Source: Vermamoeba vermiformis (taxonomy: Eukaryota). From it: a stretch of 64,000 bases of DNA. The stretch's first letter is position 1, and every line of letters starts with the position of its first letter. This document shows, in pieces, positions 1 through 64,000 of this stretch. Position numbers and translations under genes: made by a program. The notes under the pieces were generated by a model. It was not told the origin of the DNA. It ran no database searches and was given only the letters and a program-made list of their open reading frames with translations. The DNA lies in contig JBEWZL010000179.1 in the NCBI GenBank assembly GCA_045837725.1, positions 558,001 through 622,000 of the forward strand. Reading direction: 5' to 3'.

Positions 1-333
1 CTTGCATAACGGATCATTGTTACTATATGCAGTATTTTCATTGTTTCCTGACGTCAATTAGGTTTTAGTCATACTATAAAATTTAGAATTACCCGTTGAT
101 ACGGGAGTCATCATCGAAAATACGTCTAATTCCATTATTTCCGTGCAACCAGAATATTAATGGTATTACGCTCTTTGATCTTCAGTTCAGAATCAGTTTG
201 TTTTTGAACACAAAAATTTGAGTTTTGGGGTTTTTTTTTTTTCCCCCCCCACTTCCTTCTGGCAAATCAAATTACTTGGTTCAATACCGTAGATAAACAA
301 GCTTATTCAAGGTTATGTTTATTTATGGATTGT

Positions 334-3164
334 TTACCAAACAGTGCATCTGTTGGTGGGGTTCATAAAGCTACCAGCAGGGCAGTTGAAGGTTTGAGAG
401 AACTCAGGCAAGTTAACCAAGGGGCCGATAACACGGAAACTGGTATTTGATTAGTTTTGAACTTCAGATCCGGATTTAACCAAAAACTTACCGAGCAGGG
501 GAGTGAGGATCGGTCTTGACGTGGATCTTAATGTAGTTATCAGTAGCCTTCTGGCACCAGCCTTGAGCAAAGGCAACGAAGAACAATTGACCGTTGGTCA
601 AACCATTGACGATTGAAGGAGCGTTGAACTGATCTCCAGCCAACTTGCTGTAAGCAGTGTAAGAGTTCTTAATGCCACCCATATCAGCAATATTTTCACC
701 CTGTCGGTTACGTTAGTACCATATAGTAGCTAGAGTTATTGAGCTGTACGTACTTGAGTCAATTTGCCGTTAACGTAGACACCAGGCAAAGGTTGGAATT
801 GGCTGTATTGGTTAATGACGCATTGAGCACGACGATCGAACCTAATAGCAACAATTAGCAATGCTAATATATTAAAGAGTTGTGCTCAGCAAGACTTACT
901 CTTCTTCAGTTTGAGGTTGCCACCAGTCACGAAGCATACCAGTACCATCGTAGTCCTTGCCTTGGTTATCGAAACCTATGGTACTGTTAATATGTGGCTT
1001 CGGGAGCTGAGTTTTAGATAGACTTACCGTGAGTCAACTCGTGGCCCATGACCATACCAGCACCACCGTAGTTCATGGCGAGAGGGTAGCTCAAGTTAAA
1101 GAACGGGGATTGCAAGATACCAGCAGGGAAGACCATCTCGTTCTTGGTGGGGTCGTAGTAAGCGTTGACGGTAGGAGGAGTCATTTCCCATTCGTAACGG
1201 TCAGCGGGCTCCTTCAACTTGTGCAAGTTGCGCAAGAAGCTGTCAGTGTTGGAGTACAAGACATTGACGAGGAAGTTGTCGGGTTGAATGGGGACTTCGG
1301 AGTAGTTGCGAGGGTTGTCGGGGTAACCAATCATGTTGGCAATCAAAGACAACTTGGTCAAGGCTTGGTTTCTGGTTTGGTCGTCCATCCAGTTAAGTGA
1401 GTTCAAGTCTTGGTGCATGGCGTCTTCTATAGATTGAATCATTTGAGAAGCAACAGTCTTGCTGGCACCAGGGAAGGCACGTTGAACGAAGTATTTGCCC
1501 AAAAGTTCGCCGAGAGAGGCATCGGCGGCACGAACGCAGACGGTGTCACGAGAAGGCAATTGCTTCTTGCCAGAAAGAATCTTGCCAAAGAAGTTGAAGT
1601 TCTCGTTGACGAAGGCCTTAGGACCATAGGGAGCAATAGAGTGGATCAGTTGCCAACTGTAAAGTTGAAGTTAGATCGCGTTTACGGGATCTTGCAGCGG
1701 GCTATTACTTACGTCAAATAAGGTTCCCAGTCTTGTTGGTATTGACCAACGACAATGCTCAAGTTGCCCAGGAAAGCAGGAGCATCAACCAAGACGTTGT
1801 TGAGCTTGAAGTTGAGACCCATACCCTTCAAGTAGCTAGTCCACTGCAAGTTGGGAGTCAATTGTTGCAATTGGCTGAAGGTGAGCTTGTTGTAGACAAC
1901 GAAGGGATCGATCAAGTTGTCAGGAGAAACGGTGATGTTAGCGATGGCTAAATAAATTTTGTCAGATTCGAGATCTTTGGATTTAGTTTTGAGTTACATA
2001 CCAGTCTCGAACTCGACGACTTGTTGAGCGAGAGAAGTAGCTTGGTCCGGAGAAACACCGACGGCCAATCTATGTGTGCATGGTGAGACATGTTACCGAG
2101 TTTTTTAATCCAAACTAGTTACTTACTGGAACATGTTGGCAATGTGTTGAGTGTATTGACCAATCATTTCGTCGTTATCGAAGTAGTAAGAGGCATCGGG
2201 CAAAGCCAAACCACCTTGACCAATCTATACAACAGTTAGAACGGAGATCCAAAGTACTTTCTGAAGTGTAGGTAACATACATCGAAGATATTGCTAGTGG
2301 GGTTCTTCGAGTCAATAACGACTTGAGGGGTGAAAAGGGCGCCGGCACCGCTCATGTGAAGCATACCAACAACAGCCATCAAGTTGTTGAGGTCCTACAA
2401 AAGTTCATTAATTGTCAGATCCTCGCGACCAAAAAAAAACCGTTAGATTGCAAACTTACACCGTCAATTCCTTCAATCAATTCGAACATGCTGTAAACGG
2501 CATCGATACCGTTGCTTTCAATAGCAGTCAAGTTCATGCAAGAAGAGTAAAAGGCTTGAAGTTTGGGATCAACAGTAGGGTCGTTGACAATAGCCTTTAA
2601 GACAGCTTCATTGTTCTTTTGAATAACGCTAAAGCTTCTGTAATTATAAATAATATTAGTAAGTATTTTGGAAATGAGATCAAAACATGTTTTTCGCAAT
2701 ACCTAGTAAGCACGTTATCTTCGGGAGGAATTTCAGTAGAAGAGATCCATCCACCGCCTGTATGTTAACATGGTTAAGGAAATATGCATTGAAAGTTCGT
2801 GTCAAGAGTGCACAAAATAGGCACGCGAGATGTGATTATTGTGGAAGGATACAGCTAAAAGTGTAGAAATCATCGCAAGGGTTGATAGTCCAGTTCATAG
2901 TCTTCGAGACGTCATTGGCAATGTCGAAAAATTGGGGATCTGTATGGATTGAAATAATTAGATTCTCGCAAATGACATGTCCGTTCAAAAATTTAGCAAA
3001 ATATTGTACAAAATTAATCGCATAAATATGGGGTATATTTTTAAATTTATGCGCTGAGTTGTCAACTTACCCTTTGAAGCACCCTTTCTGAACTCAGCAG
3101 GGATGTAAGCTGCAACAGCAGCAACAAAGACAAGTCCCACAACGAATAATAATGTGCGAGACAT
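334..3164 (-). CDS. Secreted M13 family zinc metalloendopeptidase (neprilysin/endothelin-converting enzyme-like), multi-exon
   Basis: Signal peptide MSRTLLFVVGLVFVAAVAA from ATG at 3164. M13 motifs VNAYY, GHELTH (HExxH), GENIAD, DPHSP and C-terminal CTVW-stop. Exons joined by GT-AG introns. Confidence 0.95.
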
Positions 3165-3397
3165 GGTGTTGAGTTAGAATCAATAGAAAAAATGCCAGCC
3201 CGAAAAAAATAGTTGGTGGATCGAGATTTTTCCATCAATTTTTCTGCCCGAATCATCCGAAGCACCCGGAAGGTTCTTTGGGACAAACATGCCATCTAAC
3301 TTTGCGCGTTAGAATGGACATGTCTTGGCGAAGTGATGCAGTCCTTAACTCAGCCGGCTGAAAGCATTCAGATCCAATTTTGTAAACGCGAAGCAAC

Positions 3398-4519
3398 ATG
3401 AGCGACGATGATTTTATCGAAGTAAAATACAAAGATAATAGGAAGAATCAGAGAGGGTCCTATCGAGGCAATAATTCGCATAGGGGACGAGGAAAGCCTC
3501 CGAGAAGAGCACATCCTAATCTGCGTTACCACACTCAACATCTAACAACCGAGAAAATTGGTAATATTAACGAAGAAGTAGAAAAGGGAAAAGAAAGAAT
3601 ACTAGAGTGTTTGTAAGTCTGAACTGTGTCTCAATAATAACAGGTTGTTGATTGTATTTGTCCCAGACAAGAGCTGCAGAACTCCTCATATTTTAGCAAA
3701 ATTCAAGGTAATTTTTAATATTGCCGCAATAATTTGATAATGATCTAGCGTTTAGATCATCTGATCCGTTGTGAAAAGAAACAGAATATTATGGATATAG
3801 TTTGTTATGGCATTGGCAGCTTTCATAGTTCCAAAAAATGTAGATATCAATTTGCGCTATTGCTGGCCATTAGAAAATTTCTTGAGATCGTAAGTCAGAC
3901 GATCTGCTTCTTGATCGTGTAACTCAAGTCTCTTAGGCCCCAGGACATGTATATATCTTTGATCCCGTACTAAATGAAGTAGACCGCGCGATAATAGCAG
4001 ATTACGAGATGAACATTATTAAGGAGAACGAGGTACGTGTATAGAACAACTATGGGCGGAGCTGACTCCTATTTACAGATGTGCAAGCGAAAGGCGAACG
4101 AAAAAACCTTATTTTATATGCCTCATTGCGGAAAGCAACTATATAGTAATTTATTGTGGGCCAATTGGAGTTCTAGGTTGTTACAAAATGTTGTGCTGTT
4201 CGGAAATAGCTTCAGCATGTACAAAGCGGAAGTGAATACGAAGAATAAGGCTGTATATGTATATAGAGTACGAAGGCGTTATATTAATCGAAATATACGG
4301 CAAATAACTGATCTTAATTCGACCACTCAGGTTTTGCCGTTCATCCACGAGTTACAGCTCCAAGATACATTCGAGATTACTGGAATTTTCAATGACTTAA
4401 GCATTCATCAATTCAAAGCGAAGCATTTAAATGAATTAAAAGAGGATTTTTGGCGACAGAACGAAGAAGAACAAATTGATGACACCGATCCGGAAATAAA
4501 CACCAATAATTTCAATTAG
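3398..4519 (+). CDS. SRR1: SRR1-domain protein
   Basis: Spliced motifs IVCYGIGSF, FDPVL, TLFYMPHCGKQLYSNLLWANW, FGNSF and FND match the SRR1/SRRD family. Confidence 0.88.
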
Positions 4520-4771
4520 TTATTGCATTTATGTTTCTAATAATAAGGGGTTCGGTGGATACGTATAAGGATGGATATAAGTGGCAACTGCTATTTATTT
4601 TTAGTTTACAAAAATATCGTTTCTAGCAGTCAACGAGTTGCTAATATTACACTATATATTATATTATTAGAACAATTTTGCAAAAGAATCATCTAATTAT
4701 TGGTTCGTACAACAATCAGAATTATAAATAAGTTAAAGTTTAAAAGGTGGATTTGGTCCGATCTGCAACGC

Positions 4772-6913
4772 TTATTCGAAGATAGGCGCAGCTTGTTCGA
4801 CCAAATATTGACACAATTCGGGCGTGATCTTCAAGGTCGGACTGAAGACGATAGCCAAGTTGTTAGGACCCATCTTGTTTGATGCTCGTTGCTGGCTGAT
4901 CTGACCCAACAACAAGAACAAATAACGCACGACGCCGTAGTTTGATTGCGGCAAAGTTGTCATCAAAATTTCGCGCAGTTTGTTAATCTTCTCTTGCGGA
5001 TCTTGTTCACTGTACACTGGGCCCAAAGAAGCAAAAAATCTGTGTAGGAAAGCAATTGTTAGATCTGGATCTTCGAACAATCAAAATTTGAATAGTGCTC
5101 ATTAAACATAATAGTACTTGTGCATATTAATGTCAATGCGGAGATGAATTATAATACAGAATATGACGGCTAAAATTGCAAATGGAATATTGTTCGAGCT
5201 CTTAGTAAGTAACGTGTCACGACACCATTTTTTGACACGAGCAAAAATTATCGTGATTCTATTCGTAATAATCATAGGACTTACTGTTCAACAAAAATAG
5301 ACTCGGGCAGTTCACGGAACCAACTCTTCAGCAAACCAGTGACTGCGTGTGAATCATAACCTGTCAAGTCAACAGGGGCCTAATATACAATTCATTAATA
5401 TAACGTGCTACAAAAGTAAACTATTACGGCAAAAATTTAAATAATAATGGCTATTAGAAGGCACATCATTTTTGTTGCGTTTTTTACACAATTCATTATT
5501 CAGAAATTCTCGTATAGTGCGCATTACTATATTAAGATACTGCAATAAAACTTACGGTATTAGGAGTGCAAAAAATGGCTTTGATTTTGCTGATCTCTGA
5601 GGAGGATCCGCTCAATCGGAAAATACCTTCTTCAGTCAATCCAGTCATGCCAATATATTGAATGCACCTAGAACAACACCGTCAATATATGTACGTACAC
5701 TTTGAGCGATTGCTAAGCTTTAATTCAGATTGGATGGTCGTGGATCAGCATCCAATACACTTTTGTGAATTTGCAAAATGATGATAGCGACGTACCTGTA
5801 AACGAGTTCAGGGACTGAAGGATCTTCGGGACACGGTGCGCGTGCAATTACATCAGCCAAAGGCACGCCGAATAATTTCAACTCGCCTTCTGTTGGTGGT
5901 GGCGGTGGATGTGTCATTGGTGCACCGCCAGTTGAAGGTGGTGTATAATTATTTTCTGACGCGCTAGTTTCTGAATTTTTGCTAGAGTCTTTATCTTTCT
6001 TCTTTCCACTCTTGCCAAGTTTTTCAAATCCAGATTTAGTTTTCTTAGCTGCAAAAACAACGCCGTCTTTTGCTTTGCCGAATGCATTTTTGAAATTTTC
6101 TTTTGAGAAAGGGTTCTTGTTCTTTTTCTTCCTTTCTGAATCTGATCGAGGTGACTGAAAAAAATTCGTTAGCTCACTTGATGGGATCTGATCAGAAATT
6201 TGAAACGTTTGTATTGTGACGAGATTATATGATATCGTCATTATTTAAAAATTGATCGTGATCTTTGAATATCGCTTTTGAAGTACAGTAATCTTATTGG
6301 AGTTACATTGCCGAAAAATTTTAGATGGCACGGTTTTGTTTTATCAGAATAAAATAGGAAATTATTGTTGGCATATAAAAAGGTCATAAGAATCGAGCTA
6401 AAACAATGTGATGCTATTTATCAAATCGATTATTATTTTTTTGGGATCATTGGAGAATATCTTTCAAAAATTTCGTTTGTCTCGCATTATTTCGCTAAGA
6501 TTTTGCTAAACCTTGCAGTATTAGAATATTTATGGGCAGTGAAAATGATAATCACGCTTAAGTTAAATTAAAATCAAAAATTAATAACAACGGTTAGATT
6601 TTCTTTCAGATTTAAATTGACGACACCAAATAATCCAAATTATTGCAAATAATTCATCTTATATTATGTACTATCATGATCTAATTACCATCGGTTCGCC
6701 TTCTTGCTCTGAGCCGTTTTGTCGGGGAGATTGAGGTGGAACTGAGCCATTTGAACTGCTCATATCGTTACCACTGTCCTGGCCCGATTGTGATTGTCTT
6801 AATAATGATGGTGAGCTATATGCGTGTTGAGGAGGGGGTGGTCGGTTGTCGTCCTCGCGATTTGGAACTGGTGGCGGTGGTAAGTAATCTGGAGCTGCGT
6901 GATTGTCTGTCAT
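4772..6913 (-). CDS. RhoGAP-domain protein with Pro-rich N-terminus
   Basis: LFGVPL, GLTEEGIFRLSG (arginine finger), LLKSWFRELPESIF and NKMGPNNLAIVFSPTL, distributed over several exons. Confidence 0.93.
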
Positions 6914-7260
6914 ATTGGATTTGCTAGTGTGGTATATATATTATAATGTGTTCGTATGTACAGCTATTAATCAGTTGATAGAGTGGTTATACAGCAAGTC
7001 TGTCAATCTAAATGTGCATTGATCAACAAATAAACTAACAAAAATATTCGGGCACGAGATAAATTGCCCTAAATAATATATACAATGCCTATTGTGTTCG
7101 TTAGCAAGGGAAAGGACAAAATTGAGCGTGTTTTTGGATCCAAAAACAGAAAGTTCAACAGAAAAACCGCCAAGAAAAATCACTACAGTTGTGTTTTTGT
7201 CGTGATTGAACACGACTCGATTTATTTATTTGTATGTATTAAATATCCTTATATTTAACA

Positions 7261-10200
7261 ATGTCACAGCAGGAGCCCGTGCCTGCTACTGATCTATCAA
7301 ACGGCAATGCCGAAATTAAAAATGAGGATCCAGTCGAAAAGAAGCATGATTCAAAGAAGAAAAAAAAGAAGCAAAAATGGGCAGATAAAGCTATCGAAAT
7401 AGAAGAAGGCCCTTACGACCCAATACCGAATCCGATCGACGACACCAACTGTTTTTCGTTGTTGTCGTATTGGTGGGTCGGCAGAATGCTTTCTAAAGGT
7501 TTTAAACGACCCTTAAATGTACGTATAGTAATCTTGGATTAATTTCGATTCATAATTTATTACTCCGATCTCGCGCGAGACATCGTTATTTGTCGGTCTA
7601 CAATTGATTCGATTTTTTGAAAATAGGAGCGAGATATTTGGGGAGTTCCTGAAGCAGACGAAACAAGACTCAACGCCGATAGATTAGAACGAATTTGGGC
7701 TCAGGAGTCAAAAAAGAAAAAGTACGTTTTGAATTCGATTTAATTTTGCAGCTGAATGATTCTTATGCCTTTATTTGCTTAATTATATGATACATAATAT
7801 ATATACTATAGCTCACGACTAACAATGCTTATTTGATGCGTTACACATTGTGGATCCCGATCTAGAATCTTCTCTTCCTTTGTGAATTACTTCTAATTGA
7901 TTATTTTAGTCCATCGATTGGTAGAGCATTTCTGCGCGCAGCAGGTGCTGAATATGTCTTATCAATATTATTTATGGCGCTGTACATTGGATTCGCTCTT
8001 CTTGGTCCAGCGTACCTCATCAAAAATCTGCTGTTGTATTTAGAAAATATGGCAGACAGACCTGCATATGAAGGATGGCTCTATGTCGTTGGATTATTCT
8101 TGCAAAGCTTTTTTCAAACGACATCGCTCCATTTTCATTTCTATTTGTGCATCCGAGTCGGGCAGCGAGTAAGTTGCGCATTTTATTCTAATTATATATC
8201 TAACTGTTTCGTAGTTACGCACGTCATTGATGACAGTTGTGTACCGCAAAGCTTTGCGAGTTGGTGTTGTCGAATCTACGATCGGAGAGATCTTGAACAT
8301 GCAATCTAATGATGCATATCGAGTCCACGAGTTTTTCCGCTACTTCCATTTCTTATGGGGAGCTATTGTTACGACGATAGGTTCGTACCATTACTTCCTT
8401 TTTTAGACTCCGTACTAACATTTAACCGCTAGCTGTCTTCATATTGGTTATTTTTGAAGTCGGAATTATTTCCTCAGTCGTCGGTTTTGCATTTTTCATC
8501 ATTATGTACCCGTTACAAACGCACATTGGCAAAGAGATTTCAAAGATCCGTCGCAGAACTATTCCCATCACTGACACTCGTGTACGTTTAATGAGCGAAA
8601 TTTTGACGGCTATTCGCTTAGTTAAATTGTACTGTTGGGAGAAGAGTTTCAGCGAGAAGGTACGAGTCAGCTTTATTCCAATTTTGGAAGTACGACTAAA
8701 TATGGTAATTTTTATGTTAGGTCTCTGATGTTCGAGCGCAAGAAGTGAAAGGCTTGAGATTGACGGCGATTATTAAGTCAATCAACCAGGGCATTTCCTT
8801 ATTTGGTCCGAGCATCGTTTCATTCTTGACGTTTTCAGTGTACATCGCACTCGGCAACAATTTGACCTCGGCCATTGCTTTTACGACCATTTCACTGTAC
8901 AATGTTGCTAGATTTCCTTTGACTATGATGCCGCTAAGCATTAAATCTCTCGCAGGTAAGAATTAGAAATATTCCAAATTAGGAAAAGCCCTTTCACTGA
9001 CCCGTATTTTAGAGTCTAAAATTGCGTACCGTCGCTTGACCAACTTTTTGTCCCAAGAAGAATTGGTCGATAATCGTGAAGTCAACTTGACACCTAAACG
9101 CGTGTCATTGCGTGTCAAAGGCTCGTTCAAGTGGAAAGCACGTGGGCCCGTGACGCAACTGGATAACAAGACCAAGCTAGCCAAAAAAGGCAAAAAGAAG
9201 CAAAAAGTCGAAGTTATTGAAGACGTGCCTGAATTAGTCGATCAACAACAACAGACTGGAGATTTTTCCTTGAAAGGTATCAACATCAAAATCAAGGCTG
9301 GCGAACTTGTTGCCGTAAGTTATACCTTTATCCTAACGTTAACTTAAATAGCATATTTTAAGCAACCGAAGTAACATAAAATGCATATCAAGATTTAGTC
9401 TAATCACAATAATATTATGTAGGTCGTTGGTTCAGTTGGATGCGGCAAAAGCAGTCTTTTGTACGCTGCGCTAGGTCAAATGACAATGACCGAAGGGAAG
9501 ATCAAAGTGAACGGATCTACTGCTTACGTCAGTCAACAAGCGTGGCTACTGAGCGACACTGTTAGAAACAATATTTTGTTCGGTTCTCCTTATGAGAAAG
9601 AGCGCTACAGAAAAGTCCTCGAAGTATGTTAACAGAAAATGTCAGATCCGGTTTGACGAAATATCTTATTTCTTATTTTAGGTATGTCAATTGATGCCTG
9701 ATTTGGATCAGTTCCCGGCACGTGATCAAACCGAAATCGGTGAAAAAGGAATTTCGTTGTCAGGAGGTCAAAAACAACGTGTTGCACTTGCACGAGCAGT
9801 TTACGCGAACAAAGATATTTTGTTGCTCGATGATCCGCTCAGCGCTGTCGATCAGCACGTGGGCAGTGCGCTGTTCAATAACTTACTGAAGGACTATTTG
9901 AAAGACAAAGCTATCTTGTTCGTCAACAACCAGATCCAGTACTTGGCTAAATGCGACAGAATTATTTTCATGAAAAACGGAGTTGTCGAGGTAACATTTA
10001 AATTCATACTAGGCCATCAATCAATATCTAACTATCAATAGGGAGTTGATACTTATGAGAACTTGCTGGCGTCAAACGCAGATTTTTCAAGAATGGTTAG
10101 CGAGCACGTGTCAGGTGACACTGAAGAGCAAGCCAACGAAGAGAAAAAAGACGAGAAAAAAGTTGACGAAGAGAAAAAAGACGAGGAGAATAAGAGATCA

Positions 10201-12695
10201 GAGGATGAAGACGATGAAAATTCAGCTGAAATGCGCAAAAAAGGCAAATTGATCGTAGCTGAAGACAGAAAGATGGGAAGGCAAGCACATCATAAGACAT
10301 TATTATGTCGCTAACGATTATTATCTTAGACTGAACTTCTCAGTGTACGGAGACTACGCCAAAGCAGGTGGAGGATTTTTATGTTTCTTGGTCTGTTTGA
10401 CTTTCTGTTTGACGCAAGGATCACGCATTGTTAGTGGTACGTCCAAATATTACTACTGTCATATATGCATACATCCCTAACGATCAATTTTAGATTGGTG
10501 GGTTTCGTACTGGATCAGAAGTACGGATCCGACTGTTCACTCTTTGGCATACTTTGTCGGTATTTCTGGAGGTCTATTAGGAGCTTTGTTAGTATCAACG
10601 ACACTAAGATCAGTTTTCTTTGCTTGGTTCACGTTAAGAGCAGCAACTAAGCTTCACAATGGAGTTTTTTGGGTACGTTTACTTACGCAATTCGAACTAT
10701 GCGGAATATTAACGGAGTTTCCTTTTATAGAAAGTCACTCGTGCGCCAATGAGTTTCTTCGATTCAACTCCGACTGGAAGAATCTTGAACAGATTTTCGA
10801 AAGATCAGGATCAGATCGACGACTTGTTGCCTGATTCGTTGCTTCAGGCCTTACAATATTTATTAATGGTGATCAGCTCGTTGATTTTGGTTTCAGTTCT
10901 ATTGCCCTGGTTCACTCTCGTCTTGCTACCGTTCTTCGCTCTCTTCTGGTTCTTTGGCGTAAGATCCACTTCAATAACTTCAATTAGTTTATGATGTATT
11001 CTAATATTTATATTATCTAGATGTATTATCAACGAAGTGCGCGTGAGTTGAAGAGATTAGATAGTGTCACACGCTCTCCTATTGTCGAACATTTGTCAGC
11101 GACGTTGCAAGGCTTGTCTACAATTCGAGCGTACAATATGTCGGAGACGTTTGAACGCATTGAAGTTGACAAGATAAATTTCAACTCGAGATTTTTCTTG
11201 GCATTTGAAATGGCAGCAAGGTAATTTAAATCAAAATTTAATATCAAAAGTATTTATTTAACAATTTGTTCAGATGGCTTGGCTGGCGGTTAGATTTTAT
11301 GAGCACGTTGGTTGTTACTTTAACGGGCATTCTTGTTATCGTATTGGCTGATACGATTTCGCCGAGTACTGCCGGTCTTGCCTTATCTTATTCATTGCAA
11401 CTCGCCGGTATTTTCCAATGGAGTGGTACGTAGAAATAATATCAATAATTGAACAATAAGAGCGTATTTTAACATGCTTTGATTCTAGTTCGTGTTGCTG
11501 TAGAGGCAGAAAGTCAAATGACTAGTGTTGAACGATTGATGTATTACACGCGCAATATTGATTCTGAAGCACCTCAAGTCATCGAAGAGAATCGTCCTCC
11601 TGAGAACTGGCCTTCTAAGGGTGAAATAGAGTACAAAGACGTACGTTTTGTAACGGAGAATTTTTGGCAGGCAAAACGTTTTGACACTCAAAATTTTTCA
11701 ACCAGGTTGAAGTTCGTTACAAAAAGACTGGCAAACCTGCTTTGACCGATCTGACTTTTGCAATTAATGCGCAAGAGAAGGTTGGCATCGTTGGACGGAC
11801 AGGTGCTGGCAAATCAACTCTTGGCATGACTTTGTTCCGCATCCTCGAACCTACTGCCGGATCCATCATCATCGATGGAATAGACATTACAACTATCGGT
11901 CTTGACGACCTAAGATCGAAGTTGGCAATCATTCCTCAAGATCCAGTGCTTTTTATTGGTTCTATTCGGAGCAACTTGGATCCGTTCAATCAGTATAGCG
12001 ATACCGACCTTTGGGACACGCTTGATAAGGTAAAATCACTGCCTATATTAACAGCAGTGTCTAATACGCCGTTTTAGGTCCATTTGAAGAAGTTGGTTGA
12101 AGAATTGCCGGGCAAGTTGGAGGCATCCGTTTCAGAAAACGGAGAAAACTTCTCAGTCGGTCAAAGACAATTACTTTGCATTGGAAGAGCTCTTGTACGC
12201 AAGCCTAAAATTTTAGTGCTCGATGAGGCGACTGCATCGATCGACATCGAAACAGATGAGCTGATCCAAAAGACGATCCGTCAAAGTTTCGCGAACTGCA
12301 CCGTGCTTACTGTGGCTCATCGTTTATACACTATCATCGATTCAGATAAGATAATGGTCATGGACAAGGGCAAGCTCGTTGAATTTGATTCGCCGAAGAA
12401 CCTGCTACAAAGCGATCAAATTTCCTTATTTGGAAAATTGATCGACCAAAGCGGATCTCAATCATCGCGATACCTCAGAGACGTTGCATTAGGCAACGCA
12501 TCTTTATTTGATAAAGAAAAGGCTGTTGAAGAACAACAAAAGACCAAGGAGGAAAATGAGCGCAAAACATCGAAGAAAGTCAAAAAGAAAAAAGAGAAGA
12601 AAAAGCGTGAGAAGAAAATAGTCGAATTGGACGATAAGAATATTGAAGAAAAAGAATTGATTAACGGTTCTAATAAGAGCAGCACCGATTCTTAA
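7261..12695 (+). CDS. ABCC/MRP-family full ABC transporter (TMD-NBD-TMD-NBD, no TMD0)
   Basis: NBD1 has [16 protein letters not shown] and [10 protein letters not shown]. The second half has [34 protein letters not shown] and LDEATASID. Many introns. Confidence 0.97.
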
Positions 12696-12913
12696 ACACA
12701 ACAAATGTAAATAATACTGTTATTTATAAATGCGACCACTCAAGATCATAGCATTTTTTCGTACAGATTATTTTGTCGAAGCCGCTCGCCGCCCGCGGCG
12801 AAATTTCGGGCAGGCTTTGATAATTTTGCCTTCTAAACTTCCACTACATTTAAATAGCAAACCAATGCACCCCGAGTGTGAACGAATTTCGCAGGAAATG
12901 TTACACTCGTGAC

Positions 12914-14685
12914 TTAACTTGTGGTTTCAAAGTCGAGCAAAAACATCGAATGTTTTGACCAAATTAGAAACTTGCCATCGTTTCGACCAATCTAGGAAAA
13001 AATATTAGCCATATCAAATTGTATCGGGCCTGTGGATTACGAAGAGAAACGTACCAATTTTGGAGACAAGAGCGGCGTATCAAATTTCAGTTCGCATAGT
13101 AACTCTGTGGTACAGCCGTTGAAAAACAGATGATATCGTTCAGCTTGCAATACAACAATGCCATTGTAATAATTAATTGATGTAGGTGAATTATCTTCAA
13201 AGCTGAATCGGCATCGTTTGATGATTTCGCCGCTTATAGTCAAAATGTGCCATCCATCCGAGTCACTAACAAACACCTAATATAATCATTAATAATAGAT
13301 AATATACAAGACATGTCGAACGAAGTTACAAAGAAACGACAGAAGTGACACGTGTCAAATTAATTTTTCACGGTTGATGAAATTTTCTTACGTGATCGCG
13401 ATAAATCATCCACGAGTAAATATTCCGCTCGTGTTCTATTACGTTAACGTATTCTTCAGCCTTCCAATCATACACGTGCGTCACTGGCTTGTCTTGAACA
13501 GAGTACGAGATGTATTTCCCGTCTATTCGCACTTCGTTGATCTTATCGGACAGCGGAATAACTTTATACGAATTTGATACTGGATCGATCCAAAATAATT
13601 TCTGCAAAGTATTGCTGCAGGTTAAATTGACTGTTAATAAAACTGCCTCTGGATCTTGGTCTAGACAAATTATATTTACCTCCAAGCCACGAAACTATTC
13701 TCTTCCAGATCAGTATTGAGCGTTACATTCAATAATTTGCGATTATCTAAATAATTCATCAGTCAAAAACGAAATTAAATAGATCAGTACTTTTGATAGC
13801 AAATATTGAGTAGCTACGAACCAATAGGCAATAATATAGATTGCATTAGCTGCATCATTCTTGATCGGTGTTGAAAATCGAGTTTTTGACCCGTAGATAG
13901 ATTAGAGACTGCTGGATGTGTCGAGACCTTTCGGAAATTAAATTAGATCGAGATTTAGAAGGAATTTACTATGACTCACGAAATATATATAGTAGTCCTT
14001 AGTAGTAGCCATATTTTTGCATTTAGCCTCGATTCTCGAAGCTTTTAAAGTGTTCAGATCGAACAGCGTCGGACTCGTTGATTTGGATGTTTTGTTTGCG
14101 TAGGTAATAAGCAGGTTGTCTTTTGCTACCGATACTGTCTGCGTAATATCCTCGCTCAAGGTATTTTTCCATCGCGTAATGTACCTGCAAAACGGATCTA
14201 AATTAGGAAATTGTAGTTCGGGTTTAAATATCAAAAAATATCGTGAAAATGCAAAAATAATATTTAATATGATGTATATTGATATCATTACCGATTTCGG
14301 ACCATATTTGAGGTGATGATTTCGGATTTGATTGCACGATCCCGAAATGTTTTTAATACCGTTGGCTCGCCCTTGATCACCATAAAATTACGTTGATAAA
14401 TATCCTAAAAATAATATTAATTAATGAATAATTTACTAGGATACAGAACGAGGTCGACATCATAAAAAATTAGAGATCTCTATTGTAAAATTATTACACG
14501 GCATACTACAGAATAGAGATAAGGTGAAAAGTTCATACCTTCCATATACTCTCGTTTAGTAAATTATCTCGCCATATTTTGCAAACATAAGTCAATCTGA
14601 TTGCGTTTGTCACAGAACAGGTTTCTAAAATATGAGCGAAGACTTCCAAAGGTAATTCTGACCAATTAATTGCGCTTTCTTCCAT
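12914..14685 (-). CDS. F-box protein with probable beta-rich C-terminal region
   Basis: First exon, absent from the ORF track, reads MEESAINWSELPLEVFAHILETCSVTNAIRLTYVCKIWRDNLLNESIWK, an F-box consensus. Downstream exons at 13037-14288. The 3' end is inferred. Confidence 0.8.
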
Positions 14686-14856
14686 TCTTTAATTAATTTT
14701 ACTAATTTGCTCGAGCATTTGATGGTTTGCTTGTCGTTTGGCGGGAAGAATGAAAATTCGATCCGTATTTTTTACCCTTTTAATTTGATTTCATGTCGGT
14801 TACCATAACAATCAATCATTAATTAATTAGATGATTTAACAGAAGTACTTGCAAAG

Positions 14857-17250
14857 ATGATGCAAAAGCTGCTAGCGTCCAAAACGGATGCACTTCGCAC
14901 GATCTCTCTTGTAGTCGGAGCTTTTATGCTGCTTGGCATGGGTAAGTCTATGAAAGTATTAATTAATACAATATTAAGCTACCATAACGCATCAAAATGC
15001 AATTAGTGAAAGATCTCAAAATATGAAAAATCGCAATCTTCACCAGAATTTTCAAAAATATTTCCCATATCGTATAATACCACACAATATAATATAGTGC
15101 ATATATTATTCTGAATTATACGAATTGAAATTATTTGATCGGAATTTTAAAACCGGAACAGATCCGACGAGAAAAATACGTTTGTGAACCTGCTCTTTGA
15201 AAGCTCATACAGCATTATACTGACATTAATTTTCATCAGGCACATTATACAGCTATTCAACGTATTCGCCAGTGCTGAAAGTCCGATTAAATTATTCTGA
15301 AACTGAAACAAATGCCGTTAGCGCTGTTGGAGGCCTTGGCGCGTAAGTAAATTCATTTAATATGCTTTTTAATATGATAATAAATTATAATTTTCAAGGT
15401 ATATTGGAGCTATTCCCGTTGGATTATTTTACGATCGTTTTGGACCTCGGTGGACTTTTCTTGGCGCTGGATCTCTCATATTTAGTACGACTTAACGCAC
15501 TAATATTGATCCAAATATATACTAATAATTTATGATTATTATAGTCGGTTATTTTTCGATGTTCGCGGCACTTCAAGGCTGGATCATGCAGAGTGCTTTC
15601 TTTGTCGGACTTTATTTCTGGATCGCTAGTACGTAGAACAATCTAAAAGTAAATTAGCGATAATTAACTTATTTAAATAGTTCTTGGCAGTGTTGGTACA
15701 TTTGAAGCAGTTTTGGCTACGAACACGAAAAATTTTAAATCGCAACAACGCGGCAAAGTACGGATCCAAACACCAACGCAAAATAATATAATAATTAATT
15801 GTTATTTAGGTCGTTGGAATGACATTAGGAGCCTTTGGGTTAAGTGCTGCAGCCGTGACTCAAGTCTTCAAATTTTTCTTCGCAGAGAACGAGAACATTG
15901 ACGGATTTTTGCTGTTTTTGAGCATCGCTTTGGCCTCACTTTCCTATTTAGGAATGTTGGCTGTTCGACACGTAAGTTTCGTCTGTGAAAAAATTATAAG
16001 TGACACGTGTCAAGTTGCAACAACTAACGCGCATCATTTTGTTAGCTCCCGCCTGAAGAAAATAAACCACAAAGTAAATCTTTGCCAAAATTTAACGCAA
16101 GATGACTAACCTAACATTTCCCTTTTTTAGAAATGGTGAGGACGAAGTTGGACTCTGATTCAGACGAGATGCTCGATGAAGATGAGCTGTTATTTGAATA
16201 TGACGACGAGACGACAGCACTCGACGATGAAAATTCCAATTTAGGAAGTCAAATCAACAGACCCAAATTCGGCGACTTGACTGGACTTTCATTGATCAAA
16301 GAACCACAATTCTTCGTGCTATGGATCACTGTATTCTTTATTGGAGGTGTAAGTGGCACTCAGACCACGCTAATATGGAAATATTCCTAATATGGTAATA
16401 TCTTATCAGGCTGGCTTGTCGTTTTTGAACGTGTTAGGCGGGGTTGTAAAATCTTGGCAAATTACAACTTTAAACCGCTCAACTTACGTTATAATATCAT
16501 CATTAGCCAATTTTTGCGGTCGTTTAGTATTTGGAAGCTGCGTTGATTTTGTGTAAGCTCCGATCTAAATCCACATCCGAGTCAATTTTTTTTGAATTAA
16601 CGAGCCAATTTATTATATAGGCGTACAAGAGGCATTCCAACTATTATATTGTTGATACCAGTAGCGTTGATTATGGCTGTTTTCCAACTGATGATGGCTT
16701 TCATTACGAATTGGTTCTTGTTGGTCGTCGCTACTTTCGGCATCACGTTTGCATACGGAGGTAAATTCAGCCTAATAACTATGATACGATTAGTACTAAC
16801 TCGACACCTAGGAATGTTTGCCGTGTATATTTATTGTATCAATAGTTACTTTGGCGACAAACATTATGCGCAAAACGTTGGTTGGCTCGGTACGTAAAAT
16901 TTCACTGGAATCTATTACTTTCTTATCGTTCTAATGCACATGTAGTGTTATTATGCACATAATAATTAATTTTATTGCGTTTAGGTGTTGCAGTTGGTAG
17001 CGGAGGATTTTTGTTGAGTTTTATTGCTGGTAGATTGTACGACAACAACGTGCCCGTAGAAAATCAATCAACGCATCAATGCTTTGGTCAAGTGTGCTAC
17101 ATGTACGGATTTATCATTACAGCGGTGTGTTGCTTGTTCCCAATTGCACTTGTGGTGTTCTTGTCAAGGCGTGAACGAGAAAAAGATCAATTCAGACAAA
17201 AGCTCGAAGTGTTTTCATTCACAAGAGTATTTAATATTAATTCTAATTAA
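14857..17250 (+). CDS. MFS transporter, nodulin-like/Mch1-type; intact copy
   Basis: GTLYSYSTYSPVLK..., GAIPVGLFYDRFGPR (MFS motif A-like), NFCGRLVFG and AGRLYD, plus many hydrophobic helices across about 12 exons. Confidence 0.9.
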
Positions 17251-17290
17251 ACTAAAGTAAAAACAACAAAAATGAGATTATTCTACCATT

Positions 17291-19937
17291 TCAAACTTGT
17301 TTTTGCACAACTGTTTCCTCAGGAGTGAATTCTGCATCTTGGAAAACTGGTGCAAAACCAAAGTACGACTGATATATGGGTGACACTATTGCACTTGCTT
17401 CCAATACACTGGCACGCTTGGTCATTTCCTCAGCCTCTGTCTTAGCGTCTTCTGCACTTTTCTTTTGGGTCAATATCTCTAGCACTGCTTCAACTGCCTT
17501 CTCCATTTCCACTTGTTGTGCCTCTGTTCTACTTGACAGTCTAACAAGCTCAAGTTGTGGAATAAAGGCTGTAAGTTCACTTAAATTTGGTTGTTTTGCC
17601 TTGTCCACAGCAGAAATCATAGCGTCGTGGAGCCCCTGCATAAATGAATAATGGCACTCCAAATTATTAATTAACATACCTGTGCAGTTTCAGGCACTAC
17701 AGAAGCTAACCCAATAAAGTAGAAATTTGGAGCTTTGAGGACAGTCAATGCATTGTTTGCAACCTTGGGCCCATTGAACTTTGATACATCAGTTAACTGA
17801 ATACAAAAATCAATATCATACCTTTCCTTTGTTTTGTTTGGCCTGGAATCCAATAAAAATATCTTGACCATTCAGTTTGGCAGGCAACACTATGTCTGCA
17901 AATTCAGATGACTTCCCATCAATTGTGATGACTTGCTTCTCCCCAATTTCTTTAAGAAGGGCAGTGTTAGCAGTACTAAGTTGCTCAGTTAGCACTACTA
18001 CACCGTTCAGAACCACCTGCATTGTAAATGAGTGTTTGCAGTAAGTCTAATTAACTCCTACCTTAGCAGTTTGAAGTTCGGCAGGCAAATTGGTGCAATT
18101 GAAAATATCTCTCAGTTCAACCTCTGTACTTCCTTCACTCACCAACTTGTATCTTGCGTAAATACTTGCAGCTGCTGCATGCTCAAAGCATTTGCCTTTG
18201 ATGTTACCATCTTCAACTGAGCAGTTGGTATGCAGAATTAGTGTGCTTAGTGAAATATCAAATGGTTTCCAATGCTTAGAAGTCACAGTAGTTTGTAACA
18301 GAGCCAGGGGCTTGAAAACATCATTGTAGGAGTAAAGAAAGGGTCGAGTGTACTTCTTTGTATTTTCATCAATTTTAGTCCACTGAGTCAGATAGCCTTC
18401 TTCTTCCAAAATTTGTGGTTCCAAATCTATATCAGAAATCTTTTCTTTGATTTTCATTTGCCAACAAAGTGCTGCTTTAATGTCCAGTAGTTCAATTGCT
18501 TGCTCAATCCTCTTTTGTTCTTCTGCACTCGTGCAATTTTTCAATTTGTCATTTAACAAATCTGAGGATGTGGCACTGGGGAAGAGACCTTCAAGTCTGG
18601 CTTCTAAAGAAGCTGAAACGTCTTTCAGTTCTCGTTCAAGGTCGTCTAATACAAATAATTGTCTTGTTGATGTAGAAATTGCATTCTTTGTGCTATGGTA
18701 ATCCTCCAGCTTAATGAGATACGCAAGGGCAACTTCCATCATAATTTCAATTCCTCGTGGTAAACCAAAAGCTCTGTAAAATAGCTTCACAAGAGTTTTA
18801 GCTGTTTGATCATGCAAGACATCTGCCTGAGTTGAGTCTGTTGTGGGAGTCTTGAACAACGATTTGCCCAAGTACTGCTTAGCTATTACATCCAAGTATT
18901 TTGCATTAAGTAAATTCTCCATTGAGGCTCTAACTAGTTCATAGCTTGTTGCGGTTTTAGGAAAACTTCCGGGAACAATTGTGCCAGTAACCATCCAAAA
19001 AGCTGCACTATTGCTAAGTTCAAGTCTTTTTACAGCAGCATCTCTTAGCAATAAGTAAATAAGATCCTCTGTTTGTGTGCCTGCAGATCTTTTGCTGTAA
19101 TACTACCATGAAATTAATAAAGTCTGGAGAATTATTGAAACTTACTTGACACTCATCAATTCCAAAGATGAGCAGATTTCTGTCAATGCCAGATACATCA
19201 AAAGGGTACTTTGTTGGTGGTTTGCAGAATTGGTCAACACATGCATTGAATAGGTCAACACATTCACGAACTCTATCAAACTTGTCTCCAATGAATTTAG
19301 CTGTAATAGTAAATGGCTGGCCTCTGAATATGACTTGTTTATCGCTGAATCGATCAAGTATGCTGTCTTTAATCATGTCACTGATTGCTGCAAATAAAGT
19401 AAGTAGTGTTTAGCGAATTAGCTGGACTTACAGTTCTTTTCAGATAGTTGTGAAGAAGAGCTTATAATAATCATTCGTTGCATGAAAACAGTCTTGTACA
19501 ATGCATTAACAAAGGCTTGTCGATCGGTTAATGTTCCTTTTACACCCCTCCAATTGCCGGACTAAAAATTTTTCAATGATCTGAGGATCATTAAGAGCAT
19601 GATAGCTCCATTCTATCAATAATCGAGTTTTGCCACTGCCAGGGTTCATTGTTTGAACTGCATAGGCTGGTTTTTGATTAGGATCTAGGAAGTTACTGTA
19701 TGCAGCCTGCAATAGTGCCATGACGATTTCCTCTCGATTGAGAAATGGTGCACGTGTGGGCGAACCAATCCATTCATATTTGTAAGGTGACATATTCGGC
19801 AACGGGAACAGCAATTGTTTGCCGTTGATGTGAAGAGTTAGAACTTCTTGTGTTCGCAAAGAAGGAAAATCTGCGACAGTGAGCTTTTGCGCGGGTGTGT
19901 CTTGCGCTATCTCGGTCTTGTCCTGTGGAAACGCCAT
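17291..19937 (-). CDS. P-loop NTPase (STAND/Crinkler CR-NTPase-like) fused to putative PD-(D/E)xK nuclease, copy A; apparent +1 frameshift near 19545
   Basis: Walker A NPGSGKT, Walker B LLIFGIDECQ, GLPR motif. C-terminal GKCFEH...FADIVL...IGFQAK. Five GT-AG introns splice in frame. Homology to copy B requires removal of one base near the GGGG run at 19545-19548. Confidence 0.75.
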
Positions 19938-20330
19938 TTTGGAAGAGGTGAAATAAGCTGCATGAAAGATCAGCGCGTGACAAACTGGATTTCAGGCCAA
20001 CTACTTTACCTGCGGTCGGAGGTTTGTTCCGTAGAGATTTACGTGCAATTAAAGGTTTATTAATGATCTGGGTGCCTGATAAAATATATTATTACAATAA
20101 AAATAATATTTGAATAGTTAGATATAAAATTAAATTAATTAATTCATCCGCGCTATCTTTGGATTTAAATTCTATCGCAAAAAATTAACCTATATTTGTT
20201 GAACCCAAATTATTGGTTTGCAAATGCAAATATCAAGAGTCTTACCTAATCCGAACACCTTCGCCGGCGAGAGAGGCCTCTTGGTGAGGCCAGTCTTGAT
20301 TATCGAGGACAAAAAATGCCTAAGCATAAG

Positions 20331-22128
20331 TTACTCGGACTGCTGAGGTGTGGTAGTGAGCTCACTCGTATTTGAATACAAATTACAAGCGGGGATCAGC
20401 TCGGTCAGTTCCCAAACGACAATAGAGCCCTTAATAGTACCAGCGACTACGTACTTCTCATCGTGCGAGATATCAGCTTGGTTAACTATCTCATTGGGAC
20501 CTTCGAGCTGATCCACAACGGCGGATGTGTCCGGGTTGATCAGCGTTACAGTAGGACTGCCGTGAATCAACGAAGCTACCAATCCGCTCTTTGACTATAA
20601 TATAAGTATTAGTACCATAATTAGCAATGGCATTAGTTTTTGAAAACGTTCAAACGAGATCCAAGATCGTTTCAAAATTTCGAATTGTTTCTTACCATAG
20701 ATCCTGTCATGGAATAGGTTTGATTGAAAAATGATACTTTAAAGGGCTCTAAATTAGAATATGATAGCTTCTTAATCTGATTATCGTTCGTATTGAGCCA
20801 AACGGTCTTGTGCTCGGTGTCCATAATAAAATTCATTAACGGACAGTTCGTAGTCAATTTCTTTGCCTTCATTAAATTGAAATTAAATTCTGGCGGCAAA
20901 TTCTTGTACCTAACCATTAACGACCATTAGTACAATTCAATTCGTCGGATCACATCCAAAAAGCATTAAAAAATTGCCGAATAGCTTGTACGAAACAAAT
21001 ATTATAAAAAACTGGTGCATTGATACAATGTTTTCAATTAATAAATTAAAATCATTAAAATCTGTAGAAATGTTTTTCGTTCTTACGCGCATCTGGCCGA
21101 CGCAATCACCGGTCAACAAATACCCATCATCGCCGACTTCAATCGTGCTAATAGAGTTACAAGGGTGTTCTTTCTCGCTCCACGAATCATCGTCTTCTTC
21201 AGTCTTCGTGCGGCGGAAGTGCTTTTGAATTATGTTACCGCATGAAACCGGATGCAGTTGATGCCAGTGCCGAGTTTATAAGAGGTAATTTTCTTTTGTT
21301 GTGCAACATTCCACAATCGAATGATATTGTCTTTGCCACACATAAGCAAATGGTCCTTATTGAACGACCTAGCAACGAGGGTCAGATCCAGATCTTGCAT
21401 CTTCCGTATCATTAGGATTATATCTCAACGTACCAATCAAAGTCCACTATTCCGTTCTTATGCGCATTCAAAGTGAATTTGACTTCATTTGTCGCGCAGT
21501 CGTACAGCATCAAATTGCCGTCGTTGGATGCACACGTCACCACCTAAAATCACATTAGTCACACTACCACATTACACATGCAATATTATGTGATTAAAAT
21601 CCAAAATATTACAATAGCTTTGTTAGTACGGTACTATAATCATAACGTGACCACGCGATATCTATTAGATGTGGAGACTAACTTACGGAGGTAGATCCGG
21701 GCAAAAATCTGACGTTGGTGACGTAAGATTTGAACGGCTGGCTCATCTTGACCATGACGTAGCTATTCATGCATTTCATATTAATCACGGTTTATACGAA
21801 CTAATGCTAGACTTACGTCTTTTTAGGCGTTATTTCATCGGATTTTTGCGGAGATAAATTTATCGGTGTTGTGATAAATTAACGGGCGTTGTTTCGGCAC
21901 TTGTTTTCAAATTACCATTTGGTAATACTGATTCTTTGATAATAAGTGTATCCTTGTTATTATAATTGTTGGCTTCGATATTCGTTGATTTTGTTAAGTA
22001 TTCTCTGGAAGACGTTTTGGTGACCGCACCATTTTAATTTCTGTCGCAGCTTCTTTTGGCTTGTCTTCGAATTTATATTATTTTCTTTTTTATGATCGTC
22101 TTCATTAGTTGTTTCGAGATCTGCTTCA
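20331..22128 (-). pseudogene. Decayed copy of the WDR13-like WD40 gene
   Basis: Near-identical peptides to 28206-30788, but it lacks the MNNNQFIIGD...VIL segment (deletion near 21220) and the 5' end is deleted. Confidence 0.85.
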
Positions 22129-23580
22129 ATTCTGTTCAACGCATCATCGCGGATCGTCTCAGCGCGACCGACACAAATATCACGTGACATTGTCGTGAAG
22201 TCCCACGCAAGTTGAAGTTGTTTGCGTGCAAATCCTCTATTTGCCAAAATAGGAAATATTGATTCGTCGAATTGTTGTCATCGCCGTCTCGTAACTTTTT
22301 GAATTGGTCAGAGGCCTCGATGAGATCGCCTGATTGGCAAATAAATTTCTAATGCCGACTACGTATCTCGTAGCCCAATCTAAAGGCACTGCAGGTTGAA
22401 TCACGAGCAACGGATCGACTGGATCGTGCGCACCCACTTCGGCCCAGTGCGGAATTTTTTCACCAGCCCTTGCGTTAATGATCACAGTAGCGGCTAAATA
22501 TACGCCAGTATCGGTCCATCCATTTGAACTGATGTCGTTGAACTTGGCCAACAACCGACTCATCACGCTGAACCCATCAAGTTCGTTCCAATACTGCATG
22601 TTCCAACTCCCTCCGCCTTTGATGGGAGGCATTCTATCAGCAGGTAGTGCCAGCCTTAATCCAGTGGCACTCGTTTGGTCTTGTATAGTGTAATCGTCGG
22701 ACGGCCACGGCAGCGCCAAGTTGCTCTCGGGCGGGTTCCAATCCGGCACCATCAGCAAGGCAATCAAGCTCACGAGGAGTAGAACCAATGCTGCTACTGC
22801 TAACACGATGAATCCAAATTGAACAGCTATTATTCCGCGCGATTTTTGATCGATGCTGTCGTCATTAGCGTAAAGTGAAATGATCGGTGAGATCCGCAGC
22901 GTGTACACGATCAAAACAGCCAAAGCTATCAAAATATTATAAGAATGATCGTTAATAGATATTATGCAACTTACCTATTTGAATAATAACGGCTATAACA
23001 GAGAATGCAATATAAGTTTGGATTGTTCGCCACATCCACTCCCAATCTTCGTTAACTTCGCCCGATGGCTCAACAAAGAATCCCTGAGAGTATTGTTATC
23101 ATATATCACGTATATCCGTTTGTATTTGCATACCTTTAATTGGCTGGGAACGTACCACATGACTACAATATTAATAATACAAATGAATAGATCGCGGCCA
23201 AAACATGGCCTGACATGCGATGACGCATAAACACAAACCTAAATAATTGATTAATATAATGCTATTATTTATGATAGTTTACTTACCAAGGCACGCAAAG
23301 GTGCAGTTTAAAAATAGTTCGAGGGTCATTTTCATTTCTTTTAAATAACGCGTTTTAATGTTAAAAATAGCATTAAAATATCTCAATATGCATAAATAAC
23401 TTACTGATATTTTTTTTAATTTAGTTTGTCGCGCTAGCAAGTCTGACGAAATGATCAGATCGTCTTCTTCGACTCCAACATCAAAATCATTGTAGTCCTC
23501 CGGCAAATCTTAAAGAGCTCGATGTCTTCATCTTCCTCATGGAAGGTGTAGCTCATTCGTGCAGTCGTTGTGCAGCATCT
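22124..23580 (-). pseudogene. Truncated copy of the membrane-anchored hydrolase gene
   Basis: Matches 33016-34660 with internal deletions and frameshifts (~22240-22340, ~23320). The whole catalytic half is missing. Confidence 0.88.
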
Positions 23581-23854
23581 GCGACGTCAAAAAATAGTAA
23601 AACTTACGCGACAATTTTCAATAACACCATTGTGTGAGGAACACAAACCAAGAAAGGTTAGGCGTAATGTGTGGCTAGCCTCACTTGTACTTAACTATGA
23701 CGAATTGAACGACTAAACGGTTACTTTCGGTTGTAAATTTTAGATCTGCTCTAATTTCCCAGGTAGACTATCGTCGACTGCTACTAGACAAGGCTCGACA
23801 CAGCAAATATTTTAAATTATTTATTAATTTAATTTTTTTGTCTTCTTTAGTTTA

Positions 23855-24937
23855 ACACGGTGCTGTTGGAGGTCTTGGCGGTAAATTCATTTAATCAGCT
23901 TTGGTAAGTTAAATCATTTAATATAGTTAATCTTATAATTTTCAAGGTATATTGGAGCTATTCCCGTTGGATTATTTTCCGATCGTTTTGGACCTCGGTG
24001 GACTTTTCTTGGCGCTGGATCTCTCATATTTAGTACGACTTAACGCACTCATACTGATCCAAATATACTAAGGATTAATAATTGCTATAGTCGGTTATTT
24101 TTCGATGTTCGCGGCCCTTCAAGGCTGGATCATGCAAAGCGATTTCTTTGTCGGACTTTATTTCTGGATCGCAAGTACGTAGAAACAATTCAAATTAAAT
24201 TAGCGTGCAATTAACTTATTTAAATAGTTCTTGGCATTATTGGTTCATTTGAAGCAGTTTTGGCGACAAACACGAAAAATTTTAAATCGCAACAAAATTA
24301 CAACTTTGAACCGCTCAACCTATGTTATAATATCATCATTAGCCAATTTTTGTGGTCGATTAGTATTTGGAAGCTGCGTTGATTTTGTGTAAGTTCCGAT
24401 CTAAATCCACATCCGAAACAATAATTTTTGGCATCACGTTTGCTTACGGAGGTAAATATAACGTCATAAATACTATATGATTAGTATTAACTCGAATCTA
24501 GGAATGTTTGCGGTCTATATTTACTGCATTAATAGTTATTTTGGCGACAAACATTACACACAAAACGTGGGTTGGCTTGGTACGTAAAAACTCATTCCAG
24601 GAATTACGCATTGAAATATTAATACTATATGAGATGCATAGGTAATTATTGACGTTTTTTGTTGTCTTTAGGTGTTGCAGTTGGTAGCGGAGGATTTTTG
24701 TTAAGTTTTATTGTGGGACAATTGTACGACAACAACGTGCCTGGAGAAAACGAATCAACACATCAAAGCTTCGGCCAAGTGTGTTACATGTACGGATTTA
24801 TCATCACAGCAGTGTGCTGCTTGTTCCCAATTGCACTCATAGTCTTCTTGTCCAAGCGTGAACGAGAAAAAGATCAATTCAGACAGAAACTCGAAGTCTA
24901 TTCATTCACAAGAGTATTTAATATTAATTCAAATTAA
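23855..24937 (+). pseudogene. 5'-truncated, internally deleted copy of the MFS transporter
   Basis: Starts mid-exon 2. Jumps from the equivalent of 15748 to 16458 at ~24295, and from ~16580 to ~16738 at ~24420. Confidence 0.9.
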
Positions 24938-24957
24938 AAGCAAAGGAGCATCTCCAA

Positions 24958-27704
24958 TTACTTATTGGACTTCTTTGAGTGTAAAGCTTCCTTCTCCTGA
25001 CTAACCCTGGCTGAACAACCAAGCTCCTTGTCTCCAAAAGCAGATGCAAATCCAAAGTAGGTTTGGTAAATTGGGGATAAAATGTCTTTTGCAGACAAGA
25101 TACTGACTCGTTTGGTCATTTCTCTCACTGCCTTCTCTGCTTCAGCCGTGCTTTGTTTTGGTTCTAGTTTCTCAACTAAATTTACCAGCTCCTCACACAA
25201 TGGGATAAGCTTTTCTAGGTCGTGCATTGCTGATTTCATTGCTGTTTGCAGGTCTTGCAGTTCCACTTCAATTTTGTCTAATGGAAGAGCAGCCCTCGCC
25301 TTGGCTTGTTTTTTTGCAATTGTGATCATTTTTGCATGTACCTAGGATGGAGATTAGGCTGGTAACAGTGTCTGATCTGAATTCTTACTGTTGCTGCGCT
25401 TTGAGGTACAACTTCTAACCCTACAAAGTAGAAGTTTGGAATTTGAAGAACAACCAAAGCATTCTCAGCAGCTTTCATCAAGTTGAGCTTGAATTTCATT
25501 AGACTATAATAACAAAACTAATGACATACTGATCCTTTGCTTTGTTTTGTATGGAAACCAATAAAGATGTCACTGCCATCCATCTTTGCAGGCATGAGTA
25601 CATCAGCAAACTTAGATGATTGTTCATCAATGGCAATAACTTGTTTTTTTGCAGTTTCTTGCAAGATTGCTGCTGAATTGCCATTGAATTGCTGCTTCAG
25701 TACAACTACTCCCTTTAAAGTCACCTGAAACTCAATCAGACATTTCAAACATGCCAAGGGCTATTGGACTCTATGCTTACCTTAGCAGTGTGAAGCTCTG
25801 CAGGTAAAGTCTTGCAATCAAAAATGTTCTGCAATTCAACTTCAGAAGTACTATCTGCCTGGCTTGCCAAAATGTAGCATGCATAAATACTTGCTGCTAT
25901 TGCATGTATAAAACTTCTGCCTCTAGTCTTGCTGTTGTCAAGAACATTTGAGCAAAGGGGATGAATAGTGAGCATGCTATATGAGATATCAAATGGCTCC
26001 CAATGTTCAGAGTGCACTGTGCTCTGCAACAGTGACAAGGGTTTGGTTGCATCTACATGTGAGTGCAGAAATGGTCTGGTGTACTGCTTTTTGTTCTCAT
26101 TAATCTTTGCCCACTGAATTAAGTACCCTCTTTCTTCTAATACTTGAGGTGCCACTTCAAGATGGGGGAGGTTTTCTTTGATATCAAGTGGCAAACAAAA
26201 CGCTGCTTTAATGTCCAAAAGTTCAAGTGCTTGGGATACCAGCTTTTTTTCTTCTGCGGTGCATCTTTGCATTCTGGCCTCAATTTCAGGAGTAGTTGCA
26301 GAATGTGGGAATTCTTTGGCCAGTCCTTCATCCAATGTGTTTGAAATTCCTTTTAGGTAATTTTTCACCTTTTCAGGATAAACATCAGTACAGTTAAGCC
26401 ATTTGTTCATTGAGTAGATTTTCTCTATGTCCACCAGGCCTTTGTATGCAACTTGCAATAAAATCTCTATTCCTCTTGGTACACCAAAAGCTTGATAGAA
26501 CAGTCCAATGAGGATTTTGGCTGTTTGTTTGTGTAGGGCACTAGTACATTGAAGTGATTAATTTAACATACAAGTAAAAAGTTGTTACCTTGAAGTAGAG
26601 CTTTGTACTTCTGTATTTGGTAAGCATTTGCCAAAATATTGTTCTGCAATGGTGTTCAAGCAAGTTGCAGAGAGCAGATTCTCCATTGAAGCTTTGATCA
26701 AGTGGTAACTGCTTCCCTTGTCTTCATATCTCCCTGGTACAATTGTACCAGTTACAAGCCAAAAATAGCTGGAGTTTCTAAGTTCTATTCTTGCTGTAGC
26801 AGCAGAGCTCAGTACCTTGTAAATAAAGTCATCTTCTTTGGTGTCAGCTTTGGATTTGTTACTGCAAACCTGCCAAACATAGTTAGATGAGTATTGGAGT
26901 GATTTGATTACTTGGCATTCATCCAGACCAAAGATGAGCAGCCTCCTTTCAACTGTATCAACTTCAAATGGATACTCTGTTGGTGGATCACAGAACTTGT
27001 CAACTAGAGCACCAAATAGATCAATAAACTCTGCTACACTGCCAATAAAGCTATTCTTCCAGGCTGTGTTGATTTTGAGTGTTTTTGCTTTGAAAGAGAC
27101 TTTTTCATTTGCAAATCTAGCCATTATATTGTGTTTAATGATTGCCTTAAGGACTAACAAGGATAAGCATGCAAACCCTCAGTGGTGGGAACTTACTTTC
27201 ACTTGGATCTGACTCAACTGGCAAGTTTTCTGCATTCATGATCAGGATTTGTTGCATGAAAGCTGTTTTGTACAAGGCATTGATAAAGACTTTTCGATTC
27301 AATTCTGTTCCATCAACATTGCCTGCCAATAAAAACTCTTGAACAATCTCAGGATCATTGAGAGCATGGTAGATCCATTCTATCATGAGACGAGACTTTC
27401 CACTGCCTGGATGCATAGTTTGAACTGCATAAGTTGGCTTCTTATTAGGCTGGGAAAAATTGTCGTATGCAGCTTGCAACATTGCTGAAAGAATTTGCTT
27501 TCTGTTGAGAAATGGTGCGCGCTCTGAAGATCCAGTCCATGTTGCTTGAGCATCAGTGCTCATGTCTGGCAAAGGGAATGGCAAAATCTTATTGTTGATT
27601 TTAAGCTGAAGGACCGTTTTGGTTTGAAGGTAACGAAAATCCTCAGGTTTTTTCATTTGCAGTTTTATGTCTTGGCTTCTTTTAGAAACCGTTGGAGCTG
27701 CCAT
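24958..27704 (-). CDS. P-loop NTPase + nuclease-like protein, copy B; reading frame intact
   Basis: Walker A HPGSGKS, Walker B LLIFGLDECQ, GVPR. C-terminal GRSFIH...FADVLM...IGFHTK. Six introns, five at positions comparable to copy A. Confidence 0.8.
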
Positions 27705-28205
27705 TGTTTGCCTCGTAATTTTTGCAGACGTGAAATAGCCTTTTGGGAACGTTAATTTTTTTAATGTCTGAATCCCATCGTAATCTTACCTGGGCAATGC
27801 GTAGCTCTTTCGTTCAATTTTAGCAACGGGGGAACTCCTAGATTTAATTATTAACCCACGAAAAAGAGATCGAATAATTTTTTTATCTCTTTATAAATTA
27901 TTTTAGTTCTACGTTATAGAAAAAACAAATGGTCGATCGGCGCTTCTATTATTCTTTAACGAGTTTTAAACAAAATCTTACCAAACGCTTTTTTCATTGT
28001 CGACTGCAACGCCAGTTTAGCGAGCCCAGCCCTAATGGGCAATAGTACACGCCCAAGCATACCTTTTTTAAATTATTGCAATGATAAATAATTAATTGCA
28101 AGCGTTGTGTTTGTGAGTTCACAAAACGGTGCAAATAAAACAGATCTCGAGAACGAAAATTTTGTAATCAAGATTATCGCGCGTGGTCGCGGTAAAAGTT
28201 TATGA

Positions 28206-30788
28206 TTATGAAAGACTATTAACAAGAGTTTGTAAATCGTTTTGAATTGATCGTCGTTTTTTGCTGGGCGAATGCGGCTCCGGAGTTTGCTCGGTTAGCT
28301 CCCAAACGACAATAGAGCCCTTAATAGTACCAGCTACTACATACTTCTCATCGTATGATATGTCAGCTTGGTTAACTATCTCGTTAGGACCTTCGAGCTG
28401 ATCCACAACGGCGGATGTGTCCGGGTTGATGAGCGTTACAGTTGGACTGCCGTGAATTAATGAAGCAACTAAACCGCTCTTAGACTATAATACGATCAAC
28501 ATTAGAAAAATAGGGTAACAAGATCGTCCTATTAAACAGCTCAAGCGAGATCCATTATCGATTTCTAAATTAGGAAAAAAAAGCGTACCATAGATCCGGT
28601 CATGGAGTAAGTCTGATTGAAGAACGATACTTTGAAGGGCTCTAAATTAGAATATGACAGCTTCTTAATCTGATTATCGTTCGTATTGAGCCAGACGGTC
28701 TTGTGCTCCGTGTCCATAATAAAATTCATTAGCGGACAATTCGTATTCAATTTCTTCGCTTTCATCAAATTAAAATTAAATTCCGGTGGCAAACTCTTGT
28801 ATACCTAATATTAAAAAGCTTGGTCAGTCACGAAAATTCCGGATCACATCCAATATTTTTTTGTAAAACCGATAATAGTGCTTTGTAAGAGCTACTAAAA
28901 TGTATATAATATTAATGTAAATATTTACATTAATATCCGATGCAAAATAAATGTGTATTTTAAACCAAGAAAAGAAGATCTACTTACGCGCATCTGGCCG
29001 ACGCAATCGCCAGTCAACAAATACCCATCATCTCCAACCTCAATAGTGCTAATTGAGTTAGTGACAGGATGTTCTTCTTCACTCCACGAATCATTGTCCT
29101 CGGAGCTCGAGTCCTCGTGCGGAGGAAATTCCAAGATGACACTGCGAGCATTGCTGATATTATTTACATGTATGCTGCCCTTAGCGTCGCCAATGATGAA
29201 TTGATTGTTGTTCATCTGCAAATGCAATAAATGCAAAGATTAGTACGATCACTTAAATGTGAAAATGAAGCGTAAAAAGGTTTGATTTTTCATTTTCTAT
29301 CGCCGGTCAAGTTGAGTTTTTCCATATTTAGTAAGGAAGTCAACATAAACATTATAATTATTCCTTTTTAGGAAATTATGTTTTCGTGTACGTACCGGAT
29401 GAAATCGAATGCAATTGATGCCAGTGCCGAGTTTGTACGAAGTAATTTTCTTTTGCAGCGCGACATTCCACAGTCGAATAATATTGTCTTTGCCACACGT
29501 AAGCAAATGATCCTTATTGAACGACCTACACAAACAAATAACATCACGTGTCAGATATAGATCTCGTACGTGGGGGTATTAGTAGTAGTTCAACGTACCA
29601 ATCAAAGTCTACTATTCCATTCTTATGTGCGTTCAATGTGAATTTGACTTCATTCGTCGCGCAGTCGTACAGCATCAAATTGCCGTCGTTGGATGCACAC
29701 GTCACCACCTAAAAAATCACATTAGGCATACTGCCACATTACACATGCAATATTATAAATCGTGTTAATACTATTATTATGATTAGTTATTGCGTTTCAG
29801 TTTCACTTACAGAACTCGATCCAGGTAAAAATCTGACTTTGGTGACGTAAGATTTGAACGGCTGACTCATCTTTACCATCACATAGCTGTTATTCATATT
29901 AATACTTACTGTTATATTAATATGTGTATAGTATATATTCGCTTACGTCTTTTTAGGCGTTAATTCTTCGGGTTTTTGCGGAGATAAATTTATCGGTGTT
30001 GTTTCGGCGCTGGTTTTCAGACCTCCATTTGGCAGATCAGTATCTTTGATAATTAATGAGTCCTTATGACCGTTGTTGTTATTATTATTGGCTTCTATAT
30101 TTCTTGATTTCGCTAAGTGTTCTTTTGACGAAGTTTTTGTGACTTGATCTGGCCGCACAATTGTAATTTCTGGCGCAGCTTCTTTTGGCTTATCTTCCGA
30201 TGGTTTATCTTCGAGCTCGGCATTATTTTTATCAATTTTATCTTCTTCATTATTTGCGTCGAGATTTGCTTCAGTTTTCGTGGTTTGATCTGGCTGTTCG
30301 GATTCACCAGAATTATCTTTGTTAGCTTCACCTGAGTTTCCAAGTGGCTCTATAGATCCGTTCAATGATATAGTAGATAAAGAGGAGCTACTGCTAGTAT
30401 TAGAAGCAAATGAACTGCCGCTTAAGCTGAGTTCTGGATTTCGTCTTGGGCTTGTCGGATCCAAGTCTATATTTACAAAAGATGACGTAAGACTAGCCAA
30501 ATCATGAGTAGATCTATTTGGGGAGTACGGTTCAGACTCTTGAGTAGAATCCCATTCGCTGTCACTGCAGATCAATAAATTAAATTAGAAAAATTTTAAA
30601 AAAATCAATAAGATGCAATTATTGATGATTGTCATCATAAATATGCGAAGTATTAATTTTACAGGCAAACAAATATTATACACATTAATGGCGGTTAGTT
30701 CAATTAATTGAAAATTTTTAAATTTTAAATAATGTTGATATTATGCCTTTAATATCGACTCAAATTACCTATCCTCGTCGCTATACAT
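28206..30788 (-). CDS. WD40-repeat protein resembling WDR13, with acidic/Ser-rich N-terminus; intact copy
   Basis: HKNGIVDFDWSFNKDHLLTCGKDNIIRLWNV, CIRFHPMNNNQFIIGDAKGSIHVNNIS and a terminal VVAGTIKGSIVVWE repeat resemble WDR13 as recalled. Start MYSDEDS at 30788. Confidence 0.8.
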
Positions 30789-31279
30789 ATTACTAACAGA
30801 AAATTCTACAATAAGCAATAATCAAGATCAGATCTTGTGCATCAGCGCGTTGTGCAGTTGATCTTGTCAACAATGTCAAAGCAATTATTAAATATATAGC
30901 TTTGATATGTGTTTGTAATAAACGAAATATTTTTCAAAGATTTAAATGCGCAAGTTCGTTATACAGCAACACGTGCTCATTTCCCGATTTGGATCTTTAA
31001 ACTAAAAGCGATGCCTATCTTTCTAAAGCTGTTACGACATGTATTTATAATAATAAAGCACAATGGGGGCTGCTTCTAGCTCGAGTTCAGACTTTGATTA
31101 GATCAAGAAGGAGAAAAAGGAACGAAAGAGGGAGCGAAAGGTTAGCAACCTAAAGGAAAGAAACCAAAGAAAGAAGACTCTTTAAGTAATCCGACCTATA
31201 AAAATGTGCCTTCAATGACTACCAGCATTTACAACCCAAATTGAATTTGATCTGCATTTTTAAAAATTAAATTTTGATT

Positions 31280-34200
31280 TTAATATTTTTCGGGACATTT
31301 TTCTCGCACGCAAGGTCCATTAGAGCAATATTGTCTTATTATTCCTTCTTTCAAAAAATCTCGGATCTGGTTTTGCACCTCAGGTTCTCTGTTCATTAAT
31401 GTTAGCATACCAATTCATTTTTATGGTCATGATTACTGTTACCTTCTCGGGCACTCGTGTGTATCGTATATTTTAGGTGGCGCAGTATTATTGAACGGTT
31501 CCCAAGGTACATTTTCGTAGCGCCACTGAGCGATGCCAGATCCGTAGAAATCTCCTTTATGCTCTAAATATTACCGTATTAGAAAATTATATGGTACAGA
31601 GGGCTCCTTTAAATCATACCAGGCACACCAAATATAGGTCTAACTTGAGGACCGACATTGGATGCGTTGTACGCACGCGCCATTATTTCAGCGCCCAAAT
31701 AGGATACTTGCGCATCGCCGAAGGCCACTAAGCAAGTTAATATTAGATGATATAGACTATTTTAGCCCAAAAGATGCTTACTTTGTAACAAGATCTGTTT
31801 CTGAGCCATGCCAGGTGGAGGGTTTGTAATAGAGCTCATCCAACCAGAAGGCTCGCCTTGGTCCCATAATGGCTGCATCAGAGCTATAACGACTAATTGG
31901 TGCGTCCAAGTATAGAATTGATAGCTCAAGAGCTGTTGGTACCGCGTAAAGTCGACGGATCGAGGTAAAAGAACGGAGTAAGGGCCACCAGGAACGCCTA
32001 GTAATATATATATTAATAATGTACACGATAAATAACATCGATTTAAGACGATTTGTAACAGAATTTAATTTTGATGTGGATTTGCTTACCTAAAACACCG
32101 CGCTTCAAGTCTCGTGAACTTGCGAAATAAGCGGCACCAACAATACCACCCTGCGAGTTACCATAATATCCTACCGGCGTATCTTTCGAAATCAACGGTA
32201 CGTTGGCCATGTACAGCGCTGAGTCTTTGGCGAGCATCTCTTTCATGAATCGCAACATGACTGATTTGAATACAAAGCCTTGCAACGTCATTTCAGGCAG
32301 CGAAACAAAATTAGACATGTCGCTCATCAGCCACTTGGCGACGATAGGCACGTCGTGTTTTGCCATGCCGTACCAGTCCATCGCTAACAGGACGTAATTG
32401 TAGTTGTTGGAAATACGTCGTAAATGACGCGTCATTGCCTCGGAGCGACTTCCTAAAAAGGAAAAAATTGATCAGATCCCGTTCAAATTTTGCATTTTCA
32501 TTTTTATCTAAAAGTAATTTTATGCCTTAATATTTGCTAATATTTTTAGGAATTAGGCATTCAGAGAAACAAAGATTTTTAGGAAATTTCATATACGCGT
32601 ACCGAACAAGCCGTGGCCATACTGCAAGATCATTTCCGCTGGTTTGTTGCTGAGTTTCAACGAGCACGGCACACGAATCAAAAACTGCGCTTTTTTCGTG
32701 AACAACGGCTCTAACTTGGTAACTCGCTTGCCATCGACACGCGGCAGAATTGAACCGCGCTCCATACTTGACAAATAATACGGTGCATTGATTTCACCTA
32801 ATCAAATTAGAATATTAATAATTTGATTATGAGCTAAAACCAAGCTATTTTTCGGCGGAAAATGTTCGAATAAAAAAAAGAACTGATTTTGGTTTGAGCT
32901 CCATTTCTTAAAATAATATTTTCTTTTTGCGTACCGTGAATAGTCCTGGCCATCACATCAGTAGTATTTCCTTCGCAAGAATCTTCTTCAATCAAATGAA
33001 TTTTGTACGTCACGTCTTCAACTCTATTCAACGCATCATCGCGCATATTTTCAGCGCGACCGACGCAAATATCACGTGACATTGTGGTGAATTCCCACGC
33101 AAGTTGGAGTTGTTTGCGTGCAAATCCGCCGTTTGCCAAAATAGGAAAGACTGATTCGTCAAAGTGCTGTCGTTCAGGGGTCTTGTCACCATCGTCATCG
33201 CGCAACTTTTTGAACGCGTCACTGGCCTCAATGAGATTGCCTGATTTGGTTACTAAATTTCTGATGCCGACTACGTATCTTGTGGCCCAATCTAACGGCA
33301 CTGCAGGCAGAATGACGAGCATTGGATCGATCGTGTCATGCGCATCGACCTCGGCCCAATGCGGAATTTTTTCGCCAGTCTTTGCATTAATGATCACTGT
33401 AGTTGCATTTGCAGCCATATAAATTCCGATATCGTTCCAGGGAATTAATCCTGACGAGCTGATTTCACTGAATTTGACCAACAGCGGACTCATCACGCTG
33501 AAGCCATCAAGTTCGTTCCAATACTGCATGTTCCAGCTGCCTCCACCTTTGATGGGAGGCATTCTATCAGCAGGCAGTGCCAGTCTCAAGCCAGTAGCAC
33601 TCGTTTGGTCTTGCACGGTGTACTCGTTAGACGGCCACGGGAGTGCCAAGTTGACATCGGGCGGGTTCCAATCAGGCGCGACCATCACTAAAGCAATCAA
33701 GCTGATAAGAAACAGCACGAAAGATGCTACAGCTAGAACAGCAAATCCAAATTGAACGGCCACTACCCCGCGAGATTTCCGATCGATTTTGTCGTCATTT
33801 GCATAAATTGTGATTAACGGGGAGATTCGCAGTCTGTACACGATCAAAACAGCCAAAGCTACCTTAACATTAGGCAAAAGTAAGAATAAGGGTATATTAT
33901 ACGACATACCTATTTGTATAATAACGGCAATGATAGAGAACGCAATATAAGTTTGAAGCGTCCGCCACATCCACTCCCAATCCTCGCTAACTTCGCCTGA
34001 AGGCTCGAAAAAGAATCCCTTAATTTAATATTAGTATATCTATGCTATTACTATGTGTTTTTTCGTACCTTCAATTGGCTAGGAACGTACCACATAATTA
34101 CAATGTTATAAATACAATTTATAAATAAATAGATCGCGGCCAAAACGTGACCAGACATTCGATGACGCATAAATACAAAACCTGCATATTTAATTAATAT

Positions 34201-34650
34201 TATGCTAATGTTGATTATGCTACAACGTACCAACACACGCAAAGGTGCAGTTTAAAAACAATTCGAGGGCAAACGGGAACGCAACCATTAATCTTCCGGT
34301 AATTGAATAAAATCCCAGTAACGGGAATAATACTCGCATTGATAAAGCTATAAATATGATCCATCCTGCTAAAACACTGGCGTTGATGATCTGAATTTTC
34401 CACGTTAGTTTCAAATAACTTTTAAGTTAATAATTTTAACGTTAAAAACCCCATAAAAATCTATTTAAAAGCGTAGTCAACTTACGGATAATTTTTTAAA
34501 TTTAGCTTGTCGCGCAAGAATGTCTGATGAAATGATCAGATCGTCTTCTTCGAGCTCTACATCAAAATCGTTATAATCCTCAGGAAGATCTTTAAAGAGC
34601 TCGGTGTCGTCATCTTCCTCATGGAAGACGTAACTCATTCGTGCAGTCAT
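31280..34650 (-). CDS. Multi-TM N-terminus fused to a bacterial-type alpha/beta hydrolase (lipase-like) with N-terminal PWPS/LDGFS domain
   Basis: Acidic N-tail and several hydrophobic helices, then LPWPSN...ELDGFS...PAVPLDWATRYVVGI...LQLAWEFTT, QYGHGLFG, nucleophile elbow YYGNSQGG, and a C-terminal HECPRRE His. Confidence 0.8.
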
Positions 34651-34872
34651 TGTGCTGCATCCGTGAGCAAAAACGAAAAGAAAATTGCGCGGGTAATTGG
34701 AAGCCAAAATTTGTCAGCCGACTTGAATTATTTAACAATTTTATACATGAACACCATTATTAATATTAGCGGAACTCGCGAGTCACATAGCGTGTCCTGT
34801 CGCTTCCCACGGGACGCACGCCATGATTTTTCTTCGTAGAAACCAAAACCAATAGATCAGCAATTCAACACA

Positions 34873-35830
34873 ATGGAAGACCAACTAAGAGCACTAGAAG
34901 ATTTAAAAAATCAAGGATTTATCCAAGAAGCAGAGTACAACAGGAGAAAGGCAGAGTTAACGGTAAGATCTATCTTCTAAGAAACATATTTACAATTATA
35001 TTAATCAATGTATATTAGGGTGACAATAAATCAACCGATCAATTTGCTAAATTATCTCTGGTAAGTAAGATCGAGTCCTAAAGAATCAAAAAACGTCGTT
35101 AGTGGCCTCTTTAAATTCCTGCCCTAATTAATACATTAATTTAACCTTAAAAAATGAAGTTAGGATATTATTGCCAATAACAAGATATTTCTGGTAAATT
35201 AATTAATCAAATATCTTTTCGATCCCACCAGGATTTTCGTCTACAAACTGTCACCAACCCAGATGGCACGTATAATAACTGTAAATGGCAATGCGTTATT
35301 CCAGGACTACCAAACGTAAGTATTTAGCCATTACAAACCGAGTTGGATCTGACAGATCTTGTTCAGACGCCTTGGGAAGGTGGTGCCTATCCTCTAACCA
35401 TTGAGTTTCCCGATAAATACCCTCAACAGTCTCCAACATGTAAGCCGCTATAATATTTATCAGTACTGACGCCTATTCCAGGCAGATTTCCGCAAGGCTT
35501 CCTACATCCGAACGTTTTTCCGTCGGGCACCGTGGCACTTCCTCAATTACGAACATCATGGAACCCTGAAACACCTATTCAAGATGTATGTTATAGTCGC
35601 CACTCATATTAATGGCTTAACTAACTAAGGAAAGCAGATTATTTTAGCGATCCAACAATTTTTGAACAAACCGGATCTGAGTGACCCTGCGCAACTAGAA
35701 GGATATCAGTTAGCCTTGTAAGGAGTTATATTGCTTAACTTTATCGTATTAATCGTTGAGTAGCCGCCAGCCAGAAGAATACGTCAAGCGGATTCGTCTT
35801 CAAGCCGAAAAATTTCCACTAACTAAATAG
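34873..35830 (+). CDS. Ubc9-like E2-fold protein lacking the catalytic Cys, with N-terminal SHOCT-like motif
   Basis: Not in the ORF track because the exons are small. MEDQLRALEDLKNQGFIQEAEYNRRKAEL, TPWEGGAYPLTIEFPDKYP, HPNVFPSGTVALPQL, WNP, DPAQ, EYVKRIRLQAEKF. Confidence 0.85.
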
Positions 35831-36011
35831 CCTAATTTTGCAATGCTTGCTCCATCACCTTTTGCAAAAAATAAACTCTCAATATGGCATAAAATACGCT
35901 AGTAAGATTGGTTCAACAAATTTGTGCGAAGATGTTTATTGTTAAGACAGTAACATTTTTATCGTTGCGAGACAGCATACTAATTTTATTAAATAATAAC
36001 AACCATTGTGC

Positions 36012-36656
36012 TTAAGCACGAACACATTCAGCAGGCTGGCAAGGAGCGTCGGCGCAAGTGTGAGTCACGCGACGAGCGCATCCTTCGCGACCAGCGACGT
36101 AAGTGGGCCATGGCAAAAGAGGATCTGCAGACTCGTCGTAGTTCAAAACTCCGTATTGTTGCAAGAAGCGGACTGAATCCGAGAGCCATTCCGTAAATTC
36201 TGTGAACTTGTCGCCGTAGACGTTTGTCTTGGCGAACCAAATATCATTCACAACTGACTTGACGCCAGCTTGAGTGACTTGTCTGAATTGGACCTTGACG
36301 GCGGCGTTGAGAGTGGATCCGTCGATCGCAAATCCGTCCGCTTCAAAGAAAACGGATACGTTAGCGGGACGACCCGTAGTAGTGCAGTATCCATCGATAT
36401 CAGCCAAAGCAGCGTTCAGACCATAATATCTCGTGAAGAGATAGCTGAAAAGAACGTCTTCTTCGAAGACCTCGATGAACTTGTTTCTGTTGCAAGTAGT
36501 GTAGGCTTCAGCAAACGAGAAAATTGCTCTCTGAACGCGGCCGCGATATCCAACGAAGAGAGGACCATTATAAATGACTCCTTGGGGCAGTTCGTAAGTA
36601 GCGACGGCAAATGCCAAAACGCATCCAAGGACAGCAAAAAATAAAGCTTTGTTCAT
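36012..36656 (-). CDS. Intronless secreted protein, probable NTF2/SnoaL-like fold, Cys-rich tail
   Basis: Signal peptide MNKALFFAVLGCVLAFAVA. Pattern F-AEAY...EDVLF...G..A...AAVKVQF...GDKFTEFTEW resembles SnoaL-like domains. Confidence 0.65.
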   Translation of the reverse strand: MNKALFFAVLGCVLAFAVATYELPQGVIYNGPLFVGYRGRVQRAIFSFAEAYTTCNRNKFIEVFEEDVLFSYLFTRYYGLNAALADIDGYCTTTGRPANVSVFFEADGFAIDGSTLNAAVKVQFRQVTQAGVKSVVNDIWFAKTNVYGDKFTEFTEWLSDSVRFLQQYGVLNYDESADPLLPWPTYVAGREGCARRVTHTCADAPCQPAECVRA

Positions 36657-37497
36657 GTTGTCTAGTTGACGAAAATTGATCAAAATAATGATACGCTCAC
36701 CAATTTATATCTTTTTTTGGTATAAAATTTATTCCTTGATTCACCAGAATAATAATTTGTTTTGTGTCTCGAATTAATTAAAGCTGTACGAACGCTTTAT
36801 ATGGAACCGAGAAATTCATCATACCTACGTCAACGAGAATATAAAATGATCGTATACGACGAAATAAACAAGAAGGAAAGTCAGATCAACAAATAACGGT
36901 TTGGCTATGTTGACGGCACCCAGGAACTTGCATATTCCTGAGTGAAAATAAAATGAGTATTCAACGAATGCGGAGGAAATGCAGAGATGGATCCATTTAA
37001 TTTCGATGTTTAATGATTGCCGAAAGAAAAATTAGTGTCACAAAATCTGCGTACAAATCTCTCGTATTAACTCGTGTTGGGTGCATTAATGTTAATTTTT
37101 ATGCTATTGAATAGACTCAAGACGGAATGTAGATTCTCCGTGATTTGATAAGTGCCACAGAGTAAGATATCGCAATACGGGCCGTGGATCCCGAGCGATA
37201 TGCACAGTTTATCGTTCTGCTAAAATGTTGAACAATAATGACATCCAAGTCATGACCAGCTTCGGTTTTCCAACTCCAAAAATGCCCGAAAACTGTTTAG
37301 AATTCCATTCAACTTTCTCATTACCATGACAAAGTGTTAACAATTAACAAATGGCAATTACTCCGAATTATGAATTTCGTACTACAATCTGACTTTTCTT
37401 AGTGAATCCTTCGAAGATCTTTTGTTGTCTGACGTTCGGTATGAGTAGTACGATATGAGTAGTACGGATTAAACTTTACGATCTAACGTCTCAAGAT

Positions 37498-40400
37498 TTA
37501 CTCGTTTGCAAGTGCTCGTACAATTTGTTCAATGCTGGGCCGAGACTCATTCGATGTATGCCAACAGTCTCGCATAATACTAGCTAACTGCGTTGGACAG
37601 TCGGCAGGTATGACAGGTGTCAAACCGTTGTCTCGGATCTGTAGCCCAACTTCGATCGGATCCAACTCCAAATGTGGCTCTCTTCGTGCCAAAATTTCGT
37701 ACATTAGAATTCCGAATGACCAGACATCTAAAAAATATCTCCGTTCAGTGAAATGATTTATCAAAGAAATATCAAAAATGACGACTGGATCTACCTGACT
37801 TGACGGAGTATATTCTGCTCCTTAATGATTCCGGAGCCATCCACCTGATCGGACCTAGCTCCGATTTAGTTGTTCCGTGCAAGTTTTGATCGTCAACGAG
37901 TCTCGATAACCCAAAGTCAGTCAATTTTGGTTCGTTGTGGCTCAATAAGACATTTCTGGCAGCTACATCTCGATGCACTATATTATGGGAATGAAGGTGC
38001 GCTAGTCCTTTCGCGACTCCAAGCATCCATTGCCATTTTTGGTTCGGTGAAATTTCGACGGATTTGTCCTCCAGCACTGTCTGCAAAGATCCTCCGGCAC
38101 AATACTCGATAATTAATATGATGCTGTGGGTCTCTGGGTGCACGCTGAATCCAAACAATTGAACGACATTGGGATGTGGTCTCATTTGCACCATCAATTC
38201 TAATTCACCAATCACCGTCGAGTGCGCTTCAGTCATGCTAACTTTGAGTGCCACAACGGTGTTTTTCCATTTGCCTTTGAATACTTGTCCGCTACCACCT
38301 TGCCCGAGTTGTTCTTCAAAAGTAAGTTGCTCGAACGGTGTGAACCACTCTCCGTACTTGGTGGCGAGGCCAATGGTAGTTGACTGAGCTATTTTTCTTC
38401 TCTTGTTTCTTTTGACCAATAGCACGGCGAGAACAACAGCTCCAAAAACCACGACTCCAACAGGCACCACTATCGCTGCAACAATTTCGCCCGTTGAAAT
38501 TCCAGTTGGTTCATTGCTCATGTCTGGTGTCTGAATTGGAACTGTCTGTGGTGTCGTGTCAAAATTTGACAGTAGTTTGGTGACATTTAACAGCATGACT
38601 TCGTCAGTGTAAAATCCGAGTGTTGGGTGTCTGCCACCGGCAATCATAACCGTTCCATTGTCTAACGTTCGAATAATTGTTGGATTGTAGTCGAGTTTGA
38701 ACGCTGTGCTGTTCCATTCGCCGTGAGAAGGGATGCTCGTGTACGTCAATTTATCGTCTCCGCCAAATGTCAATAACAAGTTGTGTGCTACTGCTATAAA
38801 TAGTCTTGTTTGAGTCTGGGGCAATACAAAAACGTTCCAAGAACTAGATACGTAATCATAGCTCAGCACGTTGAAAAAAGTACCGAAGTTGAACGGATCA
38901 TTCTCGAAAGTTGACATGTACACTGCTCTCGTATTGTCATTGTACATTTGATGCAACCATGCTGCTGCTGTCTGATCGTTGCTAATGGGCGTGATTGAGT
39001 CTCTAGTGATCTTCATCAAAGTGCGCGCCGACTGCAAAAAATATCCGACGTCGTTGTAGATAGGAATCGTTGCAAATGAGATATAGTTGCCGTATGTTAA
39101 TAACAAACTCTGCTGCTTTGTTGTTGTAGCTCCAGAAGTCATATTGATGAAGTAAAATATCCCTGATAATGGTGGTATTAAGACTAACGTGTCTTCAAAG
39201 GCAGTCGTTTGACAGAATCCATTAAATCTCATCGAAAAGTTGTACGGCACTGAGTCCTTCCACTCGCCAGTAGTATAATCATAAACGTCGATTTTTTGAT
39301 ATTGTGTCTGAATTGGCCCGACGGCAATCGCTGTGCCATCACGTGACTGAACCAAAGGGATAAACGGCTGTGGCTCGAGCCATACACTGTCTGTAATATT
39401 GATCCAAACAACTCCCATAGTCAAATCAATCACGTCTCGTCCAATGGCAAATTGACCAATGATGGCGGGCTGTACAACTGCGTATGAGGTTGCAACGTCG
39501 TTGTCAAAAATGATACGAAAACCACTAGGAGCGAAGGCTGTGAATGTCGTGCTATCAATGGCAACAATTGACACTATTGATCCGAACCTTGGTGATGTCT
39601 GTGTTGTGACACTTTTGGTGGCTGGATTGTACTTGTAAAATTGTTCTCCGTCGTACAAAATGTATTGGCCAAAGCTCGGAGCGATGAGTTGAATCGTACG
39701 TACTTCCACGTACGTCCAAGAGCCATCATATATAGCAAGTCTATCGTTCTTGATCAGCACTATTTGATCGCTGACGCTGAAAGCATTGAAAATTCCATCG
39801 CTGTCGTAGGTCGTGTTTGAGGTGTTGGAAGTCCAATCAAAGATCGTGAATCCATCCGATTTCACTATGAATGTTTCATGGCCGAGAGTCACAGAATATA
39901 TAATATCGCTCATCATGATTTCGTTCCAGTGAGATGTTCCGAGCCGATGAAAAAGACACCTGTCAGCGAGCCAAACTGAAACGGTATCGGAAGCAACAGT
40001 GAAGTTGAAATTAACGTTGGAGTTGCTAAGAGTTGTTGCATTGTTGAACTTTAATAGCTTCATAGTAGTGCTGTTGAATATCCATGCGCCAGAATACAGA
40101 TCCAGCGTAGTTTGATTGATGCCTCCAATTCCGACGATCAGGTCTTCGTGCACGAATAAAATTCCACTAGATAAGCCTTGCATCCACGTTGTTAATAGTT
40201 CTGAATGGCTCCAAGTCTTGTTGTTAATGTCGTAGAAATCAGCGGAGAAGTTTCCAAGCACCGTCAAAATTTCGTTGTGAATCGACACCTGAATCGCCGA
40301 CCGAACAGTTGGGCCACATCCTTCTGTCCACTCATAACTATGAGTCTCTGGTGCATATAACTTGGTGCAGTTTTCATGGGTAAAACCTCCAGCAAAGTAA

Positions 40401-40678
40401 ACGTGCGATCCGGATTTGACAGGGGAAACAAAACCTCGGGCAGACGGTAACTTCAAGGGCTTCTCCCACGTCTTGTTGATAGTGTTGTATACGTCTATCT
40501 TATCTGTTGCTATGAGATCGTGGTATTCGTAGCCTCCAACGAAATAAATGTTGTGTTCGACTTGGATAGAGGACACAGCTGTTCGTTTGGAAGACATTGC
40601 CGTCTTCTGCATCGTTACTTGGCTAAATGCTGATGTAGCATAGAGTAGGCATAGAAACAGAATGCTAATGCTTGCCAT
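37498..40678 (-). CDS. Receptor kinase with Kelch-like ectodomain, one TM helix and a tyrosine-kinase-like catalytic domain
   Basis: Signal peptide; Kelch-type IYFVGG/VYFAGG/VMIAGG repeats; TM IVAAIVVPVGVVVFGAVVLAVLLV; GQGGSG, VALK, HRDVAARN, DFG, PIRWMAPE. One intron in KS/DVWSFG. Confidence 0.92.
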
Positions 40679-41416
40679 CTAATTAACAAGTCATTAGATG
40701 CAATTCGGAAAAAGATGAGATTAAAACCAAAATTGCAACTGAAATTTTCGCCATGATTCCGAAAAGGCGCATACTATTCAGATGCTTCCTAATACATTTA
40801 AATAAACTAAAAACTTGCCTTTTCTCATCCTATGTCCGCTTCTATTCGATGTTTCGTATTAACCCGAAATAAATTACTGGCTGGGTGATCTGAGGTTCGA
40901 GAGAGAATGAAGTATGCTTATCCCGATTACAGGACCTATGAAAAGTATCAATAACTTTTATAACCTTTTGTTTCCACAATCACACACCTACTTTAAGTGC
41001 AGATCTCTTGGACAAGGATCCGAACGACGATGAATTTGCTTGCAGAGAGCGCTTTAATGAAAAATAAGGAATGCTCGATGCTGTCGGCAATTTTAAAGTG
41101 CACATCCCTTGAGCGGCGCGACTCACAAACGCGTGTGAGCGGTTCACACTCACTTAAATTCCCGAAAATGTTGGAAAAAACGTTAGTACCGAAGTATTAA
41201 TTTGTTATTATTACGAGCACCAACTATAGTATTATAATACTATCATAACGGAACTTACGATTCCAGATCCAGCTTGGAGTTGAAACGTCTCAAAAGCGCT
41301 TTCTTTGAGATATTCTCTTGTTCGAGGAATGCGCAAGCCTTCCTAATCGTTATAATTAATGCACGAACTTACCTTGCAGTTAAAACGAGTTCAGATCTGG
41401 ATATGTTCAAAAGGCT

Positions 41417-43874
<2,458 letters not shown>

Positions 43875-44022
43875 GTGTTATACCTTTGATTAAGTAAGAA
43901 TAAAAATGATTGCGCGACCAGCAGAAATTTTTGGCGGTCCAAAGAAAGTGCTTATCATTTTATTGTTTATCGGGAAAGGTTCTTGAAAATTAAGATTTGG
44001 ACACTCTCGTACTATTTAGCCT

Positions 44023-45678
44023 TCAGTAAGCTAAGAGTACAACCAGAATCATCACCGAACCAAAGATCGAGCCAAGAATGGATCCGGCAGAGATTGACGC
44101 GGGAACGGCAACGTTCGGTACAGGCAAGATCTGTTGAGGAACAGATTCTGGTTGGCCAATTGGTGCAGCAATAGGCACTTCCACCGTTCTATTTGCCGCT
44201 ACAAATTCAAAAGCGTAGGTAATGTAGCCAGGCGCAATTATCAGTGTATCAAAGCTCGCTAGCTTGCCATTGTTTGCGTCGACAGTTGCTAGCACAGTCC
44301 AGTTATAGTCTCGAGATTCAGAATAGAGCAACATGTGCTTGAAATCCAAGTTTTCGTCGCTCCAATCGATGCCAGACAACTCGTATACTTGCGGATCAAA
44401 GGCTACGGCTATAGGGGCTCTCTTGTTGATGTACCACACTCGGGCTGATCGACTGACATTTCCTTCCAACGGAATCATCTCCAGCGTACTGTTAACGTTG
44501 TGGCCTACTAGCGTGTACTGTTCCGTCCAATTAGCTGTAGAGTTCGAAGAAAGCACGAGCTCAGCTGAGCGACATGTGCCGTTGTCAAACAGAAAACCCT
44601 CACCAGAAGGGGAAATGCCTGTCACATTAGCCTTGAACTCCTCGTTAGTGAAAGTGAACTTTGTCAAGTAGCGATCCAAACCATGATTTATCGTTAGAAG
44701 AGCGTAGGCAAACGTCACTTCACTGGAACTAAATTTCGAAGAAACAACCATGTCGAATATGTCAGCAGTAGCGTAATTACTTCCGTCCATACTGCATCCA
44801 ATCAACGTTCGTTTGTCTGCAATAAAAGTTAGGAACGGCGTTGTAGTTAACTTTTAGAATTACCTGAACTTGAAAAGGCTGGAATCGGATACGAACTACC
44901 AGATCCAAGGCCAAAAAATTCGATCGTCATCAAAAGTCCATTGCTTTGTGGTGAGAGTCGGACTTGCACGATCATTCTGGAATCAACAGGCCATCTGTCA
45001 GCGCTAGCATAAGAAGATTCCGCAACATTGCCGTTAATTAGCAGAATTATTTGCACGTTCGTTGCGTCTAACAAAGGTAAATAAATTAAGAATCCGGAGT
45101 TGATCGGATCCGATTCGGTTACCTCGGGCGAAATTGATCACATATCCCTCTGTTGGACTTGACTGCTGAGCAAATAAGGTATGCGAGGGAGCTTTGAAGA
45201 CCGCCATAAACACAAAATCGCTCATTAGGGGAATAGAACGGGAACTATTCAGATCGTTGCTTAGGCACCTAAAATTTGCTTTGTTAAGATAGCTATAGCA
45301 ATTATAATATCCTTGAATATTTAATACGGTGGACAAATATCACGGGATTTCACAGGATGTCAAAAGTGATCTGGCTTACTGAGATCCGTTGAATCGAACG
45401 CTCAATGGCAGACCATTTTCCTCTTGTAACCACGGCGCACGGCCAACTGTAGGATAAAACTGAGTATCGTTGACGTTAACCCAGCGTGTTTCGCTGATCT
45501 CCTGTTAGTTCAAATAATATGTACAAAAGGATACTTACGGAGCACCAACAAACGTCGCTCCACTCAGTGCTACGGAGGCTTTGTTCGCAAGTCCAGGAAG
45601 ACCCAGAGGATATTCAACAGGACTCCAACTTTGAACTGAGGCTACAACAAAAAGAGTGAAAATAATTGAGCGTTGCAT
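44023..45678 (-). CDS. Uncharacterised secreted/surface glycoprotein with hydrophobic C-terminus (GPI signal or TM)
   Basis: Signal peptide MQRSIIFTLFVVASVQS, four GT-AG introns, many NxS/T sites, Pro-rich stalk, terminal ILGSIFGSVMILVVLLAY. Confidence 0.7.
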
Positions 45679-46366
45679 TGTGTTGTTCCAACAAAAGTGC
45701 TGAAAGTTTGGTGTATAATTAAAACGCTTTTTAAATTTAAAGAGGTGTGAATTCGATCACAGAATCTTTGCCGGAAGCTTTTTGCGGTGCAACCTCGCAA
45801 GCAGCCAAGCTCGGTCGCCCAATAGTGAGTCAAGCAGTGCTTTGCTGTTATCAAGTAAGTCTAGACTAATCCAAATACTTGCTACGACTGCAGATTTTTT
45901 CTGTCAGCGGAAAAAACGCCGACTGCGGGTCTGCTTGCAACAAGATCCTCCATAGGTTCGTGGCATCAAATGTAGGCCCATTCTCCAACCGTATGCTAAG
46001 CGTACGTTGGATCAGGTACCTGAAACACTTTTAATTATTAAAAATTTTGTTATTGTGGATCACACCTAAAAAAATTAGCTTTATAACTAATTTCGAGATA
46101 AAATAAATTAAAAATAACTGTAATTGGTTACCTTCAGCAGCGTAAAAGTCATTCATCCGATCACCTCAGAGAGTTGATTATCTCAGTGCTCTTGAGAGCT
46201 TAAAATTATTTTCAATAGAAACACAAATCATATTCGGCTGTGTTGTAATCACCATTCGCTCTGGTTAAAAAGAAGTGCGCACTGTTTTGACCAGAAGTTG
46301 ACTGCTTCGTGCATTAAAATTCGTTATTCTTCCCGAACACACTATTGATTATTTACTACGATCACA

Positions 46367-47675
46367 ATGTCAGAGGTAATTTTTTGAATTGTATTTTTGC
46401 CACCGAAACTAACCTAATCAAATCCAAAACAAGGCAGCAGCCCCATCTGGCAAACGAGAATATCGATTCAAAATTATTGTTGTAGGAGCTCTTGGTACTG
46501 GCAAGACGAGCATTATTAAGAGATTCGTTAATAATTATTTTTCAAAAAATTACAAAGCAACGGTAAGCTGATCGACAATTTTTCAATTTAATATTTCAAT
46601 TCATAATAATAAATTTAGTGAATAAAATTAGCATTTATAAGAGCCTATTTTATCGAGATAATAATATATTGCGTTTCGGTTTGAATTTTCCTTTCTAATT
46701 TCTTTGTGTATTTAGGTTGGTGTTGATTTTGCATTGAAAGTAATCGATGTAGACGCGAAGACTAGAGTTTATTTGCAATTATGGTAATCATAGCGAACAC
46801 TTAAAATTAGTATCGAGAGATCCCGGTCTAATTCCGTATCTTTCTTTTTACTAGGGATATCGCCGGTCAAGAACGATTTGGTAAGAAAATAATATTATTT
46901 TTAAAAGCTAAAGAATATATTTATAATTTTTCTATTTATTCTTGCAGGATCGGTCACAAAAATCTATTACAAAGACGCAGTGGGCGCTATTATCGTATTT
47001 GATTTAACTCGCCAACAAACATTTGAAGCCGTAGATAAATGGAAGCTCGATATCGAAGACAAATTGAATTCGGACGAACCAATTCCCATGTTGTTGATTG
47101 GCAACAAGGTAAAAAATCATACATTAGGAAAAAGACATAGCTATTGTTACAATAATTAACTCGAATATAATCTCGTTGCAAATGAAAATTCGTCAATCTT
47201 GGCTCGGCAGAGGTGATGCCCGCTAATTTTTGATTTTTTTGATCGTGCCTGTTATCGACGTAGTGTACTGATATCTTATTCTTAGAGCGATTTGGTTAAG
47301 GACAAAAAGGGATGCGCGGAACCAGCACAGCTCGATGAATACGTCAAAGCGAACAATTTTATTGCTTGGTAGGTCACGCTTGTCCAGTACTTACAATACC
47401 TAACACTCGTACTACTTGGAATTACCATCGATATTATTATTTTAACGCGTTATAATAGTTTTTTATAGCTATAGTTGCTTAATTTACTTATTTTTAGGTA
47501 CCAAACCTCAGCGAAAGAGAACGAGAATGTGAACGAAGCAATTAATTTCTTGGTGAAGAAAGTGATTGAAAATGTCGCGCAAGATGCTGACCAAGGACGC
47601 GATGATACGATTACATTAGCGGCTAATAATAACGATAATCCTAAGCCCGAGAAACAGTGCTGTTGGAACTCGTAG
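46367..47675 (+). CDS. RAB32: Rab GTPase, Rab32/38/29 subfamily
   Basis: GALGTGKT, YKATVGVDFALK, WDIAGQERFG (Ile variant typical of the Rab32 group), GNKSD, TSAK and C-terminal CC. Confidence 0.88.
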
Positions 47676-48012
47676 TCAATTTCAACCAAAAATCATTTTA
47701 TAATTCTATCAACGATGTAAATATATTGCACCTTCAAAAGGTATTAGTATGCCAATAAAATTTGAAGTTTTGTATAACTGTAGTGCTCTGCACGGATTCG
47801 ACCAGCCGATCTCAAGTACTTACGTACAATACTACTTGTGCTAAACTCTTTTTCTGACAGCTACTATTTACTGATTATGCACTTACAATATAGTTCAGAA
47901 TTCCACATCGTGTATTTTTGGTACACGTGAACAACAGCCCTGATGGATCGGAGATTAAATCTCTAGTTTATTCCATTATATTATCAAACTTTAACTATCA
48001 CCACAACCACAA

Positions 48013-49852
48013 ATGGCTTCAAGACGACACTTACATAACCACCCTTTGGTTCGTCACAACAACGCTCAGTCGTTTTACAGCCAAGATGCATTCGGTAATT
48101 GATCATATATCACTTTTACCACGAACTATATTATTTTAATAATTTATTGCTTTTTTCCATCCTCCAATTGCAATTTTTAACGTCAGATTCAATTTCACTA
48201 ATCTGTCCCATCCACAGTTTGCAATTTGTGCAACAAGAGTTGCCGTGGAAGAGTATTTCATTGCAGTTCTTGCAATTTCGATGCCTGCCCAAGCTGCATG
48301 AGCACTCATCTGCGAAACAGTAAGTCTTGATCGAGTCCGCTTCGTAAAATTATGCCATAAAAAATAATTAATTTTCCATTACTCGAAGAAAGCAATAATT
48401 GTGCACTGAAGAGTGGTACACGTTGCTAAACCTCATATTTTTAGACGCGAAGCACGTGCATCCGTTGGCAAGATACACGACTTCTCCCTATGGTCCTAAC
48501 AAGCCTTCCATGGCCGTTTGCGACACCTGCCGCGCCACCATTAAGCACGGAGAAGAAGCTTATCATTGCGACACTTGCAGAGACTACGACAACTGCCGTA
48601 CTTGTTACAACAAGTACCAAAGTACGTACTTGCAAATTCGTTTATGACGCACTTGACATTAATACTTCGCTAGTGCCTCATCAACACCCCTTGAGATATT
48701 TCGATCGAGCACCGTACAACTCTCGCAGCTTCATCTGTGACTACTGCTCGTTCAGCTACGGCGAAACTCCTGGCTACCACTGCGATGCTTGTGGTAACTT
48801 TGACGCGTGTCCCACGTGCTACAACAAGTTCGGTAAGCAGCTACTACTATAAAGCTGATATATCGTTGACAAGCACGCGCTAACATTGTATCGTTGCAGC
48901 TACTGGCCCCTCGCCGATGCCCAATGCTTATCCCGCACCAGGTCAATACCCACCTTCGTACCCACCGACTGCAGGAGTTCCAGGAGCCTACCCTTCAAAC
49001 CCGTTGCCTGGAACGTACCCCACGCCCACACCCAGTGCGTACCCTTCGCAAGTAGTGCCACCTCCTGGTGGTCACCCTCCTGGTATCCAAGCACCTCCTC
49101 AACCAGTCAACATCAGCGTCAACTTGGCTGTAAATCAACCTCCTCAACAGCCTGGCCAGTATCCCCCTCAAACCCAACCGGGACAATACCCACCTACTCA
49201 ACCCGGCCAATACCCCTCACAACCAGGATACCCTTCTCAACCTGCACCGCTCAACTTCCCGGGCCAACCTGGTCAATACCCGCCTCAACAAGGCCACCCT
49301 CCCCAACAAGGCGGATATCCTCCTCAAACTCAACCAGGCCAATATCCTCCTCAGCAAGGTGGCTACCCTCCACAACAGCCCGGTCAATATCCTCCCAATA
49401 ATCAGCCTTTGAACTTCCCCGGTCAGCCTGGTTACCCCCCACAACAAGGCGGATATCCTCCTCAAACTCAACCGGGTCAATATCCTCCTCAACAACCGAG
49501 CTATCAAACGGGACAATACCCACAAACTCCAGGCTATCAAACACATCCACCCGGTCAATATCCGCCACAACAACCCGGTCAATATGGCGCGCAACCAGGC
49601 CAATATCCTCCTCAACAAGGTGGTTACCCTCCACAACAGCCCGGTCAATATCCTCCACAAGGTCAACCTCAGCCTGGCCAGTATCCTCCGAGCAACCAGC
49701 CATTGAATTTCCCTGGCCAACCTGGATATCCTCCACAACAAGGCGGATACCCTGCGCAACCAGGACAATACCCGCCTAATCCTCAAGGCGGCTATCCTCC
49801 ACAACAGCCTGGCCAATACCCGCCGTCTAATGGCAAGCCTACTCCGTATTAA
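48013..49852 (+). CDS. Three ZZ/DC1-like zinc fingers followed by a long Pro/Gln/Gly/Tyr low-complexity domain
   Basis: Three HxHPL...CxxC...(F/Y)HCxxC..(F/Y)DxCxxC units across exons, then ~310 aa of [14 protein letters not shown] repeats. Confidence 0.85.
49140..49830 (+). repeat. Coding imperfect tandem repeat ([14 protein letters not shown]; higher-order unit marked by PLNFPGQPG x3)
   Basis: Visible in the translation of ORF 48917-49852 and in the DNA. Confidence 0.9.
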
Positions 49853-50179
49853 ATAGCAGATGAATGCGGATGTGCAATTGTATATTAATTACCCAAATTA
49901 CGTCTTACTTAATATTAGATCGCCATCCCGCCGAAGATCGCACTCGATCTCTTTCATAAACGGCTTTCGTGGCATGTCAAACATTTAAAATATCTTCTAG
50001 TAATTGGCGCCATCTTCTTTGAATCACATTTCGCTCTTGTTTCGATGCGAACGGCTGTCAGGTATTTTTCATGCTCGTAATTTTGGGAAGAGAAAATAGC
50101 AGAAAGAGGAGCCCTGACAAAACATAAATATCGGTTTTACTATCGCCTTCATTCGTACATAAACTACTAACAGACAACC

Positions 50180-51473
50180 ATGAAACAAGTGCTTGCTATT
50201 TTGGCCATTTTGGGTCTCATTGTCGGCCTCAACGCCAAAACTTACTCGATCGCCTACTACGGTATGCAGTTTACCCTCGTAGTTCTGCTAAATATAACCC
50301 ATACTCAATATTATATCGTGCGGCACAAGGCGATTTACTAAACTGTAATTCTAGGTTTTGATATCGCTGTTGATCCCTCGGGATGCGATGCTACAATCAC
50401 CGAAACAATGACTTACTCTTTCTCTGGCGGCACTTTCCAAGGCGCTGAACGCTCTATTGCTCTTAACGGCTACTCTGGATATCCTAGCCACATTAACTTC
50501 ATTAGTCTCACAAGCCCCAATACCACGACCTCTGTTACTGCTAACTACGTCCAAAACGGCTATTGGATTTTGCAGTGGTCTTTCCCTCCTAGGTAATTAC
50601 CATAATTTTAACGATTACTGCGAATTTTAAATCCGCGATCATGAATTTTAGGCTGTTAATTTTCTAAATATTTTAATTATTGATTATCCTTCTAGTGCTG
50701 GCAAAGTCACCTTCGTAATCACTTACAAGGCCGACGTTCTCTTCACCAAGAACAAGGGTGCCCAAAACTACTTCGATTACGTTCTTATTGGCTCTGAATG
50801 GAAGGTAAGATTATTTTCATATTATTCAACAATATGTAACGAAATGCTAACACATAATTTGCAGAACTTTGGCTCTTTCTACGGTGGTTTCAACAACGTA
50901 AACGTGACTATGACTCTTCCTAGCTCCGTTAAGGGACTTTCATTCTCTCCCTCATACACCAACAAGTATGAGAACAATGGGTAAGTAAAATTTATCGGCG
51001 CAAACTAAAATTTTAGGATGCGATCCACCGTTTGTGCCAAACTGAATCTGACCGTCAATTTGTTTAGTAACATCATCGTCAACTGGGCTCAATCTTATTG
51101 GAGCGCTGGTAGCGTTTACGATATCACTGCCACTTTTGATGCTGTCGTAAGTTCAAATCACATTCGCGTTACACGTGCTCTTCGCAATTCACTAACCCGC
51201 TTTGTCTAATAGAACTCTTCTTGCCGTTCCGCTGATGGTCCTGGCATTGTCGGCTGGGTCATCGCCGTTATCGTCCTTGCTTGCTTCTTCGTCGTGCTCA
51301 GCATTGTCGTCACTATTTTGAGATGCTTCTGCGGAGTCTGCAGATGGGGTGGCAGCTACACTGTTGTTGCTGACTCTGGCTTCCATCACCACCATCACCA
51401 CGGTCATCATCACCACCACTCTTCTGGCGGCTCTTCCAGCCCTGCTCGCACTGGTGGCGGTGGTGCTTGGTAA
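50180..51473 (+). CDS. DUF2207/YciQ-like single-pass membrane protein with His-rich tail
   Basis: Signal peptide; TYSI...DIAVD..CDATITETMTYSFSGGTFQGAERSI; FVITY...LIGSEW...NVNVTMTLP; TM helix; tail HHHHHHGHHHHHSSGGSSSPARTGGGGAW-stop. Confidence 0.75.
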
Positions 51474-51655
51474 AGAATCCAAGATCAAGAAAAATCAATC
51501 TTTACATATTTGTTTTTTCACGCCGAGCTATTAATATAGGTTCGGCTGTATAATAAACTGGATTTAGCGAACCTCAGTTCCTCAACTTAAATCGTTCAGA
51601 TCGCGCACCAAGACACAACCTATTTTTTTTTAACGAAGAACACCACAGTACCAAA

Positions 51656-53166
51656 ATGACGACCGCACACAGACCAACATGGTACCCCGCTATCGGTGGT
51701 GAAAATCAAGGTGGCAACAAGCAATACATGCCTAGTGCCGCTCGCTCAGCGAAGGACATCCCAGGATTTACTCAAATGAAATACAGGTAAGCTATTAATT
51801 ATTAATATATTAATACGGACAATAATGCCCACAAATGAATATGACAAGTATGAATAAGATCCACGACACGAATTAAAAATAAGAAATCTGAAAAATTACG
51901 AAATTATTTTTGTCGGCCGCCAATATTTATGAAATATAAATATTAATTTATATTATGCAGACACGATGCAGCTACAGACGAGGAAAATATGAAGGCTGAA
52001 CTTGAAGCCAAAGAAAGAAAGCATCTGAATAAACGACCACGAGAAAACGCTGCTATTGAAGATGAAGGTAATTAATAATCTATATAATTTTAATTTACAA
52101 TAATATTACACGAATGATTGCATTTTAAAATCGAGATCGTGCACGAAACGCAGATTCTTTCTTATGGAAGAATCAAACACGGTCAATACTTTATTAGCAC
52201 ATACTGTTTGCAAATATTTGTGCAATATTTTTTTACGAATATTGTTCTTATACTTGTTTGTAGAGGAAAGATCCTCGAAAAAGCTTAAATTGGATGCCGA
52301 GTCAACGGAAGACAAAGACGAGCGTTCAGAGGAACCTGTGAAGCCTAAAGTTAAGCAAAGTAAGAAGGCTAGCAACCCTGATGCAGATGATAGCGATGAT
52401 AGCGACGAGGATGACAGTGATGAGGAAGAAAAGGAGTCAAATGATAGGTACGGTAACCGATCTCGAATCTCAATAACTGAGCTTCATTTTTCCTCCTATA
52501 ATACCATTTAACATCAATCAAGCAATTGCAAATAACATTTAGACTATTTTTATCATAATAACATATATAGCACCAAATTTTGCGTAGAAAATTGAATCGT
52601 GTTCAACGTACAATTTGAATTACTTTTCTAACGCGTGTTTGCATTTGCAGCGACAGTGACGACAGCGACGATGATGACGATGACGACGAGGCTGAACTGT
52701 TGCGCGAATTAGAACGAATTCGTAAAGAGCGTGAAGAAGAACAGAGGCGAAAGGAGGCTGAACGCGAGCAAGAGGAACAAGACACCATTAATCGCGAGGC
52801 TATGGCTTCCAACCCTCTCTTGGGCGCTCCTAGTTCATTCAATATTAAGAAGAAGTAAGTACAATTATTGATATACAATCAGAAATTCGATCATCAAAGT
52901 GGCTCAGATCCGCGAATCTTTATTGAATCACATCCGTTTAATTATTATGTAATACATCTAATTATTCCATATTCCGTATTGTTATATGTTTTTTTATCCT
53001 TTGAGTGTCCTCAAATGTGGTGCCTAACGGATTTGTTTGTAGGTGGTACGAAGACACAGTATTTAAGAATCAAGCCAAGAAAGAAGTTAAACACAAGAAG
53101 AGATTTATTAACGACACTTTGAGAAATGATTTCCACAGAAAGTTCTTGGATAAATACATCAAGTAG
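51656..53166 (+). CDS. CWC15: Spliceosome-associated protein CWC15
   Basis: [37 protein letters not shown] and [20 protein letters not shown]. Confidence 0.96.
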
Positions 53167-53591
53167 ACTGGTTGTAGCGATCGGCAAGCTATTCTCTGTT
53201 TGATACGAAAGTTTAAACTTCAATTTTTCTTGTTCAAATCTCCTTTTTTGTTGTATAAATAACCAACAGTAATAAATGTAATTAAAGCCAGCCTGTCTAT
53301 TGATCGGATCTGTCGATCACAAACGTTTCGTCGAATCTTTTAAACCATATGATATTCATGATATTGAGGAGTATCTTGTTGAAATAGTGAGGCCACAAGT
53401 AGGTTCTAAATTAGGAAATGGATCCACAAACCAATAAAAACTGACCAATGAAAGCGAAGCAGAATTCTGTCCGTTTGGACGTCGAGATTTATTTAAGATC
53501 TTTTGTTCCTTGAACAACAGCTAGTTATTTAATAGTTATTGTTCAATACTATCAGACCGTTAATTTAGCCTTATTACGAGATCTGATCGAG

Positions 53592-56500
53592 ATGGGAGGA
53601 AAATCATCGAAAGGAAAGCGCCAGCCAGAGCCCGTTCCTCAAGAACCAAAAAAGGAGGGCTATAAATATCAGCATGTTGTAATACCTGAAGCCAATGATC
53701 CTGCGCCTGCCAATGCAGATCCAAAGGTAAAATAATTTATTAAGAAATATCTTTCGCTAATCATTGGAATAATAATATCAATAATATTTTTAAAATTATA
53801 TTTAGCGTTTTTATTAATTATATCGCAGGTTGCCAATCCTCCATCTGAAGCGGTTAAAAATCAAAACCAAAATAATAATAGACCTTCAGCTGCGTCAAAT
53901 CAACCAGCAAATACTAATGTACATATGCAACGACTCACGGATGCTATTTATCCACCATTACCTACAGTCACTATTCCTCCAATCTCTGAGGAAACTGATC
54001 CTTACAATTTGGCGCTGAATCTGTCAGCCGTTTCGGATTCGTTCTTAAAGTTGGTTCATGCAGTGCAAAATCATTGGGATAGAGACAATGTTATGAACGA
54101 AATATTCGACAGTACCACGGTAAGTTCTAGCGAATCAAATTTCAGCGATCGAAATTAAAATGAAAATTTTATATCAATTATATTATTTTGAATATGGAAT
54201 ATGTCTTGACTATTATTAATACCATATTAGAATTTCGAAAAATCAACTATCAATATGCGAGATGACAGACGTATCAGAAACTGGATCAAGCCAGTACATT
54301 ACCGCAGCACTGGTCTCCTTATTAGTAAGTTAATATAACCTCATTGCTAAATATTTCATATTAAATACGAGGGTACTGAAATTATCAATTTCTTTTTTAT
54401 TCGAACTTTTTTTTGGTTGTGTTTGTACGACAGCATTTGCTATGCAAGGCAATATTGTACTAATATATCCTTATTATTATAGCACGCAGTAAATACACTG
54501 GAAATGATATGACGCGCATTCGTACCATGTACGATCAATTGCGTACCTCTCGCAGTGCGATGAACGATAACAATTTGCGTCGCGAATTCAGCGACATTCT
54601 CAAGAGCGTTGTTGGTACGTCTGCAAAGGCCTATTAATCATAATATATATATATTATGCGAATATGATATAGGAAGACATTATGTGGAAGGAATTTTGAC
54701 CTTCTGTTTAAAACGGATCTTCATAGAACGCCTTCTTTTAATCAATTTTATTTAATACGGATGCTAACGAATGATTTTTTCCTTATTTAGAAAATTTCTG
54801 GTGGTTCCACGTTGGTTACGAATCAGTGGTGACACGTGACGTTCAAGATCAAATTCAGATCTGCACTGACGCCATGGGTGCGTTGCAGACACTAGACATT
54901 GATAATTACTCCAAGTGGGAGATCAATCACAGAAAATTCGTCTTGGCTGCTCTTAAGGTACGCAATCCGTCATGCAAATCAAACCAAAATTCCGAAGCAA
55001 ATCCATATTCTTATTTTAATCGCTTTCCTAAAAAGGAAATACTTAATCGATATCAAATTACCGTCATATTTTCCTTGCAAAACGTATTTAATTAGGAGAA
55101 CAATGCTAATTTTTGTTTCCGTCCACAGCTGGTCAGAATTGCCAATTTGCGTGCCTTGCAACAACGTAACGGAGCAGTGTTGAAAGAATTGAGTGACATG
55201 GTCTACAATATTTTACGCGCCACAAAAGTGTTCCATTTAGTCGCGAAGAAAGCGTTGCAAGATCCATCGACCACGAGCAACTTGATCAATTTGTATCAAG
55301 TAAGATTAACTCTTGCAAGATAATGCAATATTATTTTATAGAAAACTAATAGCATCGAATTTGATAAAAATTCAGTTGCAAGATGGCTACTTTATGATAT
55401 TTTTCCAAATATGGTAATTAACTTTCGTTCTATTTTTAGGCCGTGTTCGATCAGATGCGCCGACTAGAACAAGTCTTAGTGACAGTCGATCAATTAGCCC
55501 CCGATGTTGATCGTATTATTATGACGCAAGACACCATCAACGAGTTCAGCGATCAATACACCAACGTCATCAAAGAAGTCACTGACGCGTTAGAATCGTT
55601 CAAATTCAAAGCTAAGCCCAACCAAGCCGCAGACTTTGAGAAACAAGTGCGCGTGATCATTGATTGCATTGAAGTTTTCAAGCGTGTGCTCGTGACGCCG
55701 AACAACGAGGCATTCACTGCTGCGACTATTCGTGCTTGTGAAGCTATTGAAAAGAGTTGCGTTGATATTTATCGCATTATGCCGTTAGAACTGGATCTCA
55801 CTTTGCGCGTAAGTATACAATATTTTATTATTTCCTTTTATGGTAATTGCTCACGAGACTTCCATAGGAACTCGTATTGTACTCGCTGCAAACCGAGTTG
55901 CACTTCGTGTTCCAGGCCAGAATTGTTGCCGCTATGAAAGCTTTGTATTATTTGATCGCGCCAGCTGAAATTTCACAGTTTAGCGCTTTAAGGTACTTCA
56001 CGCAACGAAAAATCCTTCTATAATACAACACTAACAACTACTTTTAGATTGTTGTTGTTAGCTAAGAGTGTCCTATTAACGCACGCAGCTATCATGGTGA
56101 CTTATGGTGACAGCACCTTGGACGAGTTCATTGAAGTTGACGGCTCACCCGAGAACGACTACAGAGACTTGACGACTATTTGGCACTCTGGCCGCGGTCT
56201 GCCGAGTCTGTGGCAAGATCCCAATGCTGTTGCCCCTGGTCCCACAATGGAAGAAATTCACACGTACGTTACTACACCGACTCATACTCAAATCCTATTG
56301 CTAACCCTCGCTACTAGATCGCCTACGAAGGGCAAAATTCCAGTCAGCGACGATGAAGCGCTTGACAGCCTCATGGCAGCGTTAGGAATTAAAGGAGGTG
56401 CTGTGGTTGCTTCAGAACCCGAGCCCGCTCCCGAACCCGAACCAGAACCCGAGCGCGAACCTGTTATTCAGACTCCCGAGGTACGTAAAATCACGTGTAA

Positions 56501-57031
56501 AGTAACTCGTTAACACGTGACTAAATCCCCGAAATTTCACAGAAACCTGATAAGCGACGAAAATCATCGCTTGGCGGCAAGAGAAAGACCGACACTCCTG
56601 CAAAGAGTCCAGAGCCTAAGAACAATAATAATGTTGAAACGCCTTCGAAGACTGGCAGTGCCAAGAAACCGAAGACTAGTAACGCTAAACCACTCAAAAA
56701 TTCGACCAAGAACACACCTGCCACGACACCAACCAAGCCTACTCAGCCCACAGTGACAACTTCGGCCTCGCCCACTAAGCCTGTAGTCGCTCCGACCGCT
56801 GCACCGAGCAACACTAACGCACCAAAGGTCGATGTCTCGATGATGATGAAAGCGGATCTGAACAACATTCCTGCTGGCTATCCACCTGCCCCTGTCAAAC
56901 CAGTGCTTAAGCCCGGTGCTTCGAATGAAGAGTACAAAGCGTACATGGTGCAAAAGTACGAGTACGAAGAGTGGGAGAACAGATTGTTGTTGGTGCAACG
57001 AAAGATTGCGCAAGGCTTGCCCTGGCAATAA
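53592..57031 (+). CDS. Uncharacterised protein: N-myristoylation-type start, long helical region, Pro/Thr-rich C-terminal region
   Basis: MGGKSSKGKRQ start; about 11 exons with GT-AG boundaries and coding-like composition; PEPEPEPE tract; ends AQGLPWQ. Confidence 0.7.
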
Positions 57032-57355
57032 GTGCGAATGGGTATTGTAGCGTTGTGTGTTTTAATTTATTTATAAATTGTATTTTTTGAAACTTGAAAG
57101 ATGTTATGCGCGAAGTTGTCGACTTTTTTGCCGGATCTTCGCACATACTAGTACTAAAATCTTCCCTTAGACAGGGATTCTTAAAAGAATGAGATTCCAC
57201 CGTTTGACCAAATGGTGTCAAACAATTTACTTGAAATAATTCTATTCTTGGTACAAGTTTCCTTCTAGAGCCCGAAATCTTTACGGCAGTTATTTTCCTG
57301 CCTTTCCTTCATAGAACACTACGCGATCGTAAATTAACTTTGACGGCGCTTCAAA

Positions 57356-58964
57356 ATGCGAATGAAGGACGTAGCTTTGGCGCTGCTATTCTCGCAGGTA
57401 GTTTTGTGTGGTAAGCAAATCCAACATCAATTGAAAAAATCGAATTTCGTATTATTACGAAAGCTTAATTTATAAATAATAGTTACGCAGCTAACTAAGC
57501 TGCAATTTCTATTAATACTATTTTATATTTATTTTTCCATTTTTAATATTTTTAATATTTCCTTAGGATTTGTAGCAGGAGGTCTGTTACAACAAGATCC
57601 GATATTAGAAACACTGCTGAAAATTACGGAAATGGAAACAACGGCCAGATTGCTTTACATACACAATTGACCAGATGCGCAAAATTGCTGATAATTACAA
57701 CCAAGGAGATTACCCTCATTTTGATAGCTTTAAAAATGACGATATTCGATTACAAATTCGCAAAAATGTGTTGTCGATGTGCGATCAAATGCTTATTCTA
57801 TCAAACAGTGGATAGTAAGTCGATCAGATCCGATCCAATCAACTTATTTTGGTTCAGCGAAACTGCTCCGGGGCGAATAACAGATTTAAGACAATACAAT
57901 CGATTTATTTAGACGATGAAGTGTTTAACGCGAGAAGAATTCCAAAGTATCATCACGCAACCACATCCATCAAGCACGTAAAGCAAATTTTAGAGAGCAA
58001 GAAAATTAAGGCTAATCCCGCCGTTCTTTATGGCGCCTGGACGTCTAGTTGTAAGTAATGAAATTTCCGGATCTATCTATCGACTATTGGTCGGCTTGTA
58101 ATTTATTTAATGCAGAAGATCTTTTCTTTCAGTCACTTAATTTCATATTTATAGGTTTCTATTATACCCAATGGCTATTTGCATTTTCATCGGAGCTAGA
58201 ATTGCCAGTATCAGAAGTTTCTAAGGAAAGTCATAACAGTGTAACTTGTTGGGAACTCGGACGATTGCACGACAGTACGTAGCTATACATTTAATAGTAT
58301 TTTATTAATATTATTGAAGTCGTATTTTGGAATACTAGCATTGAATTGGTTGCCTGGGCCGTTCCTGCTGACCAAATGAACGAAACTTTGGCCTACATCC
58401 AGACTCTCGACAACTCAACTTCCAGTTACTATTCTAAAATAGGATTAACTAACGATCAAATGATATTAGAACGACATTTGATTACTTTGGCGCAGATTTA
58501 TTCCTCAGATCGAGCCAACGCGTGAGCAGAATAAAGATCTAACCTTGTACAAAATTGACTAATGAAATGCCATTATTAGGTTCCTAAGTCGTGCATTGGC
58601 TGTTAATACCACTTTGTATTCTCTAGGTGCAAACTGCTCTTTAGGAGAAGGTATAAATGTTGCATAAAATTTCCAGTACAAAAGAAAAAAATTAAATATT
58701 TATTAATTTTATTGAACAGTTGTGGCATACGAAGATCTAGATAATCCCTTTCAACTGAGATATGGAGTGTGTACGAATAACACCAGCCAAGATATGCTTC
58801 CAGTATTGAATTACAATGCGGTCACCAGATCCAACAAGATCTCTATGCGAGCGCGGTCAACAGTTCAAACGACCAATATGCTCCTCAAGGATTTATCTGC
58901 AGTTAATGATGCTATGAAAATGGTGCAACAAATTGTGGACGGGCAACTAGTCACAAAACTTTAG
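57356..58964 (+). other. Uncharacterised, probably secreted protein gene with frame disruption(s) in exon 2 (pseudogene or sequence error)
   Basis: Signal-like MRMKDVALALLFSQVVLCG and several GT-AG-bounded exons. Exon 2 (57568-57815) cannot be read through in a single frame that joins both neighbouring exons. Confidence 0.5.
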
Positions 58965-59177
58965 CTGCGGCCGGTATAATTTTTTAAGTACCTTAACGAC
59001 CCTAAAATTCTTATTATCGTTCTTATATGATCATTTTTATATGCTTATTCTTATTATTTATTGATGGAAATAATTTAATTTCGAAATTAACGCCGATGGA
59101 TACTCATCCGAAAAGATCTGGTCATGATTTATTACTCTACATACTAAGACACTACATTATATGCACTCATCACTATC

Positions 59178-59988
59178 TTAACAAACTGTACGAACCATAT
59201 CCATGCCACGAGAATAACTGCAATTATTTCCAGCAGGTACTGGAAATGTCAATTGAGATCCGTTCGCTAACTGAACAAAGATCCAAAACGGTTTTGATTG
59301 TAAAAAGCCGCTCACTCCCATACGAAATTCTTCGCGGTGGCAATTCGTGCTGACGAGATCCACTTCTGATTTGTCGTTGTACATCTGAGCTTGCGCGTTC
59401 GTCCAAAAGTCTGCGTATTTGATCGTCATATTAAACAGTAAGTTGCCCGAAGTGACTGCAAGTAAGTAAGAATTAATGCATATATATATTAAGTCTGTAT
59501 CAGATCCGCTTCAAAGTTTTTACGTACCGGATGCGAAAACATTTTGGATATTGACCCATTTAACGTCTGGTACACTTCGTAACACCGTGAATGGAATGTT
59601 CGCTGAGATCGCCGTAAATTCGTAACTATGACCTGTTGAAAGTTCGACCAAGTAGCCGTCAATCTCCGTCTGAGTAAAGGCATTGCCAGCCTCTGTTTAT
59701 TAAAATTAGCCATAATTCTATCGAAAAGCGGAAATTTATTGTCGGATCCGTACGAGTAACTATGAGATTTATGAGGATCTGCTTATCTATTGTAAACGAC
59801 AGCTGCCAATGGTTCGTAGTATCGGTCACGTTCAAAAAGTTGTTCTGGGTTTGGGGCGGCCAAGCTGGAAATACGAAGAACTCGCCAAAAGACGATGCCA
59901 CTTGAGCACCAGATTGCTCCGTATCAGCTCGGACTAGCGCTAATAAGGCCACGCAAGTAGCGAAAAAAATTAAGTGAGATCTGGTCAT
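59178..59988 (-). CDS. Orphan secreted protein, family X copy 1
   Basis: Signal peptide MTRSHLIFFATCVALLALVRA, two introns, paralog of 61439-62211 (shared LRSVPDVKWVNIQN, YADFWTNAQA, GFLQSKPFW). Confidence 0.85.
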
Positions 59989-60330
59989 TATCAATAACAC
60001 GGTAATTGAATAGTAAACTTTTAACCCCAAAAGAGCATGATAAAGTACTCATAACTGAAATTTCCCCTTTCTAACGACGTTTTGATTTAGAAATTTTGCC
60101 TGCATCCGTCAACCGGAAGAGTTTTCGGTCGCTTGTTCAAACAAAACGGGTTTATCCGTCCGAAAGCCCTTCATTAGTCTAAATGTGAAGTGATTCGCTC
60201 ATCTAAGCGCGATATTTCTCCATTTAGTTCGATTAATTGAATGCCGTAGTTCTCGGCGGGATCAGATCGGAAAATTATTTAAAGAGTTGGAATCACTATT
60301 CTATTCTCATGCAACGACAAGAACGCAACG

Positions 60331-61181
60331 ATGAAGCTTTTGGTAGGATTATTACCGCTTCTAGGCTTATTTTGCGCGTGCCTGGCCAACGGAACAGATC
60401 CTTGCGCGAATCCCGCAAACCTTAACCAGATAATCAACTATCGAGAGACTACAGACCTTATTGAACATCTTTCTCTCTCCAATGTATTTAATATAACCGA
60501 TACAAGTGGCTGCTGCGTTCTCGAGAACTCTGTTTTAGTATTCTCTCAGAATAACAGACCTCGCTGTAAGTCCTATTGCGTTTATTTAATCATTAAGAAT
60601 TGACCAATACTATATTAGTGGGAGATGTGGCATTCCAAGTCGGTTGGCAAGCAAGGCTTTTCAATGTTTGTAATGGATCTGCAGATCCAAATCCGCTTTT
60701 GGTCTCCGTCCGATATCTACAGAATAACACTATCAATTTGGAAGTAAACGCTGATGATCAAACGACTAGTCTTGCTCCGTTTACTGCTCGTGGTAAGGAT
60801 GAAATCTTATTCTTTAGTATGGCAGATCCGTCGACTTACCGAATTACTATAGGAGAATTGCAATTAGCGAATACTACGGCTGTTAAACAATTCAATCTTG
60901 TAACAAAAAATAACTACGTATTCTCGCCTAGCGCCAAACCCTCCGCCCAGTTCCAAAGCGATTCAATCATAACTTTTTACTTCTCAGAACCCAATTGTCT
61001 TATACGCAGAAGACAAACAATATTACAAAGGACTGTTTACTCGCCGTTAATCGAGTTTTCTTTGGAAATTCTGAGCGGATCGACGATCCATTTTAGTTTA
61101 CCACCGCAGACGGCTTTTCTTGCCGATTATGAGCAAACCAAGTATTTCTTAGAACATTGTACTTGTTCTGTATCATTTTAG
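60331..61181 (+). CDS. Orphan secreted protein, family Y copy 1
   Basis: Signal peptide MKLLVGLLPLLGLFCACLA, two introns, paralog of 62576-63430 (shared DPC.N.AN, QNNRPR, VKQFNLVTKN, EHCTC). Confidence 0.85.
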
Positions 61182-61438
61182 TTAGAGATCTTTAAAAATA
61201 AACTCGAGAATAGTTAGATCCGGGACTGGCATTAAAATATTTGTACCGTTCTTGTCATCTTAACCAGGCCTAAAGCTTATAGTTAATAAGATAATAGTAA
61301 TCTGCATTATTTTGGTCATAAAAGTGTACAGCTTTGTCAAAAAAATGAAACCGAAGATTAATGTAGTTTACTGACCGTAGAAGCGGACAATTACGCGTAG
61401 TTAGTATTATTTATTTATTAAAAAAATCTGAAATGAAA

Positions 61439-62211
61439 TCAATTGCACACTGTACGGATCAGTTCCATGCTACGAGAATAGCTGCAATTATAGCCTGCTG
61501 GTACTGGGAACGTCAATCTTGGCCCATTGTACAACTGCAAGACAATCCAAAAAGGCTTTGATTGTAAAAATCCACCGGTTATCGAGCGGAAGTCGTCTCT
61601 GGTACAATTGCCTAGTTGATCTACCGCTTTATCGTTTTCCATCGAAGCTTGCGCGTTCGTCCAAAAGTCGGCGTAGTTAATGGTAAAGTTAAAATCAATG
61701 CTTCCAGGAACTGCATTACTAAATTAGAAATATATTTTTATTTTTATCATAAGACGTACCACGAACGAAAATATTTTGAATGTTGACCCATTTAACGTCT
61801 GGAACACTTCTTAACCACGTAAACGGAATGTCCGATAAAAATCCACCGAACTCGAAACTGTTCCCAGTCGTCAACTGTTCTAAATATCCGCTAATTCGTA
61901 TTACATTGTTTGTATTGCCGCTCTCTGCCACGATTAAGCATTAGTTGGGCGTAAGTCATGAGAGGTAGAAAATACAAACCTTGAACGGCCAAACTCATGC
62001 TAATCCCTTTATTCTGATTAAAGGATAACTTCCAATTGTTTGTTGTGTCCGTAATGTTTAACCAGCTGCCTGCAGTGGCCCAGATCGGAAAATAGAAATC
62101 TTCGTTGTAAGTCGATATCACTTCCGATTCGGATTGTTCGATAACTGCTGCCAGTATGATACCGACTAGCGCCAAATAGGCAGCCAATGCTCTGGGAGAT
62201 GATCTTTTCAT
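61439..62211 (-). CDS. Orphan secreted protein, family X copy 2
   Basis: MKRSSPRALAAYLALVGIILA; same two intron positions and motifs as copy 1. Confidence 0.85.
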
Positions 62212-62575
62212 TGTTACTATGAAAGCAATAATTACGATAAAAACCGAAACTTTTATGTCTTGCATTGATTGACAAATCAGGATTTGAGCCGATTTCAAGA
62301 CAAGACAGGTAGATTTTGTAGTAATTTGACATAAGAATTACGAGTAATTCGAAGATAGAACTAGCTATCGTAAATTTCAGCCACTTACTTCGGACTCACT
62401 CTATAATATATTAAATTTGCCGGCATTCTTTATCAAAATTGCGTTTGATATTATGTGCTAAAGAAATACACTTGAATTTTTTGCAATTTCCAACGGTATT
62501 GCTCCAGCGGTTGGAACGGGTTAGGGTATAAAAATTCGGATCAGACTTACAAATTAACCGAATCATAAGACTACA

Positions 62576-63430
62576 ATGAAGTGCCTAAATTTCTTGCTTA
62601 TAATTGCGCTGGTCCACTTGTGTCGCGCGAACGGATCTGATCCGTGTATAAACGCGGCAAATCCAGACCAGATCATAGAGTTTCGATACACGGAAGACGT
62701 CAGTGACTATCTTGGGCTAGATGGCGTGCGCAATGTGACCGATTCAACTGGCTGCCAAATCTTAGAGATTGACAGTATGTTTTTTACGCAGAATAATAGG
62801 CCACGCTGTAAGTGTTAATAATACTCTCGCATTTTGAGTCGTAATTAATTTACCGAGATTAGTTTTTGAAACGTTCTTTGCTGTTACTTTGAACGGAAGA
62901 CTCTTCGATATTTGTGGATCACAATCCAGTCCGCTCTCAGTTTCCGTGCGCCCAGCACGACTTAACGCCACAAAATTAGAAGTCAATGCCATCGACCAAA
63001 CCGCTATCCTTGGCCCTTTTGTGGTTCCAGGTCAGTTAAATTCATCGATCCGCATTTTTGAAAAAAAATTCGTGGAATTCTAATCTTAATAATTTTAGGG
63101 GGCCTAGAACTAGCAAACAATACGATCGTTAAACAATTCAATTTGGTGACCAAAAATACCTACATATTCTCGCCAATTTCCGAGCCAACCAACGCGTTCC
63201 AAAGCGACACAATAGCACCGTATTATTTCCAGGAACCGACTTGCACATCACGCCGCAGACTAACTGGGATGCTAAGAAGTGTTTCGTCACCGTTATTCGA
63301 GTTCTCTATCGAAATTTCCGGTGGACCGACGTATTTCTTTAGTTTGCCGGCAGGCACTAAATTTCAATCGTCATTCCAGCAGACCAAGTTTTTCTACGAG
63401 CACTGTACTTGCAGGACCTCAAGCGGATAA
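62576..63430 (+). CDS. Orphan secreted protein, family Y copy 2
   Basis: MKCLNFLLIIALVHLCRA; same intron positions and motifs as copy 1. TATA-like TATAAAA at ~62527. Confidence 0.85.
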
Positions 63431-63592
63431 ACTAGCCAGAAAATCTCGTCAAAATTTCAATTATCGCCATATAATAAATAGCTATTTTTCTTCGTGATCG
63501 AATTAAAACTTCATTATATTAAACAGCTTTAATTTCAACAATGTAGTTTAATGTACTTAATGTACGTACTTAATTGCGCCATTTATCAACGC

Positions 63593-64000
63593 TTATTTCT
63601 TCTTGTAATGAAAGTTAGGCTTCTCAGCTTTCCACCACTCGCGCATGAACTCTTCGCATTCTTTACGAGTGCCGGTTGGGTGCCTGAATTGCCAATCTAA
63701 TAGCGTTGAATTTAAGTAGCCCGCAACTGGACCGGAGGTCTCTCCGAGAATGTACAACAGTTCGTGGGTCTGAAAAAGTAATTATTAATGTTGGATCCGG
63801 TTCATTCGGCCAAAAGTATCCTTACTCTAATTAATGGCTCTACTTCAAATGCGCTCATGAGGGTCTTGTTTTCCAGGTAATTCGTCAGCAAGTCAAATCT
63901 CGCCTTAATCTCCGGATCTATCGTCAAATCAAATTCGACTTCATTTTCATCTTCAAACCGTGCCTTTAACTTTGATAATGTCTGTACTATTTGCGCTATC
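63593..64000 (-). CDS. 3' end of a probable CCA-adding tRNA nucleotidyltransferase-like gene (partial)
   Basis: EPLIR/THELLYILGETSGPVAGYLNSTLLDWQFRHPTGTRKECEEFM resembles the class II CCA enzyme tail (PL..G.e....l...GP.......WQ..HP). The catalytic domain lies outside the window. Confidence 0.6.

What the first reader, a model, noticed from the sequence alone, without database searches (positions are those of the whole stretch)
17250..28290. Idiomorph-like variable cassette: homology between duplicates collapses exactly between the MFS stop and the WD40 3' end
Seen: the last MFS exons differ at 8 of 88 residues, and identity stops at the stop codon (17250 vs 24937). On the other side, WD40 identity stops after WELTE (~20400 vs ~28290), with unrelated C-tails and spacers. 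Between these points the NTPase-nuclease proteins differ at 9 of 36 residues even around Walker A, and roughly half elsewhere. The embedded gene is therefore much more diverged than even the dead flanking copies. Inference: ancient divergent alleles or swappable cassettes at a fixed site, reminiscent of fungal het/NLR loci or mating-type idiomorphs, or hypermutation linked to CpG decay.
Basis: partly seen in the sequence, partly recalled or inferred. Interest (0 to 1): 0.75.

Follow-up and report, generated by a model that had tools for sequence, protein, structure and literature searches.

The report
Old gene pair inside younger duplication
Two neighbouring copies of an unannotated ATPase/nuclease-like gene are two to four times more diverged than the duplicated genes around them and carry a DNA-methylation footprint, but they sit side by side on one chromosome and are not alternative alleles.

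Summary
The window carries a direct tandem duplication, unit A 15323-23579 and unit B 23862-34661. Its flanks (MFS transporter, WD40 gene, a fourth gene) have silent divergence dS 0.3-0.65. The embedded minus-strand P-loop genes (A 17291-19937, B 24958-27704) are 49% identical in protein, with dS 1.3-1.8 and introns that cannot be aligned.

Both P-loop genes have complete GT..AG models, ω about 0.22, five shared intron positions, and are sister clades. Reads of the same organism hold both at similar depth and bridge the A/B junction. They are therefore paralogs in cis, not idiomorphs or swappable alleles.

The knife-edge boundaries are mostly where the neighbours' coding constraint ends. The flank copies were under purifying selection (ω 0.01-0.2) until recent deletions killed one copy of each.

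My best reading (0.4) is an old duplication whose flanks were later homogenised by gene conversion while the core escaped. Capture of two old alleles, reciprocal loss from an ancestral tandem pair, and a faster silent rate all remain open.

New here: only the two P-loop gene bodies in 64 kb are CpG-depleted (o/e 0.38-0.48 against about 1.3). Distant relatives in metagenome contigs show the same depletion.

The parts
15323..17250 (+). Duplicated 3' part of the intact Nodulin-like MFS gene (MFS-A). The gene starts at about 14857, outside the duplication.
   Evidence: Three-frame reading. RNA read joints 15484>15545 and 16758>16810 have GT..AG ends; 16347>16410 was reported with TG..AG ends and one extra letter. 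Weak Pfam hits: Nodulin-like E 1.1e-3, MFS_1 E 6.8e-3, NFD4_C E 0.03. The left end of the duplication lies in exon 2.
17291..19937 (-). P-loop gene A: 6 exons, 808 aa once one base at 19561 is skipped. Walker A GSGKT, Walker B-like hhhhDEC, helical middle, putative E / D / QxK nuclease-like motifs, coiled C-tail.
   Evidence: Gene model with 5 GT..AG introns of 43-45 nt. The X1 contig lacks one base at 19561 (474.6 of 474.6 depth), which opens the frame. X8 spliced contigs match exon 3 at about 99%, and a loose end at 17822 carries the start of exon 5, confirming the 43-nt intron.
19938..20330 (.). Spacer upstream of gene A. CpG-rich, with no detectable similarity to the spacer upstream of B.
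   Evidence: Global z -0.2. Local alignment: 72/300 shuffles reach the observed score. CpG o/e 0.8-1.9.
20331..22131 (-). WD40-A, a decayed copy. It has an aberrant C-tail, has lost about 250 nt including an intron and part of an exon, and lacks its 5' part.
   Evidence: Exon identities to WD40-B are 80-95%, with one stop in a poorly aligned exon.
22124..23579 (-). Gene4-A, a decayed copy of an unannotated gene. Its 3' part is deleted and the reading frame is broken between ORFs 22237-22974 and 21960-22277.
   Evidence: No Pfam family.
23580..23861 (.). Junction between units A and B.
   Evidence: No similarity to 34662-35400, to 14700-15322, or to the B-only segment 30277-33015. The X1 contig 22615-23962 bridges it, with 33 letters left out.
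23862..24937 (+). MFS-B, a decayed fragment. It lacks exon 1 and most of exon 2, and the equivalents of 15749-16458 and 16595-16734.
24958..27704 (-). P-loop gene B: 7 exons, 822 aa, open frame. It has one extra intron (26541-26588). The helix glutamate and the Q of QxK are replaced by I and H.
   Evidence: Gene model. Motif columns. No RNA contig of X8 lies on it.
27705..28205 (.). Spacer upstream of gene B, CpG-rich.
28206..30566 (-). WD40-B, the intact copy. Seven exons were modelled and the start lies further upstream.
   Evidence: Open spliced frame with one terminal stop. Introns 28485-28588 and 29216-29395 are seen as joints in X8 and X13. WD40 Pfam hits.
30277..33015 (.). Segment present only in unit B. 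It holds the 5' part of WD40-B and the 3' part of gene4-B, and corresponds to a deletion in unit A.
   Evidence: X8 spliced joint 31563>31620 has CT..AC ends, as a minus-strand intron would. A second joint, 31389>31445, has TG..CT ends.
33016..34661 (-). Gene4-B, the duplicated part of the intact copy.
   Evidence: 396-aa ORF 32834-34024. dS against the A copy 0.48-0.65, ω 0.17-0.25.
17200..19800 (.). CpG-poor tract that coincides with the body of gene A.
   Evidence: CpG o/e 0-0.77 in 200-nt bins, and 1.0-1.9 on either side. TpG/CpA o/e 1.34-1.42.
24900..27700 (.). CpG-poor tract that coincides with the body of gene B.
   Evidence: CpG o/e 0-0.61 in 200-nt bins. Only 2 CpG in 26001-27000.

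Best explanation
A and B are old paralogs of a rare, unannotated eukaryotic P-loop NTPase / nuclease-like family. They lie in cis inside a tandem duplication of the block MFS - P-loop gene - WD40 - gene 4.

The most likely history is this:
1. The whole block duplicated long ago, at the age now shown by the core.
2. Both copies of every gene stayed functional for most of that time.
3. The flanks were later made alike again, in patches, by gene conversion between the two units.
4. The P-loop core escaped conversion. Either it was already too diverged, or converted products were selected against because the two genes had taken on different roles. A keeps the putative E / D / QxK nuclease motifs; B has lost two of the three.
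5. Recently the redundant flank copies were destroyed by deletions, leaving MFS-A, WD40-B and gene4-B intact.

Shown:
- the duplication and the step in silent divergence;
- intact models for both genes, with purifying selection;
- the cis arrangement;
- young identity patches in the flanks;
- CpG depletion limited to the gene bodies.

Inferred:
- the order of events and gene conversion as the homogenising process;
- nuclease activity;
- methylation as the cause of the CpG depletion.
For: - Step in dS: flanks 0.31-0.65 against core 1.28-1.83 by four methods.
- Selection on the core: ω 0.22-0.31 across the three methods that ran, and 0.20-0.32 in the five of eight 100-codon windows where dS could be computed.
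- Gene structure: A and B have complete GT..AG models with 5 shared intron positions.
- Phylogeny: (A, P0001) is sister to (B, P0002) with 97/98 support.
- Cis arrangement: an X1 contig bridges the junction, and both cores have similar word depth.
- Conversion is active at this locus:
  - Per-segment dS runs 0.12, 0.24 and 0.66 along MFS.
  - There is a 70-nt perfect run across an exon/intron border and a 55-nt run in WD40, where 0.002 runs of 60 nt or more are expected.
  - RNA reads of another strain (X13) join B-like and A-like WD40 exons: 29216>21242 in 5 reads and 21761>29947 in 2 reads.
- Selection on the flanks: ω 0.01-0.2 at dS about 0.5-0.7 shows both copies were selected until recently. 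In the youngest-but-one patch, MFS E5+E8, ω is 0.64, as expected once one copy is dead.
- Tandem family genes also occur in a distant relative (L004).
Against: - The right flank has a rather even dS (0.47-0.72 over about 5 kb), and the last MFS exons give 0.66. One event that reset both flanks but skipped the core is awkward for a contiguous conversion tract. It fits capture of two old alleles, or reciprocal loss, at least as well.
- The confidence intervals are wide (for example 0.36-1.49), so that evenness is not firmly established.
- X1 may be the sample the window was assembled from, so it is not independent support for the cis arrangement.
- No other genome with this locus could be read, so the history is untested.
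- No expression of B was seen.
Confidence: 0.4

Rival explanations
1. Captured alleles. A and B were long-lived alternative alleles at one MFS-WD40 interval, with flanks kept alike by recombination. An unequal exchange between the two haplotypes at flank dS about 0.6 placed them in tandem.
For: There are two fairly discrete age classes, with even flank dS on both sides of the core. The boundaries lie at the edges of the intergenic interval. In the same organism's reads there are signs of structural variation at the 5' end of gene A: X1 loose ends at 19844 and 20102. A water-metagenome contig on B exon 1 is only 92% alike, while another on exon 3 is 99.5% alike.
Against: Both genes are at full, similar depth in X1, and the junction is bridged. 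No single-unit haplotype was seen. No further allele types appeared in the protein searches. This history needs an allelic core divergence of dS about 0.7-1.2 at the time of capture. The B-type already exists as an ortholog in another organism (P0002), which fits paralogy as well.
Confidence: 0.2
2. Reciprocal loss. The ancestral interval held a tandem pair A-B. The whole block duplicated at flank dS about 0.6. Unit 1 then lost B and unit 2 lost A, so the survivors are older than the flanks.
For: The locus is deletion-prone, with at least five deletions in the dead copies. Family genes lie in tandem in L004. This history explains the unrelated upstream spacers and the clipped WD40-A tail.
Against: There is no relic of a second family gene in either unit: tblastn of both proteins found no HSP outside the two gene bodies. 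It needs two clean deletions that spared the neighbours. In B the stop lies only 20 nt from the MFS-B stop.
Confidence: 0.15
3. Same age, faster clock. The core duplicated together with the flanks but accumulates silent changes 2-4 times faster, because the gene bodies are methylated (CpG decay, or generally higher mutability of methylated or silenced DNA).
For: CpG o/e is 0.48 and 0.38 in the cores against about 1.3 in the flanks. TpG/CpA is raised to 1.3-1.5, and the tract matches the gene bodies.
Against: Depletion is shared by relatives at 28-31% identity, so it mostly predates the split. CpG sites can add roughly a tenth of sites at most (my estimate from composition). Transitions to transversions in the core are 439:523, not transition-rich. 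The CpG-rich upstream spacers are also unalignable, though there is no flank intergenic comparator.
Confidence: 0.1
4. Assembly artefact. Two haplotypes or homeologs were stitched in tandem.
For: X1 shows a minor haplotype at about a third of the depth at several places. The window carries a 1-base error or variant at 19561.
Against: An X1 contig spans 22615-23962 across the junction at full depth. Contig 24901-27464 is exact. The copies differ by large deletions and by dS 0.3-0.65, which is not allelic-scale. X1 may not be independent of the assembly.
Confidence: 0.03
5. Cassette replacement. One unit's P-loop gene was overwritten by a distant paralog from elsewhere.
For: The step in divergence is sharp.
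Against: A and B are each other's closest relatives apart from their orthologs. The diverged block includes non-genic spacers that a paralog elsewhere would not share. At this divergence, conversion from an ectopic donor is unlikely (inference).
Confidence: 0.03

Closest known systems
Crinkler-type (CR) 'NTPase + HTH + REase' modules, defined by Zhang et al. 2016 as summarised in PMC5289972 (passages read; the original paper is not held)
   Same: The domain order is N-terminal P-loop NTPase (Walker A GSGKT/S, Walker B-like DEC), a helical middle with a helix/hairpin element, then a segment whose motif order is helix-E ... D ... QxK. It is eukaryote-only so far. The nearest language-model clusters carry Mucoromycota and Oomycota labels (a lead only).
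   Different: There is no header or ubiquitin-like N-domain and no signal. There is no sequence or fold match to any solved or Pfam family. The REase and HTH folds were not demonstrated. The genes sit among housekeeping-type genes. One relative carries a SAM domain instead.
Fungal mating-type idiomorphs and het (heterokaryon incompatibility) loci (from my own knowledge)
   Same: A highly diverged block lies between conserved flanking genes, with sharp edges.
   Different: Both forms are on one chromosome. They are homologous along their whole length, with shared introns. No alternative haplotypes were seen and no known het or NLR domain was found.
Mosaic tandem duplicates shaped by gene conversion, as in plant R-gene clusters, MHC or KIR (from my own knowledge)
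   Same: Identity between the copies is patchy, from about 65% in 150-column windows to 99% in one exon. There are young tracts, a core that stays diverged, and redundant copies that decay.
   Different: Only two units are present. The core shows purifying rather than diversifying selection (ω about 0.22). The flank age is rather even.
CpG depletion as a footprint of heritable cytosine methylation on gene bodies or transposons (from my own knowledge)
   Same: CpG o/e is low, TpG/CpA is raised and GpC is normal. The 5' end is spared and the body is depleted.
   Different: In this 64 kb it marks only one protein-coding family, and does the same in distant relatives, within otherwise CpG-rich DNA. 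No transposon features were seen.

Membership tests
Idiomorph (mating-type-like) | Alternative forms occupy the same locus on different haplotypes | tested here: not met
   Both forms lie in cis. The X1 contig 22615-23962 bridges the junction, and both cores have word depth 450-617. X1 may be the assembly's own sample.
Idiomorph (mating-type-like) | The alternative forms lack homology to each other | tested here: not met
   390/797 residues are identical, 5 intron positions are shared, and the two are sister clades.
Idiomorph (mating-type-like) | Conserved flanks with sharp borders | tested here: met
   Identity ends at 17251/24938 and resumes at 20399/28289.
het / NLR (STAND) locus | NACHT or NB-ARC NTPase with a C-terminal repeat domain, or a HET domain | tested here: inconclusive
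   No Pfam family was found for any exon or relative. The only hints are weak Foldseek rows to NLRP7, NAIP5 and NLRC4 at E of 0.078 or more. No repeat domain is present in the models.
het / NLR (STAND) locus | Many alleles, or trans-species polymorphism, in populations | tested here: inconclusive
   Only an A-type (P0001, 97%) and a B-type (P0002) were found in other samples. One metagenome contig on B exon 1 is 92% alike. No population data are available.
CR NTPase + HTH + REase module | P-loop NTPase with Walker A and B | tested here: met
   Motifs GSGKT/GSGKS and hhhhDEC occur in both genes and in relatives. This rests on motifs only; the fold was not modelled, because introns split the domain.
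CR NTPase + HTH + REase module | Winged helix-turn-helix between NTPase and nuclease | tested here: inconclusive
   The AF2 model of P0003 (pLDDT 82.7) has helices followed by a beta hairpin at 120-157. Foldseek gives only weak wHTH rows, at E of 1 or more.
CR NTPase + HTH + REase module | PD-(D/E)xK (REase) fold with catalytic residues | tested here: inconclusive
   Motif order is helix-E (13 of 16 rows), D in FAD (6 of 6), and QxK (5 of 6; B has H). The fold searches were filled by the N-terminal helical hairpin. No contiguous natural sequence of this part alone was available to fold.
CR NTPase + HTH + REase module | N-terminal header (Ubl) domain and secretion signal of Crinkler effectors | tested here: not met
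   Only about 60 residues precede the conserved NTPase block in A and B, and no Pfam hit was found. This lowers the claim 'is a Crinkler effector', not the claim 'has a CR-like toxin-type module'.
Tandem duplicate with inter-copy gene conversion | Patches of much younger identity than the rest, including non-coding sequence | tested here: met
   Per-segment dS is 0.12, 0.24 and 0.66. There is a 70-nt perfect run across an exon/intron border where 0.002 runs of 60 nt or more are expected.
Methylated (CpG-decayed) gene body | Low CpG o/e with raised TpG/CpA and normal GpC, limited to the transcribed body | tested here: met
   The same pattern is seen in L001-L005.
Methylated (CpG-decayed) gene body | 5-methylcytosine actually present on the DNA | not testable with these tools
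   No bisulfite data or modified-base calls are available.

The most novel reading that the evidence does not exclude
A and B are the two halves of a former two-allele self/non-self or toxin-type system built on an NTPase-nuclease. A keeps the putative catalytic E / D / QxK motifs; B has lost two of the three. The alleles were kept apart by selection for a very long time, were then captured in cis, and the whole family is held under targeted DNA methylation in several aquatic eukaryotes. The divergence island is maintained by selection against homogenisation.
Probability: 0.12. Interest if true: 0.75.

Novelty: new member of a known kind. Interest (0 to 1): 0.42.

Why it matters
The locus is a clean natural example of layers of different age inside one tandem duplication. 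There is an old core, a middle-aged flank, and young conversion patches, and the redundant copies have been caught just after their death.

Apart from the locus history, it exposes a rare eukaryotic NTPase / nuclease-like family that no domain library covers. In CpG-rich genomes its gene bodies, and only those, carry the footprint of cytosine methylation, and this holds in distant relatives too.

If methylation is confirmed, the family would be a handle on how a host singles out one class of protein-coding genes for a mark it otherwise keeps for selfish DNA. It would also bear on whether these genes are toxin-like or conflict genes.

Tried and rejected
- Whole genome: none is held.
- Earlier findings: none by place, sequence or words.
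- Pfam: nothing on any P-loop exon, relative or gene 4.
- PDB sequence profile search: nothing below E 0.13.
- Word-based protein search: none among longer proteins with exon 3 or exon 1. Only P0001 and P0003 among similar lengths.
- Cluster look-up: no names or taxa.
- Fold searches of the P0003 model:
  - Foldseek gave no hit at E of 0.001 or less.
  - Both VIA-align lists were filled by the helical hairpin 1-84.
  - The nuclease-like part was therefore not really tested.
  - It could not be folded alone, because introns split it in every natural sequence I hold. I did not read an intron through with a changed stop codon.
- Metagenome scan:
  - It found five distant relatives (28-31%) on 3-5 kb contigs.
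  - None has MFS, WD40 or gene 4 beside it, so the 'fixed site' idea could not be tested there.
- Sequencing runs:
  - No RNA holder was listed in the index.
  - The RNA reads of the same species label (X13) are only 90-95% alike (55 of the 56 reads laid; the other was 95-99% alike) and touch only MFS and WD40. They say nothing on P-loop expression.
  - X8 gave no contig on gene B.
- RIP-like mutation of the duplicated flanks: rejected. ts:tv is 254:251, the flanks are CpG-rich and ω is low.
- 'Born-truncated' MFS-B: rejected. Its 3' exons show ω 0.06 at dS 0.66.
- Zhang et al. 2016 could not be read. What I say of it comes from passages of PMC5289972.
- Paper supplements were not consulted.
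The work it was meant to do was redone from coordinates.

Full report
WHAT IS THERE

The window is eukaryotic. Introns are short GT..AG (42-183 nt), GC is about 39%, and no whole genome is held.

Repeat finding and self-blastn show a direct tandem duplication. Unit A is 15323-23579 and unit B is 23862-34661. B carries 2.74 kb (30277-33015) that A lacks.

Each unit holds four elements:
- the 3' part of a Nodulin-like MFS transporter on the plus strand (weak Pfam hits);
- a minus-strand P-loop gene;
- a minus-strand WD40 gene;
- a fourth minus-strand gene with no known family.

Elsewhere the window holds a Kelch + protein kinase gene, a peptidase M13 gene, an SRR1 gene and an ABC transporter piece. 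No other member of the P-loop family is present.

THE OBSERVATION

High identity stops at 17251/24938, one base after the MFS stop codon. It resumes at 20399/28289, inside the last WD40 exon. In between, blastn finds three HSPs at 66-72%.

The last MFS exon differs at 8 of 87 codons. The WD40 C-tails are unrelated (z -0.4).

I built both P-loop gene models from coordinates. A has 6 exons (17291-19937) and B has 7 exons (24958-27704). All introns are GT..AG and 42-56 nt long. Five positions are shared, and one intron is present only in B (26541-26588). ORF fragments of several relatives begin just after that position, which suggests that the intron is ancestral and that A lost it (inference). 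The two proteins share 390 of 797 aligned residues.

The window's gene A has a frameshift in exon 1. The contig of the same organism's DNA run X1 lacks one base at 19561 (474.6 of 474.6 depth), and skipping that base opens the frame. Both genes are therefore intact on present evidence.

HOW MUCH OLDER IS THE CORE

Four estimators agree.

| Gene | dS | ω |
| --- | --- | --- |
| MFS | 0.31-0.36 | 0.18-0.21 |
| WD40 | 0.42-0.56 | 0.12-0.18 |
| gene 4 | 0.48-0.65 | 0.17-0.25 |
| P-loop pair | 1.28-1.83 (three estimators; YN00 failed) | 0.23-0.31 |

At four-fold sites 80/158 differ in the core, against 20/87 in MFS, 46/133 in WD40 and 41/108 in gene 4. Fisher's test against the pooled flanks gives p = 1.6e-4, and against gene 4 alone only p = 0.046.

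Among codons with the same amino acid, 212/390 are identical in the core. The flank figures are 171/209, 255/343 and 181/252.

The P-loop introns, trimmed of their splice sites, show no similarity (z 0.3). Of the 12 flank introns tested, 8 gave z of 4.8 or more.

The excess is real and amounts to about 1.7-fold by four-fold sites and 3.7-fold by ML.

WHY THE EDGES LOOK SO SHARP

Per-segment dS beside the core is already 0.5-0.7. At that level short non-coding DNA is at the limit of detection. MFS intron 10 and WD40 intron e reach the observed local score in 37/300 and 20/300 shuffles. Introns b and f do so in 0/300, and the two upstream spacers in 72/300.

The left edge at the MFS stop codon is therefore where coding constraint stops. 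The P-loop stop codons lie only 40 nt (A) and 20 nt (B) beyond it.

The right edge lies inside the WD40 coding sequence only in copy A. One low-depth contig of a water metagenome (X4) joins 20391 directly to 28206, which suggests that copy A lost the normal tail by a deletion of about 84 nt (one contig, depth 3.3, a lead only).

STATE OF THE FLANK COPIES

- MFS-B lacks exon 1, most of exon 2 and two internal blocks.
- WD40-A lacks its 5' part, about 250 nt in the middle, and the normal tail.
- Gene4-A lacks its 3' part.

Even so, flank ω is 0.01-0.2 at dS 0.5-0.7. This is far below the roughly 0.55 expected if one copy had drifted since the split. Both copies were therefore under purifying selection for most of their divergence, and the deletions are recent.

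In the young patch MFS E5+E8 (dS 0.24), ω is 0.64, as expected after the death of one copy.

GENE CONVERSION AT THE LOCUS

Silent divergence along MFS runs 0.12, 0.24 and 0.66.

A 70-nt perfect run (15432-15501) crosses an exon/intron border, and a 55-nt run lies at 21491-21545. At 81% flank identity, 0.002 runs of 60 nt or more are expected.

RNA reads of another strain with the same species label (X13; 55 of the 56 reads laid are only 90-95% alike) join a B-like exon to an A-like exon of WD40 across splice junctions: 29216>21242 in 5 reads and 21761>29947 in 2 reads. The B-type joint 29215>29396 is seen beside them in 3 reads.

CIS OR ALLELIC

X1 contigs cover both cores at similar word depth (450-617). 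One contig spans 22615-23962 across the junction, and another matches 24901-27464 exactly. X1 may be the assembly's own sample, so this is not independent evidence.

X1 also shows a minor haplotype at about a third of the depth at several sites. It has loose ends at 19844 and 20102 that hint at an alternative sequence at the 5' end of gene A (not followed up, because only one lay was allowed).

THE GENE FAMILY

An exhaustive HMMER search of 1.84 billion representatives with exon 3 of A found 15 proteins at E of 0.001 or less. One of them (P0011) is a repetitive protein that I set aside, and P0007 was too short to use. None carries a name.

In a tree of 16 rows, (A, P0001 at 97%) is sister to (B, P0002), with 97/98 support. 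P0003 and the rest fall outside. The 16 rows were A, B, P0001-P0006, P0008-P0010 and P0012-P0016.

A metagenome scan gave five distant relatives at 28-31% identity. One contig, L004, has two family genes in tandem, the second preceded by a weak SAM-domain match. None has MFS, WD40 or gene 4 beside it.

Motifs found:
- Walker A GSGKT/S;
- a Walker B-like DEC;
- a helix glutamate, present in 13 of 16 rows but absent in B, P0002 and P0003;
- FAD, in 6 of 6 sequences;
- QxK, in 5 of 6 sequences, with H in B.

An AF2 model of P0003 (pLDDT 82.7) has a helical bundle, a helix/hairpin element and an alpha/beta C-part. No fold or sequence search gave a significant match. The language-model atlas puts exon 1 of B next to eukaryotic hypothetical proteins, and at 0.87 next to bacterial TniB / AAA_16 / AAA_22 clusters (a lead only).

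The domain order recalls the 'NTPase + HTH + REase' module reported as the commonest Crinkler C-terminus (PMC5289972, passages read). Membership is not shown, and the header domain is absent.

Spliced contigs of run X8 match exon 3 of A at about 99%, and a loose end confirms the 43-nt intron after 17822. None lies on B.

CpG FOOTPRINT

Across the 64 one-kb bins, CpG o/e is 0.69-1.53 everywhere outside the two P-loop genes. In 17001-20000 it is 0.34-0.63, and in 25001-28000 it is 0.05-0.66. TpG/CpA is raised to 1.2-1.5 in those bins and GpC is normal.

In 200-nt bins the poor tracts are 17200-19800 and 24900-27700. These are the gene bodies without their 5' ends. The upstream spacers are CpG-rich.

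The gene bodies of L001-L005 show the same pattern (o/e 0.36-0.6), with a CpG-rich neighbour region of 1.6-1.9 in L004. The depletion therefore predates the A/B split. Transitions to transversions in the core are 439:523. CpG decay is real but cannot by itself explain the excess divergence.

VERDICT

The idiomorph or swappable-cassette reading is not supported, because A and B are old paralogs in cis under purifying selection.

Why the core is older than its flanks is not settled. My estimates are:
- old duplication with later flank conversion, 0.40;
- capture of two old alleles, 0.20;
- reciprocal loss from an ancestral tandem pair, 0.15;
- a faster silent clock in the methylated bodies, 0.10;
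- the remainder on artefact, replacement or something unforeseen.

The rather even flank dS counts against my first choice, though its intervals are wide. The decisive data are the same interval in other strains and species.

Noticed in passing
window 17200-19800 and 24900-27700; L001-L005: Only the two P-loop gene bodies are CpG-depleted in the whole 64 kb (o/e 0.05-0.66 per kb against 0.69-1.53 elsewhere), with raised TpG/CpA. Distant family members on metagenome contigs show the same depletion beside CpG-rich neighbours.
   Followed up: partly
window 19561: The window has one base more than the X1 contig of the same organism (474.6 of 474.6 depth). In the window this breaks exon 1 of gene A. 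It is probably an assembly error or a strain variant.
   Followed up: yes
window 19844-20102: X1 contigs run off into unlike sequence (255 letters or more) behind 19844 and before 20102. This hints at an alternative haplotype or an insertion at the 5' end and promoter of gene A.
   Followed up: no
window 28045-28142 and other sites: X1 carries a minor haplotype at about a third of the depth (for example 159 of 523). Its variants at 28045-28142 are the ones seen in the water metagenome X4. The organism may be heterozygous or polyploid.
   Followed up: no
window 15100-17091, 21076-21739, 29044-29707: Of the 56 RNA reads laid from the run filed under the same species label (X13), 55 are only 90-95% alike to the window. 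That label seems to cover deeply diverged strains.
   Followed up: no
window 27141-27626 and 26454-26826: The water-metagenome contig on exon 1 of gene B has 40 differences in 486 nt (92% alike). A contig on exon 3 has 2 differences in 373 nt. Diversity along gene B is uneven in the environment, or a further copy exists.
   Followed up: no
L004 4854-5416: A distant family member is preceded by a SAM-like domain (Pfam E 7e-4, below the cut-off) and lies about 3 kb downstream of another family gene. The family forms tandem arrays elsewhere too.
   Followed up: partly
window 59182-59602 / 61446-61834 and 60862-61165 / 63108-63411: There is a second, more diverged tandem duplication (68% identity, period about 2.25 kb). 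The ORF at 60597-61181 has no Pfam family.
   Followed up: no
window 48859-49888: A proline/glutamine/glycine/tyrosine-rich repeat ORF (322 aa) built of degenerate 21-78 nt repeats. No Pfam family.
   Followed up: no
window 37772-40678: A 968-aa ORF on the minus strand combines Kelch repeats with a Tyr/Ser-Thr-type protein kinase domain.
   Followed up: no
window 17251-17290 and 24938-24957: The MFS and P-loop stop codons lie 40 nt (A) and 20 nt (B) apart on opposite strands, so the 3' ends of the transcripts must overlap in antisense. The CpG-poor tract starts exactly there.
   Followed up: no

Follow-up and report, generated by a model that had tools for sequence, protein, structure and literature searches.

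Near-complete CpG loss in the bodies of two putative NTPase-nuclease paralogues of Vermamoeba vermiformis, a probable footprint of long-term CpG methylation

Introduction

Sparse, repressive CpG methylation has been described in Acanthamoeba castellanii, where the mark depends on DNMT1/DNMT3 and is found on only 2.4% of genes (PMC12344493). Its targets are silent genes, young transposons, and endogenised giant-virus DNA (PMC12344493, PMC12210455), and in the published pattern the mark covers both the promoter and the body of the silent genes (PMC12344493). Two further systems bear on the locus described here. The C-terminal module of the Crinkler CR-toxins is composed of NTPase + HTH + REase (Zhang et al. 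2016, summarised in PMC5289972), and the immune-receptor genes of the plant NLR class are held under epigenetic restraint by 5mC (PMC8452986, PMC11093987).

Here, we describe two tandem genes of Vermamoeba vermiformis, copy A and copy B, whose bodies have lost most of their CpG. As far as the A. castellanii system is summarised in the sources above, the locus is similar to it in the amoebozoan-type host, in the CpG context, and in that the mark would be limited to a small minority of genes and absent from the neighbours. On the other hand, an evolutionary footprint is observed here rather than a methylome. CpG is retained over the promoter and the first ~250 nt (o/e 1.12-1.15), copy A is transcribed and spliced, unlike the silent genes of A. 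castellanii, and the two genes carry host introns and have no viral or TE homology in the searches reported below. The targeting also appears to recur in homologues of 28-31% identity, which sets it apart from the A. castellanii targets as summarised. With gene-body methylation of the animal and plant type, the locus shares a CpG-normal 5' end and promoter, a body that is depleted to the 3' end, and a gain of TpG/CpA that accompanies the depletion. However, in animals and plants a large share of genes carry the mark, which is placed on conserved housekeeping genes with broad expression, whereas the genes described here belong to a lineage-restricted, fast-evolving family.

CpG Depletion in Two Gene Bodies

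The window analysed is a 64,000-nt stretch of V. vermiformis DNA (GCA_045837725.1, JBEWZL010000179.1, 558,001-622,000, forward strand), in which the CpG observed/expected ratio (o/e) is 1.13 overall. A preliminary description of this DNA had reported, from counting by eye, a near-total loss of CpG in the two genes, and exact counts confirm it. The core of copy B at 25400-27290 (1891 nt) contains only two CG dinucleotides, at 26201 and 26257 (o/e 0.028). TG and CA are as abundant there as had been described (o/e 1.46 and 1.51), and the GC content is not lowered (38.7% vs a comparison value of 39.5%). In copy A, where about 17 CG had been estimated for 17640-19440, 17 were counted (o/e 0.26), and the six CG given for the neighbouring 12241-12300 were found as well. 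The reported return of CpG at the 5' ends also holds, with 20 CG in 19500-20000 on the 5' side of copy A (o/e 0.85) and 20 CG in 27480-28000 on that of copy B (o/e 1.16). The extent had been underestimated: the depletion is real, but its zones are wider than described (Table 1). They coincide with the transcribed bodies of both minus-strand paralogues and leave the promoters untouched, as well as the CDS over its initial ~250 nt. The CpG-normal 5' ends in Table 1 run from 400 nt upstream of the CDS to 250 nt inside it.

Table 1. Coordinates of the genes, motifs, flanks, and CpG zones in the window
Feature	Position	Strand	Remarks
Copy B gene	24958..27704	-	intact 836-aa protein; no stop before the terminal one; predicted gene model
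Copy B exons	27704-27197, 27153-26589, 26540-25781, 25724-25530, 25487-25389, 25341-24958	-	gene model
Copy B introns		-	five, GT-AG, 43, 48, 56, 42, 47 nt; gene model
Copy A gene	17291..19937	-	five intron positions, same as copy B
Copy A exons	19937-19432, 19387-19146, 19102-18062, 18016-17822, 17778-17680, 17635-17291	-	
Copy A introns		-	44, 43, 45, 43, 44 nt; GT-AG
Walker A, copy B	27393..27410	-	PGSGKS
Walker A, copy A	19643-19626	-	PGSGKT
Walker B-like, copy B	26912..26941	-	LLIFGLDECQ; motif-level assignment
Walker B-like, copy A	19175-19146	-	motif-level assignment
PD-(D/E)xK-like motif, copy B	25545..25610	-	FAD..x..FIGFHTK
PD-(D/E)xK-like motif, copy A	17902-17837	-	FAD..FIGFQAK
CpG-depleted zone, copy B	24892..27600 (approx.)	.	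13 CG in 2709 nt, o/e 0.12
CpG-depleted zone, copy A	17205..19700 (approx.)	.	28 CG in 2496 nt, o/e 0.31
CpG-normal 5' end, copy B	27455..28104	-	26 CG, o/e 1.15
CpG-normal 5' end, copy A	19688..20337	-	29 CG, o/e 1.12
Left duplicated flank, unit A	15385..17250	.	includes last exon of MFS-like gene; partner 23933-24937; CpG-normal
Right duplicated flank, unit A	20399..21870	.	exons of WD40-like gene; partner 28289-30000; CpG-normal

As had been claimed, no part of the window outside the two gene bodies shows the loss. All 524 of the 1891-nt control windows placed outside both genes have o/e values of 0.77-1.58 (median 1.23, sd 0.15), none of the 19 background ORFs has an o/e below 0.61, and the conserved neighbours (kinase, ABC, WD40) are CpG-normal. 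In the whole window, the nine longest stretches without any CpG (161-1038 nt) all lie inside copies A and B, compared with a median gap of 15 nt and a 99th percentile of 100 nt. The same proteins were also back-translated in 2000 resamplings, with codons drawn at the frequencies of the 19 background ORFs. Copy B is expected to contain 110.3 +/- 8.1 CG (minimum 80) and contains 15, and the in-frame part of copy A is expected to contain 99.0 +/- 7.7 CG (minimum 73) and contains 24. The gaps, the control windows, and the resampling exclude a chance origin of the depletion, and the resampling shows that it is due to neither amino-acid nor codon choice. An assembly or library artefact is almost certainly not the cause, given that independent assemblies (X5, X8) repeat parts of both genes, the sequences differing 1-2 times per 150-370 nt, and that unrelated metagenomic loci carry the same pattern.

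Gene Structure and Transcription

The two genes have five intron positions in common, with short (42-56 nt) GT-AG introns that are host-like, as noted in the preliminary description. In copy A, cDNA-like contigs of run X8 are spliced and confirm intron 3 (18061-18017) and the exon 4/5 junction; no cDNA contig aligned to copy B. The raw RNA runs X13 and X15 gave 29 and 23 reads, none on A or B, and these reads, all 90-99% alike, come from a diverged strain that is only 90-95% alike and are uninformative on the expression of the two genes. Copy A has an apparent 1-nt frameshift between 19560 and 19558, with the first frame-0 stop at 19508.

The tandem copies are 48% identical to each other with a dN/dS of 0.23, and both are CpG-depleted even though their synonymous sites are saturated (pS 0.69). 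The duplicated flanks are 88-98% identical in the repeat families. Copies A and B belong as paralogues to a protist family that is very narrow and evolves fast; the family is under purifying selection, intron-bearing, and transcribed. Transcripts of copy A exist and are spliced, and no relatives were recovered among viruses or transposons; the earlier suggestion of silenced mobile or foreign DNA is therefore not supported. Scans of viral contigs with two profiles returned no relatives and Pfam detected no TE domains, a lack of matches that does not exclude viral or transposon ancestry. Rfam identified no RNA family in the window.

Substitution Footprint

Deamination of 5mC turns CpG into TpG or CpA. 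For the mass balance of these dinucleotides, a coding-only background was used in place of the whole window, because non-coding DNA inflated the contrast. Against this background, the body of copy B has lost 88 CG and gained 42 TG and 51 CA, and that of copy A has lost 66 CG and gained 37 TG and 34 CA. The gain is strand-symmetric and about one-for-one with the lost CpGs, in exons and introns alike. The introns of copy B have no CG in 236 nt and those of copy A have one in 219 nt. Taken together, the ten introns have 1 CG in 455 nt vs 19 CG in 555 nt for seven cDNA-confirmed introns of neighbouring genes (Poisson P 2.9e-6).

Codon usage in both copies is host-like apart from NCG>NCA and NNC>NNT shifts. 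Among the proline codons, CCG falls from 0.21 to 0.00 and CCA rises from 0.25 to 0.63/0.43. For alanine, GCG falls from 0.17 to 0.03 and GCA rises from 0.26 to 0.57/0.49, and for valine, GTC falls from 0.27 to 0.06/0.09 and GTT rises from 0.30 to 0.43/0.44. These shifts are those expected of CpG transitions. Codons that are independent of CpG are used as in the neighbours (GAA 0.69/0.66/0.68; CAA 0.77/0.74/0.79).

The two genes also deviate from the coding background in other dinucleotides, with AG, CT, and GC raised and AT and TA lowered (in copy B, AG +48, CT +34, GC +31, AT -34, TA -29). These shifts follow only partly from CpG decay, which counts against methylation as the explanation. They speak for selection against CpG in the genes or their pre-mRNAs, acting without methylation, possibly to avoid a CpG-reading factor or to tune expression, as does the match of the depletion to the transcription unit with its introns rather than to the duplicated segment. 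We nevertheless consider such selection unlikely. The introns have lost CpG just as strongly, the matching gain is in TG and CA, the products of transition, and the same mRNA is spared over its first ~250 nt; moreover, we know of no CpG-sensing system in such protists.

Protein Family

The proteins are predicted to consist of a P-loop NTPase, a helical middle, a PD-(D/E)xK-like motif, and a coiled-coil tail. The P-loop NTPase signatures of the family, PGSGK[ST] and hhhhDE, are assigned at motif level, and P-G-S-G is invariant in all four aligned family N-termini. The PD-(D/E)xK-like motif is also present in the relative P0003 and in L002 (2240-2467). Its consensus FAD..FIG[FI]Q[AT]K is conserved in the family and falls in a low-confidence part of the model (low pLDDT). 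The FG.PR.IE motif may resemble the STAND GxP motif.

Only 14 credible relatives have been found among 1.84 billion representatives, none of them named. Searches of the family against Pfam, NCBIfam, PADLOC, and PDB sequence profiles gave sub-threshold noise and no assignment, the best Protein Atlas scores (0.84-0.86) are below the 0.9 level, and the N-terminal profile gave no longer relatives at E<=0.01. The predicted structure of P0003 has a mean pLDDT of 70.6. VIA-align matched it to generic helical bundles alone (Z<=8.3, residues 1-82), and it had no matches at E<=0.001 in BFVD or Foldseek-PDB. No REase match to the family was obtained in the structure and PDB-profile searches. The best Foldseek rows are NLRP7, NAIP5-NLRC4, NLRP14, and NOD2, all of them weak (E 0.17-5, TM 0.15-0.19), so that a likeness to STAND/NLR proteins may be taken as a weak lead.

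The putative order of parts suggested by the motifs, P-loop NTPase, helical (possibly winged-helix) middle, and PD-(D/E)xK-like motif, resembles that of the Crinkler CR-toxin module as summarised in PMC5289972, with the nuclease domain as a motif-level candidate. Like the Crinklers of that summary, the family consists of fast-diversifying multi-copy genes in protists. Unlike them, it has no Ubl header in Pfam searches and no secretion signal was found, and one relative has a SAM-domain exon in place of the header.

Related Loci and Recent Changes

The contrast between 5' part and body has also been observed in distant homologues from metagenomic loci. In L001 (31% identity), the 5' part has an o/e of 1.11 and the body 0.52, and in L002-L005 (28% identity) the values are 1.10 and 0.51, with an o/e of 1.49 in the rest of the unit outside the homologue; this related-locus pattern is based on two independent loci. 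The unit that holds one of the relatives is 5766 nt long and either tandem or circular. Since the same depletion is found in family members of other species, the targeting would follow the gene family and not the chromosomal place, and its recurrence in homologues of 28-31% identity implies that it has been stable over very long times.

The preliminary description had also offered a CpG-poor donor. In this reading, the genes would have come from a virus or a methylated genome and retained its composition. A nearly orphan family with so few credible relatives and without a Pfam, NCBIfam, or PADLOC match would suit such an origin, but we consider it highly improbable. The CpG-independent codon dialect is that of the neighbours, CpG is at a normal level in the 5' part of this very ORF, and the five short host-type introns common to both copies are themselves almost free of CpG. 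In addition, the depletion has persisted in both copies past the saturation of their synonymous sites, the distant relatives contrast in the same way with their own neighbours, and neither viral contigs nor viral structure models gave matches.

Recent changes have been examined at three places. CpG sites of the duplicated flanks have undergone transitions at a rate of 72/339 = 0.212, vs 180/814 = 0.221 for non-CpG G/C sites (ratio 0.96), and the flanks are thus without CpG hypermutability. Copy A differs from its orthologue P0001 (97% identical) at nine amino acids, and three of these differences fall at a CpG base (P 0.012), in a test that rests on these nine differences and in which CpG touches 18 of 315 codons. 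In the bodies of L002-L005, 19 of 95 SNPs are CpG transitions where CpG sites make up 5.5% of sites, a modest enrichment that is not body-specific, as 4 of 21 SNPs are CpG transitions in the 5' part (CpG sites 7.6%). The changes in P0001 and L002-L005 may hint at ongoing CpG hypermutability.

A CpG-directed hypermutation, by a RIP-like C-to-T mutator triggered by repeats or by a targeted deaminase, could also remove CpG. The location of the genes in a tandem duplication, and of one relative in the tandem or circular unit mentioned above, would suit a repeat-triggered process. It is very unlikely nonetheless: the duplicated flanks are CpG-normal and show no excess of CpG mutation, while the depleted cores of A and B are only 43-72% identical per 200-nt bin and are too diverged for homology sensing. 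Furthermore, GC content has not fallen, TpA is not in excess (TA o/e 0.57-0.65 vs 0.80), and the residual CpGs are not short of TCG, to which 6 of the 13 in zone B belong.

A Possible Mechanism and Its Meaning

Long-term CpG methylation of the family's gene bodies, followed by deamination of 5mC, is the best reading of the locus and a probable one; judged from sequence, this origin, which the preliminary description had put forward, is consistent with every indirect test run. The transcribed body of each copy would have been CpG-methylated in the heritable cell lineage over a very long time, from ~250 nt downstream of the ATG to the 3' end and including the introns. Neither the promoter nor the CDS upstream of that point would have carried the mark, nor would any of the neighbouring genes. 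Spontaneous deamination of 5-methylcytosine on either strand would then have changed CpG to TpG or CpA and removed about 90% of the expected CpGs from copy B and 70% from copy A. Family members in other species would undergo the same body-directed loss. Such a mark is plausible, as the neighbouring genes point to a host close to Amoebozoa and A. castellanii methylates CpG in few of its genes. The spared 5' end and the spliced transcripts of copy A, however, depart from the published amoebozoan pattern and count against it, and some Amoebozoa lack 5mC; we infer 5mC as the cause here, and the host would then possess DNMT1/DNMT3-type enzymes.

As to function, we somewhat favour the view that methylation would gate a potentially self-harmful NTPase-nuclease, by repression or by limiting its dosage; a gene-body mark coupled to transcription is the slightly less likely alternative. 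The promoter is kept free, and hence the gated gene would be inducible. More speculatively, in a reading that is less likely than not, the whole could be seen as a host family that is a heritable, sequence-autonomous target of methylation, with a mark that is limited to the body, persists through speciation, and belongs to a gene behaving as an immune or selfish conflict gene. The tandem copies, the strong divergence of the cassettes between flanks that are conserved, and perhaps the existence of alternative haplotypes would be the traits of such a gene, and since the promoter is free of the mark, its product would be gated and not destroyed. The idea of a costly NTPase-type conflict gene that is checked by methylation, as well as the tandem, highly diverged copies, would be shared with the plant NLR genes as described in the sources cited in the Introduction, although kingdom, methylation contexts, and protein family are different. 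If this is true, protists would have in this locus a counterpart to the epigenetic restraint of immune receptors, and 5mC mutagenesis would help to diversify the gene under its control.

The CpG depletion at this locus (o/e 0.03) is sharper than the vertebrate footprint. The sparse methylomes of protists are currently read as a defence against transposons and viral DNA, and the locus points to another type of target, an intron-bearing, transcribed family under purifying selection. If a methylome confirms the mark, the locus would become a compact model of a methylation system that recognises one gene family over evolution, and it could be used to ask whether 5mC acts as a gate on an NTPase-nuclease that may harm its own cell. 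Maps of CpG decay could then reveal such targets in protists without methylomes.

CpG depletion in copies A and B

Copies A and B, two tandem paralogues on the minus strand, are strikingly depleted of CpG, and this depletion is real. Counting dinucleotides in the core of copy B (25400-27290) gives only two CG, at 26201 and 26257, an observed/expected ratio (o/e) of 0.028, with o/e values of 1.46 for TG and 1.51 for CA. Copy A has 17 CG in 17640-19440 (o/e 0.26). The neighbouring stretch 12241-12300 contains six CG, and CpG recovers past 19500 and 27480, with 20 CG in the next ~500 nt at each. The counts reported in the preliminary description are exact, and its claims of abundant TG and CA, of CpG return at both 5' ends, and of a loss limited to the two genes are all borne out, the last within the window, where the o/e is at least 0.77 in all 524 same-sized windows outside copies A and B. 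The entire window has an o/e of 1.13, and the two copies contain all nine of its longest CpG-free gaps (161-1038 nt, against a median gap of 15). The gene bodies have an o/e of 0.09 (B) and 0.30 (A); values are normal (1.12-1.15) across the 400 nt upstream of each CDS and its initial ~250 nt. The loss also takes in the last ~45 nt of the convergent MFS-like exon. Among 19 background ORFs, the lowest o/e is 0.61, still far above copies A and B, in ORF 48884-49852, a 53% GC stretch that is Pro/Gln/Gly-rich with GYPPQQ-type repeats.

Coordinates of the genes, depleted zones and duplicated units in the window
Feature	Position	Strand	Remarks
Copy A	17291-19937	minus	colinear with B; apparent 1-nt frameshift between 19560 and 19558
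Copy B	24958-27704	minus	intact 836-aa protein
Depleted zone, copy A	~17205-19700		from CpG distribution
Depleted zone, copy B	~24892-27600		from CpG distribution
Duplicated flanks including cassette, A unit	15385-21870		
Duplicated flanks including cassette, B unit	23933-30000		
Diverged cassette, A	17281-20449		gene and promoter
Diverged cassette, B	24971-28339		gene and promoter

The depletion is also seen against coding choice. When the same proteins are re-encoded with the codon usage of the 19 ORFs of the window, 110 ± 8 (B) and 99 ± 8 (A) CpGs are predicted, and 15 and 24 are observed. CGN accounts for 5 of the 23 arginine codons of B versus 114/184 in the background, and NCG codons make up 5/197 (B) and 4/158 (A) versus 257/1223. 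Relative to the coding-only background, the body of B has changed by -88 CG, +42 TG and +51 CA, and that of A by -66, +37 and +34. AG, CT and GC are also up and AT and TA down, so the genes differ in more than CpG; the codon tables account for most of these other differences. Two-fold codons independent of CpG are used as in the neighbours, and the shifts in A and B are NCG>NCA and NNC>NNT, the expected CpG-transition products of the two strands. The ten introns of A and B contain 1 CG in 455 nt, compared with 19 in 555 nt in seven introns of neighbouring genes confirmed by cDNA joints (P 2.9e-6).

The genes and their duplication

Each copy has five short GT-AG introns at identical positions. 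In copy A exon 1, frame 0 meets a stop at 19508; frame +1 is open for the other ~680 codons. The apparent frameshift relative to B could be a sign of recent pseudogenisation or an error in the assembly. Just 40 nt (17251-17290) and 20 nt (24938-24957) separate the stops of the NTPase genes from those of the convergent MFS-like genes, which leaves no room for non-overlapping 3' UTRs.

The assignment as NTPases rests on motifs: the proteins have PGSGK[ST] as Walker A and hhhhDE as a Walker B-like motif. They also share a conserved FG.PR.IE. The C-terminal FAD..FIGFQ/H.K is reminiscent of PD-(D/E)xK nucleases; the nuclease assignment is putative. The domain order suggested by the motifs resembles that of the Crinkler NTPase+HTH+REase module as outlined in PMC5289972. 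No curated family match was found in Pfam, PADLOC, NCBIfam or PDB sequence profiles, and HMMER run exhaustively against 1.84 billion representatives returned 15 matches, one spurious and the others unnamed fragments; the family is nearly an orphan. Named relatives of a neighbouring kinase gene include Acanthamoeba and Planoprotostelium, which marks the host as a protist of amoebozoan type. Structure prediction for the middle and C-terminal regions (mean pLDDT 70.6) gave a fold that matches only generic helical bundles; the top Foldseek rows, NLR/STAND and winged-helix, are non-significant (E 0.17-5), and BFVD gave no viral structure match at E<=0.001.

Both copies sit within a ~8 kb tandem duplication. 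Its flanks fall into repeat families that are 83-98% identical and hold the end of an MFS-like gene on one side and exons of a WD40-like gene on the other. The cassettes can scarcely be aligned, with 43-72% identity in bins of 200 nt, and the proteins share 48% identity (pS 0.69, pN 0.33, dN/dS 0.23; two flank exons, pS 0.36 and pN 0.04). Conserved flanks around a strongly diverged cassette recall idiomorph-like or immune-type loci; gene conversion that homogenises the flanks would give a similar picture. Further paralogous ORF pairs downstream of the units (22237-22974 and 32834-34024; 21860-22033 and 29943-30584) indicate a longer duplication with insertions in the B unit. Metagenomic contigs of a related strain (run X5) link the A-unit to the homologous B-unit flank (16698->24604, 20391->28206), which would fit single-cassette haplotypes with only B or only A, and equally an assembly crossing at the repeat. 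This strain differs at 40/486 positions in the 5' exon of copy B (27141-27626) and at 2-10 in each of seven other pieces (287-426 nt), so the N-terminal exon of copy B looks hypervariable between strains.

Copy A is transcribed and spliced. Contigs of run X8 omit exactly its predicted intron 3 (18017-18061) as well as introns of neighbouring genes, identifying the run as cDNA, and one contig stops at 17822 carrying the first bases of exon 5. Copy B lies in a span, 23589-28175, on which there are no X8 contigs. Raw RNA reads of runs X13 and X15, derived from a strain just 90-99% alike, are uninformative on expression of either copy. In exon 3 of copy A (18813-18850), one cDNA-like X8 contig is missing 36 nt. 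The gap keeps the frame and its borders do not look like those of a minus-strand intron; an indel polymorphism of 12 codons is the probable cause.

Origin of the depletion

A metagenome scan identified five loci with homologues, L001 (31% identity) and L002-L005 (28% identity), the latter being four versions of one locus, which leaves two independent loci. In both, the 5' part is normal (o/e 1.11 and 1.10, respectively) and the body depleted (0.52 and 0.51) with TG and CA up; the depletion therefore tracks the gene family across species. L003 ends in sequence that matches the starts of L002, L004 and L005, and begins with sequence that matches their bodies (95-99% identity), so this locus (L003 1-5417 with L002 380-728) is a tandem array or a circle that repeats every 5766 nt. 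Each unit holds one family gene with a SAM-domain exon ahead of it (L003 4854-5159, at a Pfam E of 7e-4 that falls short of the curated cut-off), and ~2.7 kb of CpG-rich sequence (o/e 1.49).

There are modest signs of still-active CpG mutation. Copy A and P0001, an orthologue 97% identical to it, differ at nine amino acids, three of them at CpG bases (GCG/Val, CGA/Gln, GAC|G/Glu); this is an enrichment (P 0.012), as only 18/315 codons touch CpG. In L002-L005, CpG transitions make up 19/95 body SNPs (CpG sites, 5.5% of positions) and 4/21 in the 5' part (7.6%).

A regional or repeat-triggered CpG mutator is contradicted by the duplicated flanks, where CpG transitions (72/339) are no more frequent than those at other G/C sites (180/814; ratio 0.96). 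This speaks against RIP, as do the unchanged GC content and low TA of the depleted genes. The preliminary description had offered either 5mC deamination or a CpG-poor donor. The donor is contradicted by the host codon dialect, the CpG-free host-type introns common to both copies, a CpG-normal 5' end within one and the same ORF, and the fact that both copies have stayed depleted despite synonymous-site saturation. Deamination fits the footprint. Judging from the sequence, long-term 5mC methylation and deamination is the probable driver of the loss, since the loss is CpG-specific and strand-symmetric, yields transition products in exons and introns, spares the 5' end and neighbours, and recurs in distant homologues. 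Deamination of 5mC would convert CpG to transition products on both strands, in exons and introns alike, and the methylation would cover one transcription unit, leaving its 5' end and neighbours spared.

In an amoebozoan with DNMT1 and DNMT3, just 2.4% of genes are reported as methylated, in CpG context; these are silent, marked over promoter and body, and enriched for viral/TE origin (PMC12344493; PMC12210455). The window locus differs in its spared promoters, its expressed copy A, its host introns, and in that viral/TE kinship was not found. The expression of copy A and the absence of viral/TE relatives among the matches also leave the suggested analogy with silenced mobile or foreign DNA unsupported. 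A methylation footprint would be of a known kind; what is unusual is its target, the gene family of copies A and B.

Follow-up and report, generated by a model that had tools for sequence, protein, structure and literature searches.

The present analysis shows that two head-to-head gene pairs of Vermamoeba vermiformis, <X1 Y1> and <X2 Y2>, belong to a real and new family of paired secreted proteins that are predicted to be barrels and appear to be restricted to their lineage. It is virtually certain, as judged from the sequences, that X and Y are homologous and that the pair is copied as a module, and a mechanism in which they act as a heterodimer is plausible. Both pairs lie in the window, by which is meant the whole stretch of 64,000 nucleotides that was analysed. 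The layout described in the initial annotation was confirmed, with four intact genes and the spacing between start codons as reported (Table 1). The divergence claimed there is indeed substantial, X1 and X2 being 55% identical and Y1 and Y2 52%, with both members intact.

Table 1. Genes and spacers of the two pairs (positions in the window)
Feature	Position	Strand	Description
Gene X1	59988-59178	-	225 aa; exons 59988-59754, 59692-59528, 59455-59178
Gene Y1	60331-61181	+	245 aa; exons 60331-60565, 60619-60792, 60853-61181
Gene X2	62211-61439	-	222 aa; exons 62211-61980, 61924-61760, 61710-61439
Gene Y2	62576-63430	+	243 aa; exons 62576-62807, 62863-63030, 63099-63430
X1/Y1 spacer	59989-60330	.	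342 bp start codon to start codon; putative shared bidirectional promoter
X2/Y2 spacer	62212-62575	.	364 bp start codon to start codon; putative shared bidirectional promoter

Each of the four genes has two GT-AG introns of phase 1, 49-72 nt long. The claim of two introns per gene was borne out by the gene models and by the contigs of sequencing run X1, a run of a related strain whose RNA nature is a guess only, in which six of the eight window introns are skipped at the predicted length. These are intron 2 of gene X1 (a 72-nt skip with a 4-nt offset), intron 2 of Y1 and both introns of X2 and of Y2. A loose end at 60619, taken as the end of Y1 exon 1, supports a seventh intron, and for intron 1 of gene X1 no skip was seen in these contigs. 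Identity between the strain contigs and the window is mostly 90-99%. Read depth in run X1 was 2-5 on the pair X1/Y1 and 9-33 on X2/Y2, and sequencing run X2 covered the pair X2/Y2 only, but coverage depth was given little weight since it is unreliable for ranking. In the raw-read runs X9 and X11 practically no reads fell on the four genes, and the neighbouring DNA was matched mostly at <90%; these runs are uninformative here because their source organism is too distant. When eight spacers were compared, no 7-9-mer stood clearly above shuffles as a common promoter motif.

Several other loci of the window were recorded. A multi-exon gene with a signal-peptide-like start lies directly upstream of X1 (57358-58964, +); its five exon frames had no Pfam match and it had no coverage in run X1. 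In a 968-aa frame at 37772-40678 (-), a signal peptide is combined with Kelch repeats, a segment that looks transmembrane and a kinase domain of the Tyr/Ser-Thr type, and a similar Kelch-starting frame of 1022 aa (L028:747-3812) lies near the pair on contig C64. Two more duplicated gene sets, at 18047-19991 and 25745-27785 (-) and at 22237-22974 and 32834-34024 (-), encode proteins of P-loop-like type (GSGK) and a membrane protein whose extracellular part looks bacterial, and no Pfam match was obtained for the frames tested. At 48884-49852 (+) a long Pro/Gly/Gln/Tyr repeat (PGQYPP) follows Cys/His zinc-finger-like frames.

The family was counted in the 43-Mb genome by single-protein searches and modelling of the retrieved stretches, so that all counts are lower bounds. 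At least 11 X genes were found: two in the window, two in tandem on C287, two on C56 and one each on C211, C160, C109, C64 and C232. The arrangement is far beyond chance, because the same <X Y> layout recurs at nine genomic places besides the window. All 11 X genes face a Y gene across 342-539 bp, and no intact X standing alone was found among them; the X gene of C109 is frameshifted close to its beginning. On C64, at about 157.5-158.5 kb, a twelfth Y gene has kept its spacer with a partner X reduced to 12 codons. This remnant (L101:5325-5360) faces an intact Y across a spacer that still resembles those of C64 and C109, and it reads as the loss of one partner caught in progress. Two solo Y genes with two introns were also found, a C287 copy that faces a Rac-like GTPase gene and another on C13. 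Class Z is the name given to six intronless Y-like genes on C235 (L105:826-8202 and L103:4629-5351), of which five form a head-to-tail array and one stands by itself; none has an X in its vicinity. Since both introns are absent, class Z may have arisen by retrocopy, and its proteins could be homodimers or partner-swappers. A distant intronless member on C57 (L148:4330-4935; roughly 200 aa, 41 bits over profile positions 1-160) stops before the last strand and faces a gene which we take to be isocitrate-dehydrogenase-like. The C56a and C56b copies are 99-100% identical; haplotypes or recent segmental duplication may account for some of the copies, and so the pairs represent about 7-8 independent lineages. 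In all, the X/Y/Z family has at least 30 genes in this one genome. GC-AG introns are predicted for intron 1 of three X genes (L023:3110, L028:5702, L027:4781) and for intron 2 of the Y gene of C232 (L102). The idea that X and Y always co-occur head-to-head holds for X (11 of 11 paired) and fails for the Y type, which is also found unlinked (two solo Y, six Z and one distant gene); one part of what the initial annotation named as a refutation was therefore seen.

X and Y had been regarded as two unrelated orphans, and this had to be corrected, as the profile-profile alignment makes them two subfamilies of one family (99.0% probability, E 8.9e-18, 190 columns). BLASTP gave no significant match between X and Y. 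With an X profile, 13 of 14 mature Y proteins scored 11.5-61 bits, Y1 reaching just 4.3, against reversed controls at <=7.1. Of the genes examined, all 20 with an intron 1 carry it in columns 143-148, and 18 of 21 carry intron 2 in column 214. Identity between X and Y within cognate pairs is 14-22%. In a tree of 39 proteins, in which long branches were flagged, X_C232 was incomplete and the C56b pair, the C13 Y and the C57 gene were left out, X, Y and Z each fall on one side of a branch (100/98, 95/83 and 100/99).

Duplication as a unit with retention of both members, as initially proposed, is well supported by the pairing of all X genes, by three comparisons between pairs in which the synonymous difference of X almost equals that of Y (0.75/0.73, 0.20/0.20 and 0.46/0.44) and by a correlation between the identity matrices of the two classes (Mantel rho 0.84 with all 11 pairs and 0.78, p 0.002, with the seven non-recent ones). 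Codon bias also matches within pairs (rho 0.82, n=10); it is extreme in the C56 pair (0.88 and 0.86) and ordinary in most pairs including those of the window (0.39-0.70). It should be noted that contact between X and Y is not implied by these duplication and linkage statistics, because all of them follow from adjacency.

The assignment of signal peptides without a membrane anchor agrees with a hydropathy scan (not SignalP): the four window proteins all begin with a hydrophobic stretch (Kyte-Doolittle maximum over 11 residues 2.6-3.1), and none of them has another further along (maximum over 19 residues 0.65-1.16). There are 3-4 N-glycosylation sequons in each window protein. From the hydrophobic N-termini, the sequons and the conserved Cys residues we infer that both X and Y enter the secretory pathway. 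Across deep splits, X keeps the class-specific invariant polar residues R117 and A148-D149-F150-W151 and Y keeps P166, D173, R188 and R190, of which class Z lacks the D173/R188/R190 set. Cys parity agrees in 10 of 12 X-Y pairs (about two independent events, two mismatches, signal cleavage placed by eye), and an interchain X-Y disulfide is a lead only. Selection on X and Y is purifying and not diversifying, with dN/dS of 0.13-0.43 where computable (five of six comparisons).

Each chain is predicted to form one soluble eight-stranded barrel with long hairpin extensions, the fold being the same for X and Y. The modelled members (217-282 aa) have one barrel each and are almost all beta, with strands of up to 24 residues, and all modelled X and Y proteins are acidic (net charge -3 to -13). 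In the models hydrophobic faces cover only short parts of the strands and the long hairpins have a polar character, as suits a soluble barrel. That neither protein belongs to a recognisable family was upheld at the level of sequence, as no Pfam family, including carbohydrate-binding and repeat domains, passed the cut-off (12 and 12 queries) and no PDB sequence was found at E<=10 (profile A6). ESM Atlas gave no usable match for X or Y, Foldseek gave none against the PDB at E<=0.001, and a literature search with few subscription journals returned no description of the family. Membrane barrels of the OmpA/OmpW type are among the equally ranked best fold matches, and the fold matches listed are barrels with no pore-forming toxin among them. 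As a separate observation, the best viral matches of the X model in BFVD were Tupanvirus ORFans, A0A6N1P1C3 (E 1.8e-4, TM 0.35) and A0A6N1NGJ3 (E 6.6e-4, TM 0.38), with rmsd of 13-14; they are weak and possibly just a barrel resemblance. Tupanviruses infect Vermamoeba.

Beyond this genome, metagenomes gave 46 pattern matches, of which 4 were confirmed. Three are contigs of one locus with a head-to-head pair of the same exon layout, and one is a 2.2-kb contig with X and Y tail-to-tail, which fits a junction between tandem pairs and gives no test of pairing. In JGI clusters of X and Y the longest contigs are equal in size (2127, 2428, 364158, 364732), an indirect sign of linkage. Orthologue clusters of the C56 pair have 13 and 15 members, many of them full-length and spliced, and full-length spliced orthologues of other pairs are also present in databases. 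When 1.84 billion representatives were searched with a profile, 28 proteins reached E<=0.001, the longest of them with 281 aa; the 27 that were compared all map to paralogues of this genome at 23-98% identity, and named sources are limited to two transcriptome proteins of Vermamoeba vermiformis (EukProt). Of the pattern matches in viral contigs 0 of 17 and 0 of 6 were confirmed, the X/Y scan of prokaryotic genomes gave 0 of 22, and a search for fused X-Y forms found none. The family thus appears to be lineage-restricted.

In the mechanism that we propose, the starting point is a single gene for a secreted beta-barrel protein, with two introns of phase 1, whose inverted duplication gave rise to classes X and Y; the head-to-head pair, on a putative shared promoter of 0.3-0.5 kb, has since been copied as a module, as the duplication data show. 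Both chains would enter the secretory pathway together, co-expression being suggested by the spacer, and the two barrels would pack as a heterodimer enclosing a hydrophobic ligand such as a lipid, a sterol or a prey metabolite. Different pairs could serve different ligands or conditions. Taken as a whole, from duplicated module to enclosed ligand, this explanation is tentative and falls somewhat short of an even chance. The X-Y heterodimer by itself is fairly probable, and a ligand pocket at its interface, once a heterodimer is granted, is slightly favoured. A need of X for Y fits, since X is never alone, Y is sometimes alone and Z is without the Y-conserved set. Complex prediction for P0002 (20-233) with P0003 (20-245) gave an ipSAE of 0.00 in both runs, and being made without alignments and with the fold of the partner uncertain it counts neither way. 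The earlier view of co-expressed obligate partners agrees with indirect signs of matched expression (run X1 contigs, codon bias), but 'obligate' can apply at most to X because Y-type genes also stand alone.

It could also be that X and Y, though regulated together, act independently as monomeric or homo-oligomeric lipocalin-like carriers with ligands of their own, the pair persisting only through the co-copied shared promoter; this is unlikely, though it deserves serious attention. Solo Y and the unpaired intronless Z show that the barrel is kept without a neighbouring X, every linkage statistic is expected from co-duplication alone, and mouse Abp partners are often expressed independently (PMC1187883). 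The asymmetry by which Y is found alone and intact X in none of 11 cases speaks against independence, as do the invariant polar residues that X and Y keep, each class its own, and that Z does not share with Y. A role as subunits of a cyst wall, glycocalyx or coat, forming an alternating polymer through long beta-hairpins and disulfides, would suit secreted, N-glycosylated, Cys-containing proteins with such long strands, and the codon bias and orthologue clusters of the C56 pair suggest abundance. It is nevertheless quite unlikely, with no carbohydrate-binding or repeat domain found by Pfam and with ordinary codon bias in most pairs.

A two-component antimicrobial or membrane-active system that kills or digests prey in phagolysosomes has in its favour a paralogous secreted pair expanded into many variants, as well as the tie of OmpA/OmpW-type barrels for the top fold match. 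Bi-component leukocidins are paralogous pairs too. The acidic charge of all modelled X and Y proteins, the short hydrophobic strand faces with polar hairpins, and selection that is purifying and not diversifying leave this reading distinctly improbable. Very improbable is a soluble self/non-self or mating recognition pair with X1-Y1 versus X2-Y2 specificity. Its layout would be that of tgr, where duplicated head-to-head pairs are mixed with unpaired members (PMC13648343), but no modelled member has a transmembrane or signalling part, dN/dS is low, and the strain contigs remain close to the window, as against an unalignable tgrBC locus.

Water systems commonly contain amoebae of the Vermamoeba type, which are hosts of bacteria and giant viruses, and the literature search found no paper on the secreted proteins of these amoebae. 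Here an unnamed secreted family follows a strict rule by which X faces Y, and one pair seems to be abundantly expressed. If the proposed heterodimer has an inter-barrel pocket, it would bridge single-barrel calycins and fused double-barrel enzymes and lipid carriers, and the copies would provide a ready set for cognate versus non-cognate tests; without the pocket, the family would still add to tgr and Abp a new and clear-cut example of genes that are born and lost by modules.

The gene layout is already known from Dictyostelium tgr and mouse Abpa/Abpbg, and X and Y belong to neither. Head-to-head paralogues with a short shared upstream region, as in Tgr, were found for all 11 X genes. Tgr proteins are mostly transmembrane with IPT/Ig repeats and extreme polymorphism, whereas X and Y are predicted single soluble barrels under purifying selection, without a Pfam match to IPT/TIG repeats and without an internal hydrophobic segment. 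Thus, the comparison with tgrB1/tgrC1 made in the initial annotation fits in gene layout and not in the membrane anchor of TgrB1/C1. Mouse Abpa/Abpbg are head-to-head secreted paralogues, mostly duplicated as pairs, whose heterodimers bind lipophilic ligands (PMC1187883). They are mammalian and under positive selection, unlike X and Y. The secretoglobin fold is small and helical, whereas the X and Y models are almost all beta; Uteroglobin appeared in Pfam at E 0.017 in 2 of 12 rows, for which no significance is claimed. In contrast to eight-stranded outer-membrane barrels (OprF/OmpA, OmpW, NspA, PagL), the two proteins carry secretion signals of eukaryotic type together with sequons and disulfides, and they extend beyond the aligned core; in the models membrane insertion is not indicated. 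The calycin signature comprises a 3-10 helix cap with a Trp in the first strand and Arg/Lys in the last (PMC2954199); at the sequence level, X conserves W61, W124, W151 and R117.

The AttH-like double barrels compared were NE1406 (2ich), 25-phosphosteroid lyase (9fzn, judged to be a double barrel from its length and aligned range), kievitone hydratase (7a0q) and, from the literature, yeast Svf1, together with the decalin synthases Fsa2, Phm7 and CghA (7e5t, 7e5u, 6kbc). In NE1406 two barrels arose by gene duplication and the ligand is enclosed at their interface. In Svf1 the binding site for ceramide is located between two lipocalin domains (PMC10038888), and the active site of Fsa2 and Phm7 lies between two lipocalin-like domains, for which the authors propose an origin by fusion or duplication of lipocalins (10.1101/2021.02.01.429105). 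In AttH-like proteins the two barrels are fused in one chain, whereas X and Y are separate disulfide-bearing secreted glycoproteins with genes of their own; identity is 3-10%, with no match to an AttH/CrtC/Svf1 profile or to the sequence of a solved member. As one barrel per chain and the lack of a sequence match set them apart, X and Y may work like AttH/CrtC/Svf1 and are not to be named as such. Two homologous barrels expressed from one promoter would be the expected look of an unfused double barrel. That X-Y is a naturally split AttH/Svf1-type protein, with two secreted barrels forming a ligand-binding or catalytic pocket at their interface, is a rather unlikely but far-reaching possibility. 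About a dozen cognate pairs with free Y and Z would then constitute a combinatorial extracellular repertoire with which an amoeba captures or transforms lipids or bacterial metabolites, and the family would show in a living organism the pre-fusion stage that has been proposed for the decalin synthases.
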